This document shows, one piece after another, positions 1 through 64,000 of a stretch of 64,000 nt of DNA. This stretch comes from Desulfobacteraceae bacterium (GTDB taxonomy: Bacteria; Desulfobacterota; Desulfobacteria; Desulfobacterales; JAABSP01), in assembly GCA_011390065.1 (NCBI GenBank), contig JAABTD010000006.1, positions 16-64,015 of the forward strand. The letters are read 5' to 3'. Numbering within the stretch: the stretch's first letter is position 1; the number at the start of each line of letters is the position of its first letter. Under the pieces are notes generated by a model, which ran no database searches, was not told where the DNA came from, and was given only the letters and a program-made list of their open reading frames with translations. A program made the position numbers and the translations under genes.

Positions 1-1
1 G

Positions 2-871
2 AACAACAAAACCGCCCCGGATTATGGAAATGCCTACAACAACCTGTCGTATTATTTCGGCCCGTTCCACCGGGCCCATGTGGTGGATGCGTTTTTGGCG
101 GGCCACGACGACCTGTCTTTTGAAGCAGTGCGGGACCTGGCCCTCGACATCGCAACCACCGATTCCTTCGGCCGGGGCGGCAACCCCTGGAATTTTGTCT
201 CCGGTGTCTTTTCGGATGCGGCGGCTGCCGCGTCCACGCCGGAACGCGACGCGGCCCTGGCGATGCTGGCGGAATGGGACGGGCATTTCGTGGCCGGCGG
301 CCCGGATTACTGGGTGGACGGCGCCGACCGGGCCGACGCCTGGATGCTCATGGACGCCTGGCTCCGGGAAACCCTGCGTCTGGTTTTCGAGGACGAGCTG
401 GGCGCCCAACTCTATGATCAACAGCCGGAAGCCCTGCTGTTCAACGTCTTTTTACGGGAGGTGCGGCCCGATCTCTCGGCCCTGTCCAATGGATACGACT
501 GGATGAGCAATTTTGCCGACGACGCCGCGCCCCAAACCGCGGACGCCGTCATCGTCCAGGCCCTGGACAACACCCTGGCCGACCTGGGGCAACGGCCCTG
601 GGGGGAAGGGGAGCGGGGAGTCATCGCCTACGAGCATGACCTTATCGGACAGGTCCATGAAACGCCCTTCGCCTCCCGGTCCACCTATGCCCATTGCGTG
701 GCGTTCGACGCGGCCGGCCCGACCCGGATCGAAAGCATGTTTCCCCTGGGGCAGTCCGGCGACATCCGCATGGGGGTGGACGGCGCGCCTGTTTTCGATG
801 AACATTTTTTCAGCATGACGCCGCTGTTTGACGCCTTTGCCCACCGGGCCTTTCCGGTGTTCGAGCCCTGA
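2..871 (+). CDS. Penicillin/AHL acylase-family (Ntn hydrolase) protein, C-terminal fragment; 5' end lies outside the window
   Basis: The frame is open from nt 2 (NNKTAPDYGNAYN...) into the listed 80..871 ORF. The C-terminal FPLGQSGD segment and overall layout resemble penicillin-acylase-family ends. The call rests on motif memory only. Confidence 0.55.
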   Translation, partial: NNKTAPDYGNAYNNLSYYFGPFHRAHVVDAFLAGHDDLSFEAVRDLALDIATTDSFGRGGNPWNFVSGVFSDAAAAASTPERDAALAMLAEWDGHFVAGGPDYWVDGADRADAWMLMDAWLRETLRLVFEDELGAQLYDQQPEALLFNVFLREVRPDLSALSNGYDWMSNFADDAAPQTADAVIVQALDNTLADLGQRPWGEGERGVIAYEHDLIGQVHETPFASRSTYAHCVAFDAAGPTRIESMFPLGQSGDIRMGVDGAPVFDEHFFSMTPLFDAFAHRAFPVFEP

Positions 872-939
872 TGCGATTGTCCAAAACGCACCTCCCTGCC
901 GGGCGCTTCCGAGCGCCCTTCAGGGCGGTTCCTCTATTT

Positions 940-961
940 GCCGGGGGATTTATTCCCCGGC
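940..961. terminator. GC hairpin between convergent acylase and purQ genes (possible bidirectional terminator)
   Basis: gccgggg-gatttatt-ccccggc. A second hairpin gggcgc-ttccga-gcgccc lies at 901..918. There is no clean T-run. Confidence 0.25.
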
Positions 962-1050
962 ATCCGGGGGCCGACGTCTCCCGGTGGATATGGCATGCCT
1001 GAAGTCTCGGCGCCGCCTTTTTAGAAATCCCCTCGCGGTGATGATGGGCG

Positions 1051-1863
1051 CTATTGGCTTCTCAGATAATTTACGGCGTTTTCAAACAACCGGGTCCCCA
1101 ACATCATCTCCGCCGTCCATCCCGCACCGCCCTTTTGGGCTCGCATGCGCGTCCAGTCCGGATGATTCGTCGGATGGTGATACGCCTCCGGATGCGGCAT
1201 CAGCCCGAACACCCGTCCCGTGGGATCGCAGATTCCCGCGATGTCGTTGACCGATCCGTTGGGGTTGGCGGGAAAGTTCCCGCCGGCCGGATGGCCGTTT
1301 GCCAACGCGTATTGGAGCACCACCTGCTTGTCCGCGGCCAGCCGGTCGATGGCGGTTTCTTCAGCATAAAATTTGCCTTCGCCGTGTCGGATCGGAAGTT
1401 CCATTTGGTCCAGGCCTTTTGTAAAGACGCAGGGGGTGTCGGGGTTGACCTTGAGATGGACCCAGTCGTCCCTGAAATTGCCGCAATCGTTTGCGATCAA
1501 TGCAACCGAGCGCTGTCGGTAGTCGTTGTCGAAACCGGGGAGAAGCCCCAGGTTGACCAGGGTCTGGAATCCGTTGCAGATGCCCAGAATCAGATTCCCC
1601 TTTTCAATGAACCGGATCAGATCCTCTCCGATATGGGTGCGCATCCGGACCGCCTGGATCACCCCCGCGCCGTGATCGTCGGCCCAGCTGAAGCCGCCGA
1701 TGAAGACCATGATCTGGAAATCGTCCAGAGACGCCGATCCGTCGATCAGGGCGTTGATATGGATTCGCGTTGCGTTGGCCCCGGCCAGTTCCAGGGCATG
1801 GGCGGTTTCATGGTCGCAGTTGAGGCCGTAGCCGGTCAATACCAGCGCGTGAATGTGTTTCAT
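1051..1863 (-). CDS. purQ: Phosphoribosylformylglycinamidine synthase I, glutaminase subunit
   Basis: 270 aa. It has a class I glutamine amidotransferase layout with the nucleophile elbow LGICNGFQ and the downstream HGEG segment. It sits directly downstream of purL. Confidence 0.9.
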   Translation of the reverse strand: MKHIHALVLTGYGLNCDHETAHALELAGANATRIHINALIDGSASLDDFQIMVFIGGFSWADDHGAGVIQAVRMRTHIGEDLIRFIEKGNLILGICNGFQTLVNLGLLPGFDNDYRQRSVALIANDCGNFRDDWVHLKVNPDTPCVFTKGLDQMELPIRHGEGKFYAEETAIDRLAADKQVVLQYALANGHPAGGNFPANPNGSVNDIAGICDPTGRVFGLMPHPEAYHHPTNHPDWTRMRAQKGGAGWTAEMMLGTRLFENAVNYLRSQ

Positions 1864-1881
1864 GGATCGATGCCTTTGTGT

Positions 1882-4875
1882 TTATAATCCGGAAAACGGC
1901 GCTTTCCACGCCGCCTTCAGGTCGTCTGTTGCAACGTCGATGATCCGGTTGCCGCCGGTTCCATCGATGCGCACCCTTCCGTCTCCCGTCACTTCTCCGA
2001 CCTGCGCGAGGGGCAGACCGTCAAACAGGCGTTCAACGTCGTTCCCGTTTTTCGCATTCAGGGTCATGATGAACCGGCCCGCCGATTCCGAAAACAGCAG
2101 GGCGTCGTCCCGGTCCACCCCTTCCGACGGGATGGCGGACAGATCGATGGTCATTCCCAGATTGCCGGCCATGGCGACCAGCGCCAGGTGGACCCCCAGA
2201 CCGCCCCGGTAAACCCCGTGGACCGACGCCGCCAGCCCTTCTTTGATGCAATGGGCCATGGCCCGGTACAGGGCTGAAAAGTCCCGGGGTCTCACCCGGG
2301 GCGCGTTCAATCCGATGTACCCGAAGCGGGCGTAATATTCCGACCCGCCCAGTTCATTGCGGGTGACGCCCGCGACATAGACCCGGTCGCCCGCTGTTTT
2401 GGCGTCCATGGTCGCGCACCGGTGGACGTTTTCCACCACGCCGACGGCTGAAAACTGGAGCGTTTCCAGGGCCGACACCTTGTGGGTTTCACCGTATCGG
2501 CCCGGCAGGTGGCCGTCCACATACATGCTGTCCTTACCCGAGAGGAGCGGTATGGCGTAGGCCAGGCAGATGTCCTTGAGGGCGCGGCAGGACCGCACCA
2601 GTTGGGCCGCCTTGAACTTGCCGTCGGGGTTTCCGACCGGGTGGTGCTGAATGTTCGGCCAGCAGAAATTGTCCACGCCGCCGATGTGGTCCGGGTCGCC
2701 GCCCACGGCGATGAGCCGGCGTACGGCTTCGTCGATGGTGCAGGCCGTCATGTGATGCGCATCGATGGCCGAATAAAACGGCAGGAGGGCCTGGGAAAAG
2801 GCCAGACCCCTTTCTGAAGAGAGCACGGGCCGGATGACGGCGCCGTCCGACGGCGCATCCCGATCCACGCCCACCAGCGGCTTGATCACGCTGGTTCCCT
2901 GCACTTCGTGGTCGTACTGTCGGGTGATCCACTCCCTGGAACAGAGATTGGGTCGGGCCAGCAGGTCCGTCAGCAGGGCGCCGTAGTCCCTGGGCGGGCT
3001 GAGCACCGGTTCCGCCAGCCCGCGGCGCTCGGGGGGCTGCCACTCGGCGTCGAATTCCCACTGGGGGAAACCGGAGGCGAGGAGGCTTAAATCGACGTGG
3101 GCGCAGGTTTTTCCGGCGTAAGTGATGTGGAGCTTGCCCGAATCGGTGTAGCGCCCGATCACGGTGCTCTCCACGGCGTGTTTCCGCGACAGGGCCATGA
3201 ACCGGTCCAGGTCCGCGGGCCGGATGGCTACGGTCATCCGCTCCTGGGATTCCGAGATCCAGATCTCCCATTGATCCAGACCTTCGTATTTGAGAGGGAC
3301 CGCCTCGAGTGCGATCTCGCATCCATTCGAAAACATGGCCGATTCCCCCACCGAGGAGGAAAGGCCGCCGCCGCCGTTGTCGGTGATGAACCGGATCAAT
3401 CCCTCGTCCCGGGCCTCCAGCAGGAAATCGTGCATCTTCTTCTGGGTGTAAGGGTCGCCGATCTGGACATGGCCGGCCGGGGTGTGTTTGGAAAAGACCT
3501 CGGAAGAGGCGGTGACGCCGTGAATGCCGTCTTTTCCCACCCGGCCGCCGCACATGATGACCAGATCGCCGGGTTCGGTGGTTTTCAGCTCGGCCGGTTT
3601 CCCTTGAATCGCCGCGGGCATGATGCCCAGGGCGGTGACGAAAACCAGGCATTTGCCCAGATAGCCGGGGTGAAACAGCACCTGCCCGAAAGGCGTCGGG
3701 ATGCCGCTTTTGTTGCCGCCGTCCCGGACTCCTTCAATGACGCCGTCCAGGAGCCGGCGGGGATGGAGGCGCGGGGACAGTTCGCCGTCGTAGTCCCGGG
3801 GGCCCACGCAGTAGCCGTAAGATCCCATGATCAGTTTGGCGCCTTTGCCGGCGCCCAGCGGGTCGCGGTAGACGCCCACAATGCCGGTGATGGCCCCGCC
3901 GTAAGCCTCCATGTTGGAGGGGGAGTTGTGGGTTTCCCCGGTGATCACGTAATAATGGTCGTCGTCGAAACGGCCCGCGCCCGCGTTGTCCCACAGCACC
4001 GAGACTACCCAATCCTTCTGCTCTTTCAGGTGAAGCGTTGGGGACTTGATGCAGGTGTCGAACAGATTGTCGATGACCTCCACCGGTCCGTCGGGGGTTT
4101 CCCGGTACCGGAACAAGCCCTGGAAGGTGTTGTGGTTGCAGTGGTCGCTGCGGGCCTGGGAGATGTATTCCAGTTCGATGTCCGTGGGATCGGACAGGCC
4201 CATGGCGGCCCGGTCCGACTGCACGGTTTGATCGAGGAAATAGGCCCGGATGGTGGGAATGTCGGCGGGATTGAGGGCCAGGTTCCGCTGGTCGCTGACC
4301 CGTCTCAGAACATCGTCGCTGTCGATGGGGACCGTCGTCACCGTCGGCGTATGATTCAGCATCACCTTGGGGATGATGAGGCCGATGCCCTCTTCCGGAT
4401 GCCAGTCGTCTCCTGAAAAGATCCGCCATTGCTGGATGATGTCGTTGGCCAGCAGCTCTCCCGCGATGGTTTCCGCGTCCGCCCGGGTCAGATGGTCGGA
4501 CCGGATGCCATAACGGCGGGAAGTGTAGATCGACTCGCCCGGGGCGAATTTGACGCCCAGAACATCTTCCACCGCTTCGATGGCGGTGGCCCCTGCATTG
4601 TCCCGCACCCCCGGCCGGTAGCCCACCCAGATGATCCAGTCGAAGGGGACCGGCAGCGGTGAATACGAGGATGTCTGGGTCACCGGATTGGTGAAGATCT
4701 CCGTCCGGATGGTTTCCAGCTGCTCGTCCGACAGCGGTTTGTCGATGGTCAGCACATGGACGGTGCGGACGGCGGCGAGGTTCAGTCCGAAATAGGCCCC
4801 GGCCTTTTTAAGAAGGCCTTCGCCCTCGGGGTCGGGAATGGCGGCGTTCAATGTGATTTCGAGTCGGTTCGGCAT
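1882..4875 (-). CDS. purL: Phosphoribosylformylglycinamidine synthase II with fused N-terminal PurS-like domain (PurS-PurL)
   Basis: 997 aa. An N-terminal PurS-like segment of about 80 aa (MPNRLEITLN...VRTVHVLTIDKPL) precedes PurL AIR-synthase-like repeats (GETHNSPS, DNGGGGLSS). Confidence 0.9.
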   Translation of the reverse strand: MPNRLEITLNAAIPDPEGEGLLKKAGAYFGLNLAAVRTVHVLTIDKPLSDEQLETIRTEIFTNPVTQTSSYSPLPVPFDWIIWVGYRPGVRDNAGATAIEAVEDVLGVKFAPGESIYTSRRYGIRSDHLTRADAETIAGELLANDIIQQWRIFSGDDWHPEEGIGLIIPKVMLNHTPTVTTVPIDSDDVLRRVSDQRNLALNPADIPTIRAYFLDQTVQSDRAAMGLSDPTDIELEYISQARSDHCNHNTFQGLFRYRETPDGPVEVIDNLFDTCIKSPTLHLKEQKDWVVSVLWDNAGAGRFDDDHYYVITGETHNSPSNMEAYGGAITGIVGVYRDPLGAGKGAKLIMGSYGYCVGPRDYDGELSPRLHPRRLLDGVIEGVRDGGNKSGIPTPFGQVLFHPGYLGKCLVFVTALGIMPAAIQGKPAELKTTEPGDLVIMCGGRVGKDGIHGVTASSEVFSKHTPAGHVQIGDPYTQKKMHDFLLEARDEGLIRFITDNGGGGLSSSVGESAMFSNGCEIALEAVPLKYEGLDQWEIWISESQERMTVAIRPADLDRFMALSRKHAVESTVIGRYTDSGKLHITYAGKTCAHVDLSLLASGFPQWEFDAEWQPPERRGLAEPVLSPPRDYGALLTDLLARPNLCSREWITRQYDHEVQGTSVIKPLVGVDRDAPSDGAVIRPVLSSERGLAFSQALLPFYSAIDAHHMTACTIDEAVRRLIAVGGDPDHIGGVDNFCWPNIQHHPVGNPDGKFKAAQLVRSCRALKDICLAYAIPLLSGKDSMYVDGHLPGRYGETHKVSALETLQFSAVGVVENVHRCATMDAKTAGDRVYVAGVTRNELGGSEYYARFGYIGLNAPRVRPRDFSALYRAMAHCIKEGLAASVHGVYRGGLGVHLALVAMAGNLGMTIDLSAIPSEGVDRDDALLFSESAGRFIMTLNAKNGNDVERLFDGLPLAQVGEVTGDGRVRIDGTGGNRIIDVATDDLKAAWKAPFSGL

Positions 4876-4919
4876 CGGCTTTTTCCATGATGTGTTTCAA
4901 TGAAGGTTTTTATGGTTTT

Positions 4920-4947
4920 TATATAACCAAAGTGCATTCCGCGTCAA
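4920..4947 (-). promoter_or_regulatory. Sigma70-like promoter candidate for purL-purQ
   Basis: On the minus strand: TTGACG, 16 nt spacer, TATATA, about 45 nt upstream of the purL ATG. Confidence 0.35.
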
Positions 4948-5049
4948 CCGCCATGGCGCGGGGGGTTCCACAGCGTCTGACGTTGGCGGGGAATGCGGGG
5001 TGGATCGCGAGCGGATGGAAAGGGAAGGTAGAAGAAGACGTGCGATCTG

Positions 5050-5094
5050 AAAACCCGCCGTAAACTTCAAAAGAGGCGTTTCACGGCGGGTTTT
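5050..5094 (-). terminator. Intrinsic terminator downstream of rseP
   Basis: Perfect 12-nt inverted repeat AAAACCCGCCGT...ACGGCGGGTTTT, with a GC stem followed by TTTT on the minus strand. The loop is long, about 21 nt. Confidence 0.5.
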
Positions 5095-5125
5095 CACGCT
5101 GCGGGCGCAGGCTCAGGGCCCTTGA

Positions 5126-6193
5126 TCAGCTGGTCAGAATCCGGACAATATCGTTATAGAAGACAAAAATCATCAACATCATCAGCACGAACAGCCCGGC
5201 CTGTTGGGCGATTTCCCGGAAGCGGGTGTTGACCGGTCGGCCGGTGACGAGTTCGATGCAGAAGAACAAGAGATGGCCGCCGTCGAGCACCGGGATGGGC
5301 AGGATGTTGAGGATGGCCAGGTTGACGCTCAAAAGCGCAATGAGAAAGATCAGGTTGGACATGCCTTCCCGGGCCTGCTCTCCGGCCATCTGGGCGATCA
5401 TGATGGGGCCGCCCAGCGTGTCGGTGGAAAGGGTCCCCCGGATCAGTTTGGCGATGCTCACCACCGTCAGTTCGGCGACCCGGTAGGTTTGCACGATGCT
5501 CTGGCCCATGGATTCGAAGAGGCCCATTTCCTCTGTAAAATACGCTCCGCCCGCCGTGATGCCGATGACCCGCCGCTGGACATCCTCTCCGAAGATGTTC
5601 TGGGTGGTGGTCATCTTCGAGGCGATTTCGGTTTCAAAGGTTTCTCCGTTGCGGCGGATGCGCACCCGCACCGGCTGGCCGTCGCTTTCTTTGATCAGTT
5701 GAGACATGGCGTCCCAGGTCTTGACCTCGCGGCCGTTGACGGCCGTGATCCGATCGCCTTCCCGGAGGCCCGCCGCCGCCGCCGGCATTTCTTCCTGCAC
5801 GGATCCGATCACGGGTTCGAGAACGTAGCGGCCGGATGCCATGAACAGGAGAAAAAAGATCAGGACCGCCAGAAGAATGTTGAAGGCCGGTCCGGCGGCC
5901 ACGATCATGATCCGCTTCAATACATGTTTGTGGGTGAAGGAATAGGGGATGTCCTCTGGGGCGATCTCGGCATCCGGCTCTTCCCCCACCATTTTAACAT
6001 AGCCGCCCAGGGGGATGGCCGACAGGCGATAATCGGTCCGTCCCACGGTGCGGCCGAAGATGCGGGGACCGAATCCGAGGGAAAACTTTTCCACCCCCAC
6101 CCCGAAGAATTTGGCCAGCAGGAAATGACCCAGTTCGTGGAAAAAGATCAGGACGCCCAGTACAACGACAAATGCAAGAATACTGCTGCTCAT
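5126..6193 (-). CDS. rseP: RIP zinc metalloprotease RseP (site-2 protease)
   Basis: HELGH zinc motif (FFHELGHFLLAK), a central PDZ-like segment and the C-terminal LPIPVLDGGHL motif. It occupies the conserved position after dxr. Confidence 0.85.
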   Translation of the reverse strand: MSSSILAFVVVLGVLIFFHELGHFLLAKFFGVGVEKFSLGFGPRIFGRTVGRTDYRLSAIPLGGYVKMVGEEPDAEIAPEDIPYSFTHKHVLKRIMIVAAGPAFNILLAVLIFFLLFMASGRYVLEPVIGSVQEEMPAAAAGLREGDRITAVNGREVKTWDAMSQLIKESDGQPVRVRIRRNGETFETEIASKMTTTQNIFGEDVQRRVIGITAGGAYFTEEMGLFESMGQSIVQTYRVAELTVVSIAKLIRGTLSTDTLGGPIMIAQMAGEQAREGMSNLIFLIALLSVNLAILNILPIPVLDGGHLLFFCIELVTGRPVNTRFREIAQQAGLFVLMMLMIFVFYNDIVRILTS

Positions 6194-6209
6194 AAGAAAT
6201 TACCTGTTT

Positions 6210-7385
6210 TTATAAAACGCTTTCCGCACGTTCGTCGATCCGGTCCTGAAGGAAGGACCGGGCCCATTCATCGGCGGATAGGATGTCGGATAAATCCGGG
6301 TCGCTCACGCAGGAGGCGGCTTCCATGGCCTGGGCGATGAGCGCCGGTATGTCTGTAAAACGGATCTTGTCGTTTAAAAATGCCGCCACCGCCGCTTCAT
6401 TGGCGCCGTTGAGCACCGCCGGCAGGACGCCGCCGGCCCGACAGGCCCGGAAGGCCAGGTCAAGGCAGGGGAAGCGGTCGTGATCCGGGGCTTCGAAGGC
6501 GAGGCGGCCCAGGGCGAAAAAATCGGGGCAGGCCAGTCCGATGGGCAACCGCTCGGGCCAGGAGAACGCATAGGCGATGGCCCCTTTCATGTCGGGGACG
6601 CCCATCTGGGCGATGACCGATCCGTCCCGGAAGCCGACCATGGAGTGGACGATGCTCTCGGGGTGGACCACCACCGTGATGGCGTCCGGGAGCGTTTCGA
6701 ACAGATGGACCGCTTCGATGACCTCCAGCCCCTTGTTCATCATGGTGGCCGAATCGATGGTGATCTTGTCGCCCATGGACCAGTTGGGGTGCTTGAGGGC
6801 GTCGGCGGGTTTGATGCGGTCGAAGCGTTCGCGAGGCGTTGTCCGGAAGGGACCGCCCGAAGCGGTCAGAAAAATCCGGTCCACATCCTCCCGCCTCCCG
6901 GCGGCCAGGCACTGGAAGATGGCGCTGTGCTCGCTGTCCACCGGCAGAATGCGGACGCCTTTTGCGGCGGCCCGGGCCATGACCATGTCGCCGGCCATCA
7001 CCAGGGTCTCCTTGTTGGCCAGGGCGATGTCCTTGCCCGCATCAATGGCGGCGAGGGTCGGTTTCAGTCCGGCGGCGCCGACCACGGCGGTCAGCACGGT
7101 ATGCGCCTCGGCGTGGGCTGCCGCCCGGCAATAGCCTGCTTCGCCGTAGACGATCTCCACCCGGGAACGCTTCGGCAGACGGCTTTCCAGGTCCCGGGCC
7201 GCATCGGCGTCGTAGACCGCCGCAAGCTCCGGGTGAAATTCAGCGATCTGTTGCGCCAGCAGGACGGTGTTGCGCCGGGCGGTCAGGACCGGGGTCGCAA
7301 AACGGTCCGGAAACCGGCGGACGATGGCCAGGGCGTTGCGGCCGATGGATCCGGTGGATCCCAGAATGGCGAGCCGTTTGATCAT
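6210..7385 (-). CDS. dxr: 1-deoxy-D-xylulose 5-phosphate reductoisomerase
   Basis: The N-terminus MIKRLAILGSTGSIGRNAL is the NADPH-binding motif. The ATG at 7385 overlaps the cdsA stop (ATGA). The 63 aa upstream in the 454-aa ORF are Arg/Gly-rich and lie inside cdsA. Confidence 0.93.
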   Translation of the reverse strand: MIKRLAILGSTGSIGRNALAIVRRFPDRFATPVLTARRNTVLLAQQIAEFHPELAAVYDADAARDLESRLPKRSRVEIVYGEAGYCRAAAHAEAHTVLTAVVGAAGLKPTLAAIDAGKDIALANKETLVMAGDMVMARAAAKGVRILPVDSEHSAIFQCLAAGRREDVDRIFLTASGGPFRTTPRERFDRIKPADALKHPNWSMGDKITIDSATMMNKGLEVIEAVHLFETLPDAITVVVHPESIVHSMVGFRDGSVIAQMGVPDMKGAIAYAFSWPERLPIGLACPDFFALGRLAFEAPDHDRFPCLDLAFRACRAGGVLPAVLNGANEAAVAAFLNDKIRFTDIPALIAQAMEAASCVSDPDLSDILSADEWARSFLQDRIDERAESVL

Positions 7386-8200
7386 AACAGATGCACTTTG
7401 AACAGATAGGCCACCGGCGCTGCGAACAGCAGCGCGTCGATGCGGTCGAGGACGCCGCCGTGCCCCGGCAGAACCGAACCGGAATCTTTGATGCCGGAGG
7501 TCCGTTTGAGGGTGGACTCGAAGAGATCCCCCACCTGACCGGCCGCCCCGGCCAGAACGAAAAAAAGAACGCACGGGGCCCAGGGCAGGTCCGGCAGAAA
7601 CGCCATTTTAAAAAGGGATCCCGCCAGCAGATTGCCGGCGATCCCTCCGACCGCCCCTTCCACGGTTTTCCCCGGGCTGACCCTGGGACAGAGCTTGTTG
7701 CGTCCGAGATAGGAGCCCACATAATAGGCGCTGACGTCGCCGGCGAAAATAATGCACAGGAGGAAAAAGAGCCACGCCATGCCGTCGGTTTCGCCATGGG
7801 CGGGATTCCGGATCAGCACCAGCGCGCACAGGGGCAGGGCGATGTAGACCAGACCCTGGATCTGTTTGGCCGTGTTTTCGAGAATGGCGTGATCGATATC
7901 GAACTGGAAAACGGCGTAGAGGCCGCAGAAGACGAGATGGCCGGCCAGAAGCAGCAGGATCAGATCCGTCCGGCCGAAATGGCCGGCCCCGATCATGGCG
8001 GCGCCGAAGATCATGCCGCCCAGCAGAATGATTCCGGAGAGGGTCCTGCCGCCGGGGTTAAAGACGATCCGGTCGTATTCGGCCAGGGAGATGACGGCGG
8101 CGAGGCCGATGAGCAGGGTAAAGGGCGCCCCTCCCTTCACGATCAACCCGATCAGGAAGGGCAGGGCGATGAGGGCGGTTATCCATCGCTTTCGATGCAT
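7382..8200 (-). CDS. cdsA: Phosphatidate cytidylyltransferase
   Basis: Polytopic membrane protein with the C-terminal signature SGIKDSGSVLPGHGGVLDRIDALLF. Confidence 0.9.
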   Translation of the reverse strand: MHRKRWITALIALPFLIGLIVKGGAPFTLLIGLAAVISLAEYDRIVFNPGGRTLSGIILLGGMIFGAAMIGAGHFGRTDLILLLLAGHLVFCGLYAVFQFDIDHAILENTAKQIQGLVYIALPLCALVLIRNPAHGETDGMAWLFFLLCIIFAGDVSAYYVGSYLGRNKLCPRVSPGKTVEGAVGGIAGNLLAGSLFKMAFLPDLPWAPCVLFFVLAGAAGQVGDLFESTLKRTSGIKDSGSVLPGHGGVLDRIDALLFAAPVAYLFKVHLL

Positions 8201-8216
8201 GGGGGGTCCGTATCCG

Positions 8217-8931
<715 letters not shown>

Positions 8932-8942
<11 letters not shown>

Positions 8943-9489
8943 GAATCTCCTTTTCTTTCTCCCCGTAGAGGTCGTCGATTTTCTTGATGTAGTCGTCGGT
9001 GATCTTTTGGATTTCCTCCTGGGCCTTGAAGGCGTCGTCTTCGGAGATTTCCCCTTCTTTTTTTATCCCTTTCAGAAAATCGTTGGCGTCCCGACGAATG
9101 TTCCGGACGGCGACCTTGAAGTCTTCGCAGACCTTGTTGACGAGCTTGACCAGTTCTTTGCGCCGCTCTTCCGTCAGCGGCGGCACCGTAATGCGGATGA
9201 TTTTGCCGTCGGATGACGGGGTGAGCCCCAGATCGGATTTGAGGATGGCTTTTTCGATTTCCTTGATCGCCGACGCGTCCCACGGCTGTATGGTGATGAG
9301 CCGGCTTTCGGGGACCGACAGGGACGCCATCTGGTTCAGGGGGGTGGGGACGCCGTAATAGTCGGCCCGGACCCCATCCAGGAGGGACAGAGAGGCGCGT
9401 CCGGTCCGGATCCGTTTCAGCTCGTTTTTCAGGGCGATGATGGACTTGCCCATTCGATCTCTGGTTTCTTGATAGGTGGATTCGATCAT
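8932..9489 (-). CDS. frr: Ribosome recycling factor
   Basis: 185 aa, the typical RRF length, with matching sequence (LLDGVRADYYGVPTPLNQMASLSVPE) and the conserved pyrH-frr context. Confidence 0.95.
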
Positions 9490-9529
9490 GGCTGTTGCCT
9501 TGTTTAAGGTTAGCGCAGCGCCGTCGCAC

Positions 9530-10258
9530 TCACCTGTCGGCGTCGGCGTCGATCCGGGAGCCGATTTCTTCGCCGCAGATCACCCTGCGGATATTGCCGG
9601 CCCCGTTGAGGTCGAAGATGATCAGGGGCAGCCGGTTGTCCATGGCCAGGGAAATGGCGGTCATGTCCATCACCCTGAGCCGCTTTTCCAGCGCTTCCAT
9701 GTAGGTGATGCGACGAACGAAGCGGGCGTCCCGATGGGTCGCGGGGTCGGCGTCGTAAAGGCCGTCCACTTTGGTGGCCTTGAGCAGAATCTCAGCGTGG
9801 ATTTCTTGCGCCCGGAGCACCGCTGCGGTGTCGGTGGTGAAATAGGGGTTGCCGGTGCCGGCGGCGAAAATCACCACCCGGCCTTTCTCCAGATGACGGA
9901 CGGCCCGCCGGCGGATATAGGGCTCGGCCACCTCGTGCATGGAAATGGCGGTCTGGACCCGGGTCTGAATGCCGTGTTTTTCCAGCGCGTCCTGGAGGGC
10001 GATGCTGTTGATGACCGTCGCCAGCATACCCATATGATCGGCCGAACTCCGTTCCATGCCGTAGGACGAGGCGGCAATGCCCCGGAAGATATTGCCGCCC
10101 CCCACAACAATGGCCACCTCGGCGCCGAGTTCCGTGACCGCATGGAGTTCATCGGCCACATAGGTCAGCATTTTCGGGCTGATGCCGAAACCCCCGTCTC
10201 CCATGAGGGCTTCGCCGCTCAGCTTCAACAGAACCCGCCGATGCCGGAGCACCGCCAA
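9530..10258 (-). CDS. pyrH: UMP kinase
   Basis: [12 protein letters not shown]-terminus and amino-acid-kinase fold motifs ([10 protein letters not shown]). The start codon is TTG. Confidence 0.94.
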
Positions 10259-10261
10259 CGG

Positions 10262-10858
10262 TTATTCTCCCACCTGGAACCGGACAAATCGCCGGATGGT
10301 GATGTTTTCCCCGGTCTTGGCGATGACGTCGTTCAGGTAATCGGCCACCGTGAGGTTGGGATCTTTCACATAGGTCTGATTCATCAGGCAACTCTCTTTG
10401 AAAAATTTGTTGAGTTTGCCTTCGGCGATCTTATCGACCATCTTTTCGGGTTTTCCCATATCCAGCGCCTGGGCCCGGTAGATCTCTTTTTCTTTTTCGA
10501 GGATCTCCGCCGGCACGTCTTCGGGCACGATGCCCACCGGACTGACCGCGGCGACGTGCATGGCGATATTTCGGGCGAATTCTTTGAAATCGTCGGTTTT
10601 GGCCACAAAATCGGTTTCGCAGTTCACTTCGACCATCACGCCGATCTTGCCGCCCATGTGGATGTAGGACTCGACCACGCCTTCGCTCATGGCCCGGCCG
10701 GCCCGTTTCTGGGCAGTGGCCAACCCCTTTTTCCGAAGAAAGGCCACCGCATTATCCATATCGCCCTTGCTCTCGGCAAGGGCGGCTTTGCAATCCATGA
10801 TGCCCGCTCCGGTTTTTTCCCGGAGCTGTTTTACCATTGCTGCGCTGATATCTCCCAT
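10262..10858 (-). CDS. tsf: Translation elongation factor Ts (short 198-aa form)
   Basis: N-terminal UBA-like ISAAMVKQLREKTGAGIMDCKAAL. It sits downstream of rpsB. Confidence 0.93.
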   Translation of the reverse strand: MGDISAAMVKQLREKTGAGIMDCKAALAESKGDMDNAVAFLRKKGLATAQKRAGRAMSEGVVESYIHMGGKIGVMVEVNCETDFVAKTDDFKEFARNIAMHVAAVSPVGIVPEDVPAEILEKEKEIYRAQALDMGKPEKMVDKIAEGKLNKFFKESCLMNQTYVKDPNLTVADYLNDVIAKTGENITIRRFVRFQVGE

Positions 10859-10862
10859 CTTG

Positions 10863-11756
<894 letters not shown>

Positions 11757-11905
11757 GGGATTGTTCCTTTCTGAGGTTGGTTTTTTTCCACCGCTCCCTT
11801 CCACCCGGTCTCCAACTTTGAACCAAAGCACCCGGAAACCGGTCCGGGGGCGTGCGACATTAAAAATCTTCTTTTTCTATCAGATAATGCAAGGATATGC
11901 AAGAA

Positions 11906-12796
11906 TTATTTAAAGCCCTTCCGGGCCAGGAGCACGCGGTCGCGTCCGGCTTTGTCCTTTCTGATGGACCAGGCGGCGTAGCCCCCGCTTTGTTGGATGA
12001 GCCGCTCCACCGCCGGTCCCTGGTCGCACCCGATCTCCAGGAGCAGATGACCGCCGGAAGAGAGGCGGTCCGGCGCGCCGCCGATGATGCGGCGGATCGC
12101 CGACAAACCGTCCCTGCCGCCGTCCAGGGCCAGGCGCGGTTCGTGATTGCGGACCTCGACCTGCAACCCGTCGATCTCCCCCGTCGGAATATAGGGAGGG
12201 TTGGAAACGATGAGGTCGAAGGGGGTCGCCGAGGGGAGGACGGCGTCGAACCAGTCGCTGCAGAAAAAAGCGACCCCGGTTTTTCCGGCGTTTCTTTTCG
12301 CCTGGCGCAGGGCGTCGGGGCTCCGGTCGGATGCGAAAAAGCGATGCCCCGGTCGTTCGGCGGCCAGAGAGAGAACAATGGCCCCTGATCCTGTTCCCAG
12401 ATCCAGCACCCTCCCGGTCGTCTCGGTCGCGTCGGCCGGCAACAGCGTCAGCGCGGTTTCCACCAGACATTCGGTCTCCGGCCGGGGGATGAGCACCGAT
12501 TCGGAAACCGCCAGATCCAGCGTCCAGAAGCCGCGCTTTCCCACGATGTACGCAACGGGCTCGCCCTGAACCCGCCGCTTGATAAGGCCCTTGAACCGGG
12601 CGAGTTCATCTTCGTGGAGCGGCTGGTCGAATCGGAGGTACAAATCGATGCGGTCGCACCTCAACGTCTCGGCGAGAAGGATCTCGGCGCCGGCCCTGGG
12701 GCTTTCGACCCCTCGGGTTTTAAAATAGTCGGCGGTCCATGTAAGAAGACTAAGGATGGTCCATAACGGCGGGTTGGCCTTCGAAGGAGTCTGCAT
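11906..12796 (-). CDS. prmC: Release factor glutamine N5-methyltransferase
   Basis: SAM motif VLDLGTGSG and NPPY motif (IVSNPPYIP). I chose the ATG at 12796; a TTG at 12832 is an alternative. Either start overlaps the prfA 3' end. Confidence 0.85.
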
Positions 12797-13853
12797 TCTG
12801 CTGGAGCGCCTGGGCTTGATAAAAGGTGACAAGTTCGTCGATGACAGGGTCGAGATCCCCTTGGAGAATGCTGTCGAGTTTGTAAAGGGTCAGCCCGATG
12901 CGATGGTCGGTCACCCGGCCCTGGGGGAAATTATAGGTTCGAATCCGGCCGCTCCGGTCTCCGGAGCCGATCTGGCTTTTTCGCTCCTCGGACCGCTTGT
13001 CGGTCTGTTCCTGAACCATTCTGTCGAGGAGTCGGGCCCGGAGCACCTTCATGGCTTTGGCCTTGTTTTTCCACTGGGATTTTTCGTCCTGGCAGATCAC
13101 CACCACGCCGGTGGGCAGATGGGTGATGCGCACCGCGGAGTCGGTGGTGTTGACCGATTGGCCTCCGGGGCCGGTGGAGCGGTAAACGTCGATCTTGAGT
13201 TCGCCGGGATCCACGTTGAGTTCCACTTCTTCGGCTTCCGGCAGCACCGCCACCGTCACCGCGGAGGTGTGGATCCGGCCCTGGGTTTCCGTGGTGGGGA
13301 CGCGCTGGACCCGATGGGTGCCGCTTTCAAACTTGAGTCGGCTGTAGGCGCCCTGACCGTGGACCATGGCAATGACCTCCTTGAAACCGCCGGCGCCGGT
13401 CTCGTGGTGGTCCATCAGTTCCACTTTCCACCCCTGGTTCTCGGCATATCGGCCGTACATCCGGAAGAGGTCTCCGGCGAAAAGCCCCGCCTCATCGCCG
13501 CCGGCGCCGGCCCGGATTTCCAAGAGAATGTTTTTCCGGTCGTTGGGATCCCTGGGCATCAGCAGTTTTTTGAGGCGCGCTTCCAGGCGTTGTTTTTTTT
13601 CGGCCAGCCGCTCCGCTTCGTCCCGGGCCAGTTCTTTGATTTCAGGATCGCCGTCGCGCTGCAATTCGATGCTTTCATCCATTTCGCGGTCGGCCTGCCG
13701 ATACTCCCGGAAGGCGTCCACGATCTCGCCGATTTCGGAGTGCTCCCGGGCGTATTTCTGGTAGGCGTCCTGGTCCTTGAGAACGTTCGGATCGCTCAGC
13801 AGCGTTTCAAGCTCCTGGTAGCGCCTTTCGACGCCGTTGAGTTTGTCAAACAT
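12750..13853 (-). CDS. prfA: Peptide chain release factor 1
   Basis: GGQ motif ([22 protein letters not shown]) and RF-1 layout. Confidence 0.95.
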
Positions 13854-13868
13854 GGACGAACGGGTCCA

Positions 13869-14093
13869 TTACCGGTTTTCCTGCTGTTGCTGCTGGAATT
13901 TGGCATATTTCTTCCGGAACCGCTCGATGCGGCCGGCCGTATCCACCAGCTTCTGTTTGCCTGTGAAAAAGGGATGGCACTGGGAGCAGATCTCTATCCG
14001 GATGTCGGAACGGGTGGAGCCCACTTCGATCTGATTGCCGCAGGCGCAGGTGATGCTCGTTTCCCCATACTCGGGATGGATGTTCTCTTTCAT
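13869..14093 (-). CDS. rpmE: 50S ribosomal protein L31
   Basis: MKENIHPEY... with CxC...[10 protein letters not shown] zinc-ribbon motifs; 74 aa. Confidence 0.93.
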
Positions 14094-14119
14094 GGTATTT
14101 TCAACCTCCTATAGCGATT

Positions 14120-15370
14120 TTAGGCGTTCATTGAATCCAGAAAATCCTTATTATCCTTCGTTCCCTGCATTTTTTCAAGTAAAAATTCAAGACTGTCGAC
14201 GGGATTGAGGGAGGACAGGAGTTTCCGAAGAATCCACGTCCGGTTGAGAATTTCGGGATCCAGGAGCAGCTCCTCTTTGCGGGTGCCGGATTTCTTGATA
14301 TCGATGGCCGGAAAGAGGCGCTTGTCGGACAGACGGCGATCGAGCTGGAGTTCCATGTTGCCGGTGCCCTTGAACTCCTCGAAGATCACTTCGTCCATCC
14401 GGCTTCCGGTATCGATAAGGGCCGTGGCGATGATGGTGAGACTGCCGCCCTCCTCGATGTTGCGGGCGGCCCCGAAAAACCGTTTGGGCCGCTGAAGGGC
14501 GTTGGAATCGACGCCGCCGGAGAGGATTTTGCCGCTGGGGGGGACCACGGCGTTGTAGGCCCGGGCCAGGCGGGTGATGCTGTCGAGCAGGATCACCACA
14601 TTCTTCTTGTGTTCCACCAGCCGTTTGGCCTTTTCAATGACCATTTCGGCCACCTGGACATGCCGTTCGGCCGGTTCGTCAAAGGTGGAGCTGATCACCT
14701 CGCCCCGGACGGAGCGTTCCATGTCGGTCACCTCTTCGGGGCGTTCGTCGATGAGGAGCACGAACAGCACGATGTCCTTGTGGTTGCCCACCACGCTGTT
14801 GGCGATGTTCTGGAGCAGCATGGTTTTTCCGGTTCGGGGCGGTGAAACGATCAGCCCCCGCTGTCCGAATCCGATGGGGGTCATCAGATCCATGACCCGC
14901 ATGGAGTAGTTCTCCGCCGCCATCTCCAGGTCGATCTTTTTTTCGGGATACAGCGGCGTCAGGTTGTCGAAGAGGATCTTTTCCCGGGCCACTTCCGGAT
15001 CCTCGAAATTGACGGCCTCCACTTTGAGCAGGGCGAAATACCGCTCCGATTCTTTGGGCTGGCGGATCTGGCCGGAGACGGTGTCGCCGGTCCGGAGATT
15101 GAATCGCCGGATCTGGGAGGGCGACACGTAGATGTCGTCAGGGCCTGGCAGGTAATTGGCATTGGGGGCCCGGAGGAAGCCGAATCCGTCGGGCAGCACT
15201 TCCAGGGTGCCTTCGCCGTAGATCAGCCCGTTTTTTTCGATCTGGGCCTGGAGCAGGGCGAAGATCAGCTCCTGTTTGCGCATTCCGGCGGCGGAATCGA
15301 TGTTGAACGTTTTGGCCATATCGGCCAGTTCTTTGATTTTTTTGTTCTTAAGCTCTACGATATTCATCAT
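14120..15370 (-). CDS. rho: Transcription termination factor Rho
   Basis: The start was moved to [20 protein letters not shown] (Rho N-terminal domain), which has an AGGAAAG SD upstream. Also present: GFGFLR RNA-binding motif and Walker A PPRTGKT. Confidence 0.95.
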
Positions 15371-15735
15371 GGGAACTTTCCTGTTGGGTATTGATGTCAA
15401 GGCGTTCCGCTCCGGTCCCACTACCGGAAAGGTCGCAGCGTTCATACGGTGCTATGGCGTTTTTCCTGGACAGAGCGTCCGATAAGACCATTGCTTTGAT
15501 TTATCGAAAAAAGCCGGTGTTTGCTGTAGACGGTTTGTGTGATTTAATGGCGATTAGGCGGTTGATGGAATGATTGGGTCCTTTGGTGCTTGGAGATGTC
15601 AGATTGTTTATGTGATTCTGTTTCAGAAGAATGAAAAAACTAGGTATTTTTTCAAAGGGGGGCCAAGAGCCGTATCTTGTAAAACTCAAAATAATACGAT
15701 GATCCCAGGGCTGTCAAGTCCCAAAAAGGAAAACT

Positions 15736-17136
15736 TTGGAAAATTCTGTGAAAATTGAGTCGAGCCTTCCCCGTCGCTTCCGGGAGATCCTCTCCCAGAC
15801 CCCGGGCGCTTACCTGGTGGGCGGGTGGGTGCGGGATGCGTTGATCGGGAAAATCCCGGTCGATTGTGATCTGGCGGTCGCTTCGGACCCGGCCGGGTTT
15901 GCAGCGCGCCTGGCGGAAGCGGCGGGCAGCCGGGTGATTTTGATGGGGAAGCCGGGGATGCAGGTGCATCGCGTGCCGTTCCGGGATCTCAGCTTCGATG
16001 TTTCGCCCCTGTACGGCGGCCATATCGCGGCGGATCTGCGCCGCCGGGATTTCACCATCAACGCCATGGCTTATGAACCGGCATCGGGTCGGATCATCGA
16101 CCCCGCCGACGGCCGCCGGGACCTGGGCCGTCGGATCCGCATGGTCTCCGAGGCGGCGTTTCAGCAGGATCCGCTCCGAATGCTCCGGGCGTTTCGACTG
16201 GCCGCCGTCCTCGGGCTCGCCATCGAAGAGAAAACGTTGGCGGCCATCAGGGCGCATGGCGACCGCATTCAGGGGATCGCCGGAGAACGGGTCCGGGAGG
16301 AACTTGTCAAATTTTTTCATTCCGACGATTCAGCGCCTTATCTTGAGCAGATGGCCGGAAGCGGCCTTCTGGAAACGCTTTTGCCTGAATTGACCCCCCT
16401 GAAGCAGTGTCCGCCGAACCGCCGCCACCGGTTCGACCCCTTCACGCACACCCTTGCCGCCTACGGACATCTGGAAGCGTTGCTGCGATCTCCGGAGGCA
16501 ACGTTTCCGGCAACGGTCGCTGCCATCGTTCCCAAAGAGGCGGCATTGCTCAAATGGGCGATGGTGCTCCACGATATCGGGAAACCGCCGACCTGTCGGG
16601 AGGACGACGCCGGAGAGATTCATTATCATGGCCATGATCGCGTCGGCGCCGATCTGGCTGCGGCCGTCTGCGGGCGATTGCGGTTTTCCAGGGAGGAAGG
16701 TCGGTTCGTGGAAGCGGTCGTCCGCCATCACCTGGGGCCCCTTCATCTCTTTTTGCTGCACGCGCAGGGGCGGCTGGGCCGTCGCGCCGTCTCCCGCTTT
16801 TTCATGCGGTGCGGCGACCAAACGGCCCATGTTCTGGTCCACGGGCTTGCAGATTACCTGGGAAAGGGGCGGTCCGACGCCGATGAAACCCGTCGCTTCA
16901 CATCGTTTATTCGCTGGATGGGGGGTCCGCTGTACGCCGATTTCAAGGCGACGTCCGCGCTTCCCCCTCTGATCACCGGTCGCGATTTGATCCAGGAATT
17001 GAATCTGCCCCCGTCGCCGGTCTTCAAGCGGGTGTTGCAAGGGGTCGAGACCGCCCGGCTTGCCGGAGCGGTCCGAACCCGGGAAGAGGCCCTGCAGGCG
17101 GCAGCCGATTTGCTGTCGAAGATGGACGACACTTGA
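15736..17136 (+). CDS. cca: CCA-adding tRNA nucleotidyltransferase / poly(A) polymerase family with HD domain
   Basis: GGWVRDALIG...DCDLAV nucleotidyltransferase motif and HD motif VLHDIGKP. TTG start after AAGGAAA; a GTG at 15748 is an alternative. Confidence 0.8.
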   Translation: MENSVKIESSLPRRFREILSQTPGAYLVGGWVRDALIGKIPVDCDLAVASDPAGFAARLAEAAGSRVILMGKPGMQVHRVPFRDLSFDVSPLYGGHIAADLRRRDFTINAMAYEPASGRIIDPADGRRDLGRRIRMVSEAAFQQDPLRMLRAFRLAAVLGLAIEEKTLAAIRAHGDRIQGIAGERVREELVKFFHSDDSAPYLEQMAGSGLLETLLPELTPLKQCPPNRRHRFDPFTHTLAAYGHLEALLRSPEATFPATVAAIVPKEAALLKWAMVLHDIGKPPTCREDDAGEIHYHGHDRVGADLAAAVCGRLRFSREEGRFVEAVVRHHLGPLHLFLLHAQGRLGRRAVSRFFMRCGDQTAHVLVHGLADYLGKGRSDADETRRFTSFIRWMGGPLYADFKATSALPPLITGRDLIQELNLPPSPVFKRVLQGVETARLAGAVRTREEALQAAADLLSKMDDT

Positions 17137-17230
17137 CAACCCATCGCCATTTTTATAGGTAGGGTCCGAGTGATTTGCAGACAAGGATCCAGTTGGCGGA
17201 AGATTCCACATCCCATTCACAGGAGGAACC

Positions 17231-17902
17231 ATGAACATTCTGTTTTTCGGACCAAACGGCAGCGGCAAGGGCACCCAGGGAGCGATCCTGAAGGGCAAAT
17301 ACAACATCCCTCACATCGAATCCGGCGCCATTTTCCGGGAAAACATCTCCAAGGGCACCGAGTTGGGGGCCAAGGCCAAGGAGTACATCAATCGCGGCGA
17401 TCTGGTGCCGGATGAGATCACCATTCCCATGATTCTCGATCGGCTGAAGCAGGACGACGCAAAAAAGGGCTGGCTCCTGGACGGCTTCCCCCGAAACAAG
17501 AATCAGGCCATCAAGCTGGACGAAGCCCTGAACGCGGCCGACATGGCGCTGGGTATCGTGATTGAGGTGCTCCTTGACCGGGAGATCGCCAAAAAACGGA
17601 TCATGGGCCGCCGGCTCTGCGTCAATGACAACAACCATCCCAACAACATTTATATTGACGCCATCAAGCCCGATGGCGACAAGTGTCGGGTCTGCGGCGG
17701 CGACCTCAAGACCCGGGACGATGATCAGGACGAAGCCGCCATCGACAAACGCCACAGCATTTACTACGATGCGGAGACCGGCACCCTGGCGGCGGCCTAT
17801 TATTTTAAAGACAAGGCCAAGGACGGTTCCCTCAAATACATCGAACTCGACGGCGAACCGAGCGTCAAAGAGGTCACGAACCAACTGGTCTCCAAGCTGT
17901 AG
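17231..17902 (+). CDS. adk: Adenylate kinase (long form with metal-binding lid)
   Basis: P-loop GPNGSGKGTQ, a lid with Cys-X5-His-X15-Cys-X2-Cys, and an AGGAGG SD. Confidence 0.95.
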   Translation: MNILFFGPNGSGKGTQGAILKGKYNIPHIESGAIFRENISKGTELGAKAKEYINRGDLVPDEITIPMILDRLKQDDAKKGWLLDGFPRNKNQAIKLDEALNAADMALGIVIEVLLDREIAKKRIMGRRLCVNDNNHPNNIYIDAIKPDGDKCRVCGGDLKTRDDDQDEAAIDKRHSIYYDAETGTLAAAYYFKDKAKDGSLKYIELDGEPSVKEVTNQLVSKL

Positions 17903-17932
17903 GTCGTCTTTCTGCCATTCATCCGCCCGTCT

Positions 17933-17968
17933 GTAGGGGCGAAAACCTTTTCGCCCCTACCCTTTTTC
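17933..17968 (+). terminator. Intrinsic terminator after adk
   Basis: GTAGGGGCGAAAA-CC-TTTTCGCCCCTAC followed by CCTTTTTC. Confidence 0.6.
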
Positions 17969-17987
17969 AACTGTTTCGCCTTTTCCC

Positions 17988-18016
17988 TTGCCAAACGACG
18001 CATTTCGGTGTATGTT
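17988..18016 (+). promoter_or_regulatory. Sigma70-like promoter candidate for rpsU
   Basis: TTGCCA, 17 nt spacer, TATGTT, about 70 nt upstream of the rpsU start. Confidence 0.45.
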
Positions 18017-18088
18017 GATCTGATATCGATCTGGATTAAATAACCATCTGCAGAGAAAAGGCGATGGAACGAAAGGGGCGAGGAAAAG

Positions 18089-18295
18089 TTGAAAAATATC
18101 GAGGTCAAAGTTTTCGACAACGACCTGGAAAAAGCCATGCGCATTTTGAAGAAAAAGATTCAGAATGACGGGCTTTTCAAGCGGTTGAAGCTCAAGAAGA
18201 GCTATGAAAAACCGAGTGAACACCGTCGTCGCAAACAAAGAGAAGCTTTGCGTCGGCAGCGCATTGCCGCGGCCAGAAGCCGGCGCTACCGCTGA
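18089..18295 (+). CDS. rpsU: 30S ribosomal protein S21
   Basis: 68 aa and basic. IEVKVFDNDLEKAMRILKKKIQNDGLFKRLK is the typical S21 sequence. TTG start after a purine-rich SD. Confidence 0.9.
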   Translation: MKNIEVKVFDNDLEKAMRILKKKIQNDGLFKRLKLKKSYEKPSEHRRRKQREALRRQRIAAARSRRYR

Positions 18296-18321
18296 TAAAG
18301 AATCAGAAAAGCAATTCCCCG

Positions 18322-18354
18322 CCCGGCACGGATGCCAGCGTGCCGGGTTTTTTT
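18322..18354 (+). terminator. Intrinsic terminator after rpsU
   Basis: cccggcacg-gatgccag-cgtgccggg followed by ttttttt. Confidence 0.7.
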
Positions 18355-18370
18355 GTGCAAGAGACGCCTG

Positions 18371-19672
18371 ATGAACACGCAACGGGAATATAACGCCTGC
18401 CTGCAGGCCATGTACGGCATGCGGCGGTTCGGCATCAAGCTGGAACTCACCACCATCCGCCGGATGTTGAAGGGCCTGGGCGATCCCCAGAAGGCTTTCC
18501 GGGCCATCCATGTGGCCGGCACCAATGGAAAGGGATCCATCGCTTCGGCGCTGTCCACCATTCTCCATCTGGCCGGATACAAAACCGGGCTGTTCACCTC
18601 CCCCCACTTGGTCCGGTTCAACGAGCGGATACGGGTCAACAACCGGGAGATCGAAGACGACGCCGTGATCGGCGCCTATGCGGCGGTCAAATCGGTGGCC
18701 CCCGGCGAGCGGGAACCCACCTTCTTCGAGTTTTCCACGGCCATGGCCCTGTACGAATTCGCCCGACAGGGCGTTCAATGGGCGGTGGTGGAGACCGGCA
18801 TGGGGGGGCGGATGGATGCCACCAATCTTCTGGAACCGGCGCTTTGCATCATCTCCAATGTCTCCATGGAACACCAGATGTACCTGGGGGACTCCATCGC
18901 TCAGATCGCCGGCGAGAAGGCCGGGATCATCAAGCCGGATACCCCCGTGGTCACCGGCGTGCGCCAGGCCAGCGCCATCGCCGTGATCGAAGAAACCGCC
19001 CGGAAACAGTCGGCGCCGTTGCATCGGCTGAAGGAAGGGTTCCGGATCCGCCGCGGCCGGAACGGCGCCTTCACCTACTATGGGCTCGATCACGTCTGGA
19101 CGGGGATGCGCAGCGGCCTGGCCGGCGGGTTTCAGGCGGACAATGCCGCCCTGGTGCTGGCTGCTTGCGAGGCGCTCCTTCGCCGGGGCGTCGAACTGCC
19201 GCTGGACCGCATCCGGGAAGGATTGAGGGTCAACCGGTGGCCGGGGCGGCTGGAAGTGGCGTCGCAATCTCCCTATGTTCTGCTGGACGGCGCCCATAAT
19301 TTCATGGCGGCGCGAAATCTGGGGCGATTCCTTACCGAATCTCTCTCCGATCGGAACATCACGCTGGTCGTGGGCATTCTGGACGACAAGCCCTACGCGG
19401 CCATGCTCAAATCGCTCCTGCCGGCCTGCAAACGGGTCGTGGTGACCCGGGCGCGAACCGATCGGGCCCTGCCGCCGGAGATCCTGGCGGCAGCGGCATC
19501 TGAAATAATGACCGACATCACCCTGATCCCCGATGTGGCGGAGGCCGTCGATCATGCGATCCGAACCTCCGGCCCGGGGGACGCCGTCTGCATCGCCGGA
19601 TCCCTTTACGTGGTCGGTGAAGCCCGGGCCGCCCTGGCGCAGACCGGCTATATCGCCGACCCCGCCTCCTGA
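18371..19672 (+). CDS. folC: Bifunctional folylpolyglutamate synthase / dihydrofolate synthase
   Basis: Mur-ligase P-loop HVAGTNGKGS. The start was set at the ATG after the rpsU terminator (MNTQREYNACL...). Confidence 0.88.
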   Translation: MNTQREYNACLQAMYGMRRFGIKLELTTIRRMLKGLGDPQKAFRAIHVAGTNGKGSIASALSTILHLAGYKTGLFTSPHLVRFNERIRVNNREIEDDAVIGAYAAVKSVAPGEREPTFFEFSTAMALYEFARQGVQWAVVETGMGGRMDATNLLEPALCIISNVSMEHQMYLGDSIAQIAGEKAGIIKPDTPVVTGVRQASAIAVIEETARKQSAPLHRLKEGFRIRRGRNGAFTYYGLDHVWTGMRSGLAGGFQADNAALVLAACEALLRRGVELPLDRIREGLRVNRWPGRLEVASQSPYVLLDGAHNFMAARNLGRFLTESLSDRNITLVVGILDDKPYAAMLKSLLPACKRVVVTRARTDRALPPEILAAAASEIMTDITLIPDVAEAVDHAIRTSGPGDAVCIAGSLYVVGEARAALAQTGYIADPAS

Positions 19673-19722
19673 CAGAGGGGGACGAACAGAGGGGGCGAAA
19701 GGGCCGCCTGGAAATTTGGGGC

Positions 19723-19751
19723 TTGACGGATCCGTTTCCCGGGTGTATAGA
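19723..19751 (+). promoter_or_regulatory. Sigma70-like promoter candidate for tRNA-Arg
   Basis: TTGACG, 17 nt spacer, TATAGA, about 30 nt upstream of the tRNA 5' end. Confidence 0.4.
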
Positions 19752-19781
19752 ACCTAAACAGCATCATGCAGTCCTGAGCGT

Positions 19782-19857
19782 GCGCCCGTAGCTCAGAGGA
19801 TAGAGCGTCAGCCTCCGGAGCTGAAAGCCGCTGGTTCGATCCCAGCCGGGCGCACCA
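19782..19857 (+). tRNA. tRNA-Arg (anticodon CCG), CCA encoded
   Basis: Hand-folded cloverleaf: acceptor GCGCCCG/CGGGCGC, D arm GCTC/GAGC, anticodon stem TCAGC/GCTGA with loop CTCCGGA, T arm GCTGG-TTCGATC-CCAGC, then ACCA. Confidence 0.9.
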
Positions 19858-19938
19858 TCTCCCCGCTTTTCCCATCCCCATTTTGCGTTGCCCATTTCCC
19901 TTGCACAGACCGCGTCAATGATTATAGTTTTGTTCATT

Positions 19939-21708
19939 ATGACACACAGCGAAAAAATACCCAGCCCCAAAGAGCTGGAAAAGGAAATCGGAGAGTTCCT
20001 GGCGAAAAAGTTCGGAGGAGAGGTCAAGATCGTTTCTCCTTCCAGATCGCCCAAAGCGCTGTCGGCGGAAGACGGCGCAGAAGACGGGTCCGCCAGAAAG
20101 AAACGCAAGATCAATTTCGACCTGAAGCCGGAGGAACTGATCGATCACCTGGATCAGTACATCGTCAAACAGGATAGCGCCAAAGCCATTCTGGCTACCA
20201 AGGTCTGCACCCATTTCAATCGCATCAAACACGCTCAGGCCATGCCCGGCGACGGCGCCGACATGGTGGGCCGGATCAAGAACAATGTGTTGATGATCGG
20301 CCCCACCGGGGTCGGCAAGACCTACATGATCCGGCTCATCGCCCAGAAGCTGGGGGTGCCCTTTGTCAAGGGCGACGCCACCAAATTCAGTGAAACCGGC
20401 TATGTGGGCGGCGATGTGGAGGATCTCGTCCGGGATCTCGTCCGGGAAGCCGACGGCGATGTCGCACTGGCCGAAAACGGCATCATTTATATCGACGAAA
20501 TCGACAAAATCGCTTCCAGCCAGAACTTCGTTGGCGCCGATGTGTCGAGAACCGGGGTCCAGCGGGCGCTGCTCAAGCCCATGGAGGAAACCGAGATCGA
20601 GTTGAAGCCGCCGCATGACCCCATCTCCATGATGCAGGAAATCGAAAAGTTCCGGCGGACCGGACAGCGGGAGCAACGCACCGTCAGCACCCGGAACATC
20701 CTCTTCATCATGAGCGGGGCCTTCGGCGATCTGGCCGATATCATCAAAAAACGAATGACCCATCAGCCCATCGGGTTCGGCGCCCAGATCCAGACCGGAA
20801 AGGATGCAGCGGAGATTCTGAGCCATGTCCGGTCCGAGGACCTGACCCGGTTCGGGTTCGAAGCGGAGTTCATCGGGCGTCTGCCGGTCGTGTCGGTATT
20901 CGAGAGCCTGACCGAATCCGATCTCCTGGAGATCCTCAAAAACCCCAATAATCCGGTTATGCAGAGCAAAAAGCTCGACTTTGCCGCATATGGCATCGGG
21001 ATCAAGTTCGCGGAAACCGTGCTGGAGAAACTGGCCGCCGACGCCTATGCCGAAGGCACCGGGGCCAGGGGACTGGTCAGCGCCATTGAAAGGGCGCTCC
21101 TGGCCTTTGAAAAAAGGCTGCCGTCCACGCCCATTCGAAAATTTCCCGTCACCGACAAAGTGCTCAGCGCACCGGAAGCCGCACTCCGGGGAATGATCGA
21201 GGCGGAAACAGAGGCGGATATCGAGACCGATTACCAGCGGCTCCACGATGTGGAAAAGACCGCCGTCAAAGCGTATGTGACCCAGCGCAAACTAAAGCTG
21301 TCCGTCAAATACGGCATCTCCCTGACCCCGCCCCACATCGATGCCGTCGCGGAGTATTACTGCCGCCACATCACGACGGTGGAAACCGTGGTGCAGAAGG
21401 TCAAGCAATTCTCCGACGAGATCAAAAAGATGGAACTGTATTTTTTCCAGAACCACGACATCAACATCGTGCTGGAGGAGGACGCCGTCCACTTTTTTAT
21501 CCAACAGTATATGGACGAGATCACCGATTTCGAAGAGATCTACCGGCGGTTCTGCGCCGATTTCGAATATGGTCTGAAACTCGTTCGGGAGCGCATCGGC
21601 CGAAACCGGTTCTTCATCACCCGGGACGCCCTGGTCGATCCCGAAACCTATATCGGCAATCTGCTCACGGACACTGAAACCCTTTCAATGAACCCCCCCA
21701 ATGTATAG
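19939..21708 (+). CDS. ClpX-family AAA+ ATPase paralog lacking the N-terminal zinc finger, with a C-terminal extension of about 170 aa
   Basis: Walker A GPTGVGKT, pore loop GYVG, Walker B IIYIDEIDK, IGF-like PIGFGA, EFIGRLPVV and sensor GARGL. There is no CxxC zinc-binding domain. The start was moved to the ATG at 19939 (MTHSEKIPSP). Confidence 0.8.
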   Translation: MTHSEKIPSPKELEKEIGEFLAKKFGGEVKIVSPSRSPKALSAEDGAEDGSARKKRKINFDLKPEELIDHLDQYIVKQDSAKAILATKVCTHFNRIKHAQAMPGDGADMVGRIKNNVLMIGPTGVGKTYMIRLIAQKLGVPFVKGDATKFSETGYVGGDVEDLVRDLVREADGDVALAENGIIYIDEIDKIASSQNFVGADVSRTGVQRALLKPMEETEIELKPPHDPISMMQEIEKFRRTGQREQRTVSTRNILFIMSGAFGDLADIIKKRMTHQPIGFGAQIQTGKDAAEILSHVRSEDLTRFGFEAEFIGRLPVVSVFESLTESDLLEILKNPNNPVMQSKKLDFAAYGIGIKFAETVLEKLAADAYAEGTGARGLVSAIERALLAFEKRLPSTPIRKFPVTDKVLSAPEAALRGMIEAETEADIETDYQRLHDVEKTAVKAYVTQRKLKLSVKYGISLTPPHIDAVAEYYCRHITTVETVVQKVKQFSDEIKKMELYFFQNHDINIVLEEDAVHFFIQQYMDEITDFEEIYRRFCADFEYGLKLVRERIGRNRFFITRDALVDPETYIGNLLTDTETLSMNPPNV

Positions 21709-21716
21709 GCGCTGAG

Positions 21717-22895
21717 ATGATCGGCATATCCAAACTGTACTGTAATACCGTGGAACCGTCCGACGCCCTTCGGTACGGCCGCCATTCCGGTCAACTTCCG
21801 TCGCACCTGCTTCAGTTCTCCCAGGACAAAAAGCCGGTGGTGGTCTGGAACATGACCCGGCGCTGCAACCTGAAATGCGTCCACTGCTACGCCCAGGCAA
21901 AGGATGAGCGCTTTAAGGACGAAATGACCACCGAGGAGGGCAAGCGCCTCATCGACGACCTGGCGGCCTTCGGTTCGCCGGTCCTCCTCCTTTCCGGGGG
22001 CGAACCCCTGATGCGCAAGGATTTGCCGGAGCTGGCGGGGTATGCGGTGGAAAAGGGCATGCGGGCGGTGATTTCCACCAACGGCACCCTGATCCCCCCT
22101 GAAAAGGCCCGTATCCTCAAGGAGATCGGGCTTTCCTACGTGGGGGTGAGTCTGGACGGCATGGAGGCCATCCACGATAAGTTCCGGGGCGTCAACGGCG
22201 CCTTCAAAAAGGCCATGGAGGGAATCGAAAACTGTCAGAACGCCGGCATCAAGGTGGGGCTCCGGTTCACTATCAATAAATTCAACGTCGCGGAAATTCC
22301 GGCGGTCTTCGATCTCCTGGAGGAACGGGAGATTCCGCGCATCTGCTTTTACCACCTGGTCTACGCAGGCCGGGGGTCGGATCTGGTCAAGGACGACCTG
22401 ACCCACGAGGAGACCCGAAAGGCCGTGGATCTGATCATGGAACGGACCAAAGATCTCCACGACCGCGGCATCCGGAAAGAGGTGCTCACGGTCGACAATC
22501 ACGCCGACGGCCCCTACGTCTACCTCCGCCTTCAAAAGGAAGATCCGGAGCGGGCCGCCGAGGTCCTGGAACTTCTGGAGATGAACGAAGGCAATAATTC
22601 GGGCCGCGGCATCGGCTGCGTGAGCTGGGACGGCGAGGTCCACGCCGATCAGTTCTGGCGTCACCACAGTTTCGGCAACGTCCGGAAGCGGCCCTTTTCC
22701 GAGATCTGGACGGATCTGTCCGATCCCCTGTTGGCAAAGCTCAAGGAAAAAAAACAACACGTCACAGGCCGCTGCGCGGGATGCCGGTGGCTTGACATCT
22801 GCGGCGGCAATTTCCGGGTGCGGGCCGAAGCCCTCTATGACGATGTCTGGGCCCCGGATCCCGCCTGTTACCTGACCGACGCGGAGATCGCCTGA
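21717..22895 (+). CDS. ahbC: NirJ-like radical SAM heme biosynthesis enzyme, probably AhbC (Fe-coproporphyrin III synthase)
   Basis: Radical SAM CNLKCVHCY motif and a Cys-rich SPASM-like C-terminus (CAGCRWLDICGG). The radical SAM-hemB-radical SAM arrangement is known from Desulfovibrio. The AhbC versus AhbD assignment is from memory of N-termini. Confidence 0.65.
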   Translation: MIGISKLYCNTVEPSDALRYGRHSGQLPSHLLQFSQDKKPVVVWNMTRRCNLKCVHCYAQAKDERFKDEMTTEEGKRLIDDLAAFGSPVLLLSGGEPLMRKDLPELAGYAVEKGMRAVISTNGTLIPPEKARILKEIGLSYVGVSLDGMEAIHDKFRGVNGAFKKAMEGIENCQNAGIKVGLRFTINKFNVAEIPAVFDLLEEREIPRICFYHLVYAGRGSDLVKDDLTHEETRKAVDLIMERTKDLHDRGIRKEVLTVDNHADGPYVYLRLQKEDPERAAEVLELLEMNEGNNSGRGIGCVSWDGEVHADQFWRHHSFGNVRKRPFSEIWTDLSDPLLAKLKEKKQHVTGRCAGCRWLDICGGNFRVRAEALYDDVWAPDPACYLTDAEIA

Positions 22896-22947
22896 TAATT
22901 GACGCCGAACGACCGCCCGATATTAAATCTCAAATAAGGAAAACCCC

Positions 22948-23925
22948 ATGCTGTTTCCCGATTATCGCCCTCGCCGCATACGCCAGAGCGAGCCGTTTCG
23001 CCGATTGGTGCGTGAAACGGTTGTGACCGCAGACGACCTGATCCTGCCCCTGTTCGTGATCGGCGGCAAGGACGTGAAAAATTCCATCGACGCCATGCCC
23101 GGACATTTTCAGTTTTCCATCGATCATCTGACCCGGACCGCCAAGGCCGCTCATGAGGCGGGGATTCCCGCTGTCATGCTCTTCGGCATCCCCGACAAAA
23201 AAGATCCGCTGGCCACGGCCGCCTACGCCAGGGACGGCATCGTTCAAAAGGCCGTTCGGGAGCTGAAGAACCGGGTTCCCGACCTGGCGGTCATCACCGA
23301 CGTCTGCCTCTGCCAGTACACGGACCACGGCCATTGCGGCGTGGTGGAAAAAGGCATCGTCGACAACGACGCCTCCCTTGACCTGCTGGCCCGGACCGCC
23401 CTGTCCCACGCCAATGCGGGGGCCGACATGGTGGCCCCTTCGGACATGATGGACGGACGGGTCGCCGAGATCCGGAACACGCTGGATGAAGAGGGGCTGG
23501 AGTCGGTCCCCATCATGTCCTATGCCGTCAAATACTGCTCCGCCTTTTACGGGCCGTTCCGGCAGGCGGCTCATTCCGCGCCGAAATTCGGGGACCGCCG
23601 AACGTACCAGATGGACCCGGCCAACGGGCAGGAAGCCATCCGGGAGGCCACCATGGACGCAGAGGAGGGGGCCGACATTCTCATGGTCAAGCCGGCGCTC
23701 CCCTACCTGGACATCGTCTACCGGATCCGCCAGGAGCTGGACCTGCCGGTGGCCGCTTATAATGTGAGCGGTGAATACGCCATGGTCAAGGCCGCCGAGG
23801 AGAAGGGCTGGATCGACGGCCCCCGGGTCATGATGGAAACCCTGACCGCCATCAAGCGGGCCGGGGCCGACATGATCCTCACCTATTTTGCCATGGATGC
23901 GGCCAGGGCGCTCCGGGACCGGTAA
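22948..23925 (+). CDS. hemB: Porphobilinogen synthase (delta-aminolevulinate dehydratase)
   Basis: 325 aa. RPRRIRQSEPFRRLVRET N-terminus, a Cys-rich metal site (DVCLCQYTDHGHCG) and the active-site Lys region MVKPA. Confidence 0.95.
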   Translation: MLFPDYRPRRIRQSEPFRRLVRETVVTADDLILPLFVIGGKDVKNSIDAMPGHFQFSIDHLTRTAKAAHEAGIPAVMLFGIPDKKDPLATAAYARDGIVQKAVRELKNRVPDLAVITDVCLCQYTDHGHCGVVEKGIVDNDASLDLLARTALSHANAGADMVAPSDMMDGRVAEIRNTLDEEGLESVPIMSYAVKYCSAFYGPFRQAAHSAPKFGDRRTYQMDPANGQEAIREATMDAEEGADILMVKPALPYLDIVYRIRQELDLPVAAYNVSGEYAMVKAAEEKGWIDGPRVMMETLTAIKRAGADMILTYFAMDAARALRDR

Positions 23926-23938
23926 GGAGGCGATTCAC

Positions 23939-25063
23939 ATGAAACCCACTCCGGCAACCCATCCCCATGCGGCGCACGGCGCCGGCGGCCAAACGGCCGG
24001 CCCCCGACTGGTGGCCTGGGAGATCACGCGGAACTGCAATCTTTCCTGCGTTCACTGCCGGGCCGCGGCCACCAACGGCCCTTACAGCGGCGAGTTGACC
24101 ACCGACGCCTGTATGGGCCTGGTGGACAGTATCGCCGACGCCGGGCGCCCCATCGTGATCCTGACCGGCGGCGAACCCCTGATGCGGCCCGACATTTTCG
24201 AAGTGGCCCGCTACGGGACCGACAAGGGGCTCCGGATGGTCATGGCGCCCAACGGCACCCTTCTGACACCGGAGAAGGCCCGGCAAATGGCCGACGCCGG
24301 CATCCAGCGCATCAGCATCAGCCTGGACGGCGCCGACCGGGAACGCCATGACGCCTTCCGGGGGGTGGACGGCGCCTTCGACGGTGCGCTCCAGGGCATT
24401 CGACATGCCCGGGAGGCCGGGGTCGAGTTCCAGATCAACACCACCATCACCAAGGCCAATCTGGCGGAAATTCCCCGAATTCAGGACCTGGCCGTAGAAC
24501 TGGGGGCCGTGGCCCATCACATTTTTCTGTTGGTGCCTACCGGCCGGGGCAAGTATCTGTTGGATGCCGAGATCGATGCCCGGGAATACGAGGAGACCCT
24601 CAACTGGTTCTACGATCAACGGGAATACGCGCCATTGCAGCTCAAGGCCACCTGCGCCCCCCATTATTACCGCATCCTCCGACAGCGGGCCAGGGCCGAA
24701 GGGAAAACCGTCACCTTCGAATCCCACGGTCTTGACGCCGTGACCCGGGGGTGTCTCGGGGGCACGGGGTTTTGCTTCATCTCCCACCGGGGACGGGTGC
24801 AACCCTGCGGATTCCTCGATCTCGACTGCGGCAATGTGACCGAGACGCCGTTTTCCGACATCTGGCGCGGGTCGGAGGTGTTTCTGGCCTTGCGGGATTA
24901 CGACAACCTCAAGGGAAAGTGCGGGGCCTGTGAGTACAAGCGGGTCTGCGGCGGGTGCCGGGCGAGGGCGTATGAGGCCACGGGGGATTATCTGGCGGAA
25001 GAGCCGTTGTGCAGTTATCAGCCGGTCAGAACGCGGCCTGCAGAAGAACGGGGACGCGGATGA
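23939..25063 (+). CDS. ahbD: NirJ-like radical SAM heme biosynthesis enzyme, probably AhbD (heme b synthase)
   Basis: His-rich N-terminus then PRLVAWEITRNCNLSCVHCRA (radical SAM), with a SPASM-like CGACEYKRVCGGCRARAY. AAGGAGG SD before the ATG at 23939. Confidence 0.65.
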   Translation: MKPTPATHPHAAHGAGGQTAGPRLVAWEITRNCNLSCVHCRAAATNGPYSGELTTDACMGLVDSIADAGRPIVILTGGEPLMRPDIFEVARYGTDKGLRMVMAPNGTLLTPEKARQMADAGIQRISISLDGADRERHDAFRGVDGAFDGALQGIRHAREAGVEFQINTTITKANLAEIPRIQDLAVELGAVAHHIFLLVPTGRGKYLLDAEIDAREYEETLNWFYDQREYAPLQLKATCAPHYYRILRQRARAEGKTVTFESHGLDAVTRGCLGGTGFCFISHRGRVQPCGFLDLDCGNVTETPFSDIWRGSEVFLALRDYDNLKGKCGACEYKRVCGGCRARAYEATGDYLAEEPLCSYQPVRTRPAEERGRG

Positions 25064-25129
25064 AAAAACTGGTGCGCCACGGCGACAGCCTCACCGGGAG
25101 GAATTTTTGTTCGCGGCCCCGCAGCGTCG

Positions 25130-25483
25130 TCAGCCGGACAGTTCCGTCAGCCGTTTTCTGGCCTGCTCCTTGACCTCCTGGGGTTCCTCATCGTCCAGGA
25201 CGATTTTCTCCAGCAGCATGAGGTCTTTCAGCTTTTCCACCGCTTCCATGCGCACCTCCAGGATGGTTTTCCCCTGCTTTTTCAATTCGCCCCGCCTGGC
25301 CATGATCATGAAATACAGCCCCGCCAGAACAAAAAGGGTCGCCAGCCCCATGAGATAAAATTTTCCGGGCGGCTCGGTCCGGAGGATGGGGGTTTCCACC
25401 ACCGTGAGAAAGAGGAAAAACCCGCCGACCAGCATCACAAAGCAGGATATCAGAAACGGAAACACATTCTTAGCGACGGCCAT
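25130..25483 (-). CDS. Hypothetical small membrane protein (2 TM plus charged helical tail)
   Basis: 117 aa with two hydrophobic helices. Its start overlaps the upstream MCP stop by 14 nt, which suggests translational coupling. I recognised no family. Confidence 0.5.
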
Positions 25484-27641
25484 TTGAATCCACCTCCTTT
25501 TTCTTTTTCAGCAACAACGTTCGCTTTACCTTAGCAAACAACGGCGGGTTTGGAAAGGGCGCCGACGTCTTCGCGGGGCGTCGGTTGGATTTTCCCCGCA
25601 CCATGACCAGCAAGGTATCCATGATTTCCGACATCCGGCGGGACTGCTCCGACAGCTCCGCCGATGCGGCGGCCGATTCTTCGCAGGAGGCGGCCACATG
25701 CTGGGTGGCCTGATCGATCTCCTGGGCCGCCGCGGTGATGGTCTCGATCCCCCTGTATTGTTCTTTGCTGGCTTCGGTGACGGCGCTGGTCTTTTCCCCC
25801 ATGAGGGTGGCGGATTCGATGATGGCGGTGAAATCCTCATTGACACCGCGGATCGCCTCCGCAGCCTTGCCGACCTGCGCCAGGTTGTTGCCCAGAAGCC
25901 GCTGGGTGTCTTCGGCCGCCGCCGTGGTCTCCCTGGCCAGTTTTTTCACCTCTTCGGCCACCACGGCGAATCCGGCGCCGGCTTCCCCGGCCCGGGCCGC
26001 TTCCACCGCCGCGTTGAGGGCCAGCAGACCGGTCTGGAAGGCGATGTCGTCCACGGTTTTGATGATCTTGCCCATCTGTCCGCTTTCCGATTCAATCCGG
26101 GTTATGCTTCTGGACAGTTCCATGAGGGTTTTGAGGGATTGACCCGATTTTTCGATGTTCCGCCGCATCAGCTCATCGGCCCCTTTGGTAAGCGCCGAAG
26201 TCTCCCGGCTCACGGCGGCGATCTCCTCCAGGGACGCCGAAGATTCTTCTACGGCGGCGGCCTGTTGACTGGCGCTCTGGGCCGTCGATCTGCTGGCGTC
26301 GGCGACCTGGACGGCGGCGGCGGCCACCCCGTCGGTGATCTCCGACAGGCCCTGGATGGAACGATTGAGGGGACGCAGGATTTTACGCCGGATGACAACG
26401 GTGGCGATGACGAGCGTGACCGCCAGGACCAGAAGGGCCATTCCGGCCGTCCAGATCATCACCTGCCGGATGTTGCGGTCGATGCCGTTTTTGACATCGG
26501 CGACCCGCTTGTTGAGGGTGGCCACGGCGTCGTCGATGCGGTCTTCAAGCTGGGATTCCCGGCGGGCCGTCAATTGTTCGATGTCGTCGATATACAGCCC
26601 CGTGCCGATGATCCAGTTCCACGGCTCGAAAAGTTTGACGAAGGAAAGCTTGGGCTGGGGCGCGTCCGCGCCATATTTGGGCCAGTCATAATCAACGAAT
26701 CCTTCCCCCGATGTCCGACACGCTTTGACGAACGCCGTGAACAGATGTTTGCCGTTGGGGTCGGCGTAATCGGTCAGATCCTGTCCGTTCAACTCGGGTT
26801 TGTAGGGATGCATGATCATGTTGGGGTGTAGATCGTTGATCCAGAAATAATCCTTGCTTTCGGGTCCGTAGCGGAGCGTCGATACCATGTCCGCAGCTTT
26901 GGCTTTGAGGGCTTCCTCGGCGATTTCAATATAGACGCCTGAACCGATGATCCAGTTCCAGGGTTCGAAAAGCTTGACGAAAGAAAGTTTGGGCTGAGGT
27001 TTTTCCTCGCCGTACTTGGGCCAGTCATAGTCGACGAATCCCTGGCCTGATGTCCGGCAGACCTCGACGAATTCGACGAAGAGGCGCTTTCCGTTGGGAT
27101 CGGCGTAATCGGTCAGATCCTGTCCGTTCAACTCGGGTTTGTAGGGATGCATGATCATGGTCGGGTAAAGATCGTTGATCCAGAAATAATCCTTGCTTTC
27201 CGGGCCGTATCGGAGGGTTTCCACGATGTCGGCGGCCCGGGCCCGGCGGATCGCCGGCGGAAGGTCGGTCCGGGCCTGGAGGGCTTCCAGTACGCCGCAG
27301 GCGGTGTCTACGGCGTTTTGAAGCGGGACTTTGTAGGCGGCCTGAAGCTTTTCGGGGTCATGGGCGTCCTGGTATCCCTTTTCCAGCACGCTCAACGCCG
27401 TCTGGACCTGGGAGCGCAGATATTCTTTCTTGCGCGAGAGCAGTTCCTCCCGATACGCCGCTATCTGTTGCCGGCCGTCGGCCCGCATCCGCTCGATCTG
27501 TGCGTCGTTGAGCTGTTCGAGACTGCGTATGGCCATGGCGCCGGTCCATCGGATCTGGGTCGCCGCCAGGATGCTGATGAGAGCGCTGACGATGATCAAC
27601 GAGAGGGAGATCATCCACAAAATTCGGGTATTGATGGCCAT
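25470..27641 (-). CDS. Methyl-accepting chemotaxis protein with two tandem Cache-like periplasmic modules
   Basis: TM1 ([19 protein letters not shown]), two repeats of about 102 aa ([31 protein letters not shown]), TM2, HAMP and an MA domain ([31 protein letters not shown]). ATG at 27641 with a GAGGAG SD. Confidence 0.9.
26589..27233 (-). repeat. Intragenic tandem duplication (2 x about 306 nt, period 339 nt) encoding the two Cache-like modules
   Basis: Runs of more than 60 nt are identical between about 26762-26820 and 27101-27160. The protein units at aa 137-238 and 250-351 are about 85-90 percent identical by eye. Confidence 0.8.
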
Positions 27642-27696
27642 GGCGGCTCCTCGATAGGGGCGATAGGGGCGAAAGGTTTCTCCGCGTCGATTTTCA

Positions 27697-27724
27697 GTTA
27701 TACTAAATATCCGGTGCGGGTCAA
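27697..27724 (-). promoter_or_regulatory. Sigma70-like promoter candidate for the orphan MCP
   Basis: On the minus strand: TTGACC, 16 nt spacer, TATAAC, about 55 nt upstream of the ATG. Confidence 0.35.
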
Positions 27725-27814
27725 CGACCGACGTCATTGTCGTTTAAGTCGTCCGTCCCGATCAAAGGGCTTCAGGGCGCCATCGAAGGCGCCCTTATCG
27801 ACGATGCCCCGGGG

Positions 27815-29407
27815 TCATCCCAGGCGGACCTGGCGGGCGCTGAGGATGTTGGGCAGGGTCCGGATCTCTTCCAGGACCGTTTCATCGGCCGGGGTGTCGA
27901 TGTTGACCATGCAGATGGCCCGGTCGCCGCGGCGGCCCAGTTGAAACCGTCCGATGTTGATGTCGTGCCGGCCAAGGGCGCTGCCCACGTTGCCGATGAC
28001 GCCCGGCTTGTCAATGTTCTGAATGATGATCATGGAGCCCTCGGGGATGGCGTCCATGTAGATGTCGCCGATGCGCACCAGGCGCGGGTATTTTCCTTCG
28101 TAAATGGTCCCCCACACCTCGTCGGGGCTCTCCTCCCGGTCCTCCAGCTTCACCTGGATCAGGCCCGTGAAATCGGCTTTGGCGCCGCTGATGGTCTCCT
28201 TGACGTGGATGCCCTTGTCGGCGGCCAGAGCCGGGGCGTTGACGTAGTTGACGGCGGTGTCGGAAAAGGCCTCGAGAAACCCTTTCAGCACCGCGTGGGT
28301 GAGGGGGCGGGTGTCCAGGTCGGCCACGCTGCCGCTGTAGGTGATGGTGATGTCGTGGGTCCGGGTCAGGAGCTGGCCCATGAGCGATCCCATTTTTTCA
28401 GCCAGCCCCAGATGGGGACGGATGCTTTCCATGACCTCGGGGGATACCGAGGGGAAGTTGACCGCATTGGCGATGACGCCGTCGATGAGATAGGCGGCCA
28501 TCTGTTCGGCGATCATCCGCGCCACGTTGACCTGGGCCTCTCCGGTGGCGGCGCCCAGATGGGGGGTGAAAATGGCCTTGGGATGCTTCAGGATGGGCAG
28601 GTCGGGGTCCGGAGGCTCGCCGGGGAAGACGTCCAGGGCCGCGCCGGCCACCTGGCCCGAATCCAGGGCGTCGGTCAAAGCCGACAGGTCGACCACTTCC
28701 CCCCGGGAGCAGTTGACGATTCGAACCCCCGGCTTCATCCGGGAGATGGCGTCGGCGTCGATCATGTTGACCGTTTCCTGCATCCGGGGCACATGGAGGG
28801 TGATAAAATCCGACCGCGCGAGCAGCTCGGTCAGCTCGGTCAGTTCCACCTCCAGGGCCGAGGCGGCCGCTTTGGTGACAAAGGGATCGGCGGCGATCAC
28901 CTTCATCCGCAGTCCGATGGCCCGCTGGGCCACCACCCGCCCGATGTGGCCCAGACCGATGACGCCCAGGGTCTTGCCGCTGATCTCCACGCCGGTGAGC
29001 TGTTTTTTTTCCCATCGGCCTTCCCGGAGCGAGGCGGTGCCCTGGGGGATGTTGCGGGCCAGGGAGAGCATCAGCGAGAGGGCGTGTTCGGCCGTGGTCA
29101 CGGTGTTGCCCCCCGGTGCGTTCATGACCACCACGCCGCTGCGGGTGGCGTCCGATACTGCGATATTGTCCACGCCGATGCCGGCGCGTCCGATCACCTT
29201 GAGGTTCTCGGCCTTTGCCAGCACCGCGCCGGTCACCTTGGTGCCGCTGCGCAGTCCGAGGCCGTGAAAGTCGCCGATGATCTCAGCGAGCCGATCGGGC
29301 GAATTGGCGGCCTTGTCGTTGTCCACCACGACCTCGATCCGGCCGGTTGCTTCCAGTATCTCTTTGGCGACGGGCGACATGTTGTCCCGCAACATGACTT
29401 TAAACAT
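27815..29407 (-). CDS. serA: D-3-phosphoglycerate dehydrogenase (long form with ACT domain)
   Basis: 530 aa with the NAD motif GVIGLGHIGR, a 2-hydroxyacid dehydrogenase core and a C-terminal ACT-like segment. Confidence 0.93.
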   Translation of the reverse strand: MFKVMLRDNMSPVAKEILEATGRIEVVVDNDKAANSPDRLAEIIGDFHGLGLRSGTKVTGAVLAKAENLKVIGRAGIGVDNIAVSDATRSGVVVMNAPGGNTVTTAEHALSLMLSLARNIPQGTASLREGRWEKKQLTGVEISGKTLGVIGLGHIGRVVAQRAIGLRMKVIAADPFVTKAAASALEVELTELTELLARSDFITLHVPRMQETVNMIDADAISRMKPGVRIVNCSRGEVVDLSALTDALDSGQVAGAALDVFPGEPPDPDLPILKHPKAIFTPHLGAATGEAQVNVARMIAEQMAAYLIDGVIANAVNFPSVSPEVMESIRPHLGLAEKMGSLMGQLLTRTHDITITYSGSVADLDTRPLTHAVLKGFLEAFSDTAVNYVNAPALAADKGIHVKETISGAKADFTGLIQVKLEDREESPDEVWGTIYEGKYPRLVRIGDIYMDAIPEGSMIIIQNIDKPGVIGNVGSALGRHDINIGRFQLGRRGDRAICMVNIDTPADETVLEEIRTLPNILSARQVRLG

Positions 29408-29649
29408 TAAATCCCCCTTTTCTCTGTGGGTGTTATTGCTGGAACCGACGATATTTTGTTCTTCTTAACGAAAACCCCTTTTTTTTGCAAGACGGGCTTT
29501 GCCGATGGATAATCCGGTTGCAGATTTGGGCAAAATGCGTTACAAGCCTTTCTTACCGGTATTTATTAATGATATCTGAAATTTGAGATATGAAACCCGC
29601 CGATCGGGGCAAATGCCGGAACAATCGTCAACATTGCCAGGGGGGCGGC

Positions 29650-30129
29650 ATGCTTGCACTGCTTTTCCACATCGGAGAAGTTCGATACATCATCAAATGC
29701 GACCGGATCCGGGAGATCGCGCCCATGGTCGCCCTGAAAGAGGCGCCCCAGGCCCCGGCCTATTTCGCGGGGTATTTCAACTACCGCGGCGCCATCGTGC
29801 CGGTCATCGACCTGTGTCAACTCATTCAAAATACCCCTTGTCGATTGCGGTTGTCCACCCGGATCATTCTGGTGGAGTACCGGCGAAACGCGTCGTCCCA
29901 TATCCTGGGACTCATCGCGGAACGGGTGACCGAGGCGGTGAAAAAGCCGGATGACGCCTTTGCCTCGGCCGGCATCCGGTCCAGAAAGGCCCCCTACCTG
30001 GGAGGAATCGTCATGGATGAGGACGAGATGATTCAGTGCCTGGAACTGGATCGTTTGCCCGACTGCATCGATTTCCTGCCCGAATCAGAAGCGGCGACCT
30101 GTGAAGGAGATGACGCAACAAGAGATTGA
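29650..30129 (+). CDS. cheW: CheW-like coupling protein (WspB-like position)
   Basis: CheW-domain pattern (LLFHIGEVRYIIKCDRIREIAPMVALKEAPQAPAYFAGYFNYRGAIVPVIDL). I prefer the ATG at 29650 with a G-rich SD over the ATG at 29590. Confidence 0.8.
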   Translation: MLALLFHIGEVRYIIKCDRIREIAPMVALKEAPQAPAYFAGYFNYRGAIVPVIDLCQLIQNTPCRLRLSTRIILVEYRRNASSHILGLIAERVTEAVKKPDDAFASAGIRSRKAPYLGGIVMDEDEMIQCLELDRLPDCIDFLPESEAATCEGDDATRD

Positions 30130-31438
30130 AGCGCTGCTGGACCAGCGCATCGGCCTTTCGCCCGGGTCTCTGGGCGGGGAAACGGTTTTAAAGGCCGTGG
30201 GGCGGCGGATGAAACATTGCGGCGTCTCCGATCCCCGGGCCTATCTGGCCTGCCTGCGGTCCTCTGAAGCGGAATGGGAAGCATTGCTGGAACTGGTGGT
30301 GGTGCCGGAAACCTGGTTTTTCCGCAACAAGGAATCCTTCGCTTTTCTGACCCGCCATGTCCGCACCGAATGGCTGTCCGAATCCGCCGGACCGGAGCTG
30401 CGGGTATTGAGCATCCCTTGCGCCTCCGGGGAGGAACCTTATTCTGTCGCCATGGCTCTGGCGGATACGGGTCTGGATCAGGATCGGGTGGCGATCGATG
30501 GTATGGACATCAGCCCGGCCGCCCTGGAAAAAGCCCGACAGGGGGTCTATGGACCCGAGGCCTTCCGAGGACGGAACCTCTCGTTTCGAGAGCGGTATTT
30601 CACCCCCGCGCCCGGCGGCCATCGGATCGATCCGAGCGTGAAAACCATGGTGCAATTCCAGCGGGCCAATCTTATGGAGGAAGGACGGTTTGCGGGGGTG
30701 AAGCCCTATGACGTCATTTTTTGTCGAAACCTCCTGATCTACCTGAGCGACCAGGGCAAAGAGCGGGCGCTGGCCGTGTTCGACCGGTTGCTGAAGCCCG
30801 GCGGCATCCTCTTCGTGGGACATGTGGAGCGATCCCTGATCCGAAATCCCGGGTTTCAGTGGATCAAGCAGCCCGGCGTCTTTGCCTGCCGGCGGACCGA
30901 TGGCGGTTCATCCCCGCCTATGGCGGAGGGCGACCGGAGTCCGTCCCCCCTCCGCCGATCCATTCGCCCCGCCATTCAATGGCCCCCCCTCGCTTCGCCT
31001 CCGTCCGTTTCCGAGACCGCTCCCCGACAGGGATCCTCGAAGGCCGCTCCGGGGCGCAGTTCGATGGATCATCGGCGTCGGTCGGCATCTTCTCCGATGC
31101 CGCCGCGCAAAGCGGCGGTTGTGGAGGGCTACCTGGTCCAGGCCCAGCGAATGGCGGATCAGGGAAAGATGGAAGACGCCTTCCGCCTGTGCGAAAAATC
31201 GGTGGGCGAAAACGCCTTCCACATTCAGGCCCATTTTCTCATGGGGCTGATCTGCCACGCCATGGATAACGAAGAGCGGGCCGAAGAGGCCTTCAACAAA
31301 GCGGTTTATCTGGACCCGAACCACCATGAGGCCATGAGTCATCTGGCGTTTATCATGGAGCACCGGGGAGAATGGGACAAGGCCGAACGGCTGCGGCGTC
31401 GGGCTCAGCGGATTCGGCAGAAGGAGGAAGGCCTGTGA
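30101..31438 (+). CDS. cheR: Chemotaxis methyltransferase CheR with C-terminal TPR (WspC-like)
   Basis: CheR motifs (ETWFFRNKESF, IPCASGEEPYS, IFCRNLLIYL), a Pro/Ser-rich linker and a TPR-like C-terminus. The start is GTG 30101 or ATG 30110; both overlap the cheW 3' end. Confidence 0.85.
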   Translation: MKEMTQQEIEALLDQRIGLSPGSLGGETVLKAVGRRMKHCGVSDPRAYLACLRSSEAEWEALLELVVVPETWFFRNKESFAFLTRHVRTEWLSESAGPELRVLSIPCASGEEPYSVAMALADTGLDQDRVAIDGMDISPAALEKARQGVYGPEAFRGRNLSFRERYFTPAPGGHRIDPSVKTMVQFQRANLMEEGRFAGVKPYDVIFCRNLLIYLSDQGKERALAVFDRLLKPGGILFVGHVERSLIRNPGFQWIKQPGVFACRRTDGGSSPPMAEGDRSPSPLRRSIRPAIQWPPLASPPSVSETAPRQGSSKAAPGRSSMDHRRRSASSPMPPRKAAVVEGYLVQAQRMADQGKMEDAFRLCEKSVGENAFHIQAHFLMGLICHAMDNEERAEEAFNKAVYLDPNHHEAMSHLAFIMEHRGEWDKAERLRRRAQRIRQKEEGL

Positions 31439-32145
31439 CGCCCCGGGCCGAGACAAAACCGGCGGCCTCGGCGGCGCCGGGGAATATCGCGGAATGCTGG
31501 CAGCGCATCGGGGTGTGGAGTGCAGAGAAAAGTTGTCCGACGCTCCAGGCGGTCATCCATTGCCGGAATTGCGAGGTCTTCATCCAGTCGGGGCGGCGGC
31601 TTCTGGATCAGGAACTGCCCCAGACCTACCGGAACGAATGGGCCGGGATCATGGCCTCGGAGAAGGAGGAGGATGAGCTGTTTCAAACGGTTTCGCTGGT
31701 TCTGTTCCGGGTCGAGGCGGAATGGCTGGCCCTTCGGACCCAGATCCTTTCCGAAGTCATTGATCCGCAGCCGCTCAAGCGCCATTCCCTTCCCCACCGA
31801 AAGAACCGGATACTGACGGGGATTATCAATGTGCGGGGGGAAATCCAGCTCTGCGTAAGCTTCAAAGACCTTCTGGGCATCGAGCAGGCGTCCGGGAAAG
31901 AGACCGGCCAGGCCCCCTATCAGCGGATGATGGTGATCAACAGCGACGACGGCAAATGGGTGTTTCCGGTCAGCGAGATCATCGGCATCTATCGGATCCA
32001 TCCCGCCACGTTTCAAAACGTTCCGGTGACGGTGGCCAAAGCCCAGTCCACCTTTACCAAGGGGATCTTCAAATGGGACGGCCGATATGTGGCCTTCCTG
32101 GATGACGAACTTTTGATTTACAGCCTTACCCGGAGCGTCCAATGA
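31435..32145 (+). CDS. cheW: CheW-like coupling protein with N-terminal Cys4 motif (WspD-like position)
   Basis: The GTG at 31435 overlaps the cheR stop (GTGA). It has the N-terminal motif CWQRIGVWSAEKSCPTLQAVIHCRNC, then a CheW domain (LVLFRVEAEWLALRTQ...INVRGEIQL). Confidence 0.8.
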   Translation: MTPRAETKPAASAAPGNIAECWQRIGVWSAEKSCPTLQAVIHCRNCEVFIQSGRRLLDQELPQTYRNEWAGIMASEKEEDELFQTVSLVLFRVEAEWLALRTQILSEVIDPQPLKRHSLPHRKNRILTGIINVRGEIQLCVSFKDLLGIEQASGKETGQAPYQRMMVINSDDGKWVFPVSEIIGIYRIHPATFQNVPVTVAKAQSTFTKGIFKWDGRYVAFLDDELLIYSLTRSVQ

Positions 32146-34583
32146 TCGGCGGCGGAACGGACCTGAGCGATTTCTCCATGCTGGATCTCTTCCGATCCGA
32201 GATGGAGATGCATGCCGGCGCCCTCAGCGAAGGACTGCTGGCCCTGGAAAACGATTCCGGGACCGCCAACGCGACGGATCACATCGAGTCCCTGATGCGG
32301 GCGGCCCATTCCATCAAAGGCGGCGCCCGGATTGTGGAACTGGATGCGGCCGTCAAGCTGGCCCACACCCTGGAGGACTGCTTTGTGGCCGCCCAGAAGG
32401 GAGAGCTTTCCCTCTCCTCGGATGACGTCGATGGACTGTTGCGGGGCGTGGACATGCTCAAACGCATTTCCGACGCTGCCGGAGAGGCGTATGACGACTG
32501 GCTGGCCGGCCATCAGCAGGAGATCGACGAACTGGCCGCCGCCATGACCCGGATTCATTCCCCCGGGAAAGCGGATGCCGGCTCGACCCGCGGCCGATCT
32601 CAACCGCCGACGCGGCGGCCCGGGGCTGAAACAGTCCCCGAACCGCCTCCTGATGCCGCGCCCCTCCCAGATGCCCCGTCCGAAAAAGCGGCGGCGCCCC
32701 GGGGCGCCCCATCCGAAAGGCCTCCGGAGCCCGACGCGCCGGCGACCGCCGCCGGGGAAGCCGCCCGCCGGTCGTCCCAGGCCCGGGAACCGGTCCCGGA
32801 GCGGAAAACGCCGGCCGGAAAGGATCGCATGGTCCGGGTGACGGCCGGCAAGATCGAACGTCTCATCTCCCTGGCCGGCGAGGTGGTGGTGAGCGTTCGA
32901 TGGCTGCCGCCTTTCTACGAGTCCATGGCGGCCCTGAAGAAGAGCCAGGACGAACTGATGTCAACCCTGGATGCGCTCCAGGAGATGGCCGAGGCCGGCG
33001 CGGAGGATCCCCGGAACGCCCGGACGATCCTCCAGACCGTTCATCAGGCCAGAGAAAAAGCCCGGGAGTGCAAGCAGCGGCTGGTCAGCCGGATCAACCG
33101 GCTGGAGGGCTTTACCAGTTCCTCGGAAAATCTTTCGGACCGTCTCTACCATGAAATCATCGGTGTCCGGATGCGTCCTTTTGCCGATGGCATTCAGCAC
33201 TTTCCGCGGATGGTGCGGGACCTGGCCCGGGAGCTGGGCAAAAAGGTCCGGTTCACCATCGCGGGCAAGAGCACCGAAGTGGACCGGGACATCCTGGAAA
33301 AGCTCGAGGCCCCGCTGAGCCACCTGTTGCGCAACGCCTTGGACCACGGCATCGAGCCCCCTGACATAAGAGCCGCGGCGGGGAAGCCCGAGACCGGAGA
33401 ACTCCGGCTGGAGGCGGCCCACCGGTCGGGAATGCTGATGATCACCATATCCGACGATGGCCGGGGGGTGGATCTGGACGAACTCCGGGCCAAGATTTTG
33501 AGCAAGGGTCTTACCAGCGCCGAAATGCTCCACAAGCTGACCGAACCCGAATTGATGGAATTTCTGTTCCTTCCCAGTTTTTCCACCCGGGACCAGGTCA
33601 CGGAGATCTCCGGCAGGGGGGTCGGACTGGATGTGGTCCACAGCATGGTCCACGAGGTGGGGGGCATCGTCCGCGCCGTTTCCCGGCCCGGCAGGGGGCT
33701 GAGCTTCCATCTGGAACTTCCCCTGACGCTTTCGGTGATTCGAACCTTCATCGTGGAGATCGCCGAAGAGAACTACGCCTTCCCGCTGGCCCGCATCGAC
33801 CGGTGCCTGACCCTGGCCCGGGAGGAGATCGACACGGTGGAGGACCGCCAGTATTTCCGGCTGGCCGACAAGAATGTTTCCCTGGTCAACGTCCGGGAGG
33901 TGCTGGAGCTGGAAAAGGCCGACGATCAGGTGGATCTCTTCCATCTGGTGGTCATCAGCGATCGGGTCCATTCCTATGGCCTGATGGTGGATGCGTTTAT
34001 CGGTGAATACGATCTGGTGGTCCGGCCCCTGGATTCGCGCCTGGGCAAAGTTTCAGACATCAGCGCCATGGCCATCATGCTCGACGGGGCGCCCGTGCTG
34101 ATCTTCGACGTGGAAGATCTGGTGCGGTCCATCGATTCCATGTTGACCGGCGCCCAGCGGCTCCGGAAGATCGGCCCATCGATCCGGGCGGCCGAGGAGC
34201 CGGACCGCAAACAGATTCTGGTGGTGGACGATTCCATTACGGTCCGGGAGATGGAGCGCAAGCTGTTGGAGAGCAAAGGATACCAGGTGGATGTGGCCGT
34301 GGACGGCATGGACGCCTGGAATCTGTTGCGGACCACTGCCAAAACCTACGATATGGTGGTGTCGGACATCGACATGCCGCGGATGAACGGCATCGAACTG
34401 ATCACCCAGATGAAGGGGCATGAAAAGTTCAAATCCCTGCCCGTTATGGTGGTATCCTACAAGAACACCGAGGAGGACCGGCTCAGGGGGATGGAGGCCG
34501 GGGCCAACTACTATCTGACCAAAAGCAGTTTCCAGGACAATTCGTTTATTGAAGCGGTGTTCGACTTGATCGGGGGACCATAA
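32142..34583 (+). CDS. cheA: Hybrid histidine kinase CheA-REC (WspE-like)
   Basis: Hpt HSIKGGA, a Pro/Ala-rich linker of about 90 aa, HATPase boxes (LRNALDHG, DDGRGVD, GRGVGLDVV), a CheW-like P5 domain and a C-terminal receiver (ILVVDDS...VVSDIDMPRMNG...YLTKS). The ATGA overlaps the upstream stop. Confidence 0.9.
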   Translation: MIGGGTDLSDFSMLDLFRSEMEMHAGALSEGLLALENDSGTANATDHIESLMRAAHSIKGGARIVELDAAVKLAHTLEDCFVAAQKGELSLSSDDVDGLLRGVDMLKRISDAAGEAYDDWLAGHQQEIDELAAAMTRIHSPGKADAGSTRGRSQPPTRRPGAETVPEPPPDAAPLPDAPSEKAAAPRGAPSERPPEPDAPATAAGEAARRSSQAREPVPERKTPAGKDRMVRVTAGKIERLISLAGEVVVSVRWLPPFYESMAALKKSQDELMSTLDALQEMAEAGAEDPRNARTILQTVHQAREKARECKQRLVSRINRLEGFTSSSENLSDRLYHEIIGVRMRPFADGIQHFPRMVRDLARELGKKVRFTIAGKSTEVDRDILEKLEAPLSHLLRNALDHGIEPPDIRAAAGKPETGELRLEAAHRSGMLMITISDDGRGVDLDELRAKILSKGLTSAEMLHKLTEPELMEFLFLPSFSTRDQVTEISGRGVGLDVVHSMVHEVGGIVRAVSRPGRGLSFHLELPLTLSVIRTFIVEIAEENYAFPLARIDRCLTLAREEIDTVEDRQYFRLADKNVSLVNVREVLELEKADDQVDLFHLVVISDRVHSYGLMVDAFIGEYDLVVRPLDSRLGKVSDISAMAIMLDGAPVLIFDVEDLVRSIDSMLTGAQRLRKIGPSIRAAEEPDRKQILVVDDSITVREMERKLLESKGYQVDVAVDGMDAWNLLRTTAKTYDMVVSDIDMPRMNGIELITQMKGHEKFKSLPVMVVSYKNTEEDRLRGMEAGANYYLTKSSFQDNSFIEAVFDLIGGP

Positions 34584-34597
34584 AGAAGAGAGGCGTC

Positions 34598-36796
34598 ATG
34601 AAAGGGAAGGTAAAAGAGCTGATGAAGCGGATGACCATCGCGAAAATGCTGTGGGGACTCGTCCTCATGGGCATCCTGGTCATTATCGGCCTTGCGGCGA
34701 CCAGCCTGCTGTCCAACAGTCGGCTGGTCAGGAGCCAGAACCGGCTCACCGAGATCGTCATGCCCATGGAACGGGCCAGCCAGAACCTTCGGGAGGCGGT
34801 GACGACCTTTGTGGGGCGGAAATATCTCATCACGGAAGCCGAGACCCTGGCGGAACTCGACGCCCTGGCCGAATCCACTGCCTATGAGAGCGTTTTCAAT
34901 CGCAACATCGATATTCTCAAGGAGCTGAACCGGAAAATGGCGGCCCTGTCATCGGACAGGGCCGCCGATTCTTCGACCCCAGGGCCTGCCGGCAGCGGAA
35001 AGGCCGATGGGCCGTCTGAACATCGCGACGATCTTTTCGAGTCGTTGCAGCGCCATCTGAAGATCGCGGCCGAGCAGAGCGCCGACATCTACAGCGTGGC
35101 CCGGACCCGAATAGAATTGAACCTCGCCATCCAGGAGAAGATCGCCCTGATGGATGCGCTGGGCGGACAACTCCACCAGGATGCCGAGCGCCTTGCCGAC
35201 CGGATCGTCAAAGCGATCCGGGAACAGTTGACCCCGGCCGGCCGGGCCGGAGAGCCCGCGGACCGGGCCGCGGAATTTTATCTGGCGGATTTGGCGGAGA
35301 CCCAGAAAACCAGCGTCGATCTGCGGCTCAATATCGCGTTTCTGACCAATTACGGACACAAGGCCCTGCTGCTGACCGATAAAGAGCGGATCACGGCGAT
35401 CAGAGCGGAAAACATGGTCCCCACGACGGAAAATATCCGGAGCGGGCTGGAAAAGCTTAAGCGGCGGGTCGCCGAATCCGAGGAGATGACCGGACTGCTG
35501 GAGCGGATCGAAGCGGCCTTCGGGCGGCTCCGCAATATCCTTCTGGACAGTGAAGACGGCATCGTCCGCCTTCAATCGCTCTGGCTGGCAAAGGAGGCGT
35601 CCATCGCCGACAAAAACGGGCGGTTGAATCAGACCACCGATGCGCTCATGTCCGGTCTGGACCGCCTTCAAACCCTCTCCGACCGGGTGCGCAACCGGGC
35701 CGAATCCGAGGCCCGGCGGGTCCAGGGCGTCTGGAAAATCATCCTGCTGGTCAGCCTCATCGCCATCGCGGCCATGGCCATGATAGGGCGGCGGATTCAT
35801 CGTCGGATCATGGGGCCCATCAACCGGACCGTTCAATTCGCAGAAGCCATCTCCGAGGGGGATTTGACGGCGGAGATCGAAAAGATCCATGAGGACGAGG
35901 TGGGCCTGCTCATCGCCAAACTGAGCGAGATGGCGCACAATCTCAACGCCCTGATCGGCCAGGTGCAGCGGTCCGGCATCCAGGTGACCTCCTCGGCCAC
36001 CGAATTGTCGGCCACGTCCAAACAGCAGGAAGCGGTCATGCGGACCCAGGTGGAATCCACCAACAACGTGGTTCAGTCGGTGGCCGAAATCTCCAACATC
36101 TCGGAGGAACTGGTGGAGACCATGAAAAAAGTAGCGGCCATGTCCGAACAGACGGCCGATTACGCGAATTCGGGCCAGGACAATCTCGCCCAGATGGAAG
36201 AGGCCATGCAGCACATGGAGAGCGCTTCCAGGTCGATCTCAGGCAAGCTGGAGACCATCAATGAAAAGGCCGCCAACATCACCTCGGTGGTAACCACCAT
36301 CACCAAAGTGGCCGATCAGACCAACCTCCTGTCCTTAAACGCCGCCATCGAAGCGGAAAAGGCCGGGGAATACGGCCGCGGCTTCACCGTCGTGGCCCGG
36401 GAGATCCGTCGGCTGGCCGATCAGACGGCCGTGGCCACCCTGGACATCGATCAGATGGTCCAGGAGATGCAGTCGGCTGTCTCGGCCGGCGTGATGGAGA
36501 TGGACGCCTTTATCGCCGAAGTCCAGCGGAGCGCTGAAAATGTGGGCCAGATCAGCACCCAGCTCACCCGGATCATCGAACAGGTCAAGTCCCTGACGCC
36601 CAGTTTCGAGGGGGTCAACGAATCCATGCAGTTCCAGTCGGAGAACGCCCAGCAGATCAACGCCGCCATGGTCAACCTGAGCGAGGAGATGCAGCAGACC
36701 GTGGAATCGCTCCAGGAATCCTTTATGGCCATTGAACAGCTCAACGATGCGGCCCGCGGTCTCCAGGACGAGGTCTCCCGGTTCAAGGTCGCTTAA
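34598..36796 (+). CDS. Methyl-accepting chemotaxis protein (WspA-like), large helical periplasmic domain
   Basis: TM1 at aa about 15-37, a helical sensor region of about 340 aa, TM2 (IILLVSLIAIAAMAMIG), HAMP and the MA hairpin TNLLSLNAAIEAEKAGEYGRGFTVVAREIRRLADQT. Confidence 0.9.
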   Translation: MKGKVKELMKRMTIAKMLWGLVLMGILVIIGLAATSLLSNSRLVRSQNRLTEIVMPMERASQNLREAVTTFVGRKYLITEAETLAELDALAESTAYESVFNRNIDILKELNRKMAALSSDRAADSSTPGPAGSGKADGPSEHRDDLFESLQRHLKIAAEQSADIYSVARTRIELNLAIQEKIALMDALGGQLHQDAERLADRIVKAIREQLTPAGRAGEPADRAAEFYLADLAETQKTSVDLRLNIAFLTNYGHKALLLTDKERITAIRAENMVPTTENIRSGLEKLKRRVAESEEMTGLLERIEAAFGRLRNILLDSEDGIVRLQSLWLAKEASIADKNGRLNQTTDALMSGLDRLQTLSDRVRNRAESEARRVQGVWKIILLVSLIAIAAMAMIGRRIHRRIMGPINRTVQFAEAISEGDLTAEIEKIHEDEVGLLIAKLSEMAHNLNALIGQVQRSGIQVTSSATELSATSKQQEAVMRTQVESTNNVVQSVAEISNISEELVETMKKVAAMSEQTADYANSGQDNLAQMEEAMQHMESASRSISGKLETINEKAANITSVVTTITKVADQTNLLSLNAAIEAEKAGEYGRGFTVVAREIRRLADQTAVATLDIDQMVQEMQSAVSAGVMEMDAFIAEVQRSAENVGQISTQLTRIIEQVKSLTPSFEGVNESMQFQSENAQQINAAMVNLSEEMQQTVESLQESFMAIEQLNDAARGLQDEVSRFKVA

Positions 36797-36814
36797 GGAG
36801 CGCAAATCGAGCCC

Positions 36815-37903
36815 ATGAGAATCGCCCTTGTCAATGATCTGGTTATGGCGGTGGAAAGCCTGCGGCGCATCCTGCTGAGCGTCCCCGGACATGAGATCGC
36901 CTGGGTGGCCCGGGATGGCCGGGAAGCCGTTACCCGATGCAGCCGTGACCTGCCGGATCTGATCCTGATGGACCTGTTCATGCCGGGAATGGACGGGGTC
37001 GAGGCCACCCGCCGGATCATGGCCGCCACTCCCTGTCCCATTCTGATCGTCACGGCCACCGTGGGCAATCATGCGGCCAAGGTCTTCGAGGCCATGGGGC
37101 ACGGCGCCTTGGACGCCGTCAACATTCCCATGATGGGCGCCGGGGCCGAGGCCCAACGAAGCCGTTACACCTTGTTGCGCAAGGTCCATGTCATTTCCCG
37201 GCTTCGGGGTCTCCCCTCCACCAGCCCGGCCAAACGGGCGTACATGGATCCTCCGCCCCCGATAGTGGCCATCGGCGCCTCCACCGGCGGCCCCAAAGCG
37301 TTGGCCGATTTGTTGTCGACCCTTCCCTGTCCCCTGGGCGCCGCGGTGGTGATCGTGCAGCATGTGGATGAAAAATTCTCCGCCGGACTGGCCGAATGGC
37401 TCGACGGCCAGACGCCTCTGCCCGTGCAGCTGGCGGCGGAGGGCGGACGTCCCCGGGCGGACGCCGTCTACCTGGCGGGCACCAACGATCATCTGGTGAT
37501 GAGTTCCGGCCTGAGCTTTTCCTATACGCCGGAGCCGGGCCGCACCCCTTACCGGCCCTCGGTGGACATCTTCTTTCGCAGCCTGGCGATCCATTGGCCG
37601 GTGGACCCGCATCCCGACGGTTCGTCCGGTTGCGCGGCCGCCATCGCCGTGCTGTTGACCGGCATGGGGCGTGACGGCGCTGAAGGGTTGGCGATTCTCC
37701 GGAAGGAGGGGTGGCGCACCATCGCCCAAGACAGGGCCACCAGCATCGTTTACGGCATGCCCAAGGCCGCCAAGGATCTGAACGCGGCAGTGGAGATCCT
37801 TCCCATCCTGGAAATCGGTCCCGCCATTGTCCGGGCCCTGCGGCGGACCACCCTCTGCGAACCGGACCAATTCAACGGCGAACCGACGGCAAGGCTTCCA
37901 TGA
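36815..37903 (+). CDS. cheB: Protein-glutamate methylesterase CheB (REC plus esterase; WspF-like)
   Basis: Receiver (IALVNDL...[13 protein letters not shown]) followed by a CheB esterase ([34 protein letters not shown]). Confidence 0.92.
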
Positions 37904-39402
37904 GCCGCGATGAGAGACATACCCCCGCCGGCAACGGCGTCGGCGGGCTGACCCAGCACCGGATCACCGTCCTGCTGGTGGACGACCAGGCCATCATCGG
38001 CGAGGCGGTCCGGCGGATGCTGACCGAAGAGGAGGACATCGACTTCCATTACTGTCAGGACGCCACGCTGGCCATCAAAACCGCCGAAAGGATTTCCCCT
38101 ACGGTGATCCTCCAGGATTTGGTCATGCCGGAAATCGACGGGTTGATGCTGGTGCGCTATTTCCGGGCCAACCCGGCAACCCGGGAGGTGCCGCTCATCG
38201 TACTGTCGGGCAAGGAAGAGCCCTTGACCAAGGCGGATGCCTTCGCCGTCGGCGCCAATGATTATCTGGTGAAACTGCCGGACCGGTTGGAGGTCGTGGC
38301 CCGGATCCGCCACCATTCCCAGGGGTACATCAACCTGCTCCAGCGAAATGAAGCCTTCAAGGCGCTGAAAGATAGTGAAAAACAACTGGAGATTCGCAAC
38401 CGGTTCATTCGGGAAACTTTCGGCCGATACCTGTCCGACGACATCGTGGACAACATCCTGGAATCGCCGGAGGGGATGAGGCTGGGGGGCGAAAAGCGAA
38501 TGGCCACCATCATGATGACCGATCTGCGCGGATTCACCGCCATCAGCGAGCGTCTGGCCGCCGAAGAGGTGGTGCGGATCATCAATAATTATCTGGAGGT
38601 GATGACGGACATCATTCTCAAATACCAGGGAACCATCGACGAGTTTATCGGCGATGCCATCCTGGTGATTTTCGGCGCGCCCATCCGGCGGGAGGACGAC
38701 GCCGAGCGGGCCATGGCCTGCGCCATCGAAATGCAGATGGCCATGGAGATCGTCAACGAGCGGAACCGGGCCTCCGGGGTTCCCGAAGTGGCCCAGGGCA
38801 TCGGCATCAACACCGGCGAAGTGGTGGTGGGCAACATTGGGTCCGAAAAACGGTCCAAATACGGCGTGGTGGGCCGGAACGTCAACCTGACCGCCCGCAT
38901 CGAATCCTACACCGTGGGCGGGCAGACCCTGATTTCCGAGAGCACGCTTTCGGCCTGCGGACCCATCCTCCGCATCGACGACCAGACCGAGGTGATGCCC
39001 AAGGGCGTCAAGGAGCCCATCACCATTTACGAGATCGGGGGCATCGGGGGGAAGCACAACCTCTATCTGCCGGAAAAAACCCCGCCCGAGATGATCGAGC
39101 TGAGCCATCCCCTGGGCATCCAGTTCACGGAGTTGAACGAAAAGGACACCCAGGAGGCGGCCCACAAGGGCGTCATCCGACGGCTGGCGGCCGAGGCGGC
39201 CGAGGTGGCCGCGGAGGTCGACGTGGGGCGGCTGACCAACATCAAGATCTCCCTGTTCGACGAGGAAGGGTACGAGATCACGACGGATCTGTACGCCAAG
39301 GTGACCCGGAACCTGTCGGCGTCCCCGGCCGAGTTCGTCGTCATTTTCACCTCGGTGCCGCCGGAGGCCAAATCCTTTTTCAGATACCGATACAATTTTT
39401 AG
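37900..39402 (+). CDS. Response regulator with class III adenylate/guanylate cyclase domain and an unassigned C-terminal domain of about 110 aa
   Basis: The ATG at 37900 overlaps the cheB stop (ATGA). REC (VLLVDDQ...[12 protein letters not shown]...YLVKLP), a helical linker, and a cyclase core ([48 protein letters not shown]). Confidence 0.88.
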
Positions 39403-39458
39403 CGCCATTGACATGGATGCGCCATGCCCAGCCGGAAGATCCGGAAAAAGGATTGCAC

Positions 39459-40250
39459 ATGAAGATTAGATTTCTTGGCGTCGGTTCCGCGTTCACGACG
39501 CCGGAACATTACCAGTCGAACCTTCTGATCACGGCCCCCAGCGGGCGGAACATGCTGGTGGATTGCGGAACCGATATCCGGTTTTCACTCCGGGAAGGCT
39601 TGCCGGACAACGCGCTGCCCTACGAGGCGATCGATGCGGTTTATATTTCCCATCTCCATTCCGACCATATCGGCGGCATGGAGTGGCTGGCCTTTTTAAC
39701 CTATTTCAACCCCCATCAGCCGCGGCTCCGGCTTTACATGGAAGAGGCGACCATGCGGGAGATGTGGCGCACGTCTCTCAAGGGCGGGCTCGGCTGTATC
39801 CAGGGGAAGCGGATGCACCTGACCGATTATTTCGACTGCCGTCCGGTGGCGGTCAACGGGTCGTTCATTTGGGAGTCGATCCGGTTTACCCTGGTGCGGA
39901 TGCTGCATATCAGCACCGGATACCGGGATTTTTACAGCTACGGTCTTTTAATGGCCGATGCCCGCAAGGCGGGACCGGCGATTTTTTTCACCACCGACAC
40001 CCAGTACCGGCCCCATTTGCTGCGGGATATCGCACAGGATGCCGCGCTCATCTTCCATGATTGCGAAACCAGTCCGGTCAGAAGCATCGTCCACGCCCAT
40101 TACCTGGACCTCCGGGAACTGCCGGCCGCGTTGCGAACCAAAATGTGGCTCTATCATTATCAACCCGATCCGAAATTCGATCCGGAGGCGGATGGGTTCC
40201 GGGGGTTTGTCCGGAAGGGGCAGGAATTCGACCTGGAGGGTCTCATCTGA
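39459..40250 (+). CDS. MBL-fold metallo-hydrolase
   Basis: HLHSDHIGG (HxHxDH) motif. ATG at 39459 after an AAGGA SD, 56 nt downstream of the cyclase gene on the same strand. Confidence 0.75.
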   Translation: MKIRFLGVGSAFTTPEHYQSNLLITAPSGRNMLVDCGTDIRFSLREGLPDNALPYEAIDAVYISHLHSDHIGGMEWLAFLTYFNPHQPRLRLYMEEATMREMWRTSLKGGLGCIQGKRMHLTDYFDCRPVAVNGSFIWESIRFTLVRMLHISTGYRDFYSYGLLMADARKAGPAIFFTTDTQYRPHLLRDIAQDAALIFHDCETSPVRSIVHAHYLDLRELPAALRTKMWLYHYQPDPKFDPEADGFRGFVRKGQEFDLEGLI

Positions 40251-40260
40251 CGGTTAAACG

Positions 40261-41196
40261 CTAAAACGGTTGACCCGGTCCTCTGAGCAGCGCCAGAGAG
40301 ACGTAGTTCACCAGTCCCCAGATGGCGTCGGCGGCAAAAATCCGCTCGATGGCGCGGTCGAAGAGGATGGAGATCCGGGGCGGATACTCCCGGTCCCCCT
40401 CCCACAACAGGTAATAGAGCGGGACCCGGGGGAAAATGCGCAGCTGGAACGACGCGTCGGCCATCTCCATGGGCGCGCCGGACAGAAAACGGGCGGCCCG
40501 GCGGAACCCCTCCGGGTCGTCGCCGTAGCGTTCCAGCAGATGATCCGTCCGCAGCTCATGGGGGCCCTGGAAGAAATGGGCCTCTTTCAGGTCCTTGGGG
40601 CCCACGATCTCCTTGCCTAAAGGATAAACGCCCGCCACGTTGTTCAGATAGATCAGGGCGATCAATTCCAGAAGAGGATCGTCGGTTTCCTCCCATCCAT
40701 TTTTCTTGGGCCGCATCAGACGCCGACCAGGGATATCCACACGAATTTTTTCGTTTAGACAGTGTAAGACCAGCGCCGCGGCCGGGGCGGCGGCGGGATC
40801 GGGGTCGGCCAGGGTGAGGGTGCACAGATGGTGGACGTCCCGGGCCTGGAGTGCGTCCCAATATTCAGTGGGAACGGTGACGGGCGCGTTGTTGGGAGAC
40901 GTGGCCGGCGGTCGCTGCCGTATGCGGCGTTGCTGCATGTCTATAAATCCTTCGCTGAAAGGGTAGGGGCCGATCCGGAAATTGTCGCAGGGGAAAGCGT
41001 CGCAGTCCCGCGGACAATAAGCCAGTTGGTTCAGGGCTGCGCATTCCAGTATGGCGCAAGTCCCCCCGAAGGTCCGCTGCTGGGCCGCCAGCTTTCTCCG
41101 GGCGTCCGGGCTTTTGCCGGCGCCGCAGGTGGAACAGGTTCCCAATAGTCTCAATTTGCAAACATCGCAATTGATGCCGCAGGCTCCGGTGGGCAT
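40261..41196 (-). CDS. Cys-rich hypothetical protein (DUF3795-like N-terminus plus DUF3786-like C-terminal domain)
   Basis: The N-terminal ~70 aa contain 10 Cys (ACGINCDVCKL..GTCSTCG...CAILEC...YCPRDCDAFPC). The C-terminal region resembles DUF3786 proteins of anaerobes. The family call is from memory. Confidence 0.55.
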   Translation of the reverse strand: MPTGACGINCDVCKLRLLGTCSTCGAGKSPDARRKLAAQQRTFGGTCAILECAALNQLAYCPRDCDAFPCDNFRIGPYPFSEGFIDMQQRRIRQRPPATSPNNAPVTVPTEYWDALQARDVHHLCTLTLADPDPAAAPAAALVLHCLNEKIRVDIPGRRLMRPKKNGWEETDDPLLELIALIYLNNVAGVYPLGKEIVGPKDLKEAHFFQGPHELRTDHLLERYGDDPEGFRRAARFLSGAPMEMADASFQLRIFPRVPLYYLLWEGDREYPPRISILFDRAIERIFAADAIWGLVNYVSLALLRGPGQPF

Positions 41197-41289
41197 GGCG
41201 CCGCTTCTCCATTCATGGGTGTTATCCGCTCTATTGCTGATCTTAGCCCCTCTTCCCCGACGCTGTCAAGCGCGGCGCGCCCCGCGGCA

Positions 41290-41318
41290 TTGAAACTTCC
41301 CCACCCCTGTGTTATGTT
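41290..41318 (+). promoter_or_regulatory. Sigma70-like promoter candidate for the second MBL hydrolase
   Basis: TTGAAA, 17 nt spacer, TATGTT, about 45 nt upstream of the ATG at 41366. Confidence 0.4.
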
Positions 41319-41365
41319 GGATTTTGCTCAACTGACTGGAAACCGAATGTCGAGGCTTGACGCAC

Positions 41366-42271
41366 ATGCGCCTTGAGGACCGCAACGATGTTGCCCATCT
41401 GACCCATACGCTCTACCGGATCGAAGGTCCCAACCGATCGAAATTCCCCTTTTGCGCCGGTTATCTGTTCGTTGACAAGGCCGTCGTCCTCATTGACGCC
41501 GGCATCGGCGAGGCCAAGATAAAGGAGATCGACAAAGAAACGCCCATCGACATTCTGATCCTGAGCCACTCCCATCCGGACCATATGCTGTCATGGCATG
41601 TCCTTTCCGATCGGCGGATTCTGGTTCCCAATGAGACGCCGCAGATGGCGGACCTGGAGGACATGGGGCGGCGATTGACCGGCAGCTCCGACAAGGGGGC
41701 CTACTGGGCCAAGGTGCTGGGCCGGCCCCTGGGCCTGCGGCCCCTGCGGGAGCCCGATGGCCGGTTCGGCAACCGGAGTCTCCTGAAAATGGGGACCACC
41801 CATTTGGAAGCGATTCACTGTCCGGGCCATCTCGCAGATCATTACTGCTTTTTCGATCGGACCAGCGGGGTTCTGCTGACCACCGACATCGAGCTTGGCG
41901 CCTTCGGCCCCTGGTACGGCAACGCGGAATGCGACATCGATCAGTATAAAAAAAGCGTTCGACGTTTAATGAAGTTTCCGGCAGTCAAGCTGTGCCCCTC
42001 CCACAAACCCCCTGTCAACGAGAATACGGAGACGGTTCTGGCGGACTTTCTTCAGGGGTTTGACCGACACCGCCGAATCATTCTTGAATTGTGTTCGCCG
42101 CCTCGCTCGCTCCAGCAGATGGTCTCCCTCTCCCCTTTTTATCGGAACCGGTTGCCCGATAAAATCCTGCAGCGGATTTTCGAGGAGCCGATGATCGTAA
42201 AAAATCTCGACCTTCTCCTTCGGGAGGGAGTGATTGAGGAAAAATTCGGACATTATCGACGGATCGATTGA
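41366..42271 (+). CDS. MBL-fold metallo-hydrolase
   Basis: ILSHSHPDH (HxHxDH) motif, with later HCPGH and SH residues. The start is ATG 41366; the ORF track lists a TTG at 41357. Confidence 0.75.
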
Positions 42272-42288
42272 TCCGGAGGGCCCCTGAC

Positions 42289-43020
42289 ATGGACAGACGC
42301 TTGATGTTTATCCCGGTCGTTTTATTGACGGTTTTTTTGTGGCAGACGCCTTCCCCGGTGCGCGGGGAATTTTACCGGTACACTACCGAAGGGGGCAAGA
42401 CCATCTTTGTCGACGATCTCCAGAAGATTCCGGAACGGTATCTGGATCAGGTCCGGACCTACCGGGAGCGGTACGATCACCTGCCGCCGGAGAAGCGGGA
42501 AGCGCTTCTGGAAAAGGAGCGAACGGCGACCCGGGAAGCCGGGGAACGGCAGGCCCGGCTCGATGCCTACCGCCGGTACCGGGAAAGCCTCGAGACGCCG
42601 GTGTCCATCTACGGCAACCAGGTGCTGGTGCCGGTGGTGCTGGGATACGGTTCCCGGCAGGTCCGCGCCATGCTGCTGCTGGATACCGGGGCCTCCATCA
42701 TTGCGCTGCACCGGAACGTGGCCGAGATGCTCTATGTGCCCAGTCACCGCAAATCAATGGCCAAAATGGCCGACGGCAAGGTGATTGAAACGGACGTGGT
42801 TCAACTCGACTATGCCGCGGCGGGGCCCTATCGACGTGAAAAACTTTATGCCGGGGTCCTCGATATCCAGGGTGATGCGACGATCCATGACGGGCTTCTG
42901 GGGATGAATTTTCTCAGAGGGCTGGATTATCAGATCGATTTCGACGAAGAAGTTATCCGATGGCGCCCTCAGGCGATCCACGAACCCCCGCCGGGCCTGT
43001 CGCCCGAAGATCTGAAATGA
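42289..43020 (+). CDS. Secreted retropepsin-like (clan AA) aspartic protease
   Basis: Signal peptide ([18 protein letters not shown]), LLLDTGAS catalytic motif and a distal GLLGMNFL flap-like motif. GGAGGG SD 8 nt before the ATG. Confidence 0.65.
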
Positions 43021-43152
43021 CGTCGGGGCCTCGCAATCCTCCGCCCATCCTCCGTCCTCCGACTTGAACTTGTGGAGAATCTATGTGAGCGCCGGACGTC
43101 ACCCGGCATCCTTTGCAGTGAATGCAACGCGCCCGGAAAAGCGAGATTGTCG

Positions 43153-43181
43153 TTGCACAGCGATGCCCCTATCGATATAAT
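43153..43181 (+). promoter_or_regulatory. Sigma70-like promoter candidate for yifB/comM
   Basis: TTGCAC, 17 nt spacer, TATAAT, about 40 nt upstream of the GTG start. Confidence 0.5.
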
Positions 43182-43222
43182 AGCCGATTCAATCCATTTC
43201 CGGAGCCATTCAAGGAGGATGC

Positions 43223-44749
43223 GTGTTAGCCAAAGTATTGAGCAGCGCCGTGATCGGCATCGACGCCTACCTGGTGGAAGTCGAGGTGGACATTTCCCAC
43301 GGCCTGCCGACATTCACCACGGTCGGCCTACCAGAAACAACTGTGAAAGAGAGCAAGGAGCGGGTCAAAACCGCCATCGCCAATTCAGGGTATGGATTTC
43401 CGGATGACCGGATCACCGTCAACCTGGCCCCGGCCAGCATAAAGAAAGTGGGGACCGGCTTCGATCTGCCCATGGCGCTGGGGATTCTGGTCGCCACCGG
43501 TCTCATCCCCCAGGAATCCCTTGCCCGGTATCTGGTCATGGGCGAACTCTCCCTGGATGGCCGCATCAAGCCGGTCAAAGGCGCCCTGCCCATGGCCATT
43601 GCCGCCCGGGACGCCGGTTACGAGGGGATCATCATCCCGGCCGAAAACGCCCGGGAGGGGTCGGTGGTCGACGGCGTTTCCGTGCTGCCGGTGGAACGCC
43701 TTTCCCAGCTCATCGATTTTTTCCGGGGCCTGGGCGATATCGCACCGATCAAAACCGACATTTCGGCGCTGTTTCAGCAGCGCGGCGGCGGCGGACCCGA
43801 TTTTTCCGAGGTCATGGGTCAGGAGCATGTGAAGCGGGCCCTGGAGGTGGCGGCGGCCGGCGGTCACAACCTCATCATGGTCGGTCCTCCGGGCTCGGGC
43901 AAAACCATGCTGGCCAAGCGCATTCCCTCCATTCTGCCCGGCATGGGGTTTGACGAAGCCATCGAAACCACCAAGATCTTCAGTGTGGTGGGGCTGCTGT
44001 CCAGCGATCAGGCCCTGATCGCCGACCGGCCCTTTCGCTCCCCGCATCATACCATCTCCGACGCCGGGCTCATCGGGGGCGGCCACATTCCCCGTCCCGG
44101 CGAGGTGAGCCTGGCCCACAACGGCGTCCTGTTTCTGGACGAACTTCCCGAGTTCAAAAAAGCGGTGCTGGAGGTGCTGCGCCAGCCGCTGGAGGATCTG
44201 CAGGTCACCATCTCCCGGGCCGTTACCACCGTGACCTATCCGGCCAGCTTCATGCTCATTGCCGCCATGAATCCCTGTCCCTGCGGATATTACGGCGACG
44301 CCCGGCATGATTGCGCCTGCTCCTCCCAGCAGATCAACCGGTATCGTTCCAGGATTTCCGGGCCGCTGATGGACCGGATCGACATCCATGTGGAGGTTCC
44401 GGCGGTCCCATACAAGGATCTGGTGGGAAAGTTCTCGGCCGAACCGTCGTCGGCCATCCGGGAGCGGGTATCAGGGGCCAGGGAGATCCAGACAAACCGA
44501 CTGACAAGAACCAAGATCCACTGCAACGCCCAGATGGCCAGCCGGCACATCCGCAGATGGTGCGAGGTGGACGAGGCGTCGGCCCGGCTGCTGGAGACGG
44601 CCGTGAACAAGCTGGGCCTGTCGGCCCGGGCCTACAACCGGGTGCTCAAGATCGCCCGGACCATCGCGGACCTGGAGGGGGTGACGGACATTACCGCCCA
44701 TCATGTTTCGGAGGCGATTCAATATCGGAGTTTGGAGAGGACCTTATAG
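43223..44749 (+). CDS. yifB: YifB/ComM-family Mg-chelatase-like AAA+ ATPase
   Basis: N-terminal Lon-protease-like domain (VIGIDAYLVEVEVDISHGLPTFTTVGLPE), Walker A GPPGSGKT and the C-terminal ChlI-like domain. GTG start after AAGGAGG. Confidence 0.9.
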   Translation: MLAKVLSSAVIGIDAYLVEVEVDISHGLPTFTTVGLPETTVKESKERVKTAIANSGYGFPDDRITVNLAPASIKKVGTGFDLPMALGILVATGLIPQESLARYLVMGELSLDGRIKPVKGALPMAIAARDAGYEGIIIPAENAREGSVVDGVSVLPVERLSQLIDFFRGLGDIAPIKTDISALFQQRGGGGPDFSEVMGQEHVKRALEVAAAGGHNLIMVGPPGSGKTMLAKRIPSILPGMGFDEAIETTKIFSVVGLLSSDQALIADRPFRSPHHTISDAGLIGGGHIPRPGEVSLAHNGVLFLDELPEFKKAVLEVLRQPLEDLQVTISRAVTTVTYPASFMLIAAMNPCPCGYYGDARHDCACSSQQINRYRSRISGPLMDRIDIHVEVPAVPYKDLVGKFSAEPSSAIRERVSGAREIQTNRLTRTKIHCNAQMASRHIRRWCEVDEASARLLETAVNKLGLSARAYNRVLKIARTIADLEGVTDITAHHVSEAIQYRSLERTL

Positions 44750-44819
44750 CGCTGCTGTCGATCCCTGTCCGGTGGATTCGCGTCTGCCGGGACGGACGAG
44801 TGGTCAGTGGCGCCGGGAG

Positions 44820-45137
44820 CTATCGATAGAGTCGGATGGACGGTCGGTCGCCGCCCGGACCGACAATGCCGCTGAGTTGGCCGTCTGTGAAAAGCAGCAA
44901 CAGATTGCCGTCATTGTAGACCCAGACGTCGCGCCTGGCGCCGTCGCAGTCGCTCAGACGGGCGCCGCTGATGGGAAATCCGATGGTTTTGACCACATGG
45001 AGGCCGCTCATGCCGATTTCGATGGGAGATTTCGGCGCTTCCGCCGCACGGCGGGGTGGGGACGTGCGAAATCGATCGAACTGGGCGCACCCCATCAACA
45101 GGGTCAGGATCACAATGCTCGGGAGCAGTCTTTTCAA
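44820..45137 (-). CDS. Small lipoprotein, hypothetical
   Basis: A TTG start after an AAGGAAG SD gives MKRLLPSIVILTLLMGC, a lipobox signal peptide. The longer 130-aa ORF has no SD. Confidence 0.5.
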   Translation of the reverse strand: MKRLLPSIVILTLLMGCAQFDRFRTSPPRRAAEAPKSPIEIGMSGLHVVKTIGFPISGARLSDCDGARRDVWVYNDGNLLLLFTDGQLSGIVGPGGDRPSIRLYR

Positions 45138-45269
45138 TGGAGATCTTCCTTTTTTTGAGCCAGGTTGTTCGGGGCCGGCGCTGCGGCCTGCTGGCATCGT
45201 CGATAACGACATTACCGTATCAGGTCTATCCGGTTTGTCAATATGGATTTCCCGGTTCCATATTTATAT

Positions 45270-45298
45270 TTTACAAACATTAGATTTTTATGTATTAA
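45270..45298 (+). promoter_or_regulatory. Sigma70-like promoter candidate in an A/T-rich stretch upstream of the REC-SBP-CheW operon
   Basis: TTTACA, 17 nt spacer, TATTAA, about 55 nt upstream of the ATG at 45353. Confidence 0.3.
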
Positions 45299-45352
45299 GT
45301 TGAGTTGCGCAGGGCGTTTGCCTTCGCCGGCAATTCATATGGAGGTTATTTC

Positions 45353-47326
45353 ATGCCCATAGATCCCAAAGATGTCAAAATCCTGTTGGTCGAAGACGCC
45401 GCGACCATGCGAAAGATCGAGGTCAAAACCCTTCGATCGCTGGGCTTCGACAATATCCTGGAGGCCCAGGATGGCGAGGAGGCGGTCCGGAAGCTCCAGG
45501 AAGAAAACGACGTCAATTTCATTATCAGCGACTGGAACATGCCCAACAAGGATGGGTATGAACTGCTGGTGTGGGTGCGCGCCAGCGAGAAGTATAAACA
45601 CATCCCCTTTGTCATGGCCACGGCCCAGGGGGAGACCAAACAGGAGAACAAAGCCGTCGAGGCGGGGGTCAGCGCTTTCGTGGCCAAACCCTTCAATGCC
45701 GACGAACTGAAGAGCAAGATCCACGAGGCGTTCGGGGTCAAGGAAAGCGATGAAGCGCTGCTGGGCGCAGAAAATCGACAGCGGGAGACCCGGTCCGGCA
45801 AGTTGAAGCTCAAGATCGCCCATATCCAGATCACGGACCATCTGGTGGCGGGGGTCCTGGCGGAACTGATTCGCAAGGGGGTGATGACGCCCCGGTATTT
45901 CGAACTGGAGCTTCAGTGCATGCAGGGGTGGAACCTGGTCAAGGAGGCCCTGGCCAAGGGACGGGTGGACGCGGCCTGCATTTTAGCGCCCATCGCCATG
46001 GACCTTTTCAGCTCGGGCGCTCCCATCAAGCTGATCATGCTGGCCCATAAAAACGGTTCCATTTTCGTCCGCAACCGACAGGGCGTTTACCAGGAGCCGC
46101 ACCAGGATTTTTTCAAGGATAAATCCTTTTTCATCCCCCATACCATGTCGGTTCACCATATGCTGTGTCATTTGTTTTTCAGCAAAATCGGGCTGAAACC
46201 GGGCCTGGCCGGGGACCGGGGGATTGATGTGAACTTCGAGGTCATCGACCCCATCCTGATGCCGGAGTTCCTGAGGGCCAATCCGGGGTCCGGCGGCTTC
46301 ATGGTGGCGGAACCCCTGGGCACCAAAGCCATCGCTTCGGGCATCGCCGAGTTGCAGTTTCTATCGGGTGAACTCTGGGAGCAGCATCCCTGTTGCGTGG
46401 TGGCCATGCGGGAAGAGATCATCGACCGCTACACCGACGCGGTCTACGAATTTTCCGAAATGCTGGTTCAGGCCGGAAAATTCATTGAGAAGAAACCCGA
46501 AACGGCGGCGGAGATCGCGGTCTCCTTTCTCGATCCCACCAAAAAACTGGGGCTCAAGGTGCCGCTTCTCAAAAATGTCCTGACGGAAAAGATGGGCATC
46601 AAATCAGGCGACCTTTACCCCGCCATCGAAGACCTGGACAAAATCCAGCGATACATGCACCGGAACATGGGGATCGGGACCATCATCGATCTGGAAAAAT
46701 TCGTAGAACTGCGGTTTGCCGACGAAGCCTGCCAGGGACGGGCGACGGCGAAGAAGACCTCGGTGATCCACGACTCCGTGGACCTGGCGGTGGAGATTCT
46801 CCGGCGGGGCGCGGAGGACGATGAGGACGCCGTGACCCTCTCCTCAAAGGCCATGCTCAACAAAGAGGGGAAATATCTCACCTTCACCCTGGGAGAGCAG
46901 GAATTCGGCATCGATATCCTCAAGGTCCGGGAGATCGTCGGGATGGCGCCCATCCGATCCATTCCCCAGACCCCGCCGGCCATCAAAGGGGTGATCAACC
47001 TGCGGGGCAAGGTGATTCCGGTCATGGACCTGCGTCTGCGCTTCGGGATGGACGAACGGGACTACACCGACCGCACCTGCATCATCGTTCTGGAGCACGA
47101 GGTCGACGACAAGACGGTCCAGATGGGGATTGTGGTGGACACGGTTTCAGAGGTCCTGCCCATGAAGGCGTCGGAGATCGAAGAAACCCCCAATTTCGGG
47201 GCCAGCATCGACACCAGACACATTCTGGCCATCGCCAAGATGGAAAGCGGGGTCAAAATCCTGCTGGACATCGATTACGTCCTCACCGGCAGGGAGCAGA
47301 TCGCCGTTCAGAATCTGTTCGAATGA
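45353..47326 (+). CDS. Three-domain fusion: CheY-like receiver, cytoplasmic NitT/TauT-type solute-binding-protein-like domain, CheW domain
   Basis: REC at aa 7-125 closely resembles CheY (IISDWNMPNKDGYELL, VAKPF). Aa about 150-455 are paralogous to the downstream SBP (IQITDH, GFMVAEP, HPCCVVAMREE). Aa about 505-650 form a CheW domain (YLTFTLGEQEFGIDILKVREI...INLRGKVIPVMDLR). GGAGG SD; no signal peptide. Confidence 0.85.
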   Translation: MPIDPKDVKILLVEDAATMRKIEVKTLRSLGFDNILEAQDGEEAVRKLQEENDVNFIISDWNMPNKDGYELLVWVRASEKYKHIPFVMATAQGETKQENKAVEAGVSAFVAKPFNADELKSKIHEAFGVKESDEALLGAENRQRETRSGKLKLKIAHIQITDHLVAGVLAELIRKGVMTPRYFELELQCMQGWNLVKEALAKGRVDAACILAPIAMDLFSSGAPIKLIMLAHKNGSIFVRNRQGVYQEPHQDFFKDKSFFIPHTMSVHHMLCHLFFSKIGLKPGLAGDRGIDVNFEVIDPILMPEFLRANPGSGGFMVAEPLGTKAIASGIAELQFLSGELWEQHPCCVVAMREEIIDRYTDAVYEFSEMLVQAGKFIEKKPETAAEIAVSFLDPTKKLGLKVPLLKNVLTEKMGIKSGDLYPAIEDLDKIQRYMHRNMGIGTIIDLEKFVELRFADEACQGRATAKKTSVIHDSVDLAVEILRRGAEDDEDAVTLSSKAMLNKEGKYLTFTLGEQEFGIDILKVREIVGMAPIRSIPQTPPAIKGVINLRGKVIPVMDLRLRFGMDERDYTDRTCIIVLEHEVDDKTVQMGIVVDTVSEVLPMKASEIEETPNFGASIDTRHILAIAKMESGVKILLDIDYVLTGREQIAVQNLFE

Positions 47327-47356
47327 TGCGACCCGCCGCCCCATGACCCTGCAGCC

Positions 47357-48121
47357 ATGACCATACAGATGGAAAAGGTCTGTAAACGGTTTCCACAACC
47401 GGCGGGGAAGGAATTGTCCGTTCTTGAGGACGTCGATCTGGTCATCGGCGAGGGGGAATTCGTCATTATCCTGGGAGAGTCGGGCTGCGGCAAATCGACC
47501 CTGCTCAACCTGATGGCGGGGCTGCTGCCCCTTTCCGACGGCGAGATCCGGGTCAAAGGAACCCGGGTCGCACGCCCCCACCCCTCCCGGGCAATGCTTT
47601 TCCAGCAGCCGAGCCTGCTGCCGTGGCTCAATGTGGAGGAGAATATCGTTTTCGGGTGTAAACTTCGGGGGGAAAAAGAGAATCTCGCGGTGCGCACGGC
47701 GCAGCTGATTGAGATCATGGGGTTGTCGGGGTTTGAGAAGGTCAAGCCCCACGAACTGTCCCTGGGAATGGCCCAGCGGGTCTGCCTGGCCCGGGCCATG
47801 ATCGGTCATCCTCAGATCCTCCTGCTGGATGAACCCTTTGCTTCTCTGGACACCATCACCCGGTCTCACCTGCAGGAGGAACTGATCGAGTTCTGGATGG
47901 TGGAAAAATTCACTGCCGTTTTCGTCACCCACGACATCGACGAGGCGATTCTCATGGGCACCAAGGTGGTCCTTCTGGGAGGGCGGCCCCGCGGCATCCT
48001 CCAGGCCTACGAAGTCAACCTTAATTATCCCCGGGACATCGCCAGTCGAGGGTTTTTTCTCCTTCGGTCCGCCATCATCAAAAAGTTGCGGGAATCTTTT
48101 GACGGACGTCAGGAAGGCTGA
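47357..48121 (+). CDS. ABC transporter ATP-binding protein, NitT/TauT (nitrate/sulfonate/taurine) family
   Basis: Walker A GESGCGKST, signature LSLGMAQR and Walker B ILLLDEPF. Confidence 0.9.
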   Translation: MTIQMEKVCKRFPQPAGKELSVLEDVDLVIGEGEFVIILGESGCGKSTLLNLMAGLLPLSDGEIRVKGTRVARPHPSRAMLFQQPSLLPWLNVEENIVFGCKLRGEKENLAVRTAQLIEIMGLSGFEKVKPHELSLGMAQRVCLARAMIGHPQILLLDEPFASLDTITRSHLQEELIEFWMVEKFTAVFVTHDIDEAILMGTKVVLLGGRPRGILQAYEVNLNYPRDIASRGFFLLRSAIIKKLRESFDGRQEG

Positions 48122-48137
48122 AGCGGTGATCCGTGCC

Positions 48138-49322
48138 ATGCCCCTGACGAGGCGGGATTTTCTTAAAACGGCAGGGGCGGGCGCGCTGGTCGCCGGGACG
48201 TCGGCGTGCCGGAACCGGACCGACGACCATGAGACCCTGCACATCGGGTATCTGCCCATCACTGACGCTGCGCCTTTGTTGATCGCCCATGCCATGGGCT
48301 ATTTTCAGGATGAGGGACTGACGGCGGCGCCTCCCCGGCGGGTCCGAAACTGGTCTACTCTTTCCGAGTCCTTGCTGACGGGCAAGTTCAACGTGACCCA
48401 TCTGCTTCTGCCCATTCCCCTCTGGATGCGCTACAATAAAAATATGCCGGTCAAGGTGCTGGCGTGGGACCACACCAACGGCAGCGCGCTGACCGTCCGG
48501 GGCGACGCGTCCATCCGGGGGTTCGCCGATCTGGGAGGGAAACAGATCGCGGTTCCCTACTGGTATTCCATGCACAACATCATTCTCCAGATGGGCTTGA
48601 AAAAAGCAGGTTTGAAACCCGTGATCCAGTCCCAGCGGACCGTTTTGAAATCCGACGAGGTCAATCTCTTCGTGCTGCCGCCCCCGGAGATGCCCATGGC
48701 GCTGTCCGGAGGCAAGATCGACGGTTTCATTGTGGCCGAACCCTTCAACGCCCTGGCGGAACTCAAAATCGGAGCGAAGATCCTGAGATTCACGGGGGAT
48801 ATCTGGAAAAACCATCCCTGCTGCGTCATCGTCATGAAGGAGTATTTCACTCGTGAACATCCTGTTTTCACACAGAAGACGATCAACGCCATCGTGCGGG
48901 CCCAGCTGTGGATTATACAGAACCCCGCCGGGGCGGCAAGGATTCTCAGTCGGGAGGGGGGCGGGTATCTTCCCACCAGCGAAACGGTGTTGCAACGGGT
49001 CTTTACCGGCTATGAGGTCGAAACATACGGCCCCGGGGCCGTCCCCCAGGCCATCCGTCATCCCGAATGGGGAATACGGCGCATCGCCTTTCAACCCTAT
49101 CCCTATCCGTCAGCCACCCGATTAATCCTTCGTGAAATGCGCGAAACGGCGATGGAGGGAGATGCGGCGTTTTTGAAAAAGCTGAGCCCCGACGAGGTGA
49201 TCGGCGATCTGGTGGATGACCGCTTCGTTAAAAAGGCCATCGATTCGGTGGGCGGACCGGGACGTTTTGATCTCATGGATTTTCAAGACCCGTGGCAACG
49301 GGAGGAAGTGATCGCGTTTTAA
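48138..49322 (+). CDS. ABC transporter substrate-binding protein, NitT/TauT family, Tat signal peptide
   Basis: Twin-arginine signal MPLTRRDFLKTAGAGALVAGTSAC. NrtA/SsuA-like core (IGYLPITDAAPLLIAH, GFIVAEPFN, HPCCVIVMKE). Confidence 0.85.
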   Translation: MPLTRRDFLKTAGAGALVAGTSACRNRTDDHETLHIGYLPITDAAPLLIAHAMGYFQDEGLTAAPPRRVRNWSTLSESLLTGKFNVTHLLLPIPLWMRYNKNMPVKVLAWDHTNGSALTVRGDASIRGFADLGGKQIAVPYWYSMHNIILQMGLKKAGLKPVIQSQRTVLKSDEVNLFVLPPPEMPMALSGGKIDGFIVAEPFNALAELKIGAKILRFTGDIWKNHPCCVIVMKEYFTREHPVFTQKTINAIVRAQLWIIQNPAGAARILSREGGGYLPTSETVLQRVFTGYEVETYGPGAVPQAIRHPEWGIRRIAFQPYPYPSATRLILREMRETAMEGDAAFLKKLSPDEVIGDLVDDRFVKKAIDSVGGPGRFDLMDFQDPWQREEVIAF

Positions 49323-49330
49323 TTCCGGAT

Positions 49331-50152
49331 ATGCAAATTACCCCGCACCTATTTCAGAAGCGTTTGAAAAAGCCCGGGCCCAACGGGCGCTATGTGATGT
49401 TCCGGGTCGGTTACGCTCTGCTGGGCATCGGGCTGTTCATTTTTCTTTGGGTGGCGGGGGGCTATCTCGTGTTTACCCGGCCCGGCTACGAGCAGTTTTC
49501 CGGGTTTCTGCCCGTTCCCACCCTGGAGGCATTCCGGGGCCTGCTGTTCGAAGACCAGTTCTGGCAATCCGTCTGGGCCAGCATCCGGCGGGTGATCATC
49601 GGCATCACCATCGCCTTTGTCCTCGGGCTTCCCCTGGGTCTGCTCATCGGTTTTTACGAAAAGCTCCAGCTGACGACTTACACCCCCGTCCAGTTTCTGC
49701 GAATGATCAGTCCTCTGTCCTGGATGCCCGTGGCCCTGCTGGTGTTCCACAGCTTTGAATCGGCCATTTATTTTCTCATCACCATGGCGACGGTGTGGCC
49801 TATCATTCTCAATACGGCCCACGGCGTCTCCCAGGTCAACCCCCACTGGGTCAACATGGCCCGGAACCAGGGGGCCAAGGATTATCAGCTGCTGATGAAA
49901 ATCGTGGTGCCGGCGTCGATTCCCTACATCCTTACCAGCCTTCGTCTGGCCCTGGGCGTGGCCTGGATCGTGCTGGTGCCGGCCGAATTCCTGGGGATCT
50001 CCAGCGGCCTGGGTTACATCATCAACGACGCCCGGGACACCATGGAATATGATCGCCTCGGCGCCATCATCATCGCCATCGGCTTCATAGGATTCATCCT
50101 GGACGGGAGCATCGAAATTATTCAGCGGATGTTCAGCTGGAATGTGGCGTGA
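49331..50152 (+). CDS. ABC transporter permease, NitT/TauT family
   Basis: Six predicted TM segments and an EAA-like loop (ARNQGAKDYQLLMKIVVPASIPYI). ATG 9 nt after the SBP stop. Confidence 0.88.
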   Translation: MQITPHLFQKRLKKPGPNGRYVMFRVGYALLGIGLFIFLWVAGGYLVFTRPGYEQFSGFLPVPTLEAFRGLLFEDQFWQSVWASIRRVIIGITIAFVLGLPLGLLIGFYEKLQLTTYTPVQFLRMISPLSWMPVALLVFHSFESAIYFLITMATVWPIILNTAHGVSQVNPHWVNMARNQGAKDYQLLMKIVVPASIPYILTSLRLALGVAWIVLVPAEFLGISSGLGYIINDARDTMEYDRLGAIIIAIGFIGFILDGSIEIIQRMFSWNVA

Positions 50153-50187
50153 GAGGGATGCCGATGGACAGGAGTTGATCGAAAGAA

Positions 50188-51219
50188 ATGGCTAAAATTA
50201 CATCTCGGTTTCGACATTACATCGCCAAGCTGGTGGTTACCCGGCCCGCCATGGTGGACCGGTACGTCTGGCTGCGGATGACCGACCGGGCTGCCGAATT
50301 GCTCAATGCCAAATTCGACATCAAGGCGCCGCGCAGATTGCGCATAGCCAAGGACGACTATGAGTGGAAACGCTGGGATTTCTTCGCTGCCGCGAAATAT
50401 TTCTTCAATTTCAAGGCTGAAACCGTCGCCGCCATCTATAGCCGGTGGTTCAACACGCCGGGGTTCGATCCCAAGTTCAAGCCTTCCGTGTTGTTGAACC
50501 TCTGGTTGACGGTGCCCATCTTCGTCTTCGCCCCGGATGGATTGTCAGAGGATCAGAAGAAGGAGAAGATCAAGGAGATGGAGGCGAAAATCGACGAAGT
50601 GATCGGCGTCATTGGGGAATCCAACCCGGATTTGACCGCTGATTTGCTCCAGAACATGTCGGTCGATGCGGCTGTTCAGTTTCTGGAAAAGACCAATGCG
50701 CCGCCCCTGCTCATGGTGTTGCGGAAAATTCTTCCATTCGAAGTCACCGTTAAGCTTTTCAACGCCTTGCGGCAAAAAAATCATGATCGCTTCACCTACT
50801 GGATTCAACGATTTCCCATCGAGGATGTGGCCAAGGCCAAGATGAGACTGCTGGAGATCGATCGAATGGCCATTGAAGAATACCGGCTCAAAAACGAGAT
50901 CATGAAATACAAGCATGGGGAACTGAGCCGCAGAAAAGAAGAATATCAGATTGAGACCGAACCCTTCAAACAGGACGCTGAGCAGTGGCAGTACAAAAAT
51001 GATAAAATCAAATTCGAGGAGATGGTCGAGAAACGGGAAAAGCGGAGAGCGGAGAAAGAGGATTCCATCGAAGAGCAGCAACGAGAACGGCAGGCCAATC
51101 TGGAGAAGAGCGTAGCGGATCTGGCCAAAACCCTGACGGACGTCATCAACCAGTACCGTCAGGAGGAAGAGAAACCGGCCAGACCGATCCAGTCGGCGGA
51201 AGGCAAGGGGGAAAAATGA
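50188..51219 (+). CDS. Hypothetical protein with Lys/Glu-rich coiled-coil C-terminal half
   Basis: 343 aa, same strand, 35 nt after the permease. Codon usage is visibly more A/T-rich than the neighbours. I recognised no family. Confidence 0.6.
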   Translation: MAKITSRFRHYIAKLVVTRPAMVDRYVWLRMTDRAAELLNAKFDIKAPRRLRIAKDDYEWKRWDFFAAAKYFFNFKAETVAAIYSRWFNTPGFDPKFKPSVLLNLWLTVPIFVFAPDGLSEDQKKEKIKEMEAKIDEVIGVIGESNPDLTADLLQNMSVDAAVQFLEKTNAPPLLMVLRKILPFEVTVKLFNALRQKNHDRFTYWIQRFPIEDVAKAKMRLLEIDRMAIEEYRLKNEIMKYKHGELSRRKEEYQIETEPFKQDAEQWQYKNDKIKFEEMVEKREKRRAEKEDSIEEQQRERQANLEKSVADLAKTLTDVINQYRQEEEKPARPIQSAEGKGEK

Positions 51220-51231
51220 CGGCCGATGCCC

Positions 51232-51660
51232 CTACATGAAGTCCGATAACCGGACCGGTCCCGATTCCTGGTTTTTCTGGCCGAACAGACGCGCCCCCCA
51301 CCCCAGCGCCAGGAGGCCCCCGATCAGAGACAGAATCTGGGTCACCGCCAGCCGTTGCCCGGCCAGCCATCCCACAAAAGCAAAGACGCACATGCCGATC
51401 ACGCCGATGAAAAGAATGGGGAGCGCCACACGGATCAAAAAGGCCATGAACGGAAGACCAATGCGATAATAAAGCATCAGAAGGCCGATAAAGACCACAA
51501 CCGCGAAGAAAATCCCGCCGAAGACAACCAGAACGTGGAAGGTGATTTCGGTATCGCCGACAGCGATCTCCGCGCTGTAATCCACGGCCCAGCCCGGTCC
51601 CGCTGCGATCAGCAGAAACAGCAGCGCCAACCGATATATTTTTCGATGCAATCGGTTCAT
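51232..51660 (-). CDS. Hypothetical membrane protein (about 4 TM)
   Basis: The start was moved to MNRLHRKIYRLALLFLLIAAG (signal or TM-like). The rest of the protein is hydrophobic helices. Confidence 0.5.
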   Translation of the reverse strand: MNRLHRKIYRLALLFLLIAAGPGWAVDYSAEIAVGDTEITFHVLVVFGGIFFAVVVFIGLLMLYYRIGLPFMAFLIRVALPILFIGVIGMCVFAFVGWLAGQRLAVTQILSLIGGLLALGWGARLFGQKNQESGPVRLSDFM

Positions 51661-51796
51661 CGTTCCTATACCGCCCCGCCAAGTTGCAATCCATAGACAA
51701 TGCATGGAAATATTGAAAATAAGTTTAGGGGGTTTATGTCCGGAGGTCAAGCGGATAATTTGCCATGCGCCGTCGCGGGAAAAAGCCGAAAAAATC

Positions 51797-51853
51797 TTGA
51801 CAGGCCGGTTTGCCGGGTGTATTTAGTCCCCCTACTATTTAGGATCACTAAAT
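51797..51853 (+). promoter_or_regulatory. Promoter (TTGACA-17-TATTTA) with overlapping ATTTAG half-site repeats; candidate MarR operator
   Basis: -35 at 51797..51802 and -10 at 51820..51825. ATTTAG occurs at 51821 and 51837, and an inverted CTAAAT at 51848 forms a 6-5-6 palindrome. Confidence 0.4.
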
Positions 51854-51889
51854 ATTAATCTTATTGAATTTTAGAAAGACGATGGATAC

Positions 51890-52426
51890 ATGAACATGAC
51901 CGACGCCGCCCGTGCGGATGTGGAAGATCAGGCCCGCCGCATCGTCGAGGTGGGAAAGCTGTTGCACGATTATGTCCACCAGAGTTTCAGCCGCCACGCC
52001 GCCGGCAACCGAGGCCGGAAAAAACTGGCGTCATTAACCCTGCCCCAGCTTGATGCCGTCAGAGCGGCCGGCCGGTCCGATGAAGTGACCATTACGAAGC
52101 TGTCCAGAACGCTGGGGGTGTCGGCGCCTTCAGCCTCGGCCATGGTGGATCGCCTGGTGGAGCGGGGCATCCTCATTCGGGAGCGGAGCCGGCAGGACCG
52201 CCGGAAGGTGGTGGTCCGCGTTTCCGAGGATGTGGCGGAGGATATCCAGCGCATTGAGGAGAGCATTCTGGGAGAATTTATCGATATCATTGAAAAAATA
52301 GGCCCGGAAGCCGCCGGGAAATGGTGCGAGGTCCTGGACCGGGTCCATTGCATTCTGGCTGAAAAATCGACGACCCGATCCGGATGCGGACAACAAAGAA
52401 GGGGGGAAACCCATGGAATCGAATAA
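51890..52426 (+). CDS. MarR-family transcriptional regulator
   Basis: Winged-helix core LTLPQLDAVRAAGRSDEVTITKLSRTLGVSAPSASAMVDRLVERGILIRERSRQDRRKVVV. Confidence 0.85.
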   Translation: MNMTDAARADVEDQARRIVEVGKLLHDYVHQSFSRHAAGNRGRKKLASLTLPQLDAVRAAGRSDEVTITKLSRTLGVSAPSASAMVDRLVERGILIRERSRQDRRKVVVRVSEDVAEDIQRIEESILGEFIDIIEKIGPEAAGKWCEVLDRVHCILAEKSTTRSGCGQQRRGETHGIE

Positions 52427-53759
52427 AAACGGCCGGCCCCGTGCCCGGGTGCTGTTCCGCGTCGTATTGTGCATGATCGTGCTGGGCATCGGCGCGGCCG
52501 GCATGATGGCCCTGGCCGGCTTAAAGGAACCGCCGGCCGAAGCCGAGCATGCGGAACGGCCCATCAAGGTGGAAACGGTGACCGCGATGCCCACGGACGT
52601 CGAGGTTTACATCTCCGGCTTCGGAGAGGCCCGTTCCCTGAATGTGGTCGCCATTGCAGCGGAGGTATCCGGACGGGTGGCGGCGGTCCATCCCCGCCTG
52701 GAGCCGGGTGAGATCATCGCCGAAGGAGAACTGTTGTTCCGGATCGACGACAGCACTTACCGGGCCGCCGCCGATGAGGCCCGGGCCATGGTGGAGGGGC
52801 GGCAGAAGACGATCGCCCGCCTCCAACAGGAATATGAGGCGGACCGCCGGCGTCTCAAGACGCTGAAGCGGAACAAGGACCTTGCGGCCCGCGAATATCG
52901 ACGGCTCAAAACGCTTTACGAACAGGACGACGTGGGGACCCGGTCCGGCGTGGAAAAAGCGGAACAGGCTGTCAACGCCGCTGTCGATGCGGTCGATCAA
53001 CTATCCCTGGCCGTGGCGGTCTATCCCACGCGGATCGAGGAGAGCCGGGCGTCCCTTGCTTCTGCCAGGGCCACCCTGGAACGGGCCCAAAACGATCTGG
53101 AACGGACCACGGTCCATGCGCCTTTCGACGGCCGGGTCAAGAGCGCCGACATCGAGGCAGGCCAGTATGCCGCTCCGGGTCAGACCGCGGTGGTCCTCGC
53201 CGACGATTCCGTGCTGGAAATCCAAGCTCCCCTGGACAGTCGGGATGCCCGGAAATGGCTCCGTTTCAATGAGGGCCAGGCCGGAACCAATGCCGCCTGG
53301 TTCACAAACCTCACCCCGGTTCCCTGCACCGTCCGGTGGACCGACGACCCGGAAGGCCACCAATGGTCTGGCCGCCTCCACCGGGTGGTGGCCTTTGATC
53401 CCACAACCCGCACCCTGACCGTCGCCGTTCGGGTCTCCGCCGCCGAAGCCCTTTCCGGCGACGGTCTGCCGCTGGTGGAGGGCATGTTCTGCCGGATGGA
53501 AATTCCCGGAAATACCCTTCACGACGTTTTTCCCCTGCCGCGATGGGCCGTCTCATTCAAGGACACCGTTTACCTGGCGCAAGGCGATCGGCTGAAAACA
53601 ACGCCGGTTTCGGTGGCCCGGGTGGAAGGGGAGAAAGCCCTGGTCTCCGGAGGACTGACGCCGGGCGACCAGGTGATCGTCACCCGCCTGGTGGATCCTC
53701 TGGAAAATTCGTTGCTTGAAATCGTTGACCCGGCCGCCTCGGAGGGGGATCGATCATGA
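52413..53759 (+). CDS. Efflux RND transporter periplasmic adaptor (MFP/HlyD family)
   Basis: N-terminal TM, a coiled-coil hairpin region and barrel segments. It overlaps the marR stop, and its own stop overlaps the RND start (ATGA). Confidence 0.88.
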   Translation: MESNKNGRPRARVLFRVVLCMIVLGIGAAGMMALAGLKEPPAEAEHAERPIKVETVTAMPTDVEVYISGFGEARSLNVVAIAAEVSGRVAAVHPRLEPGEIIAEGELLFRIDDSTYRAAADEARAMVEGRQKTIARLQQEYEADRRRLKTLKRNKDLAAREYRRLKTLYEQDDVGTRSGVEKAEQAVNAAVDAVDQLSLAVAVYPTRIEESRASLASARATLERAQNDLERTTVHAPFDGRVKSADIEAGQYAAPGQTAVVLADDSVLEIQAPLDSRDARKWLRFNEGQAGTNAAWFTNLTPVPCTVRWTDDPEGHQWSGRLHRVVAFDPTTRTLTVAVRVSAAEALSGDGLPLVEGMFCRMEIPGNTLHDVFPLPRWAVSFKDTVYLAQGDRLKTTPVSVARVEGEKALVSGGLTPGDQVIVTRLVDPLENSLLEIVDPAASEGDRS

Positions 53760-56700
53760 AAGCCGTTCTGACCGCGTTCGCGCGGAATCGCGTATTTGCC
53801 AATATCCTGCTCCTGCTCATTTTCATGGCCAGCTTTCTGGCCATCAAATCCATGGTCAGGGAGACCTTTCCCGAGTTTTCCCTGGACATGATCACCATCA
53901 CCGTCCCCTATCCGGGCGCCGACCCCGAGGAGGTGGAGGAAGGCATCAGCCGGAAGATCGAAGAGGCTCTCGATGATGTGGAAGGGATCAAGCAGTACAC
54001 CACCCAGTCCAGCGAAGGGGTTGCCGCGGCCCAGATTGAAGTCAAAGAAACATACGACGTTGCAGACGTCCTGGATAAAGTCCGCACGGAGATCAACGCC
54101 ATTTCCACCTTTCCGGTGGATGCTGAAAACCCGATCATCTCCGAGATGACGCTCAAGGATTCCGTGGTGCTGATCTCGGTTTCCGGCGATATGTCCGAGC
54201 GGGGGCTCAAGGAGTGGGCTCATCGGATGAAAGACGAGATGCAGCAACTTCCGGAAATCTCCCAGGCCGAGGTCTTCGTGGTCCGGGAATACGAGATCGG
54301 CGTCGAGGTCTCCGAAACCCGGCTCCGGGAATACGGCCTCACCTTCGATCAGGTGGCCGCCGCCGTTCGGCAGAGCAACCTCAACATGGCCGGCGGCGCC
54401 ATCCGGTCCGAAGGGGAAGAGATCCGGGTGCGGACCATGGGCCGGAAATACACCGGCAAGGAGATGGCCAAGATTGTGGTGAAGGCTGCGCCGGGCGGGG
54501 AACTCATCACGCTGGATCGGCTGGCGGTCATCGACGACGGGTTCGCCGAAGACCCCATCGAAGCCCGCATCAACGGCCGGCCGGCGGCCCTGCTCAATAT
54601 TCTCAAAACCAAAGAAGAGGACGCCCTGACCATCGCCGGCGCGGTTTCCCGGTTCATTGAACAGAAGCGGCGGGAACTGCCGGCCGGCGCCGATATCGCT
54701 GTCATCTATGACGCCACGGAGATGCTCCAGGACCGCATCGACCTGCTGCTCAAAAACGGGATCATCGGGCTGGCCCTGGTCTTCCTGCTTTTGTGGCTGT
54801 TTCTGGACATGCGGCTCAGCTTCTGGGCCGGCATGGGCATTCCCATCTCCCTGGGCGGCGGCATGGTGATCCTCTGGATGATGGGCGAGACCATCAACAT
54901 GATTTCCCTCTTCGGGCTCATCATGGTCCTGGGGATTGTTGTGGATGACGCCATCGTGGTGGGAGAGGCCATCTTTGTGCACCGCCAGCAGGGCGAACCG
55001 CCTCTGAAGGCCGCCGTGGAGGGGGTGAGCGAGGTGGGCCTGCCGGTGATCGCAGCGGTGGTCACCTCCATCGTGGCCTTTTTGCCCCTGGCCTACATCG
55101 GCGGCGTCATGGGGAAATTCATCGAAATCCTGCCGGTGGTGGTCATCGCCTGTCTGCTCATTTCCCTGGTGGAATGTCTCATTCTTCTGCCGGCCCATCT
55201 CAGCGACCTGCCGGACCCCAACCGAAAACGGCCCCGCCGCTGGTCTCCGGCCGCAATCAACACCCTGACCGGCCGGGGGATGGAATGGTTTGTCGAGCAG
55301 GTCTACAAACCCTTCCTGAGAAAGGCGGTTCACTGGCGCTACGTCTCCTTTTGCACCGCCATCGCCGTGTTGTTGATCACCATCGGGTTTATGCGGGGCG
55401 GGATTCTCAAATTCGAGGTTTTCGGCGAGGTGGACGGGTTCATCGTCACGGCCAATGTGACATTTCCCAACGGCACGCCGCCCGATGTCACCGAGGCGGC
55501 GGTGAAGCGCATCGATGCGGCCATGGCGCGTCTTTCCGAGCGGCTGGAAACCGCCTCCGGAAAGCCCCTGGTGATCAACCGCCTCTCCCTGGTGGGCCAG
55601 AGTCTGGGCCAGATTCCGGAATCCGGTCCTCATCTGGGCGGGATGCACGCCGTTCTCCTGCCTTCGGAGGAACGGGGCATCCCCTCCCAGGACATCCTGG
55701 TGATGTGGGAAAAAGAGGTGGGGCCCATTCCCGGCGTTAAGTCCCTTATTTTCGAGGGCATGGCCACCGGCCCGCCGGGAGCGCCCATCGAGGTCTGGAT
55801 TCAGGGCCGCGATATGGAACCGATTCTGGCGGCGGCCGATGATCTTCAGGAGCGGCTGCGGGACTTCGAGGGCGTGTATCAGGTGCGAAGCGATTTTTCC
55901 CCCGGCAAAAATGAACTCCGGCTTTCCCTGAAACCCGAGGCCCGGACCCTGGGGCTGACGGTAGAGGATCTGGCCCGACAGGTCTATGCCGGCTATTACG
56001 GCCAGGAGGCAGTTCGGCTCCAAAGGGGACGGGACGACATCCGGGTCAAGGTCCGCTACACCGAAGCGGAGCGGGGCCGTCTTTCCGACTTCCAGAATAT
56101 TCGGATCCGCACCCCGGAGGGCTTAGCCGTGCCGCTGCTGTCGGTGGCCGACGCGACCTTCGCGCCGGGATACGCCACCATCACCCGGACCGATGGGATG
56201 CGCCGGGTCGCAGTGAGCGCCGCAGTGGATTCCGGCAAGGCCAACGCCAACGAGATCCTCAACCGGCTGGCAAGCGATTATTTCCCCAAACTCAACGACG
56301 CCTATCCGGGGATTTACATTTCGTCCCAGGGTGAAAAGAAAAAGATGCGGGAATCGTTTTCCAGCCTGATGGTGGGCGTGCCCATGGCCCTGATCGGCAT
56401 CTACATCATCATCGCCACGATGTTCCGGTCGTACCTCCAGCCGATGGTGATTCTTTTTACGGTCCCTTTCGGCATCATCGGGGCGATTCTGGGTCACTTG
56501 CTGCTGGGGTACAATTTGTCGCTCCTGTCGGTATTCGGCATGGTGGCCCTCACCGGGGTGGTGGTCAACGACGCCATCGTGCTCATCGAGCGGATCAACG
56601 AAAACCTCGCCGGCGGCATGGCGTTTGTCGATGCCATTGTCAACGGCGGCGCCCGGCGGTTCCGGGCCATTATTCTCACCACCCTCAGCACCGTTGGGGG

Positions 56701-57019
56701 GCTGACGCCGCTCATCGCCGAGCAGGATCTCCAGGCCCGGTTCCTGATCCCCATGGCCCTTTCCCTGGCCGCCGGCGTGGCCTTCGCCACCCTGTTGACC
56801 CTCGTGTTGGCGCCCAGCCTGCTGGTGATCCTGAACGACTTGCGGCGGTTGACGGCCCGGATTCGCCAGGGTCGCTGGCCGGCGCCGGAAACGGTGGAGC
56901 CGGCCCGGTTCCGCCGGGAAAACCTCGGTGAAGGCCCGGCCCGGGAATCCGGAGATGCAGACGCGGTGGTCTATCCCATCGGTGCGTCATCGCCGACCAT
57001 CTCCAGGATCGGCGCCTGA
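53756..57019 (+). CDS. Efflux RND transporter permease (AcrB/AcrD/AcrF family)
   Basis: 1087 aa with a 12-TM plus two large periplasmic loops layout. It has conserved TM4 (GIVVDDAIVV) and TM10 (TGVVVNDAIVLIE) motifs. Confidence 0.93.
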   Translation: MKAVLTAFARNRVFANILLLLIFMASFLAIKSMVRETFPEFSLDMITITVPYPGADPEEVEEGISRKIEEALDDVEGIKQYTTQSSEGVAAAQIEVKETYDVADVLDKVRTEINAISTFPVDAENPIISEMTLKDSVVLISVSGDMSERGLKEWAHRMKDEMQQLPEISQAEVFVVREYEIGVEVSETRLREYGLTFDQVAAAVRQSNLNMAGGAIRSEGEEIRVRTMGRKYTGKEMAKIVVKAAPGGELITLDRLAVIDDGFAEDPIEARINGRPAALLNILKTKEEDALTIAGAVSRFIEQKRRELPAGADIAVIYDATEMLQDRIDLLLKNGIIGLALVFLLLWLFLDMRLSFWAGMGIPISLGGGMVILWMMGETINMISLFGLIMVLGIVVDDAIVVGEAIFVHRQQGEPPLKAAVEGVSEVGLPVIAAVVTSIVAFLPLAYIGGVMGKFIEILPVVVIACLLISLVECLILLPAHLSDLPDPNRKRPRRWSPAAINTLTGRGMEWFVEQVYKPFLRKAVHWRYVSFCTAIAVLLITIGFMRGGILKFEVFGEVDGFIVTANVTFPNGTPPDVTEAAVKRIDAAMARLSERLETASGKPLVINRLSLVGQSLGQIPESGPHLGGMHAVLLPSEERGIPSQDILVMWEKEVGPIPGVKSLIFEGMATGPPGAPIEVWIQGRDMEPILAAADDLQERLRDFEGVYQVRSDFSPGKNELRLSLKPEARTLGLTVEDLARQVYAGYYGQEAVRLQRGRDDIRVKVRYTEAERGRLSDFQNIRIRTPEGLAVPLLSVADATFAPGYATITRTDGMRRVAVSAAVDSGKANANEILNRLASDYFPKLNDAYPGIYISSQGEKKKMRESFSSLMVGVPMALIGIYIIIATMFRSYLQPMVILFTVPFGIIGAILGHLLLGYNLSLLSVFGMVALTGVVVNDAIVLIERINENLAGGMAFVDAIVNGGARRFRAIILTTLSTVGGLTPLIAEQDLQARFLIPMALSLAAGVAFATLLTLVLAPSLLVILNDLRRLTARIRQGRWPAPETVEPARFRRENLGEGPARESGDADAVVYPIGASSPTISRIGA

Positions 57020-57080
57020 TGATGGCGCGGGACGGGGTTCAATTGCTTTCAACGCTAAACAACTGGATCAGAAAGTCGAG

Positions 57081-58475
57081 ATGATGAGAAAAGAGACCGG
57101 ATGGACCGGATGGATTGGATGGGCTGGATGGCTGGCCATGGCGGCCCTGATGCTTCCGATGGCTGCCGCGGCCCGGGAAGGGGCTGAGGCCCAGGCCCTC
57201 TCGCCAATCCCGGCGCTGGACCTGGCAACGGCCCAGGAAATCGCCCTTTCGGAAAACCCGAACCTGGATGCAGCTTTGGACCGGGTTCGGCAGGCGCGGG
57301 CGCGGGTGGATCAGGCCCGATCGGAATACTGGCCCCGGTTGGACGCCGTTACATCGGGATCCCAGGTCTGGTACGGGGAGGCGCCCACTCCGTTTCCGGG
57401 CGTCGAAGCTGAAGACCGGCAGGACATCTATACCGCCGGCCTGTCGGCCACCTGGATTCTGTTCGACGGGTTCCAGCGGAAATTCAAGATCCTGGCGGCC
57501 CGATACGGGGCAGAGGGCAGCCGGGCCGCCCGGTTGGACACGGCCCGGCTCCTGCTCTCGTCTGTGGCAAACGCCTTCCATAACGCCCAACTGGCAAGGG
57601 AAAACATCGCCATCGCCCAGGCCGATGAAAAATTCAACCAGCGGTTGGCGGAAGATGCCCGGGCCCGTCGCCGGGTGGGGACCGGGACCCTGAGCGATGT
57701 GCTCAACTTCGAGGTGGGGATCAATTCGGCCCGGGCCAATGTCATCCGCGCCCGGGAAAGTTGGGAAACAGCCCGGTATGGACTGGCGGTTCTCATGGGT
57801 GATCCGGACGGCCGGCTCCCGGCGGGCATGGAGCTGGCCCCGTTGCCGCCGGAAACCGAAGCGATGCTGACCCTGCCGGGGCCGGCCGAGGCCATCGATT
57901 ACGCCCTGGCCCATCGCCCCGACATCCGGACAGGAGAACTGCAACTCGAAAGCGCTGAAGCGGGCATCGGTCAGGCTCGGGCCGGGTATTTTCCCCGCGT
58001 CAACCTGTCCGCCGCCTATGAAGGGGAACGGATCGATGACCCCGAATTCGGCTCGGACGACTTCGATGCCAGCGTGGGCCTGAATCTCTCGTACAACCTT
58101 TTTCAGGGGGGCTACACCCGTGCCCGGGTTCGGGAGGCGATGGACGGATCGGCTGAAGCCCGGAACCGCCTGGCCGACGTTCGGAATATGACGGTCTCCG
58201 AGGTTCGAACGGCCCTGGCTTCCTTTGCCTCGGCCAGAGACCAGCTGCTGCTCCAGCGAGAGAACGCGGAGCTGGTCCGGCGAAATCGGGATCTGGTGGA
58301 AAAGGAATATGCGGCCGGACAGACCTCGCTGGTTCGCCTTAACGAGGCCCAGCGGGATCTGATCCAGGCCCAGGGGCGACTGGCGCTGGCCCGGGTTTCC
58401 CTCCGGCAGGCGCGGCAGAGCCTGAAAGCGGCCACGGGGGAAATTCTCGCGCCCTTCGAGATTCCTGGGTTTTAA
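57081..58475 (+). CDS. TolC-family outer membrane efflux protein
   Basis: Signal peptide after MMRKETG, and two repeated OEP halves with the typical helix/strand periodicity. Confidence 0.85.
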   Translation: MMRKETGWTGWIGWAGWLAMAALMLPMAAAAREGAEAQALSPIPALDLATAQEIALSENPNLDAALDRVRQARARVDQARSEYWPRLDAVTSGSQVWYGEAPTPFPGVEAEDRQDIYTAGLSATWILFDGFQRKFKILAARYGAEGSRAARLDTARLLLSSVANAFHNAQLARENIAIAQADEKFNQRLAEDARARRRVGTGTLSDVLNFEVGINSARANVIRARESWETARYGLAVLMGDPDGRLPAGMELAPLPPETEAMLTLPGPAEAIDYALAHRPDIRTGELQLESAEAGIGQARAGYFPRVNLSAAYEGERIDDPEFGSDDFDASVGLNLSYNLFQGGYTRARVREAMDGSAEARNRLADVRNMTVSEVRTALASFASARDQLLLQRENAELVRRNRDLVEKEYAAGQTSLVRLNEAQRDLIQAQGRLALARVSLRQARQSLKAATGEILAPFEIPGF

Positions 58476-58489
58476 GGGGGTTTAACGGT

Positions 58490-58518
58490 TTGCCATAAGA
58501 ACCGCAAGCTGATATAAT
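58490..58518 (+). promoter_or_regulatory. Sigma70-like promoter candidate for the lipoprotein pair
   Basis: TTGCCA, 17 nt spacer, TATAAT, followed by an AAAGGAG SD. Confidence 0.5.
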
Positions 58519-58552
58519 GATGCCATTAACGTGAAAGGAGACTTTGATTCAA

Positions 58553-58933
58553 ATGATCCTCTTCCGATCCATGCTGCTGCTGGCGGCCCTGGCGCTGTTG
58601 TTTTCCGGCTGCGCCGCGGTGGGCAAAAACATCGAATACCAATCCTTCGACCCCGACAAGTTGGAGGGTGTTGCGCCCGGCCGAACCACGGCCGCTCAGG
58701 TGACGACGCTTTTCGGCGCCCCTACCCAGGTGGTGGAGCTTTCAGGCGGGAACGCCTATGTCTATGAGCGGTCGGTATCCAAGGCGACCGGGGCGTATTT
58801 CGTCCTGATCAGCTTTGTCCGTTACGACCAGCAGTTTGACCGGCTGGTGTTTTTCTTTGATGAAACAAATATGCTGACCCACTACGGGTTCAGCCTCAAC
58901 GCCGATGACGCCGCCTATGGTCTCCCTTTCTAA
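58553..58933 (+). CDS. Lipoprotein, hypothetical (BamE/SmpA_OmlA-like pattern)
   Basis: MILFRSMLLLAALALLFSGC lipobox. The track start, a TTG at 58544, is also possible. It contains GRTTAAQVTTLFGAPTQV. Confidence 0.6.
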   Translation: MILFRSMLLLAALALLFSGCAAVGKNIEYQSFDPDKLEGVAPGRTTAAQVTTLFGAPTQVVELSGGNAYVYERSVSKATGAYFVLISFVRYDQQFDRLVFFFDETNMLTHYGFSLNADDAAYGLPF

Positions 58934-59360
58934 ACGCGTCATTTTTTCAGCGGCCCTGGCGATGGCGGTTCTGTTCGTCGCCGGCTGCGTCTCTTACCGG
59001 CTGACCAAGGTCGAGGTCGGGCGCCCGGCGGAAAGGGACGCGGCAGGACAACTGGAAAGCGGGCAAACGACATTGACCGCGGCGCTTCAGCTCCTGGGGG
59101 CTCCCGACCGGATCATCGGCCTGGAGCGGCGGAACCTGTTGGTTTACCGGCGCAGCATCTCCTATGAAAACAGCCTGACCGTCAGCATCCCCCTAACGGA
59201 TTTCGTGGTCTTCAACAGCACGGAGTTCTCTGCGGCGGGCGGATTGGTCCGGTTTGACATCCTGGCCCTCTTTTTCACTCCCCAGGGGATACTGGAAAAA
59301 GCCGTACTGGAAAGCGGTTCCGAAGAACCTTATTTCAGGACCCTGTTCAAACGAGGGTGA
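58905..59360 (+). CDS. Lipoprotein, hypothetical; paralog of the preceding gene
   Basis: Lipobox AVLFVAGC and GQTTLTAALQLLGAPDRI, which parallels the upstream protein. Start is ATG 58905 or 58917; both overlap the upstream 3' end. Confidence 0.55.
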   Translation: MTPPMVSLSKRVIFSAALAMAVLFVAGCVSYRLTKVEVGRPAERDAAGQLESGQTTLTAALQLLGAPDRIIGLERRNLLVYRRSISYENSLTVSIPLTDFVVFNSTEFSAAGGLVRFDILALFFTPQGILEKAVLESGSEEPYFRTLFKRG

Positions 59361-59367
59361 TCCCGGG

Positions 59368-59553
59368 TCAATCGATGCCGAGGAGCTTTTTCAGGTCCAT
59401 CAGTTCCTGGCGCACATAGCGCCAGTTGTTATTCTGGGATTTCTGGCTCGGTTCTCTGTCCATCATGCTCCGGGCCAGATCCTGTCCGCTGTCGATGAGT
59501 CGCTCCATGTTCTTGATCACGGTTCGGATTTCTTCCGCCTTGTCCTGATCCAT
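59368..59553 (-). CDS. Small hypothetical protein (61 aa, helical)
   Basis: GGAG SD 7 nt upstream of the ATG. I recognised no family. Confidence 0.4.
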   Translation of the reverse strand: MDQDKAEEIRTVIKNMERLIDSGQDLARSMMDREPSQKSQNNNWRYVRQELMDLKKLLGID

Positions 59554-59774
59554 TCATATCTCCGATCGGCTTGCGGGTTTCCCGTTAAAACGGTTTGCCT
59601 TTTTATATGTCAATACGTCTCAAAATTCAATCTCAAGAGACGGTGTCGAAAATCGACGGATGTCCGTTGCCTACAGTCCTGTTTTCTTTTTATGGGGCAA
59701 GGACCTTATTTACTTTTCCGGCGTGATCGGTCAAAATAGCGGTAAAATGACGGTAAAACCATAAGGAGGTCGCA

Positions 59775-60239
59775 ATGTTGTTTCCCGTGAAAAAGATCCT
59801 CTGCACCACCGATTTCAGCGAAGCGTCCCATGCCGGCATCCATGTTGCCAATGAAATGGCCCTGAAAGATTCGGCCGAGGTCGTCCTGGTTCATGTGGCG
59901 GCGCCGGTGCCGGTTCTGGGCGCGCCCCATCACGCCACGCCGGTGGCCTTTGACGTACCCGCCTATCAACAGGAATTTGTCGATAAAACCGGAGAGGCCA
60001 TCGAACACCTGGCCAAAACCCAATTCGATGATGGGGTGAAGGTCAAGACCCGGGTGGAGGTGGGATACGCCGCCGACGAAATCGCCCGGATTGCCGAGGA
60101 CGAGGGCGTCGACCTGATCGTTATTTCCACCCATGGCCATACGGGGTTTCAACGCTTTCTCCTGGGGTCGGTGACGGAACGGGTCATCCGCTACGCTCCC
60201 TGTCCGGTGCTCTCCGTCCGGGCGCCGGCGAAAGCATAA
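59775..60239 (+). CDS. Universal stress protein (UspA family)
   Basis: KILCTTDFSEAS...LVHV...DLIVISTHGHTGFQRFLLGSVTERVIRYAPCPVLSVR. AAGGAGG SD. Confidence 0.88.
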   Translation: MLFPVKKILCTTDFSEASHAGIHVANEMALKDSAEVVLVHVAAPVPVLGAPHHATPVAFDVPAYQQEFVDKTGEAIEHLAKTQFDDGVKVKTRVEVGYAADEIARIAEDEGVDLIVISTHGHTGFQRFLLGSVTERVIRYAPCPVLSVRAPAKA

Positions 60240-60289
60240 ATAAACAGGGAATCGGAAAAACCGATTCGCAGCAATGGATAAGAACCGAA

Positions 60290-60322
60290 AGCCCCATCGA
60301 CAGGCGATGGGGCTGCTTTTTT
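60290..60322. terminator. Bidirectional intrinsic terminator between convergent usp and aldo/keto reductase genes
   Basis: agccccatcg-acagg-cgatggggct followed by gctttttt. The minus-strand side is followed by tttcggtt. A second small hairpin gaatcgg-aaaaa-ccgattc lies at 60250..60268. Confidence 0.6.
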
Positions 60323-60350
60323 GAGGCCCGGTTTCCGATGCGGAGGCGGG

Positions 60351-61352
60351 TCAGGACGTCTCCCCGGCCCGACTCGGCGGCGCCATGAACTCCGGCCCCA
60401 CCGGATCTGTGATCGTTTCGGCCAGGATGGCGTCGATCCGGTTTTTGCCGTTTTCATCCAGAGCCCATCCCGCAACGTCTTCCACCGGCTTCATCTGATC
60501 CGGTCGCCGTCCGCCCCAGAGTGCGATCTCCGCCTCCTGATCGAGCACCCATCGAACGGCCATGGCCAGCAGGCTTTTGTCGTATTCCTTTCGGGCCAGT
60601 TCCGCCAGTCGGTCCGCCGCCGCCAGATACTGGTCGAATCGAGGCGGATTGAATTTTGGATCGAATTGGCGCAGGTCATCCCCTTTGAATTCCCGATCCT
60701 TGGACATGTTGCCTGATAAAAGACCTCTGCAAAGAGCCCCGTAGGTCATCAGGGCGATGCCGTTGTCGTGGCAGTAAGGTTTGACGTCTGTTTCGATTTC
60801 CCGTTCAAAGAGATTATACGGGGGCTGACACAGATGGATCGGAGCCGCCTTCCGGAAGGCGGACATCTGTTCGGGGCTGTAGTTGGATACCCCGATGGCC
60901 CTGATTTTGCCGTCGGCGACCAGGGTGTTCATGGCTTCGGCGGTCTCTTCGAGAGGAACCAGCGGGTCGGGCCAGTGAACATAATAAATGTCGATATAAT
61001 CCGTTCCCAGCCGCTGGAGGGAATCGTTGATCTCCTTAAAGATCCGTTTTTTAGTGGAATTCCGGAAGACCTTGCCCTGATCGGTCCATTCCAGGGCGAC
61101 CTTGGTGGAGATGAACAGGTTCTGACGGCCGCCGTATTCCTTGACCGCCTTGCCGACGATCTCTTCGGAGCGGCCGAATCCGTAAACCGGGGCCGTATCG
61201 ATGAGGTTGATCCCATTGTCCAGAGCGGTGTGGATGGTCCGGATCGATTCATTCTCGTCGGAGCCGCCCCACATCCAGCCGCCGATGGCCCAGGTTCCCA
61301 GGGAGATGCGCGAGACTTCCAGCCCGGTATCTGCAATCGGTGCGTATTCCAT
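60351..61352 (-). CDS. Aldo/keto reductase
   Basis: 333 aa with LGTWAIGG, NLIDTAPVYG and IDIYYVHWPD motifs. Confidence 0.9.
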   Translation of the reverse strand: MEYAPIADTGLEVSRISLGTWAIGGWMWGGSDENESIRTIHTALDNGINLIDTAPVYGFGRSEEIVGKAVKEYGGRQNLFISTKVALEWTDQGKVFRNSTKKRIFKEINDSLQRLGTDYIDIYYVHWPDPLVPLEETAEAMNTLVADGKIRAIGVSNYSPEQMSAFRKAAPIHLCQPPYNLFEREIETDVKPYCHDNGIALMTYGALCRGLLSGNMSKDREFKGDDLRQFDPKFNPPRFDQYLAAADRLAELARKEYDKSLLAMAVRWVLDQEAEIALWGGRRPDQMKPVEDVAGWALDENGKNRIDAILAETITDPVGPEFMAPPSRAGETS

Positions 61353-61397
61353 GCAATCCTCCTTCTTTGCTCTGCGTCGGTTCGAAAAATCCGGTTT

Positions 61398-61910
61398 CTA
61401 TTCGGCCAGTTTCTTTAGGGAAGCCGCGATAAATGCGGGCAGATCGTTGGGATTCCGGCTGGTGACCAGATTGCCGTCCGTCACCACTTCCGCATCCACG
61501 AATTCAGCCCCGGCGTTCTTGATGTCCTGGATGATCGATTGGTAGCCGGTGATCCGCCGGCCGTCGAGCACTTGGGCGGTGATGAGAAGTTGCGGCGCGT
61601 GGCAGATGGAAAAGACCGGTTTGCCGCTCCGTGTGAAATCCCCTGCAAAGGCGACGGCGTCCGGGTCCACCCGAAGTTTGTCCGGCGAAAAGCCGCCCGG
61701 GATGAGCAGGGCGTCGAAATCTTCGACCGATACATCGGAGACGGCCCGGTCGATGGCGACGGGGGTGGCCTCTTTTTTGCCCTTGACGGTGTCGCCTTGT
61801 TTCAGTCCCACATGGACCAACGAATGGCCCTCTTTCCGAAAGGCCGCTGCCGGCTGGACGTATTCTGAATCCTCGAACATATCAGTGATGATGACCGCAA
61901 TGCTTGCCAT
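61398..61910 (-). CDS. DJ-1/PfpI-family protein (type 1 glutamine amidotransferase-like)
   Basis: The start was moved to MASIAVIITDMFEDSEY, which follows a GGAGG SD. Nucleophile elbow SICHAPQLL. Confidence 0.88.
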   Translation of the reverse strand: MASIAVIITDMFEDSEYVQPAAAFRKEGHSLVHVGLKQGDTVKGKKEATPVAIDRAVSDVSVEDFDALLIPGGFSPDKLRVDPDAVAFAGDFTRSGKPVFSICHAPQLLITAQVLDGRRITGYQSIIQDIKNAGAEFVDAEVVTDGNLVTSRNPNDLPAFIAASLKKLAE

Positions 61911-62027
61911 GAAAAACCTCCTTTTCCTTTTTGGGAATTCATAACAAACTATTATCGTGAGAAATGGCGAGCGAGTAAATGGGGTGAACACCCTATTTTG
62001 GAAAAGAATGCGGGCCGGGGCCGCCGG

Positions 62028-64000
62028 TCAGATCCCCGATTTGAAAAAATCTTCCGGGGTGGCGATGACGCTGGGGCGGGTTCGCTGTCGAATCGGTTGC
62101 GGATCCGAAACCGACGGGAGAGATTTACTGATCAGTTGCGTCGGGCGGGCCGGGGCTTCGGGAACCGTCCCCGGCTTGAAACATTCCGTGACGGTATGGG
62201 GACCGTGGACCGCGGCCCTCAAACCGGTCCGCTGGTCGATTTCGGCGAAAACGACGCTGGCCGGCGGGGAGAAAGGGGTTTTCGGCTGATCGGCTGCGGC
62301 CTTTTTCATAAAGTCGAGCCAGATAGGGCTGGCGGCCCGGGAACCGGTTTCGCCGGAACCCAGGGGGCGTTCCTGATCAAAGCCCACCCAGGCCCCGGAG
62401 ACGTAATGGGGGGTGTAGCCTAAAAACCAGGCATCCCGAAAATCATTGGTGGTCCCGGTCTTGCCGGCTGTGGGGCGGTCCAGCGCCCGGACCCGATAAC
62501 CCGTGCCTTCCTGGACCACGCTTTCCAGCAAGCTGGTCATGATATAAGCGGTGGAGGGATCGATGACCTGATCGGGTTCGATTTTCATGTCGTTCAGTTC
62601 GTTGCCGTCCCGGTCGAGGATGCGGACGATGAAACGGGGATGGATGAGCCTTCCGCTGTTGGCGAATACCGAATAAGAGGTCACCATGTCCATCAGAGAG
62701 ACGCCCGACGCCCCTAAAGCCAGAGAAAGGGTGTCGTCCAGGGGCGAGCCGATGCCCAGGCGGTGGGCGTAGTCCACGGCGTATCCGACGCCGATTTCCT
62801 GCAACACGCGAATGACGGGGATGTTTCGGGACTTGGCAATGGCTTCTCTAAGCCGGATGGGCCCCTTGAACCGGTGGTCGTAGTTGACGGGGGACCAAGT
62901 GGTGTAGCCGTCGTTATAGACAAAGGGCGCGTCCGAAAGGATCGTCAAGGGCGTGTACCCCCTGTCCAGCGCTGCCGCATAAATGATGGGCTTGAAGGCG
63001 GAACCGGGCTGCCGCTGGGATTGGATGGCCCGGTTGAACTGGCTCCGGGAAAAATCCCGCCCCCCGATCATGGCTTTGACCTGGCCGGTTTCCGTCTCCA
63101 CGCAGATCAGCGCCCCCTCCACGACCGGTTGCTGTTCCAGGGACAGATCCCAGATGTCTGCGTCCTCCGCCGTTCCGAGCAACTTCACCCATACCACGTC
63201 TCCGATCGACAGCCGGGTTCCGGCCCAGCGCATCCCATCGGAAGACAATCTTCCCGACGCGGCGCCCATGGCCACCCGAAGTCCGGTCCCCTTTTTGTCG
63301 ACGACCATTCCTTTAACGATCATCCCCGGCGCCGGAAATCCCTCGGGCCGGGACCCCGCCAGCCGGGTCAGTAAATCGTCCCGCTCATCGGGGGAAACGG
63401 TCGCTATGGGCCCTCGGAACCCTTGGCGCTTGTCCAGCGCCCTGAGTCCTTTGTCCACCGCAGCCCGGGCCGACGCCTGGAGATCGAGATCCACGGCCGT
63501 GTAAATCTGAAGTCCCTGCCGGTAGAGAGCGTCGGCCCCGTATTGCGCTTCGATCTCGCGGCGCACATGTTCGGCATAATACGGGGCTTTTTCCAGATAC
63601 CAGTTTCTGCGAGGCAGCACCGTCACGGGCGCCACGTCGGCGCGGTTGGCCTCGTATTCCGTGATGTACCCTTCGGCCAGCATCCGTCGGAGCACATACC
63701 ATCGCCGCTTTCTGGCGCGCTCGGGGGCGTGGGCCGGCGAATAGGTGGAAGGGGCCGGAGGCAGCCCGGCCAGAGTGGCCGTCTCGGCCAGGGTGAGTTC
63801 GCCAAGGGTCTTGCCGAAATAACTGTCGGCAGCGGCGGCCACGCCGTAAGCCCCGTAGCCCAGATAGATCTGATTGAGGTATAAAAAAAGGACCTCTTTC
63901 TTGGTGAGATTTCGATCGATCCGGTAAGCCAGCAGGGCCTCTTTGAATTTGCGCCGGTAGCTTTTTTCGGTGCTCAGGTAAAAAGATCGTGCGACCTGCT
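62028..64000 (-). CDS. mrcA: Penicillin-binding protein 1A (bifunctional transglycosylase/transpeptidase), N-terminus beyond the window
   Basis: The frame stays open to nt 64000 (…RKFKEALLAYRIDRNLTKKEVLFLYLNQIYLGYGAYGV, GT51 motifs). Transpeptidase motifs are SAFKP, SRN and KTGTT. Confidence 0.9.
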   Translation of the reverse strand, partial: QVARSFYLSTEKSYRRKFKEALLAYRIDRNLTKKEVLFLYLNQIYLGYGAYGVAAAADSYFGKTLGELTLAETATLAGLPPAPSTYSPAHAPERARKRRWYVLRRMLAEGYITEYEANRADVAPVTVLPRRNWYLEKAPYYAEHVRREIEAQYGADALYRQGLQIYTAVDLDLQASARAAVDKGLRALDKRQGFRGPIATVSPDERDDLLTRLAGSRPEGFPAPGMIVKGMVVDKKGTGLRVAMGAASGRLSSDGMRWAGTRLSIGDVVWVKLLGTAEDADIWDLSLEQQPVVEGALICVETETGQVKAMIGGRDFSRSQFNRAIQSQRQPGSAFKPIIYAAALDRGYTPLTILSDAPFVYNDGYTTWSPVNYDHRFKGPIRLREAIAKSRNIPVIRVLQEIGVGYAVDYAHRLGIGSPLDDTLSLALGASGVSLMDMVTSYSVFANSGRLIHPRFIVRILDRDGNELNDMKIEPDQVIDPSTAYIMTSLLESVVQEGTGYRVRALDRPTAGKTGTTNDFRDAWFLGYTPHYVSGAWVGFDQERPLGSGETGSRAASPIWLDFMKKAAADQPKTPFSPPASVVFAEIDQRTGLRAAVHGPHTVTECFKPGTVPEAPARPTQLISKSLPSVSDPQPIRQRTRPSVIATPEDFFKSGI

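Follow-up and report, generated by a model that had tools for sequence, protein, structure and literature searches.

A Wsp-type chemosensory gene cluster with a class III cyclase as predicted output in a Desulfobacteraceae bacterium

Gene content and boundaries of the locus

The window analysed here, a 64-kb stretch of DNA from a Desulfobacteraceae bacterium, a relative of sulfate reducers, contains a unit of eight genes on the + strand in the order cheW1, cheR-TPR, cheW2, cheA-REC, MCP, cheB, REC-cyclase and MBL. A first-pass annotation had described seven tightly coupled + strand genes, from the first CheW to the REC-cyclase, and both the open reading frames and the Pfam domains agree with it. 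The end of this seven-gene operon at 39402 is not the real end: a same-strand MBL-fold gene (39459-40250), missed in that annotation, comes next, 56 nt downstream of the cyclase gene and without overlap. The unit is bounded upstream by the divergent serA (27815-29407, - strand) and downstream by a convergent DUF3786 gene (40261-41196, - strand). None of the 40 flanking open reading frames was flagellar or pilus in a Pfam scan, consistent with the earlier remark that flagellar genes are absent nearby. The AT-rich 180-nt gap between serA and cheW1 holds a candidate sigma-70-like operon promoter (29484..29513, + strand; TTGCAA, 17 nt, GATAAT), whose candidacy is one of positional plausibility only, sigma-70-like matches in the region being no more numerous than shuffled expectation.

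The GTGA overlap at 31435 (cheR/cheW2) and the ATGA overlaps at 32142 (cheW2/cheA) and 37900 (cheB/REC-cyclase) are seen in the sequence as announced. The gaps of 14-18 nt said to separate the other genes hold for cheA/MCP (14 nt) and MCP/cheB (18 nt), each with a purine-rich RBS on reading of the junction, but not for cheW1/cheR, where the cheR start (ATG 30110, or GTG 30101) precedes the cheW1 stop at 30129 and creates a 20-nt overlap that is also called in two relatives (L029 and L031). As more than 30 independent loci show this gene set in synteny, the arrangement is, on this comparative evidence, not a product of chance.

The first gene, cheW1 (29650..30129), encodes a WspB-like single-domain coupling protein (PF01584 CheW, E 8.5e-24), 84% identical to its counterparts in L001/L002 and 34-43% identical to those of canonical Wsp-order clusters. 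An alternative ATG lies upstream at 29590; the start at 29650 appears more likely, because it has a G-rich RBS and gives a 159 aa product matching homologues of 149-167 aa. The WspC-like methyltransferase cheR-TPR (30110..31438; PF01739 CheR, E 7e-45) carries a C-terminal TPR tail, with TPR_2, TPR_1 and TPR_8 matches at residues 376-408 of the 445-aa ORF translation from GTG 30101; such a tail on CheR marks ACF-type clusters (PMC3447774). It is followed by cheW2 (31435..32145; PF01584 CheW, E 2.9e-18), a WspD-like coupling protein whose N-terminal four-Cys motif, CW..IG..(5-7)SCP.L....HC.NC, is kept in 12 of 13 homologous clusters, and by the WspE-like hybrid kinase cheA-REC (32142..34583), in which Pfam recognises Hpt, dimerisation, HATPase_c, CheW-like and receiver domains and which is 46-55% identical to CheA of canonical Wsp-order clusters. 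The WspF-like REC-methylesterase cheB (36815..37903; PF01339 CheB_methylest, E 2e-51, plus PF00072) scores 426 bits against the CheB subfamily model NF009206 of NCBIfam (cutoff 342).

Between cheA and cheB lies the chemoreceptor MCP (34598..36796; PF00672 HAMP and PF00015 MCPsignal), the counterpart of WspA. It has two TM segments, hydrophobic segments starting at residues 11-26 and 374-383, and its periplasmic region of about 330 aa gave no family match. The signalling hairpin, of about 40 heptads, has its tip at GRGF (residue 593), flanked by an N-side arm of 142 residues and a C-side arm of 139; the P. syringae WspA orthologue belongs to class 40H (PMC11253619).

The output regulator and its predicted product

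The 500-aa REC-cyclase (37900..39402, + strand) comprises a WspR-type receiver (residues 20-140, DNA 37957-38319), a stalk helix with the cyclase transducer element (CTE) FGRY (residues 141-194, DNA 38320-38481), a Cya2-type class III cyclase (residues 195-385, DNA 38482-39054) and a degenerate PilZ-like barrel (residues ~395-500, DNA ~39082-39402). Receiver and cyclase were assigned by phmmer against the PDB and by Pfam (REC and Guanylate_cyc). The barrel, overlooked in the first-pass annotation, emerged from AF2 models, for which the top 19 Foldseek matches are all PilZ domains; as modelled, the C-terminus is thus a degenerate PilZ-like barrel. That a REC-class III cyclase fills the WspR position is borne out by the Pfam domains, the intact active site and the ATGA overlap with cheB.

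In a phmmer search of the whole PDB, the best matches of receiver plus stalk (residues 15-172) are WspR from P. aeruginosa (3BRE, E 1e-55) and P. syringae (3I5A). Compared with Pseudomonas WspR, this segment is 59% identical over 158 aa without gaps and 64% identical by BLAST; the figure is 64-75% for terminal regulators encoded by Wsp-order clusters of the canonical type in other phyla. All 120 cluster representatives have receiver residues D28, D29, D73, S103 and K125, and a neighbour-joining tree, without support values, places the cyclase-linked receivers as one clade among PP2C-linked ones. By these comparisons the receiver is orthologous to WspR, the established substrate of WspE in the Wsp system. 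Because receiver and stalk match both WspR and regulators whose outputs are PP2C, GGDEF or histidine kinase, the swap of output was, by this comparison, made at the stalk: judging from the alignments, the regulator keeps the receiver of WspR together with the first half of the coiled-coil stalk, and the CTE, the Cya2-type cyclase and the PilZ-like barrel stand in place of GGDEF.

The closest match of the cyclase is the Synechocystis guanylyl cyclase Cya2 (PDB 2W01; E 2e-67, 55% identical over 222 ungapped residues). The catalytic and specificity residues of Cya2 (D448, R450, E488, D492, G562, N569, R573 and K608; PMC6005667) recur at a constant offset as D208, R210, E248, D252, G322, N329, R333 and K368. 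With all eight kept, the catalytically dead domain that the first-pass annotation had named as a refutation was not encountered. The catalytic residues are invariant across 120 cluster representatives; all 120 have Glu248, 116 have Gly322, and none has Lys at the Glu248 site. The Glu-Gly pair accounts for the strong GTP preference of Cya2 (PMC6005667), and E488K turns Cya2 into an adenylate cyclase (PMC5995499). From this specificity pair and the other kept residues, the product is predicted, with some reserve, to be cGMP and not cAMP. Two residues do not predict the substrate of a bacterial class III cyclase with full reliability, and JGI and NCBI name family members 'adenylate cyclase' or 'adenylate/guanylate cyclase domain-containing protein'.

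Recurrence of the cyclase and its MBL-fold partner

In a metagenome survey, the cyclase carries a Wsp-type receiver at 38 loci, of which 28 extend at least 1.2 kb upstream and are informative. The gene immediately before the REC-cyclase is a che gene in 21 of the 28 (19 CheB, 1 MCP, 1 CheA), or in 21 of 22 once receivers less than 61% identical to that of the window are set aside. The loci with no che gene directly upstream are six with receivers 57-60% identical to the window's and L075 (69%).

The eighth gene (39459..40250, + strand) encodes an Apyc1-family MBL-fold (class II) phosphodiesterase according to Pfam (PF23023 Anti-Pycsar_Apyc1, 80.5 bits, cutoff 50). Among PDB sequences it is closest to the Apyc1 structures 7T28, 7U2R and 7U2S (E 1e-26 to 3e-23), with which its HxHxDH motif (SHLHSDH) is aligned. 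NCBIfam gave matches below threshold, weak ones to the N-terminal regions of RNase Z (E 1e-13, 51 bits, cutoff 252) and one to the 'cyclic nucleotide-degrading phosphodiesterase' model (39 bits, cutoff 400). Apyc1 and bacterial Apyc1-like proteins are class II phosphodiesterases with broad cNMP hydrolysis, and Hobbs et al. note that Apyc1 homologues of hosts may have a role in other cNMP signalling (PMC9117128).

At 18 loci an MBL gene lies directly 3' of a cyclase of this type; the N-terminal architectures there number at least three, and che genes are present at some of the loci and absent from others. It follows the cyclase in L001-L004, L024, L029, L030, L032, L033, L035, L036, L047, L064, L081, L084, L094 and L106; four of these (L030, L081, L084, L094) lack che genes, and their cyclases have either an unrelated receiver or none. 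In L030 and L033 the cyclase and MBL genes overlap. Among the 27 metagenome Wsp-type loci that extend far enough downstream, the MBL gene occurs in only 4; 10 have in its place a second Wsp-type regulator (REC-PP2C) and 13 have neither. The phosphodiesterase is therefore not obligatory in the pathway. Its recurrence beside the cyclase makes it the likely cognate phosphodiesterase.

Alternative readings, proposed pathway and relation to Wsp systems

The best overall explanation, to which we give a probability of about 0.6, is a Wsp-type pathway with a cGMP-making WspR-like regulator and an MBL phosphodiesterase; that the pathway is of Wsp type and has an active cyclase output is, on the sequence evidence, very probable. 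The same pathway might instead end in an adenylate cyclase or a promiscuous enzyme and control cAMP, by far the commoner of the two messengers in bacteria. The database names of the family favour this, and residue-based predictions for bacterial class III cyclases are known to be leaky, which is reportedly why a specificity-residue swap in Ma1120 was studied (PMC4215837). We nevertheless consider cAMP control unlikely, since the nearest characterised enzyme is GTP-specific, since Glu248, Gly322 and the supporting residues fit Cya2 and not the Lys-Asp/Thr pair of adenylate cyclases, and since the one E-to-K change that lets Cya2 use ATP is seen in no family member. It is highly improbable that the REC-cyclase answers to another kinase or is constitutive, and that the true output is the receiver of CheA-REC or some unlinked regulator. 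CheA-to-regulator phosphotransfer is inferred, the REC-PP2C regulator right after the cyclase could be the main output in some relatives, and seven loci lack the upstream che gene; against this stand the overlap with cheB, the orthology of the receiver with the WspE substrate and the upstream che genes of nearly all loci with closely related receivers.

Were the MBL gene an unrelated hydrolase, RNase Z-like or other, and a mere neighbour, the unit would comprise seven genes. The sub-threshold RNase Z matches, the equally sub-threshold phosphodiesterase model, the 56-nt gap and the absence of the gene from most sampled metagenome loci fit such a view, which becomes improbable given a score above the Pfam gathering threshold for Apyc1, Apyc1 cNMP phosphodiesterases as sole strong PDB relatives, and the recurrent, sometimes overlapping, position 3' of this cyclase subfamily. 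We give hardly any credence to a Pycsar-like or other defence pyrimidine-cyclase module, or an anti-defence remnant, in place of housekeeping signalling. The PADLOC PycC models do match the cyclase domain (best E 1.3e-23) and the MBL family is named after the phage anti-Pycsar protein, but these matches reflect shared class III homology and are far weaker than that to Cya2; neither a Pycsar effector nor phage genes were found nearby, the cyclase gene is translationally coupled to cheB and bears a WspR-type receiver, the Glu-Gly pair is of the purine (GTP) type, and host Apyc1 homologues may act in other signalling, as noted above.

In the favoured Wsp-type, cGMP-making pathway, the membrane receptor, whose periplasmic domain is large, would assemble with both CheW-like proteins and CheA-REC into signalling complexes, and would adapt through methylation by CheR-TPR and demethylation by CheB. 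CheA would phosphorylate Asp73 of the output regulator, altering stalk and CTE geometry in the dimer and switching on the cyclase, which, given its Glu-Gly pair, would convert GTP to cGMP. The presumably co-transcribed phosphodiesterase would hydrolyse the cyclic nucleotide, making the signal transient. The system thus probably sets levels of cGMP rather than c-di-GMP. Effectors would lie outside the window, whose 64 kb encode no effector with cNMP binding; the candidates that relatives point to are cNMP-binding proteins (cNMP_binding-DUF4388, cNMP_binding-anion transporter). Such genes adjoin the operon in L035 and L036, where the cNMP-binding domains lack the canonical phosphate-binding Arg on reading of the sequence, and follow the MBL gene in L030.

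By architecture and homology, on which the ACF label rests, the pathway is an ACF-class, Wsp-type chemosensory system. The double CheW, TPR-tailed CheR and CheA-REC hybrid mirror Pseudomonas Wsp, as first proposed, in their Pfam domains, and the best PDB matches of the output regulator's receiver are WspR proteins. The canonical wspA-B-C-D-E-F-R order (MCP-CheW-CheR-CheW-CheA-CheB-RR) is found in homologous clusters elsewhere; those with related terminal regulators occur in Verrucomicrobiota, Kiritimatiellia, Planctomycetota, Acidobacteriota, Desulfovibrio and one betaproteobacterium. The survey of output domains suggested by the first-pass annotation returned SpoIIE/PP2C in 8 of 10 scanned terminal regulators, GGDEF in L019 and HisKA-HATPase-REC in L015. 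One cluster of the present type was listed in a 2012 survey (Table S2; PMC3447774), and we found no functional study of Wsp-type REC-cyclase clusters in the literature. The canonical order begins with the MCP, whereas here the MCP stands between cheA and cheB, the displacement reported earlier and one that is specific to one subclade: the eight-gene order recurs in L001-L004, L029 (Desulfonema ishimotonii) and L032, and L031, L033 and L034 combine the MCP-first order with a REC-cyclase. In Pseudomonas Wsp the output of WspR is GGDEF (c-di-GMP), whereas here it is a class III cyclase; this widespread, uncharacterised architecture is a variant of a known pathway.

Operon anatomy and Wsp-type architecture

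The operon comprises seven co-directional genes on the + strand, and both their ORFs and their Pfam domains agree with the contents proposed in the first-pass annotation: cheW1 (29590 or 29650 to 30129; CheW, PF01584), a cheR with a TPR tail (30110-31438; CheR plus TPR_1/TPR_2/TPR_8), a longer second cheW, cheW2 (31435-32145; PF01584), a cheA-REC hybrid of 813 aa (32142-34583; Hpt, H-kinase_dim, HATPase_c, CheW and Response_reg), a membrane MCP gene (34598-36796; HAMP and MCPsignal), cheB (36815-37903; REC and CheB_methylest) and the gene of the REC-cyclase output regulator (37900-39402; REC and Guanylate_cyc, PF00211). The GTGA overlap at 31435 and the ATGA overlaps at 32142 and 37900 can be read directly in the junction sequences, the last of them coupling the output regulator gene to cheB. 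The other junctions had been described as gaps of 14-18 nt, which holds before the MCP gene (14 nt) and before cheB (18 nt) but not between cheW1 and cheR: the cheR ATG lies at 30110 and the cheW1 stop at 30129, giving a 20-nt overlap that is also present in the gene calls of relatives. The start of cheW1 is most likely 29650.

An eighth gene on the same strand (39459-40250, +), encoding a 263-aa MBL-fold protein of the Apyc1 family (PF23023), directly follows the REC-cyclase gene, and the unit is flanked by a divergent serA on one side and a convergent DUF3786 gene on the other. The neighbourhood had been reported as free of flagellar genes, and none of the 40 other window ORFs scanned with Pfam proved to be flagellar or pilus-related. 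Promoter and terminator scans gave match counts no higher than the shuffled expectation; one promoter-like site is noteworthy by position alone and is suggestive, and no terminator-like site was found past 40250, the end of the convergent DUF3786 gene being 10 nt off. Rfam and tRNA scans returned no match bearing on the operon, their sole match being a tRNA-Arg at 19782-19857. Among the surrounding genes, an orphan dCache_2/sCache_2 methyl-accepting chemotaxis protein is encoded on the opposite strand two genes upstream (25470-27737, -). Further upstream, and unrelated to the operon, a hemB (ALAD) gene flanked by two radical-SAM/SPASM genes (21717-25063, +) appears to belong to an alternative pathway for haem or a sirohaem-derived cofactor, as is typical of sulfate reducers.

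The likeness to the Pseudomonas Wsp pathway drawn in the first-pass annotation was borne out by every architectural feature of a Wsp-type/ACF pathway that we looked for. CheA carries a C-terminal receiver within a single 813-aa protein, as WspE does; two CheW-like coupling proteins (29650-30129 and 31435-32145) correspond to WspB and WspD; and CheR bears the C-terminal TPR domain of WspC, CheR-TPR having been linked to ACF clusters (PMC3447774). A CheB methylesterase and a membrane MCP are both encoded in the cluster, the MCP hairpin measuring 142 + 139 residues around the tip, i.e. about 40 heptads by manual count rather than by class HMM, and the WspA orthologue class is 40H (PMC11253619). 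The terminal gene encodes a multidomain response regulator with a WspR-orthologous receiver. The exception concerns Wsp in the strict sense, defined by a REC-GGDEF WspR making c-di-GMP: the operon has no GGDEF domain and PF00211 stands in its place, the genuine REC-GGDEF form being found in a related locus, L019. NCBIfam, which holds no Wsp-specific models, assigns only CheB (subfamily NF009206). Judged by its architecture, the operon probably works like Wsp, as a Wsp-type/ACF pathway, and ACF clusters are already known to bear varied multidomain regulators. A separate feature is the four-Cys motif CW..IG.x5-7.SCP.L....HC.NC at the N-terminus of cheW2 (31495-31572), kept in 12 of 13 homologous Wsp-order clusters from several phyla, which suggests a putative metal- or redox-binding module of WspD-type proteins.

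The output regulator and its MBL-fold neighbour

The output regulator (500 aa, 37900-39402) reads as a chimera with a clear seam between receiver/stalk and cyclase. For residues 15-172, the best matches among solved proteins are WspR from P. aeruginosa (3BRE, E 1e-55) and from P. syringae (3I5A), with 59% identity to WspR over 158 ungapped residues (64% by BLAST); the receiver residues D28, D29, D73, S103 and K125 are intact, and invariant among 120 family cluster representatives. Residues 170-391 align with Cya2, a guanylyl cyclase of Synechocystis (2W01, E 2e-67; 6FHT), at 55% identity over 222 ungapped residues, and PF00211 is hit at 86.5 bits for a cutoff of 21.9. The two parts are joined through the FGRY cyclase transducer element (CTE, residues 174-177), a motif described previously (PMC5995499), of which F and G are present in 120/120 relatives; similarity to regulators with other outputs ends inside the stalk, just ahead of the CTE. 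As first proposed, the position of WspR is held by a REC-class III cyclase: the gene is terminal, its receiver is of the WspR type and its output domain belongs to PF00211. An AlphaFold2 (AF2) model displays the receiver, a single long helix (residues 129-174), the cyclase core and a confidently predicted, beta-rich C-terminal domain; the core is partly of low confidence, as expected since this is a monomer model of a dimeric enzyme.

The catalytic and specificity residues of Cya2 are D448, R450, E488, D492, G562, N569, R573 and K608 (PMC6005667), which the ungapped alignment places, at constant offset, on D208, R210, E248, D252, G322, N329, R333 and K368. Both metal-binding Asp and the transition-state Asn/Arg of a class III cyclase are present. 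A catalytically dead domain would have undermined the reading of the operon; the active site is intact, with D208, D252, N329, R333, R318/R210 and K368 kept in 119-120 of 120 relatives. The Glu-Gly pair (Cya2 E488/G562) is likewise conserved, E248 in 120/120 and G322 in 116/120. Adenylate cyclases have Lys-Asp/Thr where Cya2 has Glu-Gly, the pair to which the strong GTP preference of Cya2 is due (PMC6005667), and the E488K substitution turns Cya2 into an adenylate cyclase (PMC5995499). This Cya2-type pair points, with moderate confidence, to cGMP as the predicted product.

The C-terminal domain (residues 386-500), modelled alone with AF2, reached a pLDDT of 88, and the top 19 matches of a Foldseek search against the PDB were all PilZ domains (TM 0.54-0.65, E from 8e-4); the model has the PilZ beta-barrel with a C-terminal helix. 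Neither RxxxR nor (D/N)xSxxG was found in the window sequence or in the family consensus, and PF07238 gave no Pfam match for the window copy and a weak one in just 3 of 31 relatives. Because both binding motifs are missing, a c-di-GMP-binding PilZ was ruled out, and we treat the domain, on the strength of the model, as a putative degenerate PilZ-like module. A possible counterpart is the C-terminal extension of Cya2 (residues 639-756), which Cya2 fusions require for activity (PMC5995499).

The protein encoded by the MBL gene scores 80.5 bits against PF23023 (cutoff 50), and its only strong relatives of solved structure are Apyc1 enzymes (7T28, 7U2R and 7U2S; E 1e-26 to 3e-23). Its SHLHSDH aligns with THTHADH and THIHGDH of the Apyc1 structures, i.e. 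the HxHxDH metal motif whose role in Apyc1 has been described (PMC9117128), and its match to the NCBIfam phosphodiesterase equivalog NF041851 is below threshold (39 vs 400 bits). Apyc1 enzymes are class II cyclic-mononucleotide phosphodiesterases, cNMPs are cut by their bacterial homologues, and Hobbs et al. suggested that the copies found in hosts might serve cNMP signalling (PMC9117128). The setting does not suit a phage-encoded anti-Pycsar role: the gene is chromosomal, lies between the che genes and DUF3786 and has no phage genes nearby, and we therefore regard its product as a homologue of the Apyc1 enzyme family and not as an anti-defence protein. Across all collections, an Apyc1-like gene lies directly 3' of this cyclase type in 18 loci, including the non-Wsp architectures L030, L081, L084 and L094, and the two coding sequences overlap in L030 and L033. 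It is mainly because the MBL gene recurs in such different contexts that its protein is considered likely to act on the cyclase's product. Just past the convergent DUF3786 gene lies another MBL-fold gene, unrelated to the first and matching Lactamase_B only, with a gene for a retropepsin-like aspartyl protease after it (41357-43020, +).

Related loci, alternative outputs and candidate effectors

Related loci were collected by two routes. A peptide-pattern scan of genome contigs was overly specific, returning among cyclase loci only the closest ones, L001-L004 and L024; its receiver patterns also retrieved Wsp-order clusters with other outputs. L001-L004, from Desulfobacteraceae MAGs, are the closest relatives, with all eight genes in the same order and regulator identity up to 95%. 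Desulfonema ishimotonii (L029) and L032 share this order, plus an extra periplasmic-binding or unknown gene before the MCP gene, and in three Desulfobacterota loci (L031, L033 and L034) the REC-cyclase comes after a canonical MCP-CheW-CheR-CheW-CheA-CheB series. Genes for periplasmic binding proteins are adjacent in L029, L031 and L034; the window's own MCP has a periplasmic domain of ~330 aa. The receiver patterns brought in canonical Wsp-order clusters from Verrucomicrobiota, Kiritimatiellia, Planctomycetota, Acidobacteriota, Desulfovibrio and a betaproteobacterium, and their terminal regulators are 64-75% identical to the window's over receiver and stalk. The survey of output domains that the first-pass annotation had called for assigned SpoIIE/PP2C to eight of ten regulators, GGDEF to one (L019) and HisKA-HATPase-REC to one (L015) by Pfam. 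In a neighbour-joining tree of receiver plus stalk, built without support values, the cyclase-linked receivers formed one clade among the PP2C-linked ones, and WspR grouped with the GGDEF-linked L019. Clusters of Wsp order with a terminal REC-PP2C occur commonly in Verrucomicrobiota, Kiritimatiellia, Planctomycetota and Acidobacteriota (L005-L028, genome contigs), and their receivers are unusually conserved between phyla, at 64-75% to that of the window.

The second route, a profile-based scan of metagenomes, yielded 80 loci with this cyclase type: the receiver on the cyclase was Wsp-type (at least 55% identical) in 38 and unrelated in 27, and no adjacent receiver was detected in 15, some of these loci being truncated. 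A che gene lay directly upstream in 21 of the 28 Wsp-type loci with at least 1.2 kb of upstream sequence (19 CheB, 1 MCP, 1 CheA), a proportion that rose to 21/22 when the receiver was at least 61% identical. Downstream, where at least 0.9 kb was available (n=27), the Wsp-type loci carried a second Wsp-type regulator (REC-PP2C) in 10 cases, an MBL gene in 4 and neither in 13. Loci with an unrelated receiver, or none, had no che genes; most kept the PilZ-like tail.

A second receiver of the same type, fused to SpoIIE/PP2C, is encoded directly 3' of the REC-cyclase in L031 (11479-12693) and L034 (11488-12726), and the REC-PP2C tandem recurs in L037-L039, L041, L043-L046, L048, L063 and L076; two different outputs may therefore be under the parallel control of one chemosensory kinase. 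In L033, the genes past the cyclase and MBL genes (13135-15077) encode Hpt, a REC-SpoIIE whose receiver is divergent (34% identical) and a kinase of the anti-sigma type (HATPase_c_2); together they look like a partner-switch module beside the chemosensory cluster. A 782-aa cyclase variant in L030 (259-2607) has three receivers, the cyclase-adjacent one being only 41% identical to the Wsp type, and multi-REC versions occur likewise in L069 and L070; the cyclase and PilZ-like module have therefore been reused with other two-component inputs.

Genes for cNMP-binding proteins were found next to such loci. A cNMP_binding-DUF4388 protein is encoded beside the operon in close relatives (L035, 7439-8812, -; L036, 72-941, +), and a cNMP_binding-Na_sulph_symp/CitMHS transporter gene follows the cyclase-MBL pair in L030 (3437-5320, +). 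The DUF4388-type proteins read ...GNPVGATVKV where the phosphate-binding-cassette Arg is usual. Within the window, no cNMP-binding gene was found by Pfam in 40 flanking ORFs or by tblastn with the L036 cNMP_binding-DUF4388 protein. Downstream of the operon lies a gene (45305-47326, +) for a 673-aa protein with REC, NMT1_2 periplasmic-binding-like and CheW domains, i.e. a CheV-like coupling protein into which an SBP-like domain is inserted. Right after it come the genes of an ABC transporter, for ATPase, TAT-signal NMT1 binding protein and permease (47357-48121, 48099-49322 and 49292-50152); the REC-NMT1_2-CheW gene is also found downstream in L001, L002 and L004.

Proposed circuit and comparison with known systems

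Upon the observed anatomy, orthology, conservation and synteny we infer a series of enzymatic steps. The receptor, the two CheW proteins and CheA-REC would form the sensing complex, with adaptation via CheR-TPR and CheB; CheA would pass phosphate to Asp73 of the regulator, and the signal would reach the cyclase dimer through the stalk and CTE. The cyclase would then produce cGMP, the MBL phosphodiesterase would remove it, and cNMP-binding effectors encoded elsewhere in the genome would respond. To this self-contained prokaryotic cGMP circuit, combining an adapting Wsp array, a phosphorylation-activated Cya2-type cyclase, an Apyc1-type reset and cNMP-binding effectors like the cNMP_binding-DUF4388 proteins and cNMP-gated anion transporters encoded beside relatives, we assign a probability of about 0.4.

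Four rival readings were weighed. The cyclase might make cAMP instead, as class III enzymes with Lys-Asp/Thr at the specificity positions do; the presence of the Glu-Gly pair of Cya2 makes this rather unlikely. That the MBL gene has nothing to do with the signalling unit is less likely still, given that such a gene follows this cyclase type in 18 loci of differing context. The ATGA overlap with cheB and the WspR-orthologous receiver leave very little room for an output regulator that is not CheA's substrate. The faintest prospect is a defence-type pyrimidine cyclase: PycC models do match, at E 1e-23, a value that reflects generic class III homology and falls far short of the Cya2 match. The gene for a cNMP-activated TM or TIR effector expected of Pycsar is absent, the neighbours being che genes and a phosphodiesterase gene, and the Pycsar reading was rejected on the PycC matches and this context.

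If the cGMP circuit is real, Desulfobacterales as a whole would use cGMP as a mainstream second messenger, and the Apyc1 homologues of hosts would serve a physiological function. To our knowledge, worked examples of bacterial cGMP signalling are very few (Synechocystis Cya2, Rhodospirillum centenum cyst formation and one Xanthomonas system), and the sole well-known link from a chemosensory pathway to a cyclic mononucleotide that we are aware of runs indirectly, via Chp and CyaB, to cAMP. In the operon the connection is direct, since the Cya2-type cyclase is fused to a receiver of the WspR type, which offers a testable adapting array controlling cGMP (or cAMP). The related loci further provide a natural experiment in output swapping, in which one receiver and stalk is joined to GGDEF, PP2C, histidine-kinase or cyclase domains, and the operon supplies a physiological context for host Apyc1-like phosphodiesterases, a possibility left open by Hobbs et al. 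(PMC9117128). With at least 120 clusters at 90% identity from the best matches alone, the family is a large one, so that any function found would apply broadly among sulfate-reducing Desulfobacterota of sediments.

To a specialist in chemosensory systems, a chemosensory REC-cyclase would in principle come as no surprise. Literature searches, covering few subscription-journal papers, for a characterised chemosensory REC-cyclase or for cGMP signalling in sulfate reducers found no functional or detailed bioinformatic study of such a system and brought up only a table entry of 2012, a cheR-TPR cluster of delta proteobacterium NaphS2 whose regulator is listed as 'REC - CHD mononucleotidyl cyclase' (Munoz-Martinez et al. 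2012, Table S2, PMC3447774). Judged by that entry alone, NaphS2, a related sulfate reducer, has the same architecture class; the table does not take up specificity residues, a phosphodiesterase partner, the orthology of the receiver, distribution or function. The present operon is a clean, widespread candidate for a system in which a receptor array controls cGMP and a dedicated phosphodiesterase is included.

The MBL protein shares the MBL fold, HxHxDH and an above-threshold PF23023 match with the Apyc1 of phage SBSphiJ/Bsp38, Paenibacillus Apyc1 and B. subtilis YhfI. It differs in setting, its gene lying on the chromosome within a chemosensory operon, beside a cyclase gene and without phage context, and in its presumed role, which is signal termination and not immune evasion. 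With Cya2, the cyclase shares a catalytic domain 55% identical, with the same metal, transition-state and Glu-Gly residues, the FGRY element and a C-terminal extension past the core; Cya2 is membrane-bound and under extracellular CHASE2 control, whereas the operon's cyclase carries a phosphorylatable WspR-type receiver.

Pil-Chp of Pseudomonas aeruginosa is likewise a chemosensory-type pathway, which sets the cyclic mononucleotide level, in its case cAMP, through the class III cyclase CyaB. It differs in belonging to the Tfp class, in acting indirectly, via PilG and accessory proteins, on a separate membrane cyclase, and in having no REC-cyclase fusion. The REC-PP2C (SpoIIE) clusters of Verrucomicrobiota, Planctomycetota, Kiritimatiellia, Acidobacteriota and Desulfovibrio possess the same six upstream che genes, and some Desulfobacterota loci hold REC-cyclase and REC-PP2C in tandem; their REC-PP2C output is a protein phosphatase, presumably acting in a partner switch, instead of a nucleotide cyclase.

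In overall design, the operon resembles the Wsp system of P. aeruginosa and P. fluorescens (WspA-F, WspR), the prototype ACF-class chemosensory pathway. Both have a membrane MCP of about 40 heptads, two CheW-like proteins, CheR-TPR, a CheA-REC hybrid and CheB, and in both the output is a dimeric nucleotide cyclase, alike in its palm-like class of fold and borne on a coiled-coil stalk, the terminal receiver and stalk being 59-64% identical to WspR. The operon departs from Wsp in its host, a member of the Desulfobacteraceae, in the position of the MCP gene between cheA and cheB and in the added phosphodiesterase gene. Where Wsp has GGDEF and c-di-GMP, the operon has a Cya2-type class III mononucleotide cyclase with CTE and PilZ-like tail, and its predicted messenger is cGMP.

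Follow-up and report, generated by a model that had tools for sequence, protein, structure and literature searches.

A WspR-type response regulator with a predicted guanylate cyclase output in a Wsp-like chemosensory operon of a Desulfobacteraceae bacterium

Which nucleotide does the cyclase encoded at the end of a chemosensory operon in a Desulfobacteraceae bacterium use, and what would switch it on? The gene in question (37900..39402; this and all other coordinates refer to the + strand of the window, the 64,000-nucleotide stretch of contig JAABTD010000006.1, assembly GCA_011390065.1, that was analysed) encodes a 500-aa protein in which a receiver (REC), a helical stalk, a cyclase transducer element (CTE), a class III catalytic domain and a PilZ-like domain follow one another. 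It had been predicted from the DNA that the substrate-specifying residues of this enzyme are Glu and Gly, pointing to GTP rather than ATP, that its catalytic residues are in place, and that it is under Che control. The reading that we favour, with moderate confidence, is that the protein is a phosphorylation-gated guanylate cyclase that acts as the response regulator at the output end of a Wsp-like, ACF-class chemosensory pathway.

The catalytic domain is readily recognized. The Pfam model Guanylate_cyc matches residues 201-377 (2.2e-24, 86.5 bits against a cut-off of 21.9), in agreement with the span 38491-39039 first assigned to it. Among solved structures the best phmmer match is 2w01 (2.3e-67 for the whole protein, 2.8e-68 for the domain by itself, 232 bits), compared with 1.7e-40 for 3r5g, the best adenylate cyclase structure. 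2W01 is the structure of Cya2 (sll0646 of Synechocystis sp. PCC 6803; Rauch et al. 2008), a bacterial cyclase with biochemically proven specificity for GTP (PMC5995499); a chimera of phytochrome and Cya2-E488K (6fht) is also matched. Defined by the match to Cya2, the domain comprises residues 194-390 (38479..39069), 197 residues that align without a gap and of which 109 (55%) are identical. Since the alignment is gapless, residue equivalence is unambiguous, with an offset of 240 between the two numberings. The active-site residues of Cya2 as listed in review (D448, R450, E488, D492, G562, N569, R573 and K608; PMC6005667) thus correspond to D208, R210, E248, D252, G322, N329, R333 and K368. A competent class III enzyme needs two Asp that bind the metals, an Asn and an Arg for the transition state, and an Arg and a Lys that hold the phosphates; all are present and identical to those of Cya2, and in the segment surrounding the pocket, residues 300-342, 38 of 43 positions are identical too. 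The metal ligands D208 (in MMTDLRGFT, codon at 38521) and D252 (codon at 38653) stand where they were originally placed. The transition-state pair does lie in the motif NVNLTAR, as had been said, but its members are N329 and R333, where N327 and R332 had been named; the Ala at position 332 aligns with Tyr572 of Cya2, a point to which we return below.

The two positions that choose the base are occupied exactly as the original prediction had it: Glu248 (in TIDEFIGD; codon gag, 38641..38643) falls on Glu488 of Cya2, and Gly322 (in KYGVVG; codon ggc, 38863..38865) on Gly562. A rigorous alignment, which might have placed Lys and Asp or Thr at these positions, gives Glu and Gly. Cya2 had been put forward as the precedent for this combination, and the literature bears this out: the Glu-Gly pair of Cya2 goes with a preference for GTP (PMC6005667, PMC4215837). 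At 55% identity, the coincidence of both residues with those of Cya2 argues for GTP over ATP.

The pair is, moreover, a family trait. Among the 120 closest homologues, all of them full-length REC-cyclases, 67-93% identical, Glu is invariant at the first position (120/120) and Gly nearly so at the second (116/120). A search of the source genome (5.04 Mb in 464 contigs) located seven class III cyclase domains; by local alignment, each of the six besides the operon cyclase pairs a Lys at the first position with a Thr or Ser at the second, so that Glu/Gly is found in the operon cyclase alone. Conservation in the family and contrast within the genome together show that, as read from these alignments, the pair is no chance feature. 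A maximum-likelihood tree of catalytic domains divides along the same line, with a Glu-bearing clade (Cya2, the operon cyclase and its relatives) split from Lys/Thr cyclases (the genome's own paralogues and CyaB of Pseudomonas aeruginosa) at support of 98/96. The same alignment of homologues bears on whether the domain works at all. Receiver domains serve as phosphate sinks in some ACF pathways, and the protein might be nothing more than a sink for phosphate, or a scaffold of the Che pathway, with a catalytically silent cyclase. We found nothing that specifically favours this, and regard it as scarcely credible: D208 is retained in 119 of the 120 homologues, D252, R210, N329, R333 and K368 each in every one, and a dedicated phosphodiesterase gene, described below, is co-conserved with the cyclase.

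Ala332 (38893..38895) is the sole difference noted in the pocket, and it is the reason for caution. PMC4215837 cites Rauch et al. for the finding that Tyr572 greatly boosts the guanylate cyclase activity of Cya2 and leaves its adenylate cyclase activity unaffected. In the close family of the operon cyclase the corresponding residue is Ser (81/120) or Ala (35/120), while CHASE2-type relatives found elsewhere in the class retain Tyr or Phe; the guanine-pocket Tyr of the Cya2 type is thus one feature that this enzyme does not share. The effect of such a combination has been measured on Ma1120, in which the K101E/D157G double mutant (Glu/Gly together with Ala) still prefers ATP, with kcat/Km of 1.92 for ATP and 0.29 for GTP (x10^6), and in which addition of the Tyr to Glu/Gly merely equalised the two substrates (PMC4215837). 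Review of Cya2 likewise ascribes its specificity to turnover and to a steric contribution of Tyr and Gly, and not to Glu alone (PMC6005667). An adenylate cyclase, or an enzyme of dual specificity producing both cAMP and cGMP, in which Glu/Gly without the tyrosine does not suffice to keep ATP out, therefore has to be taken seriously, and the public annotation of family members as 'adenylate cyclase', automatic though it is, goes the same way.

We nevertheless consider an adenylate or dual-specificity cyclase unlikely. Ma1120 is a distant scaffold (E of about 1e-12 to the operon cyclase), whereas Cya2 is 55% identical. The proven guanylate cyclases are set apart by a carboxylate that replaces the adenine-binding Lys, and Cya2 has to be given the E488K substitution, which by itself suffices, to become an adenylate cyclase (PMC5995499). 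The residue preceding the catalytic Arg is Ser or Asn in aligned Lys/Thr cyclases as well, so that Ser or Ala at this place is no marker of ATP use. A small residue where Cya2 has Tyr572 is likewise typical of the eukaryotic Glu/Cys guanylate cyclases. The genome, finally, is already provided with six cyclases of the Lys type. GTP specificity, argued from homology, is thus the assignment that we think somewhat probable; with Ala332 in place of Tyr572, and with Ma1120 Glu/Gly/Ala still preferring ATP, it has to be given in those qualified terms, and substrate specificity without the Cya2 tyrosine is the main uncertainty of the analysis. Structure prediction does not help here. The AlphaFold2 (AF2) monomer is poor in the catalytic core (pLDDT <50 around residues 169-211, 242-264 and 304-335) and for that reason adds nothing on pocket geometry, although the top Foldseek matches of the full-length model are 6fht, WspR and Cya2 (2w01).

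The protein differs from Cya2 in its input. Cya2 has a CHASE2 domain and transmembrane segments; here a WspR-type receiver and helical stalk occupy residues 23-174 (37966..38421). Pfam assigns residues 24-136 to a receiver domain, and residues 15-172 align with WspR of P. aeruginosa (3bre) over 158 gapless residues at 59% identity (E 1.2e-55); WspR of P. syringae (3i5a) matches the same segment. The phospho-acceptor Asp of WspR corresponds to D73, with identical surroundings (VILQDLVMP), and none of D28, D29, D73 and K125 varies within the family. In the AF2 model the receiver is followed by a continuous helix, residues 129-174, that runs into FGRY at residues 174-177 (38419..38430). This is the motif by which the cyclase transducer element is defined (PMC5995499); the family keeps its F174 and G175 without exception, and Cya2 has the motif in the same place, upstream of the catalytic core. 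The likeness to WspR (PA3702) ends at the output: no GGDEF domain is matched by Pfam in the cyclase protein, its output domain being Guanylate_cyc, followed by the PilZ-like domain. Judged by its domains, the protein would in effect be a WspR whose GGDEF domain has been replaced by a Cya2-type cyclase. With a class III mononucleotide cyclase where WspR has GGDEF, the predicted product is cyclic GMP, and the pathway probably puts out this nucleotide rather than cyclic-di-GMP.

The genes upstream encode the parts of a chemosensory pathway. Seven consecutive genes on the same strand, joined by overlaps or separated by short gaps, encode: a CheW coupling protein in the position of WspB (29590..30129; Pfam CheW 8.5e-24); a CheR methyltransferase with C-terminal TPR, like WspC (30101..31438; Pfam CheR 7.4e-45, TPR_2/TPR_1); a second CheW in the position of WspD (31372..32145; Pfam CheW 2.9e-18, residues 109-250); a CheA-REC hybrid histidine kinase like WspE (32142..34583; Pfam Hpt, H-kinase_dim, HATPase_c, CheW and Response_reg); a membrane chemoreceptor, or MCP, with HAMP (34598..36796; Pfam MCPsignal 2.2e-31) and hydrophobic segments near residues 15-35 and 385-405 of the translation; a CheB methylesterase like WspF (36815..37903; Pfam CheB_methylest 2.3e-51, with REC); and the cyclase. 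The second CheW has an N-terminal Cys-rich extension, which reads C-x12-C-x8-C-x2-C in translation. ATGA overlaps join cheW2 to cheA and cheB to the cyclase gene, and there are gaps of 14-18 nt elsewhere in the operon. The cyclase gene accordingly comes last in a Che operon and is translationally coupled to cheB, and the proposal that it is Che-controlled is borne out to that extent. The partner set of the Pseudomonas Wsp system (MCP, two CheW, CheR-TPR, CheA-REC hybrid and CheB) is complete in this single cluster, and the presence of CheR-TPR marks a pathway as ACF-type (PMC3447774). The CheA-REC hybrid is the presumed phosphodonor to the receiver of the cyclase. One difference from Pseudomonas is the place of the MCP gene, here between cheA and cheB and not first; in two orthologous loci of other assemblies (L020 and L021) the order is exactly that of Wsp, MCP, CheW, CheR, CheW, CheA-REC and CheB preceding the REC-cyclase.

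Immediately downstream lies a second gene of interest (39456..40250), which starts fifty-three bases past the stop codon of the cyclase and encodes a 264-aa protein of the metallo-beta-lactamase (MBL) fold. It matches the Pfam model of the Apyc1 family, PF23023 (1.7e-22, 80.5 bits, cut-off 50) and, over its full length, the structures of Apyc1 (7T28 at 1.1e-26, with 7U2R and 7U2S, the three ranging from 1e-26 to 2e-23 in phmmer; Hobbs et al. 2022); its translation has the HxHxDH metal motif as HLHSDH. Apyc1-like enzymes are cyclic-mononucleotide phosphodiesterases, and related bacterial MBL enzymes prefer cAMP and cGMP (PMC9117128). The adjacency is conserved: of 15 distinct loci with full-length orthologues, 13 have CheB directly upstream of the cyclase and 10 have the MBL gene directly downstream, and the arrangement CheB-cyclase-phosphodiesterase recurs in orthologues of other Desulfobacterales. 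Because an Apyc1-family match is thus joined to conserved adjacency, we read the MBL protein as the predicted eraser of the cyclase product, paired with its writer. Apyc1 itself is a phage anti-defence gene, whereas the gene described here belongs to the chromosome and is conserved together with a signalling cyclase.

This neighbour raises another thought about the substrate. The phage members of the Apyc1 family have relaxed specificity that includes pyrimidines (PMC9117128), and the PycC models of PADLOC give matches in the catalytic domain, the best at 1.3e-23 (81.7 bits), so that one might imagine a housekeeping relative of Pycsar chemistry in which a non-purine cyclic nucleotide (cCMP or cUMP) is made by the cyclase and degraded by its neighbour. 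We hold this to be very improbable. The PycC score is no better than that of the generic Pfam model and far under the 232 bits of Cya2; the exchange of Tyr for Ala would enlarge the base pocket, not narrow it; the setting is a Che operon without an adjacent Pycsar effector; and Apyc1-related bacterial phosphodiesterases can, as already mentioned, prefer the purine cyclic nucleotides. Membership in Pycsar proper was rejected, the PycC match being of generic strength and there being no effector among the neighbours, which are Che genes and a phosphodiesterase gene. A guanylate cyclase paired with its own phosphodiesterase remains the reading that we prefer.

A survey of possible receptors for the product does not bear on the choice of nucleotide. 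There are 25 matches to cNMP_binding domains in about 22 proteins genome-wide, none of them on the contig of the cyclase. The Arg-Thr signature of CgrA, a cGMP receptor, occurs in none of the 25 matches, and five of them lack the phosphate-binding Arg. The survey neither supports nor refutes cGMP (the receptor for cGMP made by Cya2 is also still awaited).

The cyclase protein ends with a domain of 109 residues (392-500; 39073..39399) that has no Pfam match in the operon cyclase. Modelled alone (AF2, with 28 homologues), it is a beta-barrel with a pLDDT of 91.1, and its top 22 Foldseek matches in the PDB are all PilZ domains (query-normalised TM 0.58-0.67, prob 1.00, though with E only about 1e-3); three of the 28 family members give weak Pfam PilZ matches. 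The c-di-GMP motifs RxxxR and (D/N)xSxxG are not visible in it, by eye as opposed to by structure-based alignment. The family consensus of the domain begins EKxxxE, and K393, K415, G424, Y465, K467 and T484 are invariant. A C-terminal extension is also found in Cya2, where it comprises 118 aa and stimulates activity (PMC5995499), compared with about 110 aa past the core here. The PDB chains of Cya2 lack this extension. CHASE2-type homologues align with the operon cyclase through about residue 494, and the PilZ-like domain accompanies the catalytic domain in homologues with other N-termini. On these alignments it is plausible that the PilZ-like domain is homologous to the C-terminal extension of Cya2.

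The proposed workings of the system can now be put together; we infer its phosphotransfer, activation, GTP specificity, phosphodiesterase substrate and C-terminal domain role from what has been described above. The membrane MCP would control the CheA-REC hybrid kinase through the two CheW proteins, with CheR-TPR and CheB supplying adaptation, and the kinase would phosphorylate Asp73 of the WspR-type receiver. The resulting change would be relayed by the helical stalk of the dimer, and by the FGRY element, to two catalytic domains and bring them into a productive head-to-tail dimer. In its active sites D208 and D252 would bind the metals, R210, R333 and K368 the phosphates and N329 the ribose, while Glu248 would select guanine and Gly322 would leave room for it, so that GTP is converted to 3',5'-cGMP. 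Hydrolysis of this product by the adjacent Apyc1-like phosphodiesterase would reset the signal. The PilZ-fold domain is likely to stimulate or modulate the cyclase, much as Cya2 is acted on by its own C-terminal extension.

How much of this is new? A survey of CheR-TPR gene clusters lists a 'REC - CHD mononucleotidyl cyclase' regulator in one cluster of the delta proteobacterium NaphS2 (D8FCI6; Munoz-Martinez et al. 2012, PMC3447774). Architecture, kind of gene cluster and lineage (a related deltaproteobacterial one) are the same, and the REC-cyclase architecture must therefore be regarded as already catalogued. The survey tabulates domain architecture only, and is silent on specificity, on the phosphodiesterase neighbour and on the C-terminal domain (PMC3447774). 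Among the papers that our literature searches covered, we found none that assigns GTP specificity to the REC-CHD architecture or characterises any member of the family, and none in which a guanylate cyclase is driven directly by a Che pathway; searches on Che or Wsp control of such an enzyme returned only the 2012 architecture table. For Rhodospirillum centenum, the literature says in so many words that how the Che3 cascade relates to cGMP is not resolved. By the homologies presented here, the protein brings together what is known separately, a pathway of the Wsp type and a cyclase of the Cya2 type, and adds to them a co-conserved phosphodiesterase and a PilZ-fold domain. A Che receiver fused to a Cya2-type cyclase that has its own phosphodiesterase would link chemoreceptor and cGMP directly and in a way open to test, and the junction of receiver, stalk and transducer element is of practical interest as a natural design for guanylate cyclase switching.

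Bacterial cGMP signalling is known from a handful of studied cases (Cya2, the cysts of R. centenum, Xanthomonas), and the rarity of such signalling had been put forward as making the operon cyclase notable. Within this class the premise carries less force. Close relatives of the protein come from Desulfobacteraceae, Desulfococcaceae and Desulfonema, and 75 of the 301 genomes in a class-wide sample have a match at E <= 1e-60. In fifteen genomes of the sample, the window's own included, the match spans nearly the whole query; the remaining matches start at about residue 150 and cover the cyclase core, mostly with the PilZ-like region, and where such partial matches were scanned their N-termini were CHASE2 (as in Cya2), dCache-HAMP or unassigned. 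Glu occupies the first base-specifying position in 29 of 30 loci examined beyond that of the window, the exception (L037) being a divergent REC-cyclase with Thr/Asp. Cyclases of the Glu type are thus common in the class, and the premise of rarity is tempered accordingly.

A more far-reaching proposal, possible rather than likely as we see it, is that Desulfobacterales have here a complete, self-contained, chemoreceptor-gated cGMP module, with a Wsp-like array, a REC-cyclase as writer, an Apyc1-like eraser and, in the degenerate PilZ-fold domain of the cyclase, a nucleotide-sensing regulatory site that would serve product feedback or cross-talk with c-di-GMP. Were that so, then, taken with the many Glu-type cyclases of the class linked to CHASE2 and Cache domains, cGMP would be a mainstream second messenger of sulfate-reducing bacteria and not a rarity. 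In public annotation the cyclase of the module in environmental Desulfobacterales, where the module is abundant, appears as 'adenylate cyclase' or 'response regulator'; with abundance and annotation being what they are, a single enzyme assay would re-annotate a large family.

The gene that lies directly 3' of the cyclase (window 39456-40250) encodes a metallo-beta-lactamase (MBL)-fold phosphodiesterase of the Apyc1 family. It is conserved together with the cyclase at 10 of the 15 orthologue loci; the family was named for phage anti-defence, and this member of it is thus chromosomal and linked to signalling. A second MBL-fold hydrolase (41357-42271) is unrelated to it, and between the two, in the 40261-42271 region, a Cys-rich DUF3786 protein is encoded on the minus strand.

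The C-terminal 109 residues of the cyclase (39073-39399) form a PilZ-like beta-barrel: the best 22 Foldseek matches are all PilZ domains, with TM scores of up to 0.67. The RxxxR and DxSxxG motifs are absent from these 109 residues. The same PilZ-like domain is also found with Cya2-like catalytic domains that bear other N-termini. At the opposite end of the protein, the WspR-type receiver and stalk (comparison covering residues 16-163) are matched at 64-74% identity in MAGs of Verrucomicrobiota, Kiritimatiellia, Planctomycetota and Acidobacteriota (loci L058-L065, L069, L074 and L080), which for a receiver module is an unusually high level of conservation between phyla. A full-length REC-cyclase paralogue in genome G272 (locus L037, 1459-2970; 54% identical) has Thr/Asp in place of Glu/Gly at the specificity positions, and is a natural variant, one whose substrate may differ.

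Elsewhere in the genome, five cNMP_binding domains (contigs C197, C438, C290, C232 and C15) have in common the motif GE(V)FGE(M/I)SLL..GxP.GA, which is without the Arg of the phosphate-binding cassette.

In relatives, the operon continues into a REC-SpoIIE (PP2C) regulator at two orthologous loci, L020 (11479-12693) and L021 (13135-15077). Receiver and stalk of the L020 protein are 72% identical to the receiver of the window's cyclase, and L021 additionally encodes an Hpt protein and an anti-sigma-type HATPase_c_2 kinase. Together these genes suggest a second, partner-switching output branch in the relatives' operons; that branch is absent from the window. In the operon's second CheW, the N-terminus is extended by ~100 residues that include a C-x12-C-x8-C-x2-C arrangement (CWQRIGVWSAEKSCPTLQAVIHCRNC; window 31495-31572), which may constitute a metal site on the coupling protein.

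Follow-up and report, generated by a model that had tools for sequence, protein, structure and literature searches.

A single gene at positions 45353–47326 (+) of the window, the 64,000-nucleotide stretch of DNA analysed here, encodes a 657-amino-acid (aa) protein in which a CheY-type receiver (REC), a cytoplasmic solute-binding-protein (SBP) fold and a CheW domain follow one another on one chain. The fusion gene is real and is conserved across many anaerobic bacteria. We propose that its product is an array-associated, CheV-like adaptor whose coupling is set both by phosphorylation and by a cytoplasmic ligand, a reading to which we give about an even chance of being right. The intracellular level of a solute probably influences chemotaxis-type signalling through this fusion protein.

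Reading frame, domains and homologues

The open reading frame, whose end coordinate includes the stop codon, translates free of stops, and the opposite strand is rich in them. A GGAGG motif stands 7 nt 5′ of the ATG at 45353, and the start Met of the 657-aa protein is also the start Met in its homologues. Upstream, an AT-rich region (45235–45352, +) contains this ribosome-binding site and a weak sigma-70-like match at 45235–45264. Because the 5′ neighbour (44820–45212) lies on the opposite strand, the fusion gene would open its transcription unit.

The same three Pfam domains recur in at least 120 homologue clusters (built at 90% identity) that are 59–91% identical to the protein over 97–100% of its length and come from Desulfobacterota, Ignavibacteriota, KSB1 and one Chloroflexi MAG. 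The hosts are sulfur-cycling anaerobes, and the contigs stem from isolate genomes as well as from many metagenomes. Isolates with the full-length architecture include Desulfatibacillum, Desulfacinum and Rosettibacter, and the complete 8.0-Mb chromosome of Desulfonema magnum encodes it too. The initial annotation had allowed that separate genes might have been joined by an error of assembly or a frameshift. We found no evidence in favour of such an artefact, and the persistence of the full-length architecture in at least 120 clusters, with the D. magnum chromosome and the isolates among them, rules it out; the probability that we would still assign to it is negligible.

Three domains had been read from this one frame, and Pfam places all of them above their gathering scores: Response_reg at residues 10–123 (2.3e-23), NMT1_2 (PF13379) at residues 151–389 (4.8e-24; 86 bits against a cut-off of 24.7) and CheW at residues 507–645 (6.5e-35). 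The top NCBIfam matches are to CheW (1.6e-33) and CheY (3.9e-30). The receiver (residues 10–123; 45380–45721, +) had been called close to CheY with reference to the motifs IISDWNMPNKDGYELL and VAKPF, both of which are found in the frame. Its identity to E. coli CheY is 42–44% (TM 0.93), and the phospho-acceptor Asp60 belongs to a set, E14, D15, D60, T90 and K112, that is invariant in 30 homologues. As part of a fused protein, the receiver scores 104.6 bits against the NCBIfam CheY equivalog, below the cut-off of 189 bits. The CheW domain (residues ~505–645; 46865–47287, +) is complete, as had been claimed, with 108 bits and a TM of 0.86 to E. coli CheW. It retains counterparts of V36, E38, I39, G57 and R62, residues known from E. 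coli genetics to contact receptor and CheA, and its score of 115.8 bits against the NCBIfam CheW equivalog lies under the 260-bit cut-off in a protein that has two further domains.

Variable linkers border the central domain on both sides, at residues ~124–149 (45722–45799, +; 34% mean identity, pLDDT below 50 at residues 132–140) and at residues ~461–504 (46733–46864, +; 37% mean identity, pLDDT below 50 at residues 488–499). Mean identity within the family is 66–73% in the domains and 34–37% in the linkers, and this variability, together with the poor modelling of both linkers, speaks against a rigid allosteric path to CheW. Invariant positions make up ~27% of the SBP domain versus 13% of CheW, so the SBP insert appears to be under selection at least as strong as that on the signalling domains. 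The AlphaFold model of the REC–SBP part reaches a pTM of 0.87, which indirectly suggests a defined interface between the two domains.

The protein resembles CheV in carrying a CheW-like domain and a phosphorylatable receiver on one polypeptide, and it would be expected to share with CheV a seat in the array and phosphorylation by CheA. The initial annotation described an order opposite to that of CheV with a ligand-domain insert, and the domain boundaries bear this out: the fusion runs REC(10–123)–NMT1_2(151–389)–CheW(507–645), whereas CheV consists of two domains, with CheW N-terminal and REC C-terminal. The fusion further differs from CheV in the ~350-aa binding-protein fold that parts REC from CheW, in a receiver that is CheY-like at the identity given above, and in that its REC–SBP part also occurs without CheW.

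The initial annotation could not tell whether the architecture was already catalogued. It is present many times in public databases, where homologues bear generic automatic names such as ‘chemotaxis protein CheW’, ‘response regulator’ and ‘ABC transporter substrate-binding protein’ or no name at all, but our search of the full-text literature found no description of REC–SBP–CheW and no paper on the family. The architecture is uncharacterised, but not uncatalogued. A survey of CheW architectures left out those with fewer than 40 sequences and reported that CheW is rare in combination with receiver domains and with non-chemotaxis domains (bioRxiv 10.1101/2022.05.07.491035).

The binding-protein domain and its cleft

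The central domain (residues ~150–460; 45800–46732, +) has an NrtA/SsuA-type fold that is built of two lobes and a C-terminal helical subdomain. Its proposed homology to NitT/TauT-type SBPs is upheld by the Pfam NMT1_2 match and by Foldseek comparison of AlphaFold models, which match binding proteins in the PDB: the best is 3UN6 (TM 0.84–0.88), which is the top sequence match too (E 2e-17), followed by NrtA, CmpA, TauA, SsuA and the cytoplasmic regulatory domains of CmpC/NrtC. The domain begins inside the protein, at residue ~150, and has no signal peptide, in agreement with the initial annotation. It has its fold in common with the NitT/TauT (NMT1_2) SBPs but not their export; an exported paralogue is encoded by the next-but-one gene.

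Thi5 structures also occur among the fold matches, and chemotaxis has a REC–enzyme fusion in CheB, both of which would fit an SBP-fold enzyme of the Thi5/NMT1 type that is regulated by its receiver, tethered to the array and engaged, for example, in modifying receptors. We regard such an enzyme as very improbable: the Thi5 matches (TM 0.61–0.67, 9–13% identity) are weaker than those to binding proteins, the Pfam NMT1 model for the Thi5 family gives no match even at an E-value limit of 0.1, and the cleft signature is common to the binding protein of a transporter.

The conserved cleft set comprises D162, H163, W193, H232, S236, S266, H268, E320, H345, C347 and C348, assigned to the cleft lining through alignment to CmpC-CRD and NrtA. 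Columns D162, H163, W193, H232, G235, S236, S266, H268, E320, H345 and C348 are kept in all REC–SBP variants and hold down to ~25–30% identity between them, and the same columns are mostly kept in the periplasmic SBPs that belong to this importer, where one is linked. A CheV-like adaptor or phosphate sink of the plain kind, in which the SBP fold serves as a non-binding spacer or oligomerisation domain, would account for the presence of CheW and REC, the domain set of CheV, and for the flexible-looking linkers on both sides of the SBP. However, the SBP is the most conserved region of the protein, and cleft residues that a spacer would lose are retained across unrelated outputs and in true transporter SBPs, which makes this simpler arrangement improbable.

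The regulatory domains of CmpC and NrtC (compared through PDB 9UAI/9UAK/9U9Z and 8WM7; PMC13287603, PMC10945777) resemble the central domain as cytoplasmic, signal-less, NrtA-like clamps with an extra C-terminal helical subdomain, encoded together with a NitT/TauT-type importer; the clamp is joined to an ATPase there and to REC and CheW in the fusion. The nitrate-site Trp, His and small-residue positions are retained, with W193 and H268 present and Ala319 in place of Gly. We take H268 as the equivalent of CmpC His408, an ambiguous assignment in that direct HMMER alignment gives H273, and the S-x-H motif together with transitive alignment through the periplasmic paralogue gives H268. The residue that determines specificity is Lys in NrtA, NrtC and CmpC-CRD and Glu in CmpA (PMC13287603). 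Lys481 of CmpC aligns with Cys348 (HPGKV versus HPCCV), preceded by Cys347, and H232 and S236 replace Thr and Asn; the ligand is therefore expected to be unlike nitrate. Nitrate and bicarbonate, both on the list of ligands first suggested, are unlikely, the specificity-determining Lys/Glu position being occupied by an invariant Cys that follows a second Cys. We rejected the sensing of either on the Lys-to-Cys substitution, and the Glu of CmpA is absent as well.

A Cys–Cys pair is characteristic of a different set of relatives. The 3UN6-like group includes the Zn-bound S. aureus 3UN6, the binding proteins encoded in clade-B Ni-CODH operons (PMC6344411, PMC13592312) and, from the SAO locus, SaoX (bioRxiv 10.1101/2022.07.06.499078). 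For the double Cys in their cleft, metal binding with the help of one or two His has been proposed or modelled (PMC6344411, PMC13592312, bioRxiv 10.1101/2022.07.06.499078). The central domain has the H...G, IPHxxSxH and CC motifs in common with this group, whose members are exported transporter subunits, whereas ours lies in the cytoplasm, inside a signalling protein; the equivalents of the Cys/His site, by alignment alone, are H232, H268, H345, C347 and C348. HPCC may correspond to the CC at 224–225 of SaoX, a tentative match drawn from a motif comparison with a poorly legible supplementary figure. No CODH gene lies near the fusion gene. The cleft with its Cys–Cys/His set would be of the putative metal-holding type, as in 3UN6-like binding proteins, and a metal ion, or a small molecule with affinity for such a metal or for thiols, is the probable ligand.

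HPCC occurs without variation in the cytoplasmic domain as well as in 18 periplasmic orthologues, and eight conserved histidines surround Cys347–Cys348. Cysteines and histidines so arranged could also report redox state, reactive sulfur or metal stress, as an input of the energy-taxis kind. Consistent with this are the replacement of the ligand-specifying Lys by an invariant CC pair amid the eight histidines, the sulfur-cycling anaerobic lifestyle of the hosts, one relative that is fused to a NIR_SIR domain, and a tandem rhodanese gene that adjoins the homologue in members of two orders and in two distinct arrangements. Yet the CC/His set is found in the Tat-exported SBPs of the importer as well, which favours reversible binding or a structural metal, and the rhodanese linkage is seen at just 8 of the 51 loci with CheW-type genes. 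We consider a redox or thiol sensor quite unlikely, and retain the ligand-binding cleft as our preferred interpretation.

Importer linkage and the REC–SBP module

In the window, the genes for a NitT/TauT-type ABC importer follow the fusion gene in one operon. The gene for the ATPase, of the NitT/TauT group (47357–48121, +), begins 16–30 nt past the fusion gene, and no terminator was found between the two. Next come genes for a Tat-exported periplasmic binding protein of the NMT1_2 family (48138–49322, +; MPLTRRDFLK...TSAC, with the Tat motif TRRDFLK), which is possibly a lipoprotein, and for a BPD_transp_1 permease (49292–50152, +) that is devoid of cysteine. The periplasmic binding protein and the cytoplasmic domain are paralogues with 26% identity, and the cleft motifs W/H/S/H/HPCC are common to both. 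We rejected an SAO system here: the scores for SaoA, SaoP and SaoX (205.6, 154.4 and 60.1 bits) fall under the respective NCBIfam cut-offs (360, 295 and 300 bits), and the cysteine-free permease differs from SAO in having no Cys/Sec gate.

The initial annotation tied the protein to the transported solute. In the window this tie is borne out by the operon and by the paralogous SBP, but the importer adjoins just 3 of the 51 CheW-type loci, namely the window, Desulfonema magnum and one Desulfobacteraceae MAG; it is co-transcribed with the fusion gene in the window, in D. magnum and at locus L006. At the other 48 loci, no importer lies within 10 kb, and most of the CheW-type genes are orphans. The link to transport is better supported by a sister group of CheW-less REC–SBP genes, which at at least 14 Desulfobacteraceae loci directly follow an orthologous importer with a binding protein that is 52–60% identical. 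Most likely, the co-transcribed importer takes up the very ligand of the module or a chemical relative of it.

C-terminal to REC–SBP, homologues carry CheW, the P3–P5 core of a CheA kinase, a PP2C phosphatase, RsbW/STAS, NIR_SIR, a second REC or no further domain. Because it recurs with so many C-terminal partners, REC–SBP can be viewed as an input module placed before interchangeable outputs; it is the conserved unit, and CheW is one output among several.

Our neighbour survey, in which ORFs within 7 kb were clustered across 82 loci, yielded no universal neighbour of the CheW-type genes. Recurrent neighbours are the importer (3 loci), the tandem rhodanese (8), FeoB (5) and HtpG (5), the recurrence of the last two being attributed to lineage synteny. 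REC–SBP genes lie within che clusters at L048, L054, L075, L053, L056 and L058, and a CheX phosphatase gene is found directly 3′ in Desulfatibacillum alkenivorans; che genes are near few of the 51 CheW-type loci. With 48 of these 51 loci lacking an importer and few having che genes, the partners of CheW-type proteins are ones that we infer. The window also contains a Che-like cluster at 30.1–39.4 kb. Between this cluster and the fusion gene lie six unrelated genes on both strands, and given these intervening genes we do not claim the cluster as a partner.

Proposed mechanism and its precedents

In the mechanism that we propose, the protein would act as a soluble signalling adaptor whose ordinary C-terminal CheW inserts into the chemoreceptor/CheA lattice. 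The N-terminal two-thirds would form a self-contained regulatory module, in which the receiver packs against a binding-protein fold with an intact cleft. One input would be the transfer of phosphoryl groups from a CheA-type kinase to Asp60, as in CheV, and the other would be a small cytoplasmic ligand that fills the cleft. Combined, the two inputs would alter the receptor–kinase coupling exerted by the attached CheW, or what CheW recruits there, and the intracellular pool of the importer's substrate would connect uptake with behaviour. What we infer here is that CheA phosphorylates the protein, that the protein binds an array and a ligand, and that the signal runs in this direction.

Sensors of related design exist. 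NasS (with NasT) and AmiC (with AmiR) are soluble, signal-less SBP folds that serve as intracellular ligand sensors and control a partner protein. They are separate proteins that act on ANTAR antiterminators, whereas the sensor here shares one chain with REC and CheW. A scan of 20 neighbouring ORFs turned up no ANTAR domain, and we rejected a NasS/NasT- or AmiC/AmiR-type pair on that ground. In transport-linked chemotaxis, as from the PTS to CheA or through periplasmic SBPs on Tar, Trg and Tap, a transport component likewise feeds the array, but sensing takes place in the periplasm or via PTS phosphorylation, whereas here a cytoplasmic SBP paralogue is built into the adaptor. CmpC-CRD, which senses its ligand inside the cell and binds or lets go of its partner, provides a precedent that fits the model of a ligand-operated clamp (PMC13287603).

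Read by itself, the sequence is compatible with either direction of flow, from the ligand to the array or from the array to the binding domain and transporter. With the flow reversed, the array would be the input and the SBP-like domain an output that tunes importer uptake to the chemosensory state: CheW would tether the protein, CheA would phosphorylate the receiver, and docking of the SBP-like clamp on the nucleotide-binding subunits of the importer would change, much as the regulatory domains of CmpC/NrtC act on their NBDs by locking or releasing them (PMC13287603). The central domain is like those regulatory domains in sequence and fold, one orthologous importer is repeatedly found in REC–SBP operons, and ordinary response regulators consist of an N-terminal receiver followed by an output domain. 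In most members, however, a CheW, CheA-core, PP2C or STAS output follows the SBP, leaving the SBP in the middle, the position of a second sensor, and most CheW-type genes do not have the importer nearby. Nor would regulation of a transporter alone need the conserved cleft, although CmpC-CRD does use ligand binding. We judge reversed flow to be unlikely and continue with the adaptor that relays a ligand signal to the array.

Chemosensory arrays are thought to obtain chemical information almost wholly through their receptors, and CheW and CheV are viewed as structural or adaptational components. If the adaptor model is true, a CheW with its own ligand clamp and phosphorylation switch would constitute a second point of signal entry, one that reports on the cell interior, and chemosensing could be transport-dependent and cytoplasm-based, bypassing the ligand-binding domains of chemoreceptors. 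Sulfate reducers, Ignavibacteria and candidate phyla combine the REC–SBP module itself with at least six different outputs, and the module is tied to an uncharacterised Tat-dependent ABC importer. The SBP of this importer belongs to the same Cys–Cys/His subfamily as the SBPs beside clade-B CO dehydrogenases and the Clostridioides difficile SAO locus, and the ligand of any one member would inform all.

A broader and more tentative possibility, which we offer with less confidence than the adaptor model, is that REC–SBP(Cys–Cys) is an undescribed sensory module of anaerobes. It may detect a thiophilic species, be it a transition metal, a metalloid or a small inorganic molecule on a Zn-like site, that is imported through the Tat-dependent ABC importer. 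The signal might then be relayed, gated by phosphorylation, to arrays through the CheW and CheA-core fusions and to partner-switching cascades through the PP2C, RsbW and STAS fusions. The question is directly testable, because cultured hosts exist in Desulfatibacillum alkenivorans DSM 16219, Desulfacinum hydrothermale DSM 13146, Desulfonema magnum and Rosettibacter primus.

Domain architecture and spread of the fusion protein

The gene at 45353–47326 (+) comprises 657 codons without an internal stop in our translation of the window, whereas stops interrupt the complementary strand. Its ATG at 45353 has GGAGG 7 bases on the 5′ side, and this start methionine is common to the homologues. Three Pfam domains score far over their gathering thresholds: Response_reg (residues 10–123), NMT1_2 (residues 151–389) and CheW (residues 507–645). 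The AlphaFold model contains three well-folded domains and two low-confidence linkers, with a pLDDT of 79.8 for the full length and 88.7 for residues 1–470. Foldseek matches the first domain to Escherichia coli CheY (TM 0.93, 42–44% identity) and the last to E. coli CheW (TM 0.86, 41% identity). The middle domain is best matched by Staphylococcus aureus 3UN6 (TM 0.88, rmsd 2.4 Å), followed by the periplasmic binding proteins NrtA, CmpA, TauA and SsuA, and the regulatory domains at the cytoplasmic C termini of the ABC ATPases CmpC and NrtC match it as well. These results support each part of the initial annotation, which had proposed a near-CheY receiver (REC), a domain resembling NitT/TauT-type binding proteins (SBP) and a CheW domain in one 657-residue frame. 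NCBIfam ranks its CheW and CheY equivalogs highest, each under its whole-protein cut-off, as expected of domains within a fusion. For the model of residues 1–470, in which the receiver makes up 27% of residues, the pTM of 0.87 exceeds the value expected for a free-floating receiver, which hints, if indirectly, at a defined interface with the SBP domain.

A search of approximately 5.8 billion proteins recovered at least 120 clusters that are 59–91% identical across the whole length and carry the same three Pfam domains. This confirms the frame as a real gene and rules out the assembly or frameshift join against which the initial annotation had wanted it checked; we give an artefact practically no weight. 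When one genome per species was scanned, carriers turned up widely across Desulfobacterota (Desulfobacterales, Desulfatiglandales, Desulfarculales, Syntrophobacterales, Desulfobulbales and Geopsychrobacteraceae) and, outside it, in Ignavibacteriota and one Chloroflexi MAG; the protein search added a KSB1 member. Among the cultured bacteria that have the gene are Desulfonema magnum, Desulfatibacillum alkenivorans DSM 16219, Desulfacinum hydrothermale DSM 13146 and Rosettibacter primus. Among 30 family members, identity is 66–73% in the three domains and 34–37% in the two linkers. The receiver residues E14, D15, D60, T90 and K112 are invariant, and the CheW domain retains the equivalents of E. 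coli V36, E38, I39, G57 and R62, to which we presume the functional roles assigned in E. coli. The share of invariant positions is highest in the SBP part (approximately 27%, versus 13% in CheW), the domain that would have to be an inert spacer in a reading we consider improbable.

Whether the architecture was already catalogued had been left uncertain: databases contain it, generically named, but we found no description of it or experiment on it in the literature available, and a survey of CheW architectures expressly set rare ones aside (bioRxiv 10.1101/2022.05.07.491035). REC-SBP-CheW is a solid, testable lead for researchers in chemotaxis and signal transduction rather than a categorically new system.

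A conserved REC-SBP unit with varied outputs

With only the central domain as query, a search of 1.84 billion cluster representatives gave 624 relatives, 74 of them with E < 1e-30. In most of the closest, the SBP fold begins near residue 143, after a receiver, and the C-terminal part varies. Pfam scans and probe searches revealed REC-SBP-CheW, REC-SBP joined to the dimerisation, kinase and CheW-like domains of a CheA core, REC-SBP-PP2C (SpoIIE), REC-SBP-RsbW-STAS and RsbW-REC-SBP-STAS, REC-SBP-NIR_SIR, REC-SBP-REC, a hybrid histidine kinase with a C-terminal REC-SBP, tandem (REC-SBP)x2 and REC-SBP alone (approximately 460 residues). More distant relatives are stand-alone cytoplasmic proteins of approximately 310 residues, proteins with an MCP signalling domain followed by the SBP domain, and a HAMP-linked form. 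REC-SBP is therefore the conserved unit and CheW one output among several, as one would expect if it were an input or regulatory module set before interchangeable chemotaxis-type and partner-switching effectors.

Several variants merit separate mention. The CheA-like kinases P0129, P0132 and P0140 carry REC-SBP in place of the usual N-terminal Hpt/P2 region; Pfam and probe searches detected no Hpt domain in them, so phosphorylation would need a P1 domain in trans. P0254 (848 residues) and P0234 (531 residues) represent proteins in which NMT1_2, bearing the same Cys-Cys/His cleft, lies C-terminal to a methyl-accepting chemotaxis signalling domain, together with a HAMP-linked form, and the same sensor fold is thus wired directly into receptors as well. 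The NIR_SIR fusion P0142 (894 residues; REC-SBP, NIR_SIR_ferr and NIR_SIR) is a single representative from a 19.8-kb metagenome contig. In 12 loci, including L063–L068, L070, L072, L073 and L081, a CheW-less REC-SBP gene is followed after about 20–50 nt by a gene for a small, very acidic conserved protein (for example, L068:11393–11872). This protein reads MKITDP...GGxIVVHNNQVAF...FDRxGNYIP, then a long Asp/Glu-rich stretch and ILKESRDFW; it belongs to no Pfam family and is a possible partner or output of the CheW-less form.

Linkage to an ABC importer and the wider neighbourhood

The gene upstream of the fusion gene is divergent, making the latter the first of its transcription unit. Genes for an ABC ATPase (47357..48121), an NMT1_2 binding protein (48138..49322) and a permease (49292..50152) follow in that order, starting 16–30 bases past the fusion-gene stop, with no terminator-like site found between. 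The importer's binding protein begins with a classical Tat motif (TRRDFLK), perhaps with a lipobox as well, and it shares motifs and 26% identity over 268 residues (E 7e-23) with the cytoplasmic SBP domain. Such an importer adjoins the CheW-type gene in only 3 of 51 loci, namely those of the window, of D. magnum and of one Desulfobacteraceae MAG (77% identity); most of the remaining CheW-type genes are orphans. CheW-less REC-SBP genes occur in Desulfobacter, Desulfobacula, Desulfamplus, Desulfospira, Desulfotignum and relatives, and at least 14 such loci lie directly 3′ of an orthologous importer, whose binding protein and permease are 52–60% and 53–65% identical, respectively, to those of the window. 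The recurrence of the same importer and module in two gene arrangements supports a functional connection between them, as judged from gene order.

Some other REC-SBP genes sit within che clusters. In D. alkenivorans DSM 16219 (L012:11968–13421), the CheW-type gene is followed by genes for a CheX phosphatase, a 306-residue signal-less SBP paralogue with the same HPCC cleft, and a 4Fe-4S protein. In the window, a Che-like cluster at 30101–39402 (+), 6–15 kb upstream of the fusion gene, encodes CheR with TPR repeats, a 257-residue CheW, a CheA-CheW-REC hybrid, a HAMP MCP, CheB and a REC-adenylate/guanylate cyclase. The cluster is complete and represents a chemosensory pathway controlling a cyclic nucleotide, not motility, with the cyclase its likely output; we did not adopt it as the assumed partner of the fusion, as unrelated genes on both strands intervene.

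The C-terminal half of a 343-residue ORF directly 3′ of the importer (50188–51219, +) is Lys/Glu-rich and resembles a coiled coil; the ORF matches no family, and a 42%-identical copy holds the same position in L006. Beyond it, at 51890–58475 (+), lies a MarR regulator and, after it, a tripartite efflux system of the RND type, made up of an HlyD-type adaptor, an AcrB-type pump and an outer-membrane factor. A gene with a metallo-beta-lactamase fold and a match to the anti-Pycsar Apyc1 family (39408–40250, +) lies approximately 5 kb upstream of the fusion gene; in an Ignavibacteria MAG a similar gene (L004:6268–7089, −) lies approximately 0.9 kb upstream of the fusion homologue, probably by coincidence. 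A gene for a tandem rhodanese (two domains, Pfam Rhodanese 6e-31) adjoins the REC-SBP-CheW gene in eight loci, divergent upstream in Desulfobulbales (L025, L031, L033, L034, L041 and L047) and convergent downstream in Geopsychrobacteraceae (L043 and L069). In a Desulfatiglandales genome, a stand-alone CheW gene (L005/L008:7492–8001), whose product shares 63% identity with the CheW domain of the fusion, stops at the very point at which the fusion gene begins, which suggests a duplication or an origin of the fusion from such a pair.

Binding cleft and proposed mechanism

The regulatory domain of CmpC holds nitrate by Trp319, His408, Gly452 and Lys481, the last of which sets specificity and corresponds to Lys269 of NrtA and to a Glu of CmpA, the bicarbonate protein (PMC13287603). 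A HMMER alignment (chain index equal to residue number minus 259) maps Trp319 to W193, Gly452 to A319 and Lys481 to C348 of the fusion protein (HPGKV versus HPCCV). For His408, both the S-x-H motif and a transitive alignment via the periplasmic paralogue point to H268, although the raw alignment gave H273; H232 and S236 stand where CmpC has a Thr and an Asn. An invariant Cys therefore occupies the specificity position, with another Cys just before it, and the middle domain, although it would work like the CmpC and NrtC regulatory domains, lacks their nitrate site. D162, H163, W193, H232, G235, S236, S266, H268, E320, H345 and C348 are conserved in all architectural variants and, except for H163, in the periplasmic binding proteins, 18 orthologues of which keep the CC pair and four cleft His invariant (16 with the Tat motif).

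By its sequence, the cleft belongs with the 3UN6-like Cys-Cys/His binding proteins, themselves uncharacterised. 3UN6, crystallised with zinc, has the H, IPHxxSxH and CC motifs in common with the SBP domain (HMMER alignment). Such proteins serve NitT/TauT importers in clade-B CO dehydrogenase operons (PMC6344411, PMC13592312). According to a preprint on the SAO locus, binding proteins seldom contain double-Cys motifs, and SaoX is proposed there to bind a metal (bioRxiv 10.1101/2022.07.06.499078); we rejected the window importer as an SAO system, with scores under the cut-offs and a permease without Cys. From these motifs we infer that the cleft may hold or bind a thiophilic species. That the periplasmic paralogue uses the Tat route is consistent with folding around a metal before export, and the tandem rhodanese and the NIR_SIR fusion give weak hints of a small sulfur or other inorganic species as ligand. 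The same Cys pair could make the domain a thiol or redox sensor, which we regard as unlikely; that the SBP fold here is an enzyme seems very improbable.

Domain identities, conservation, modularity and gene linkage are established, and the partners, ligand and direction of signalling are inferred. In a mechanism to which we give roughly even odds, the CheW domain would seat the protein in the receptor–kinase lattice, CheA would pass phosphoryl groups to the receiver, as to that of CheV, the clamp would shut on a cytoplasmic ligand related to the importer substrate, and the joint state of REC-SBP would then change coupling at the array. The protein would work like CheV without having CheV's defining architecture. 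Gene linkage to the importer also bears on the main rival, in which flow is reversed, the array phosphorylating the receiver and the clamp regulating the importer; this we consider possible but clearly less probable than the array adaptor. For the adaptor, the variable linkers and the analogy with CmpC, whose regulatory domain locks the ATPase domains without nitrate and releases them once nitrate is bound (PMC13287603), suggest regulated docking rather than rigid transmission.
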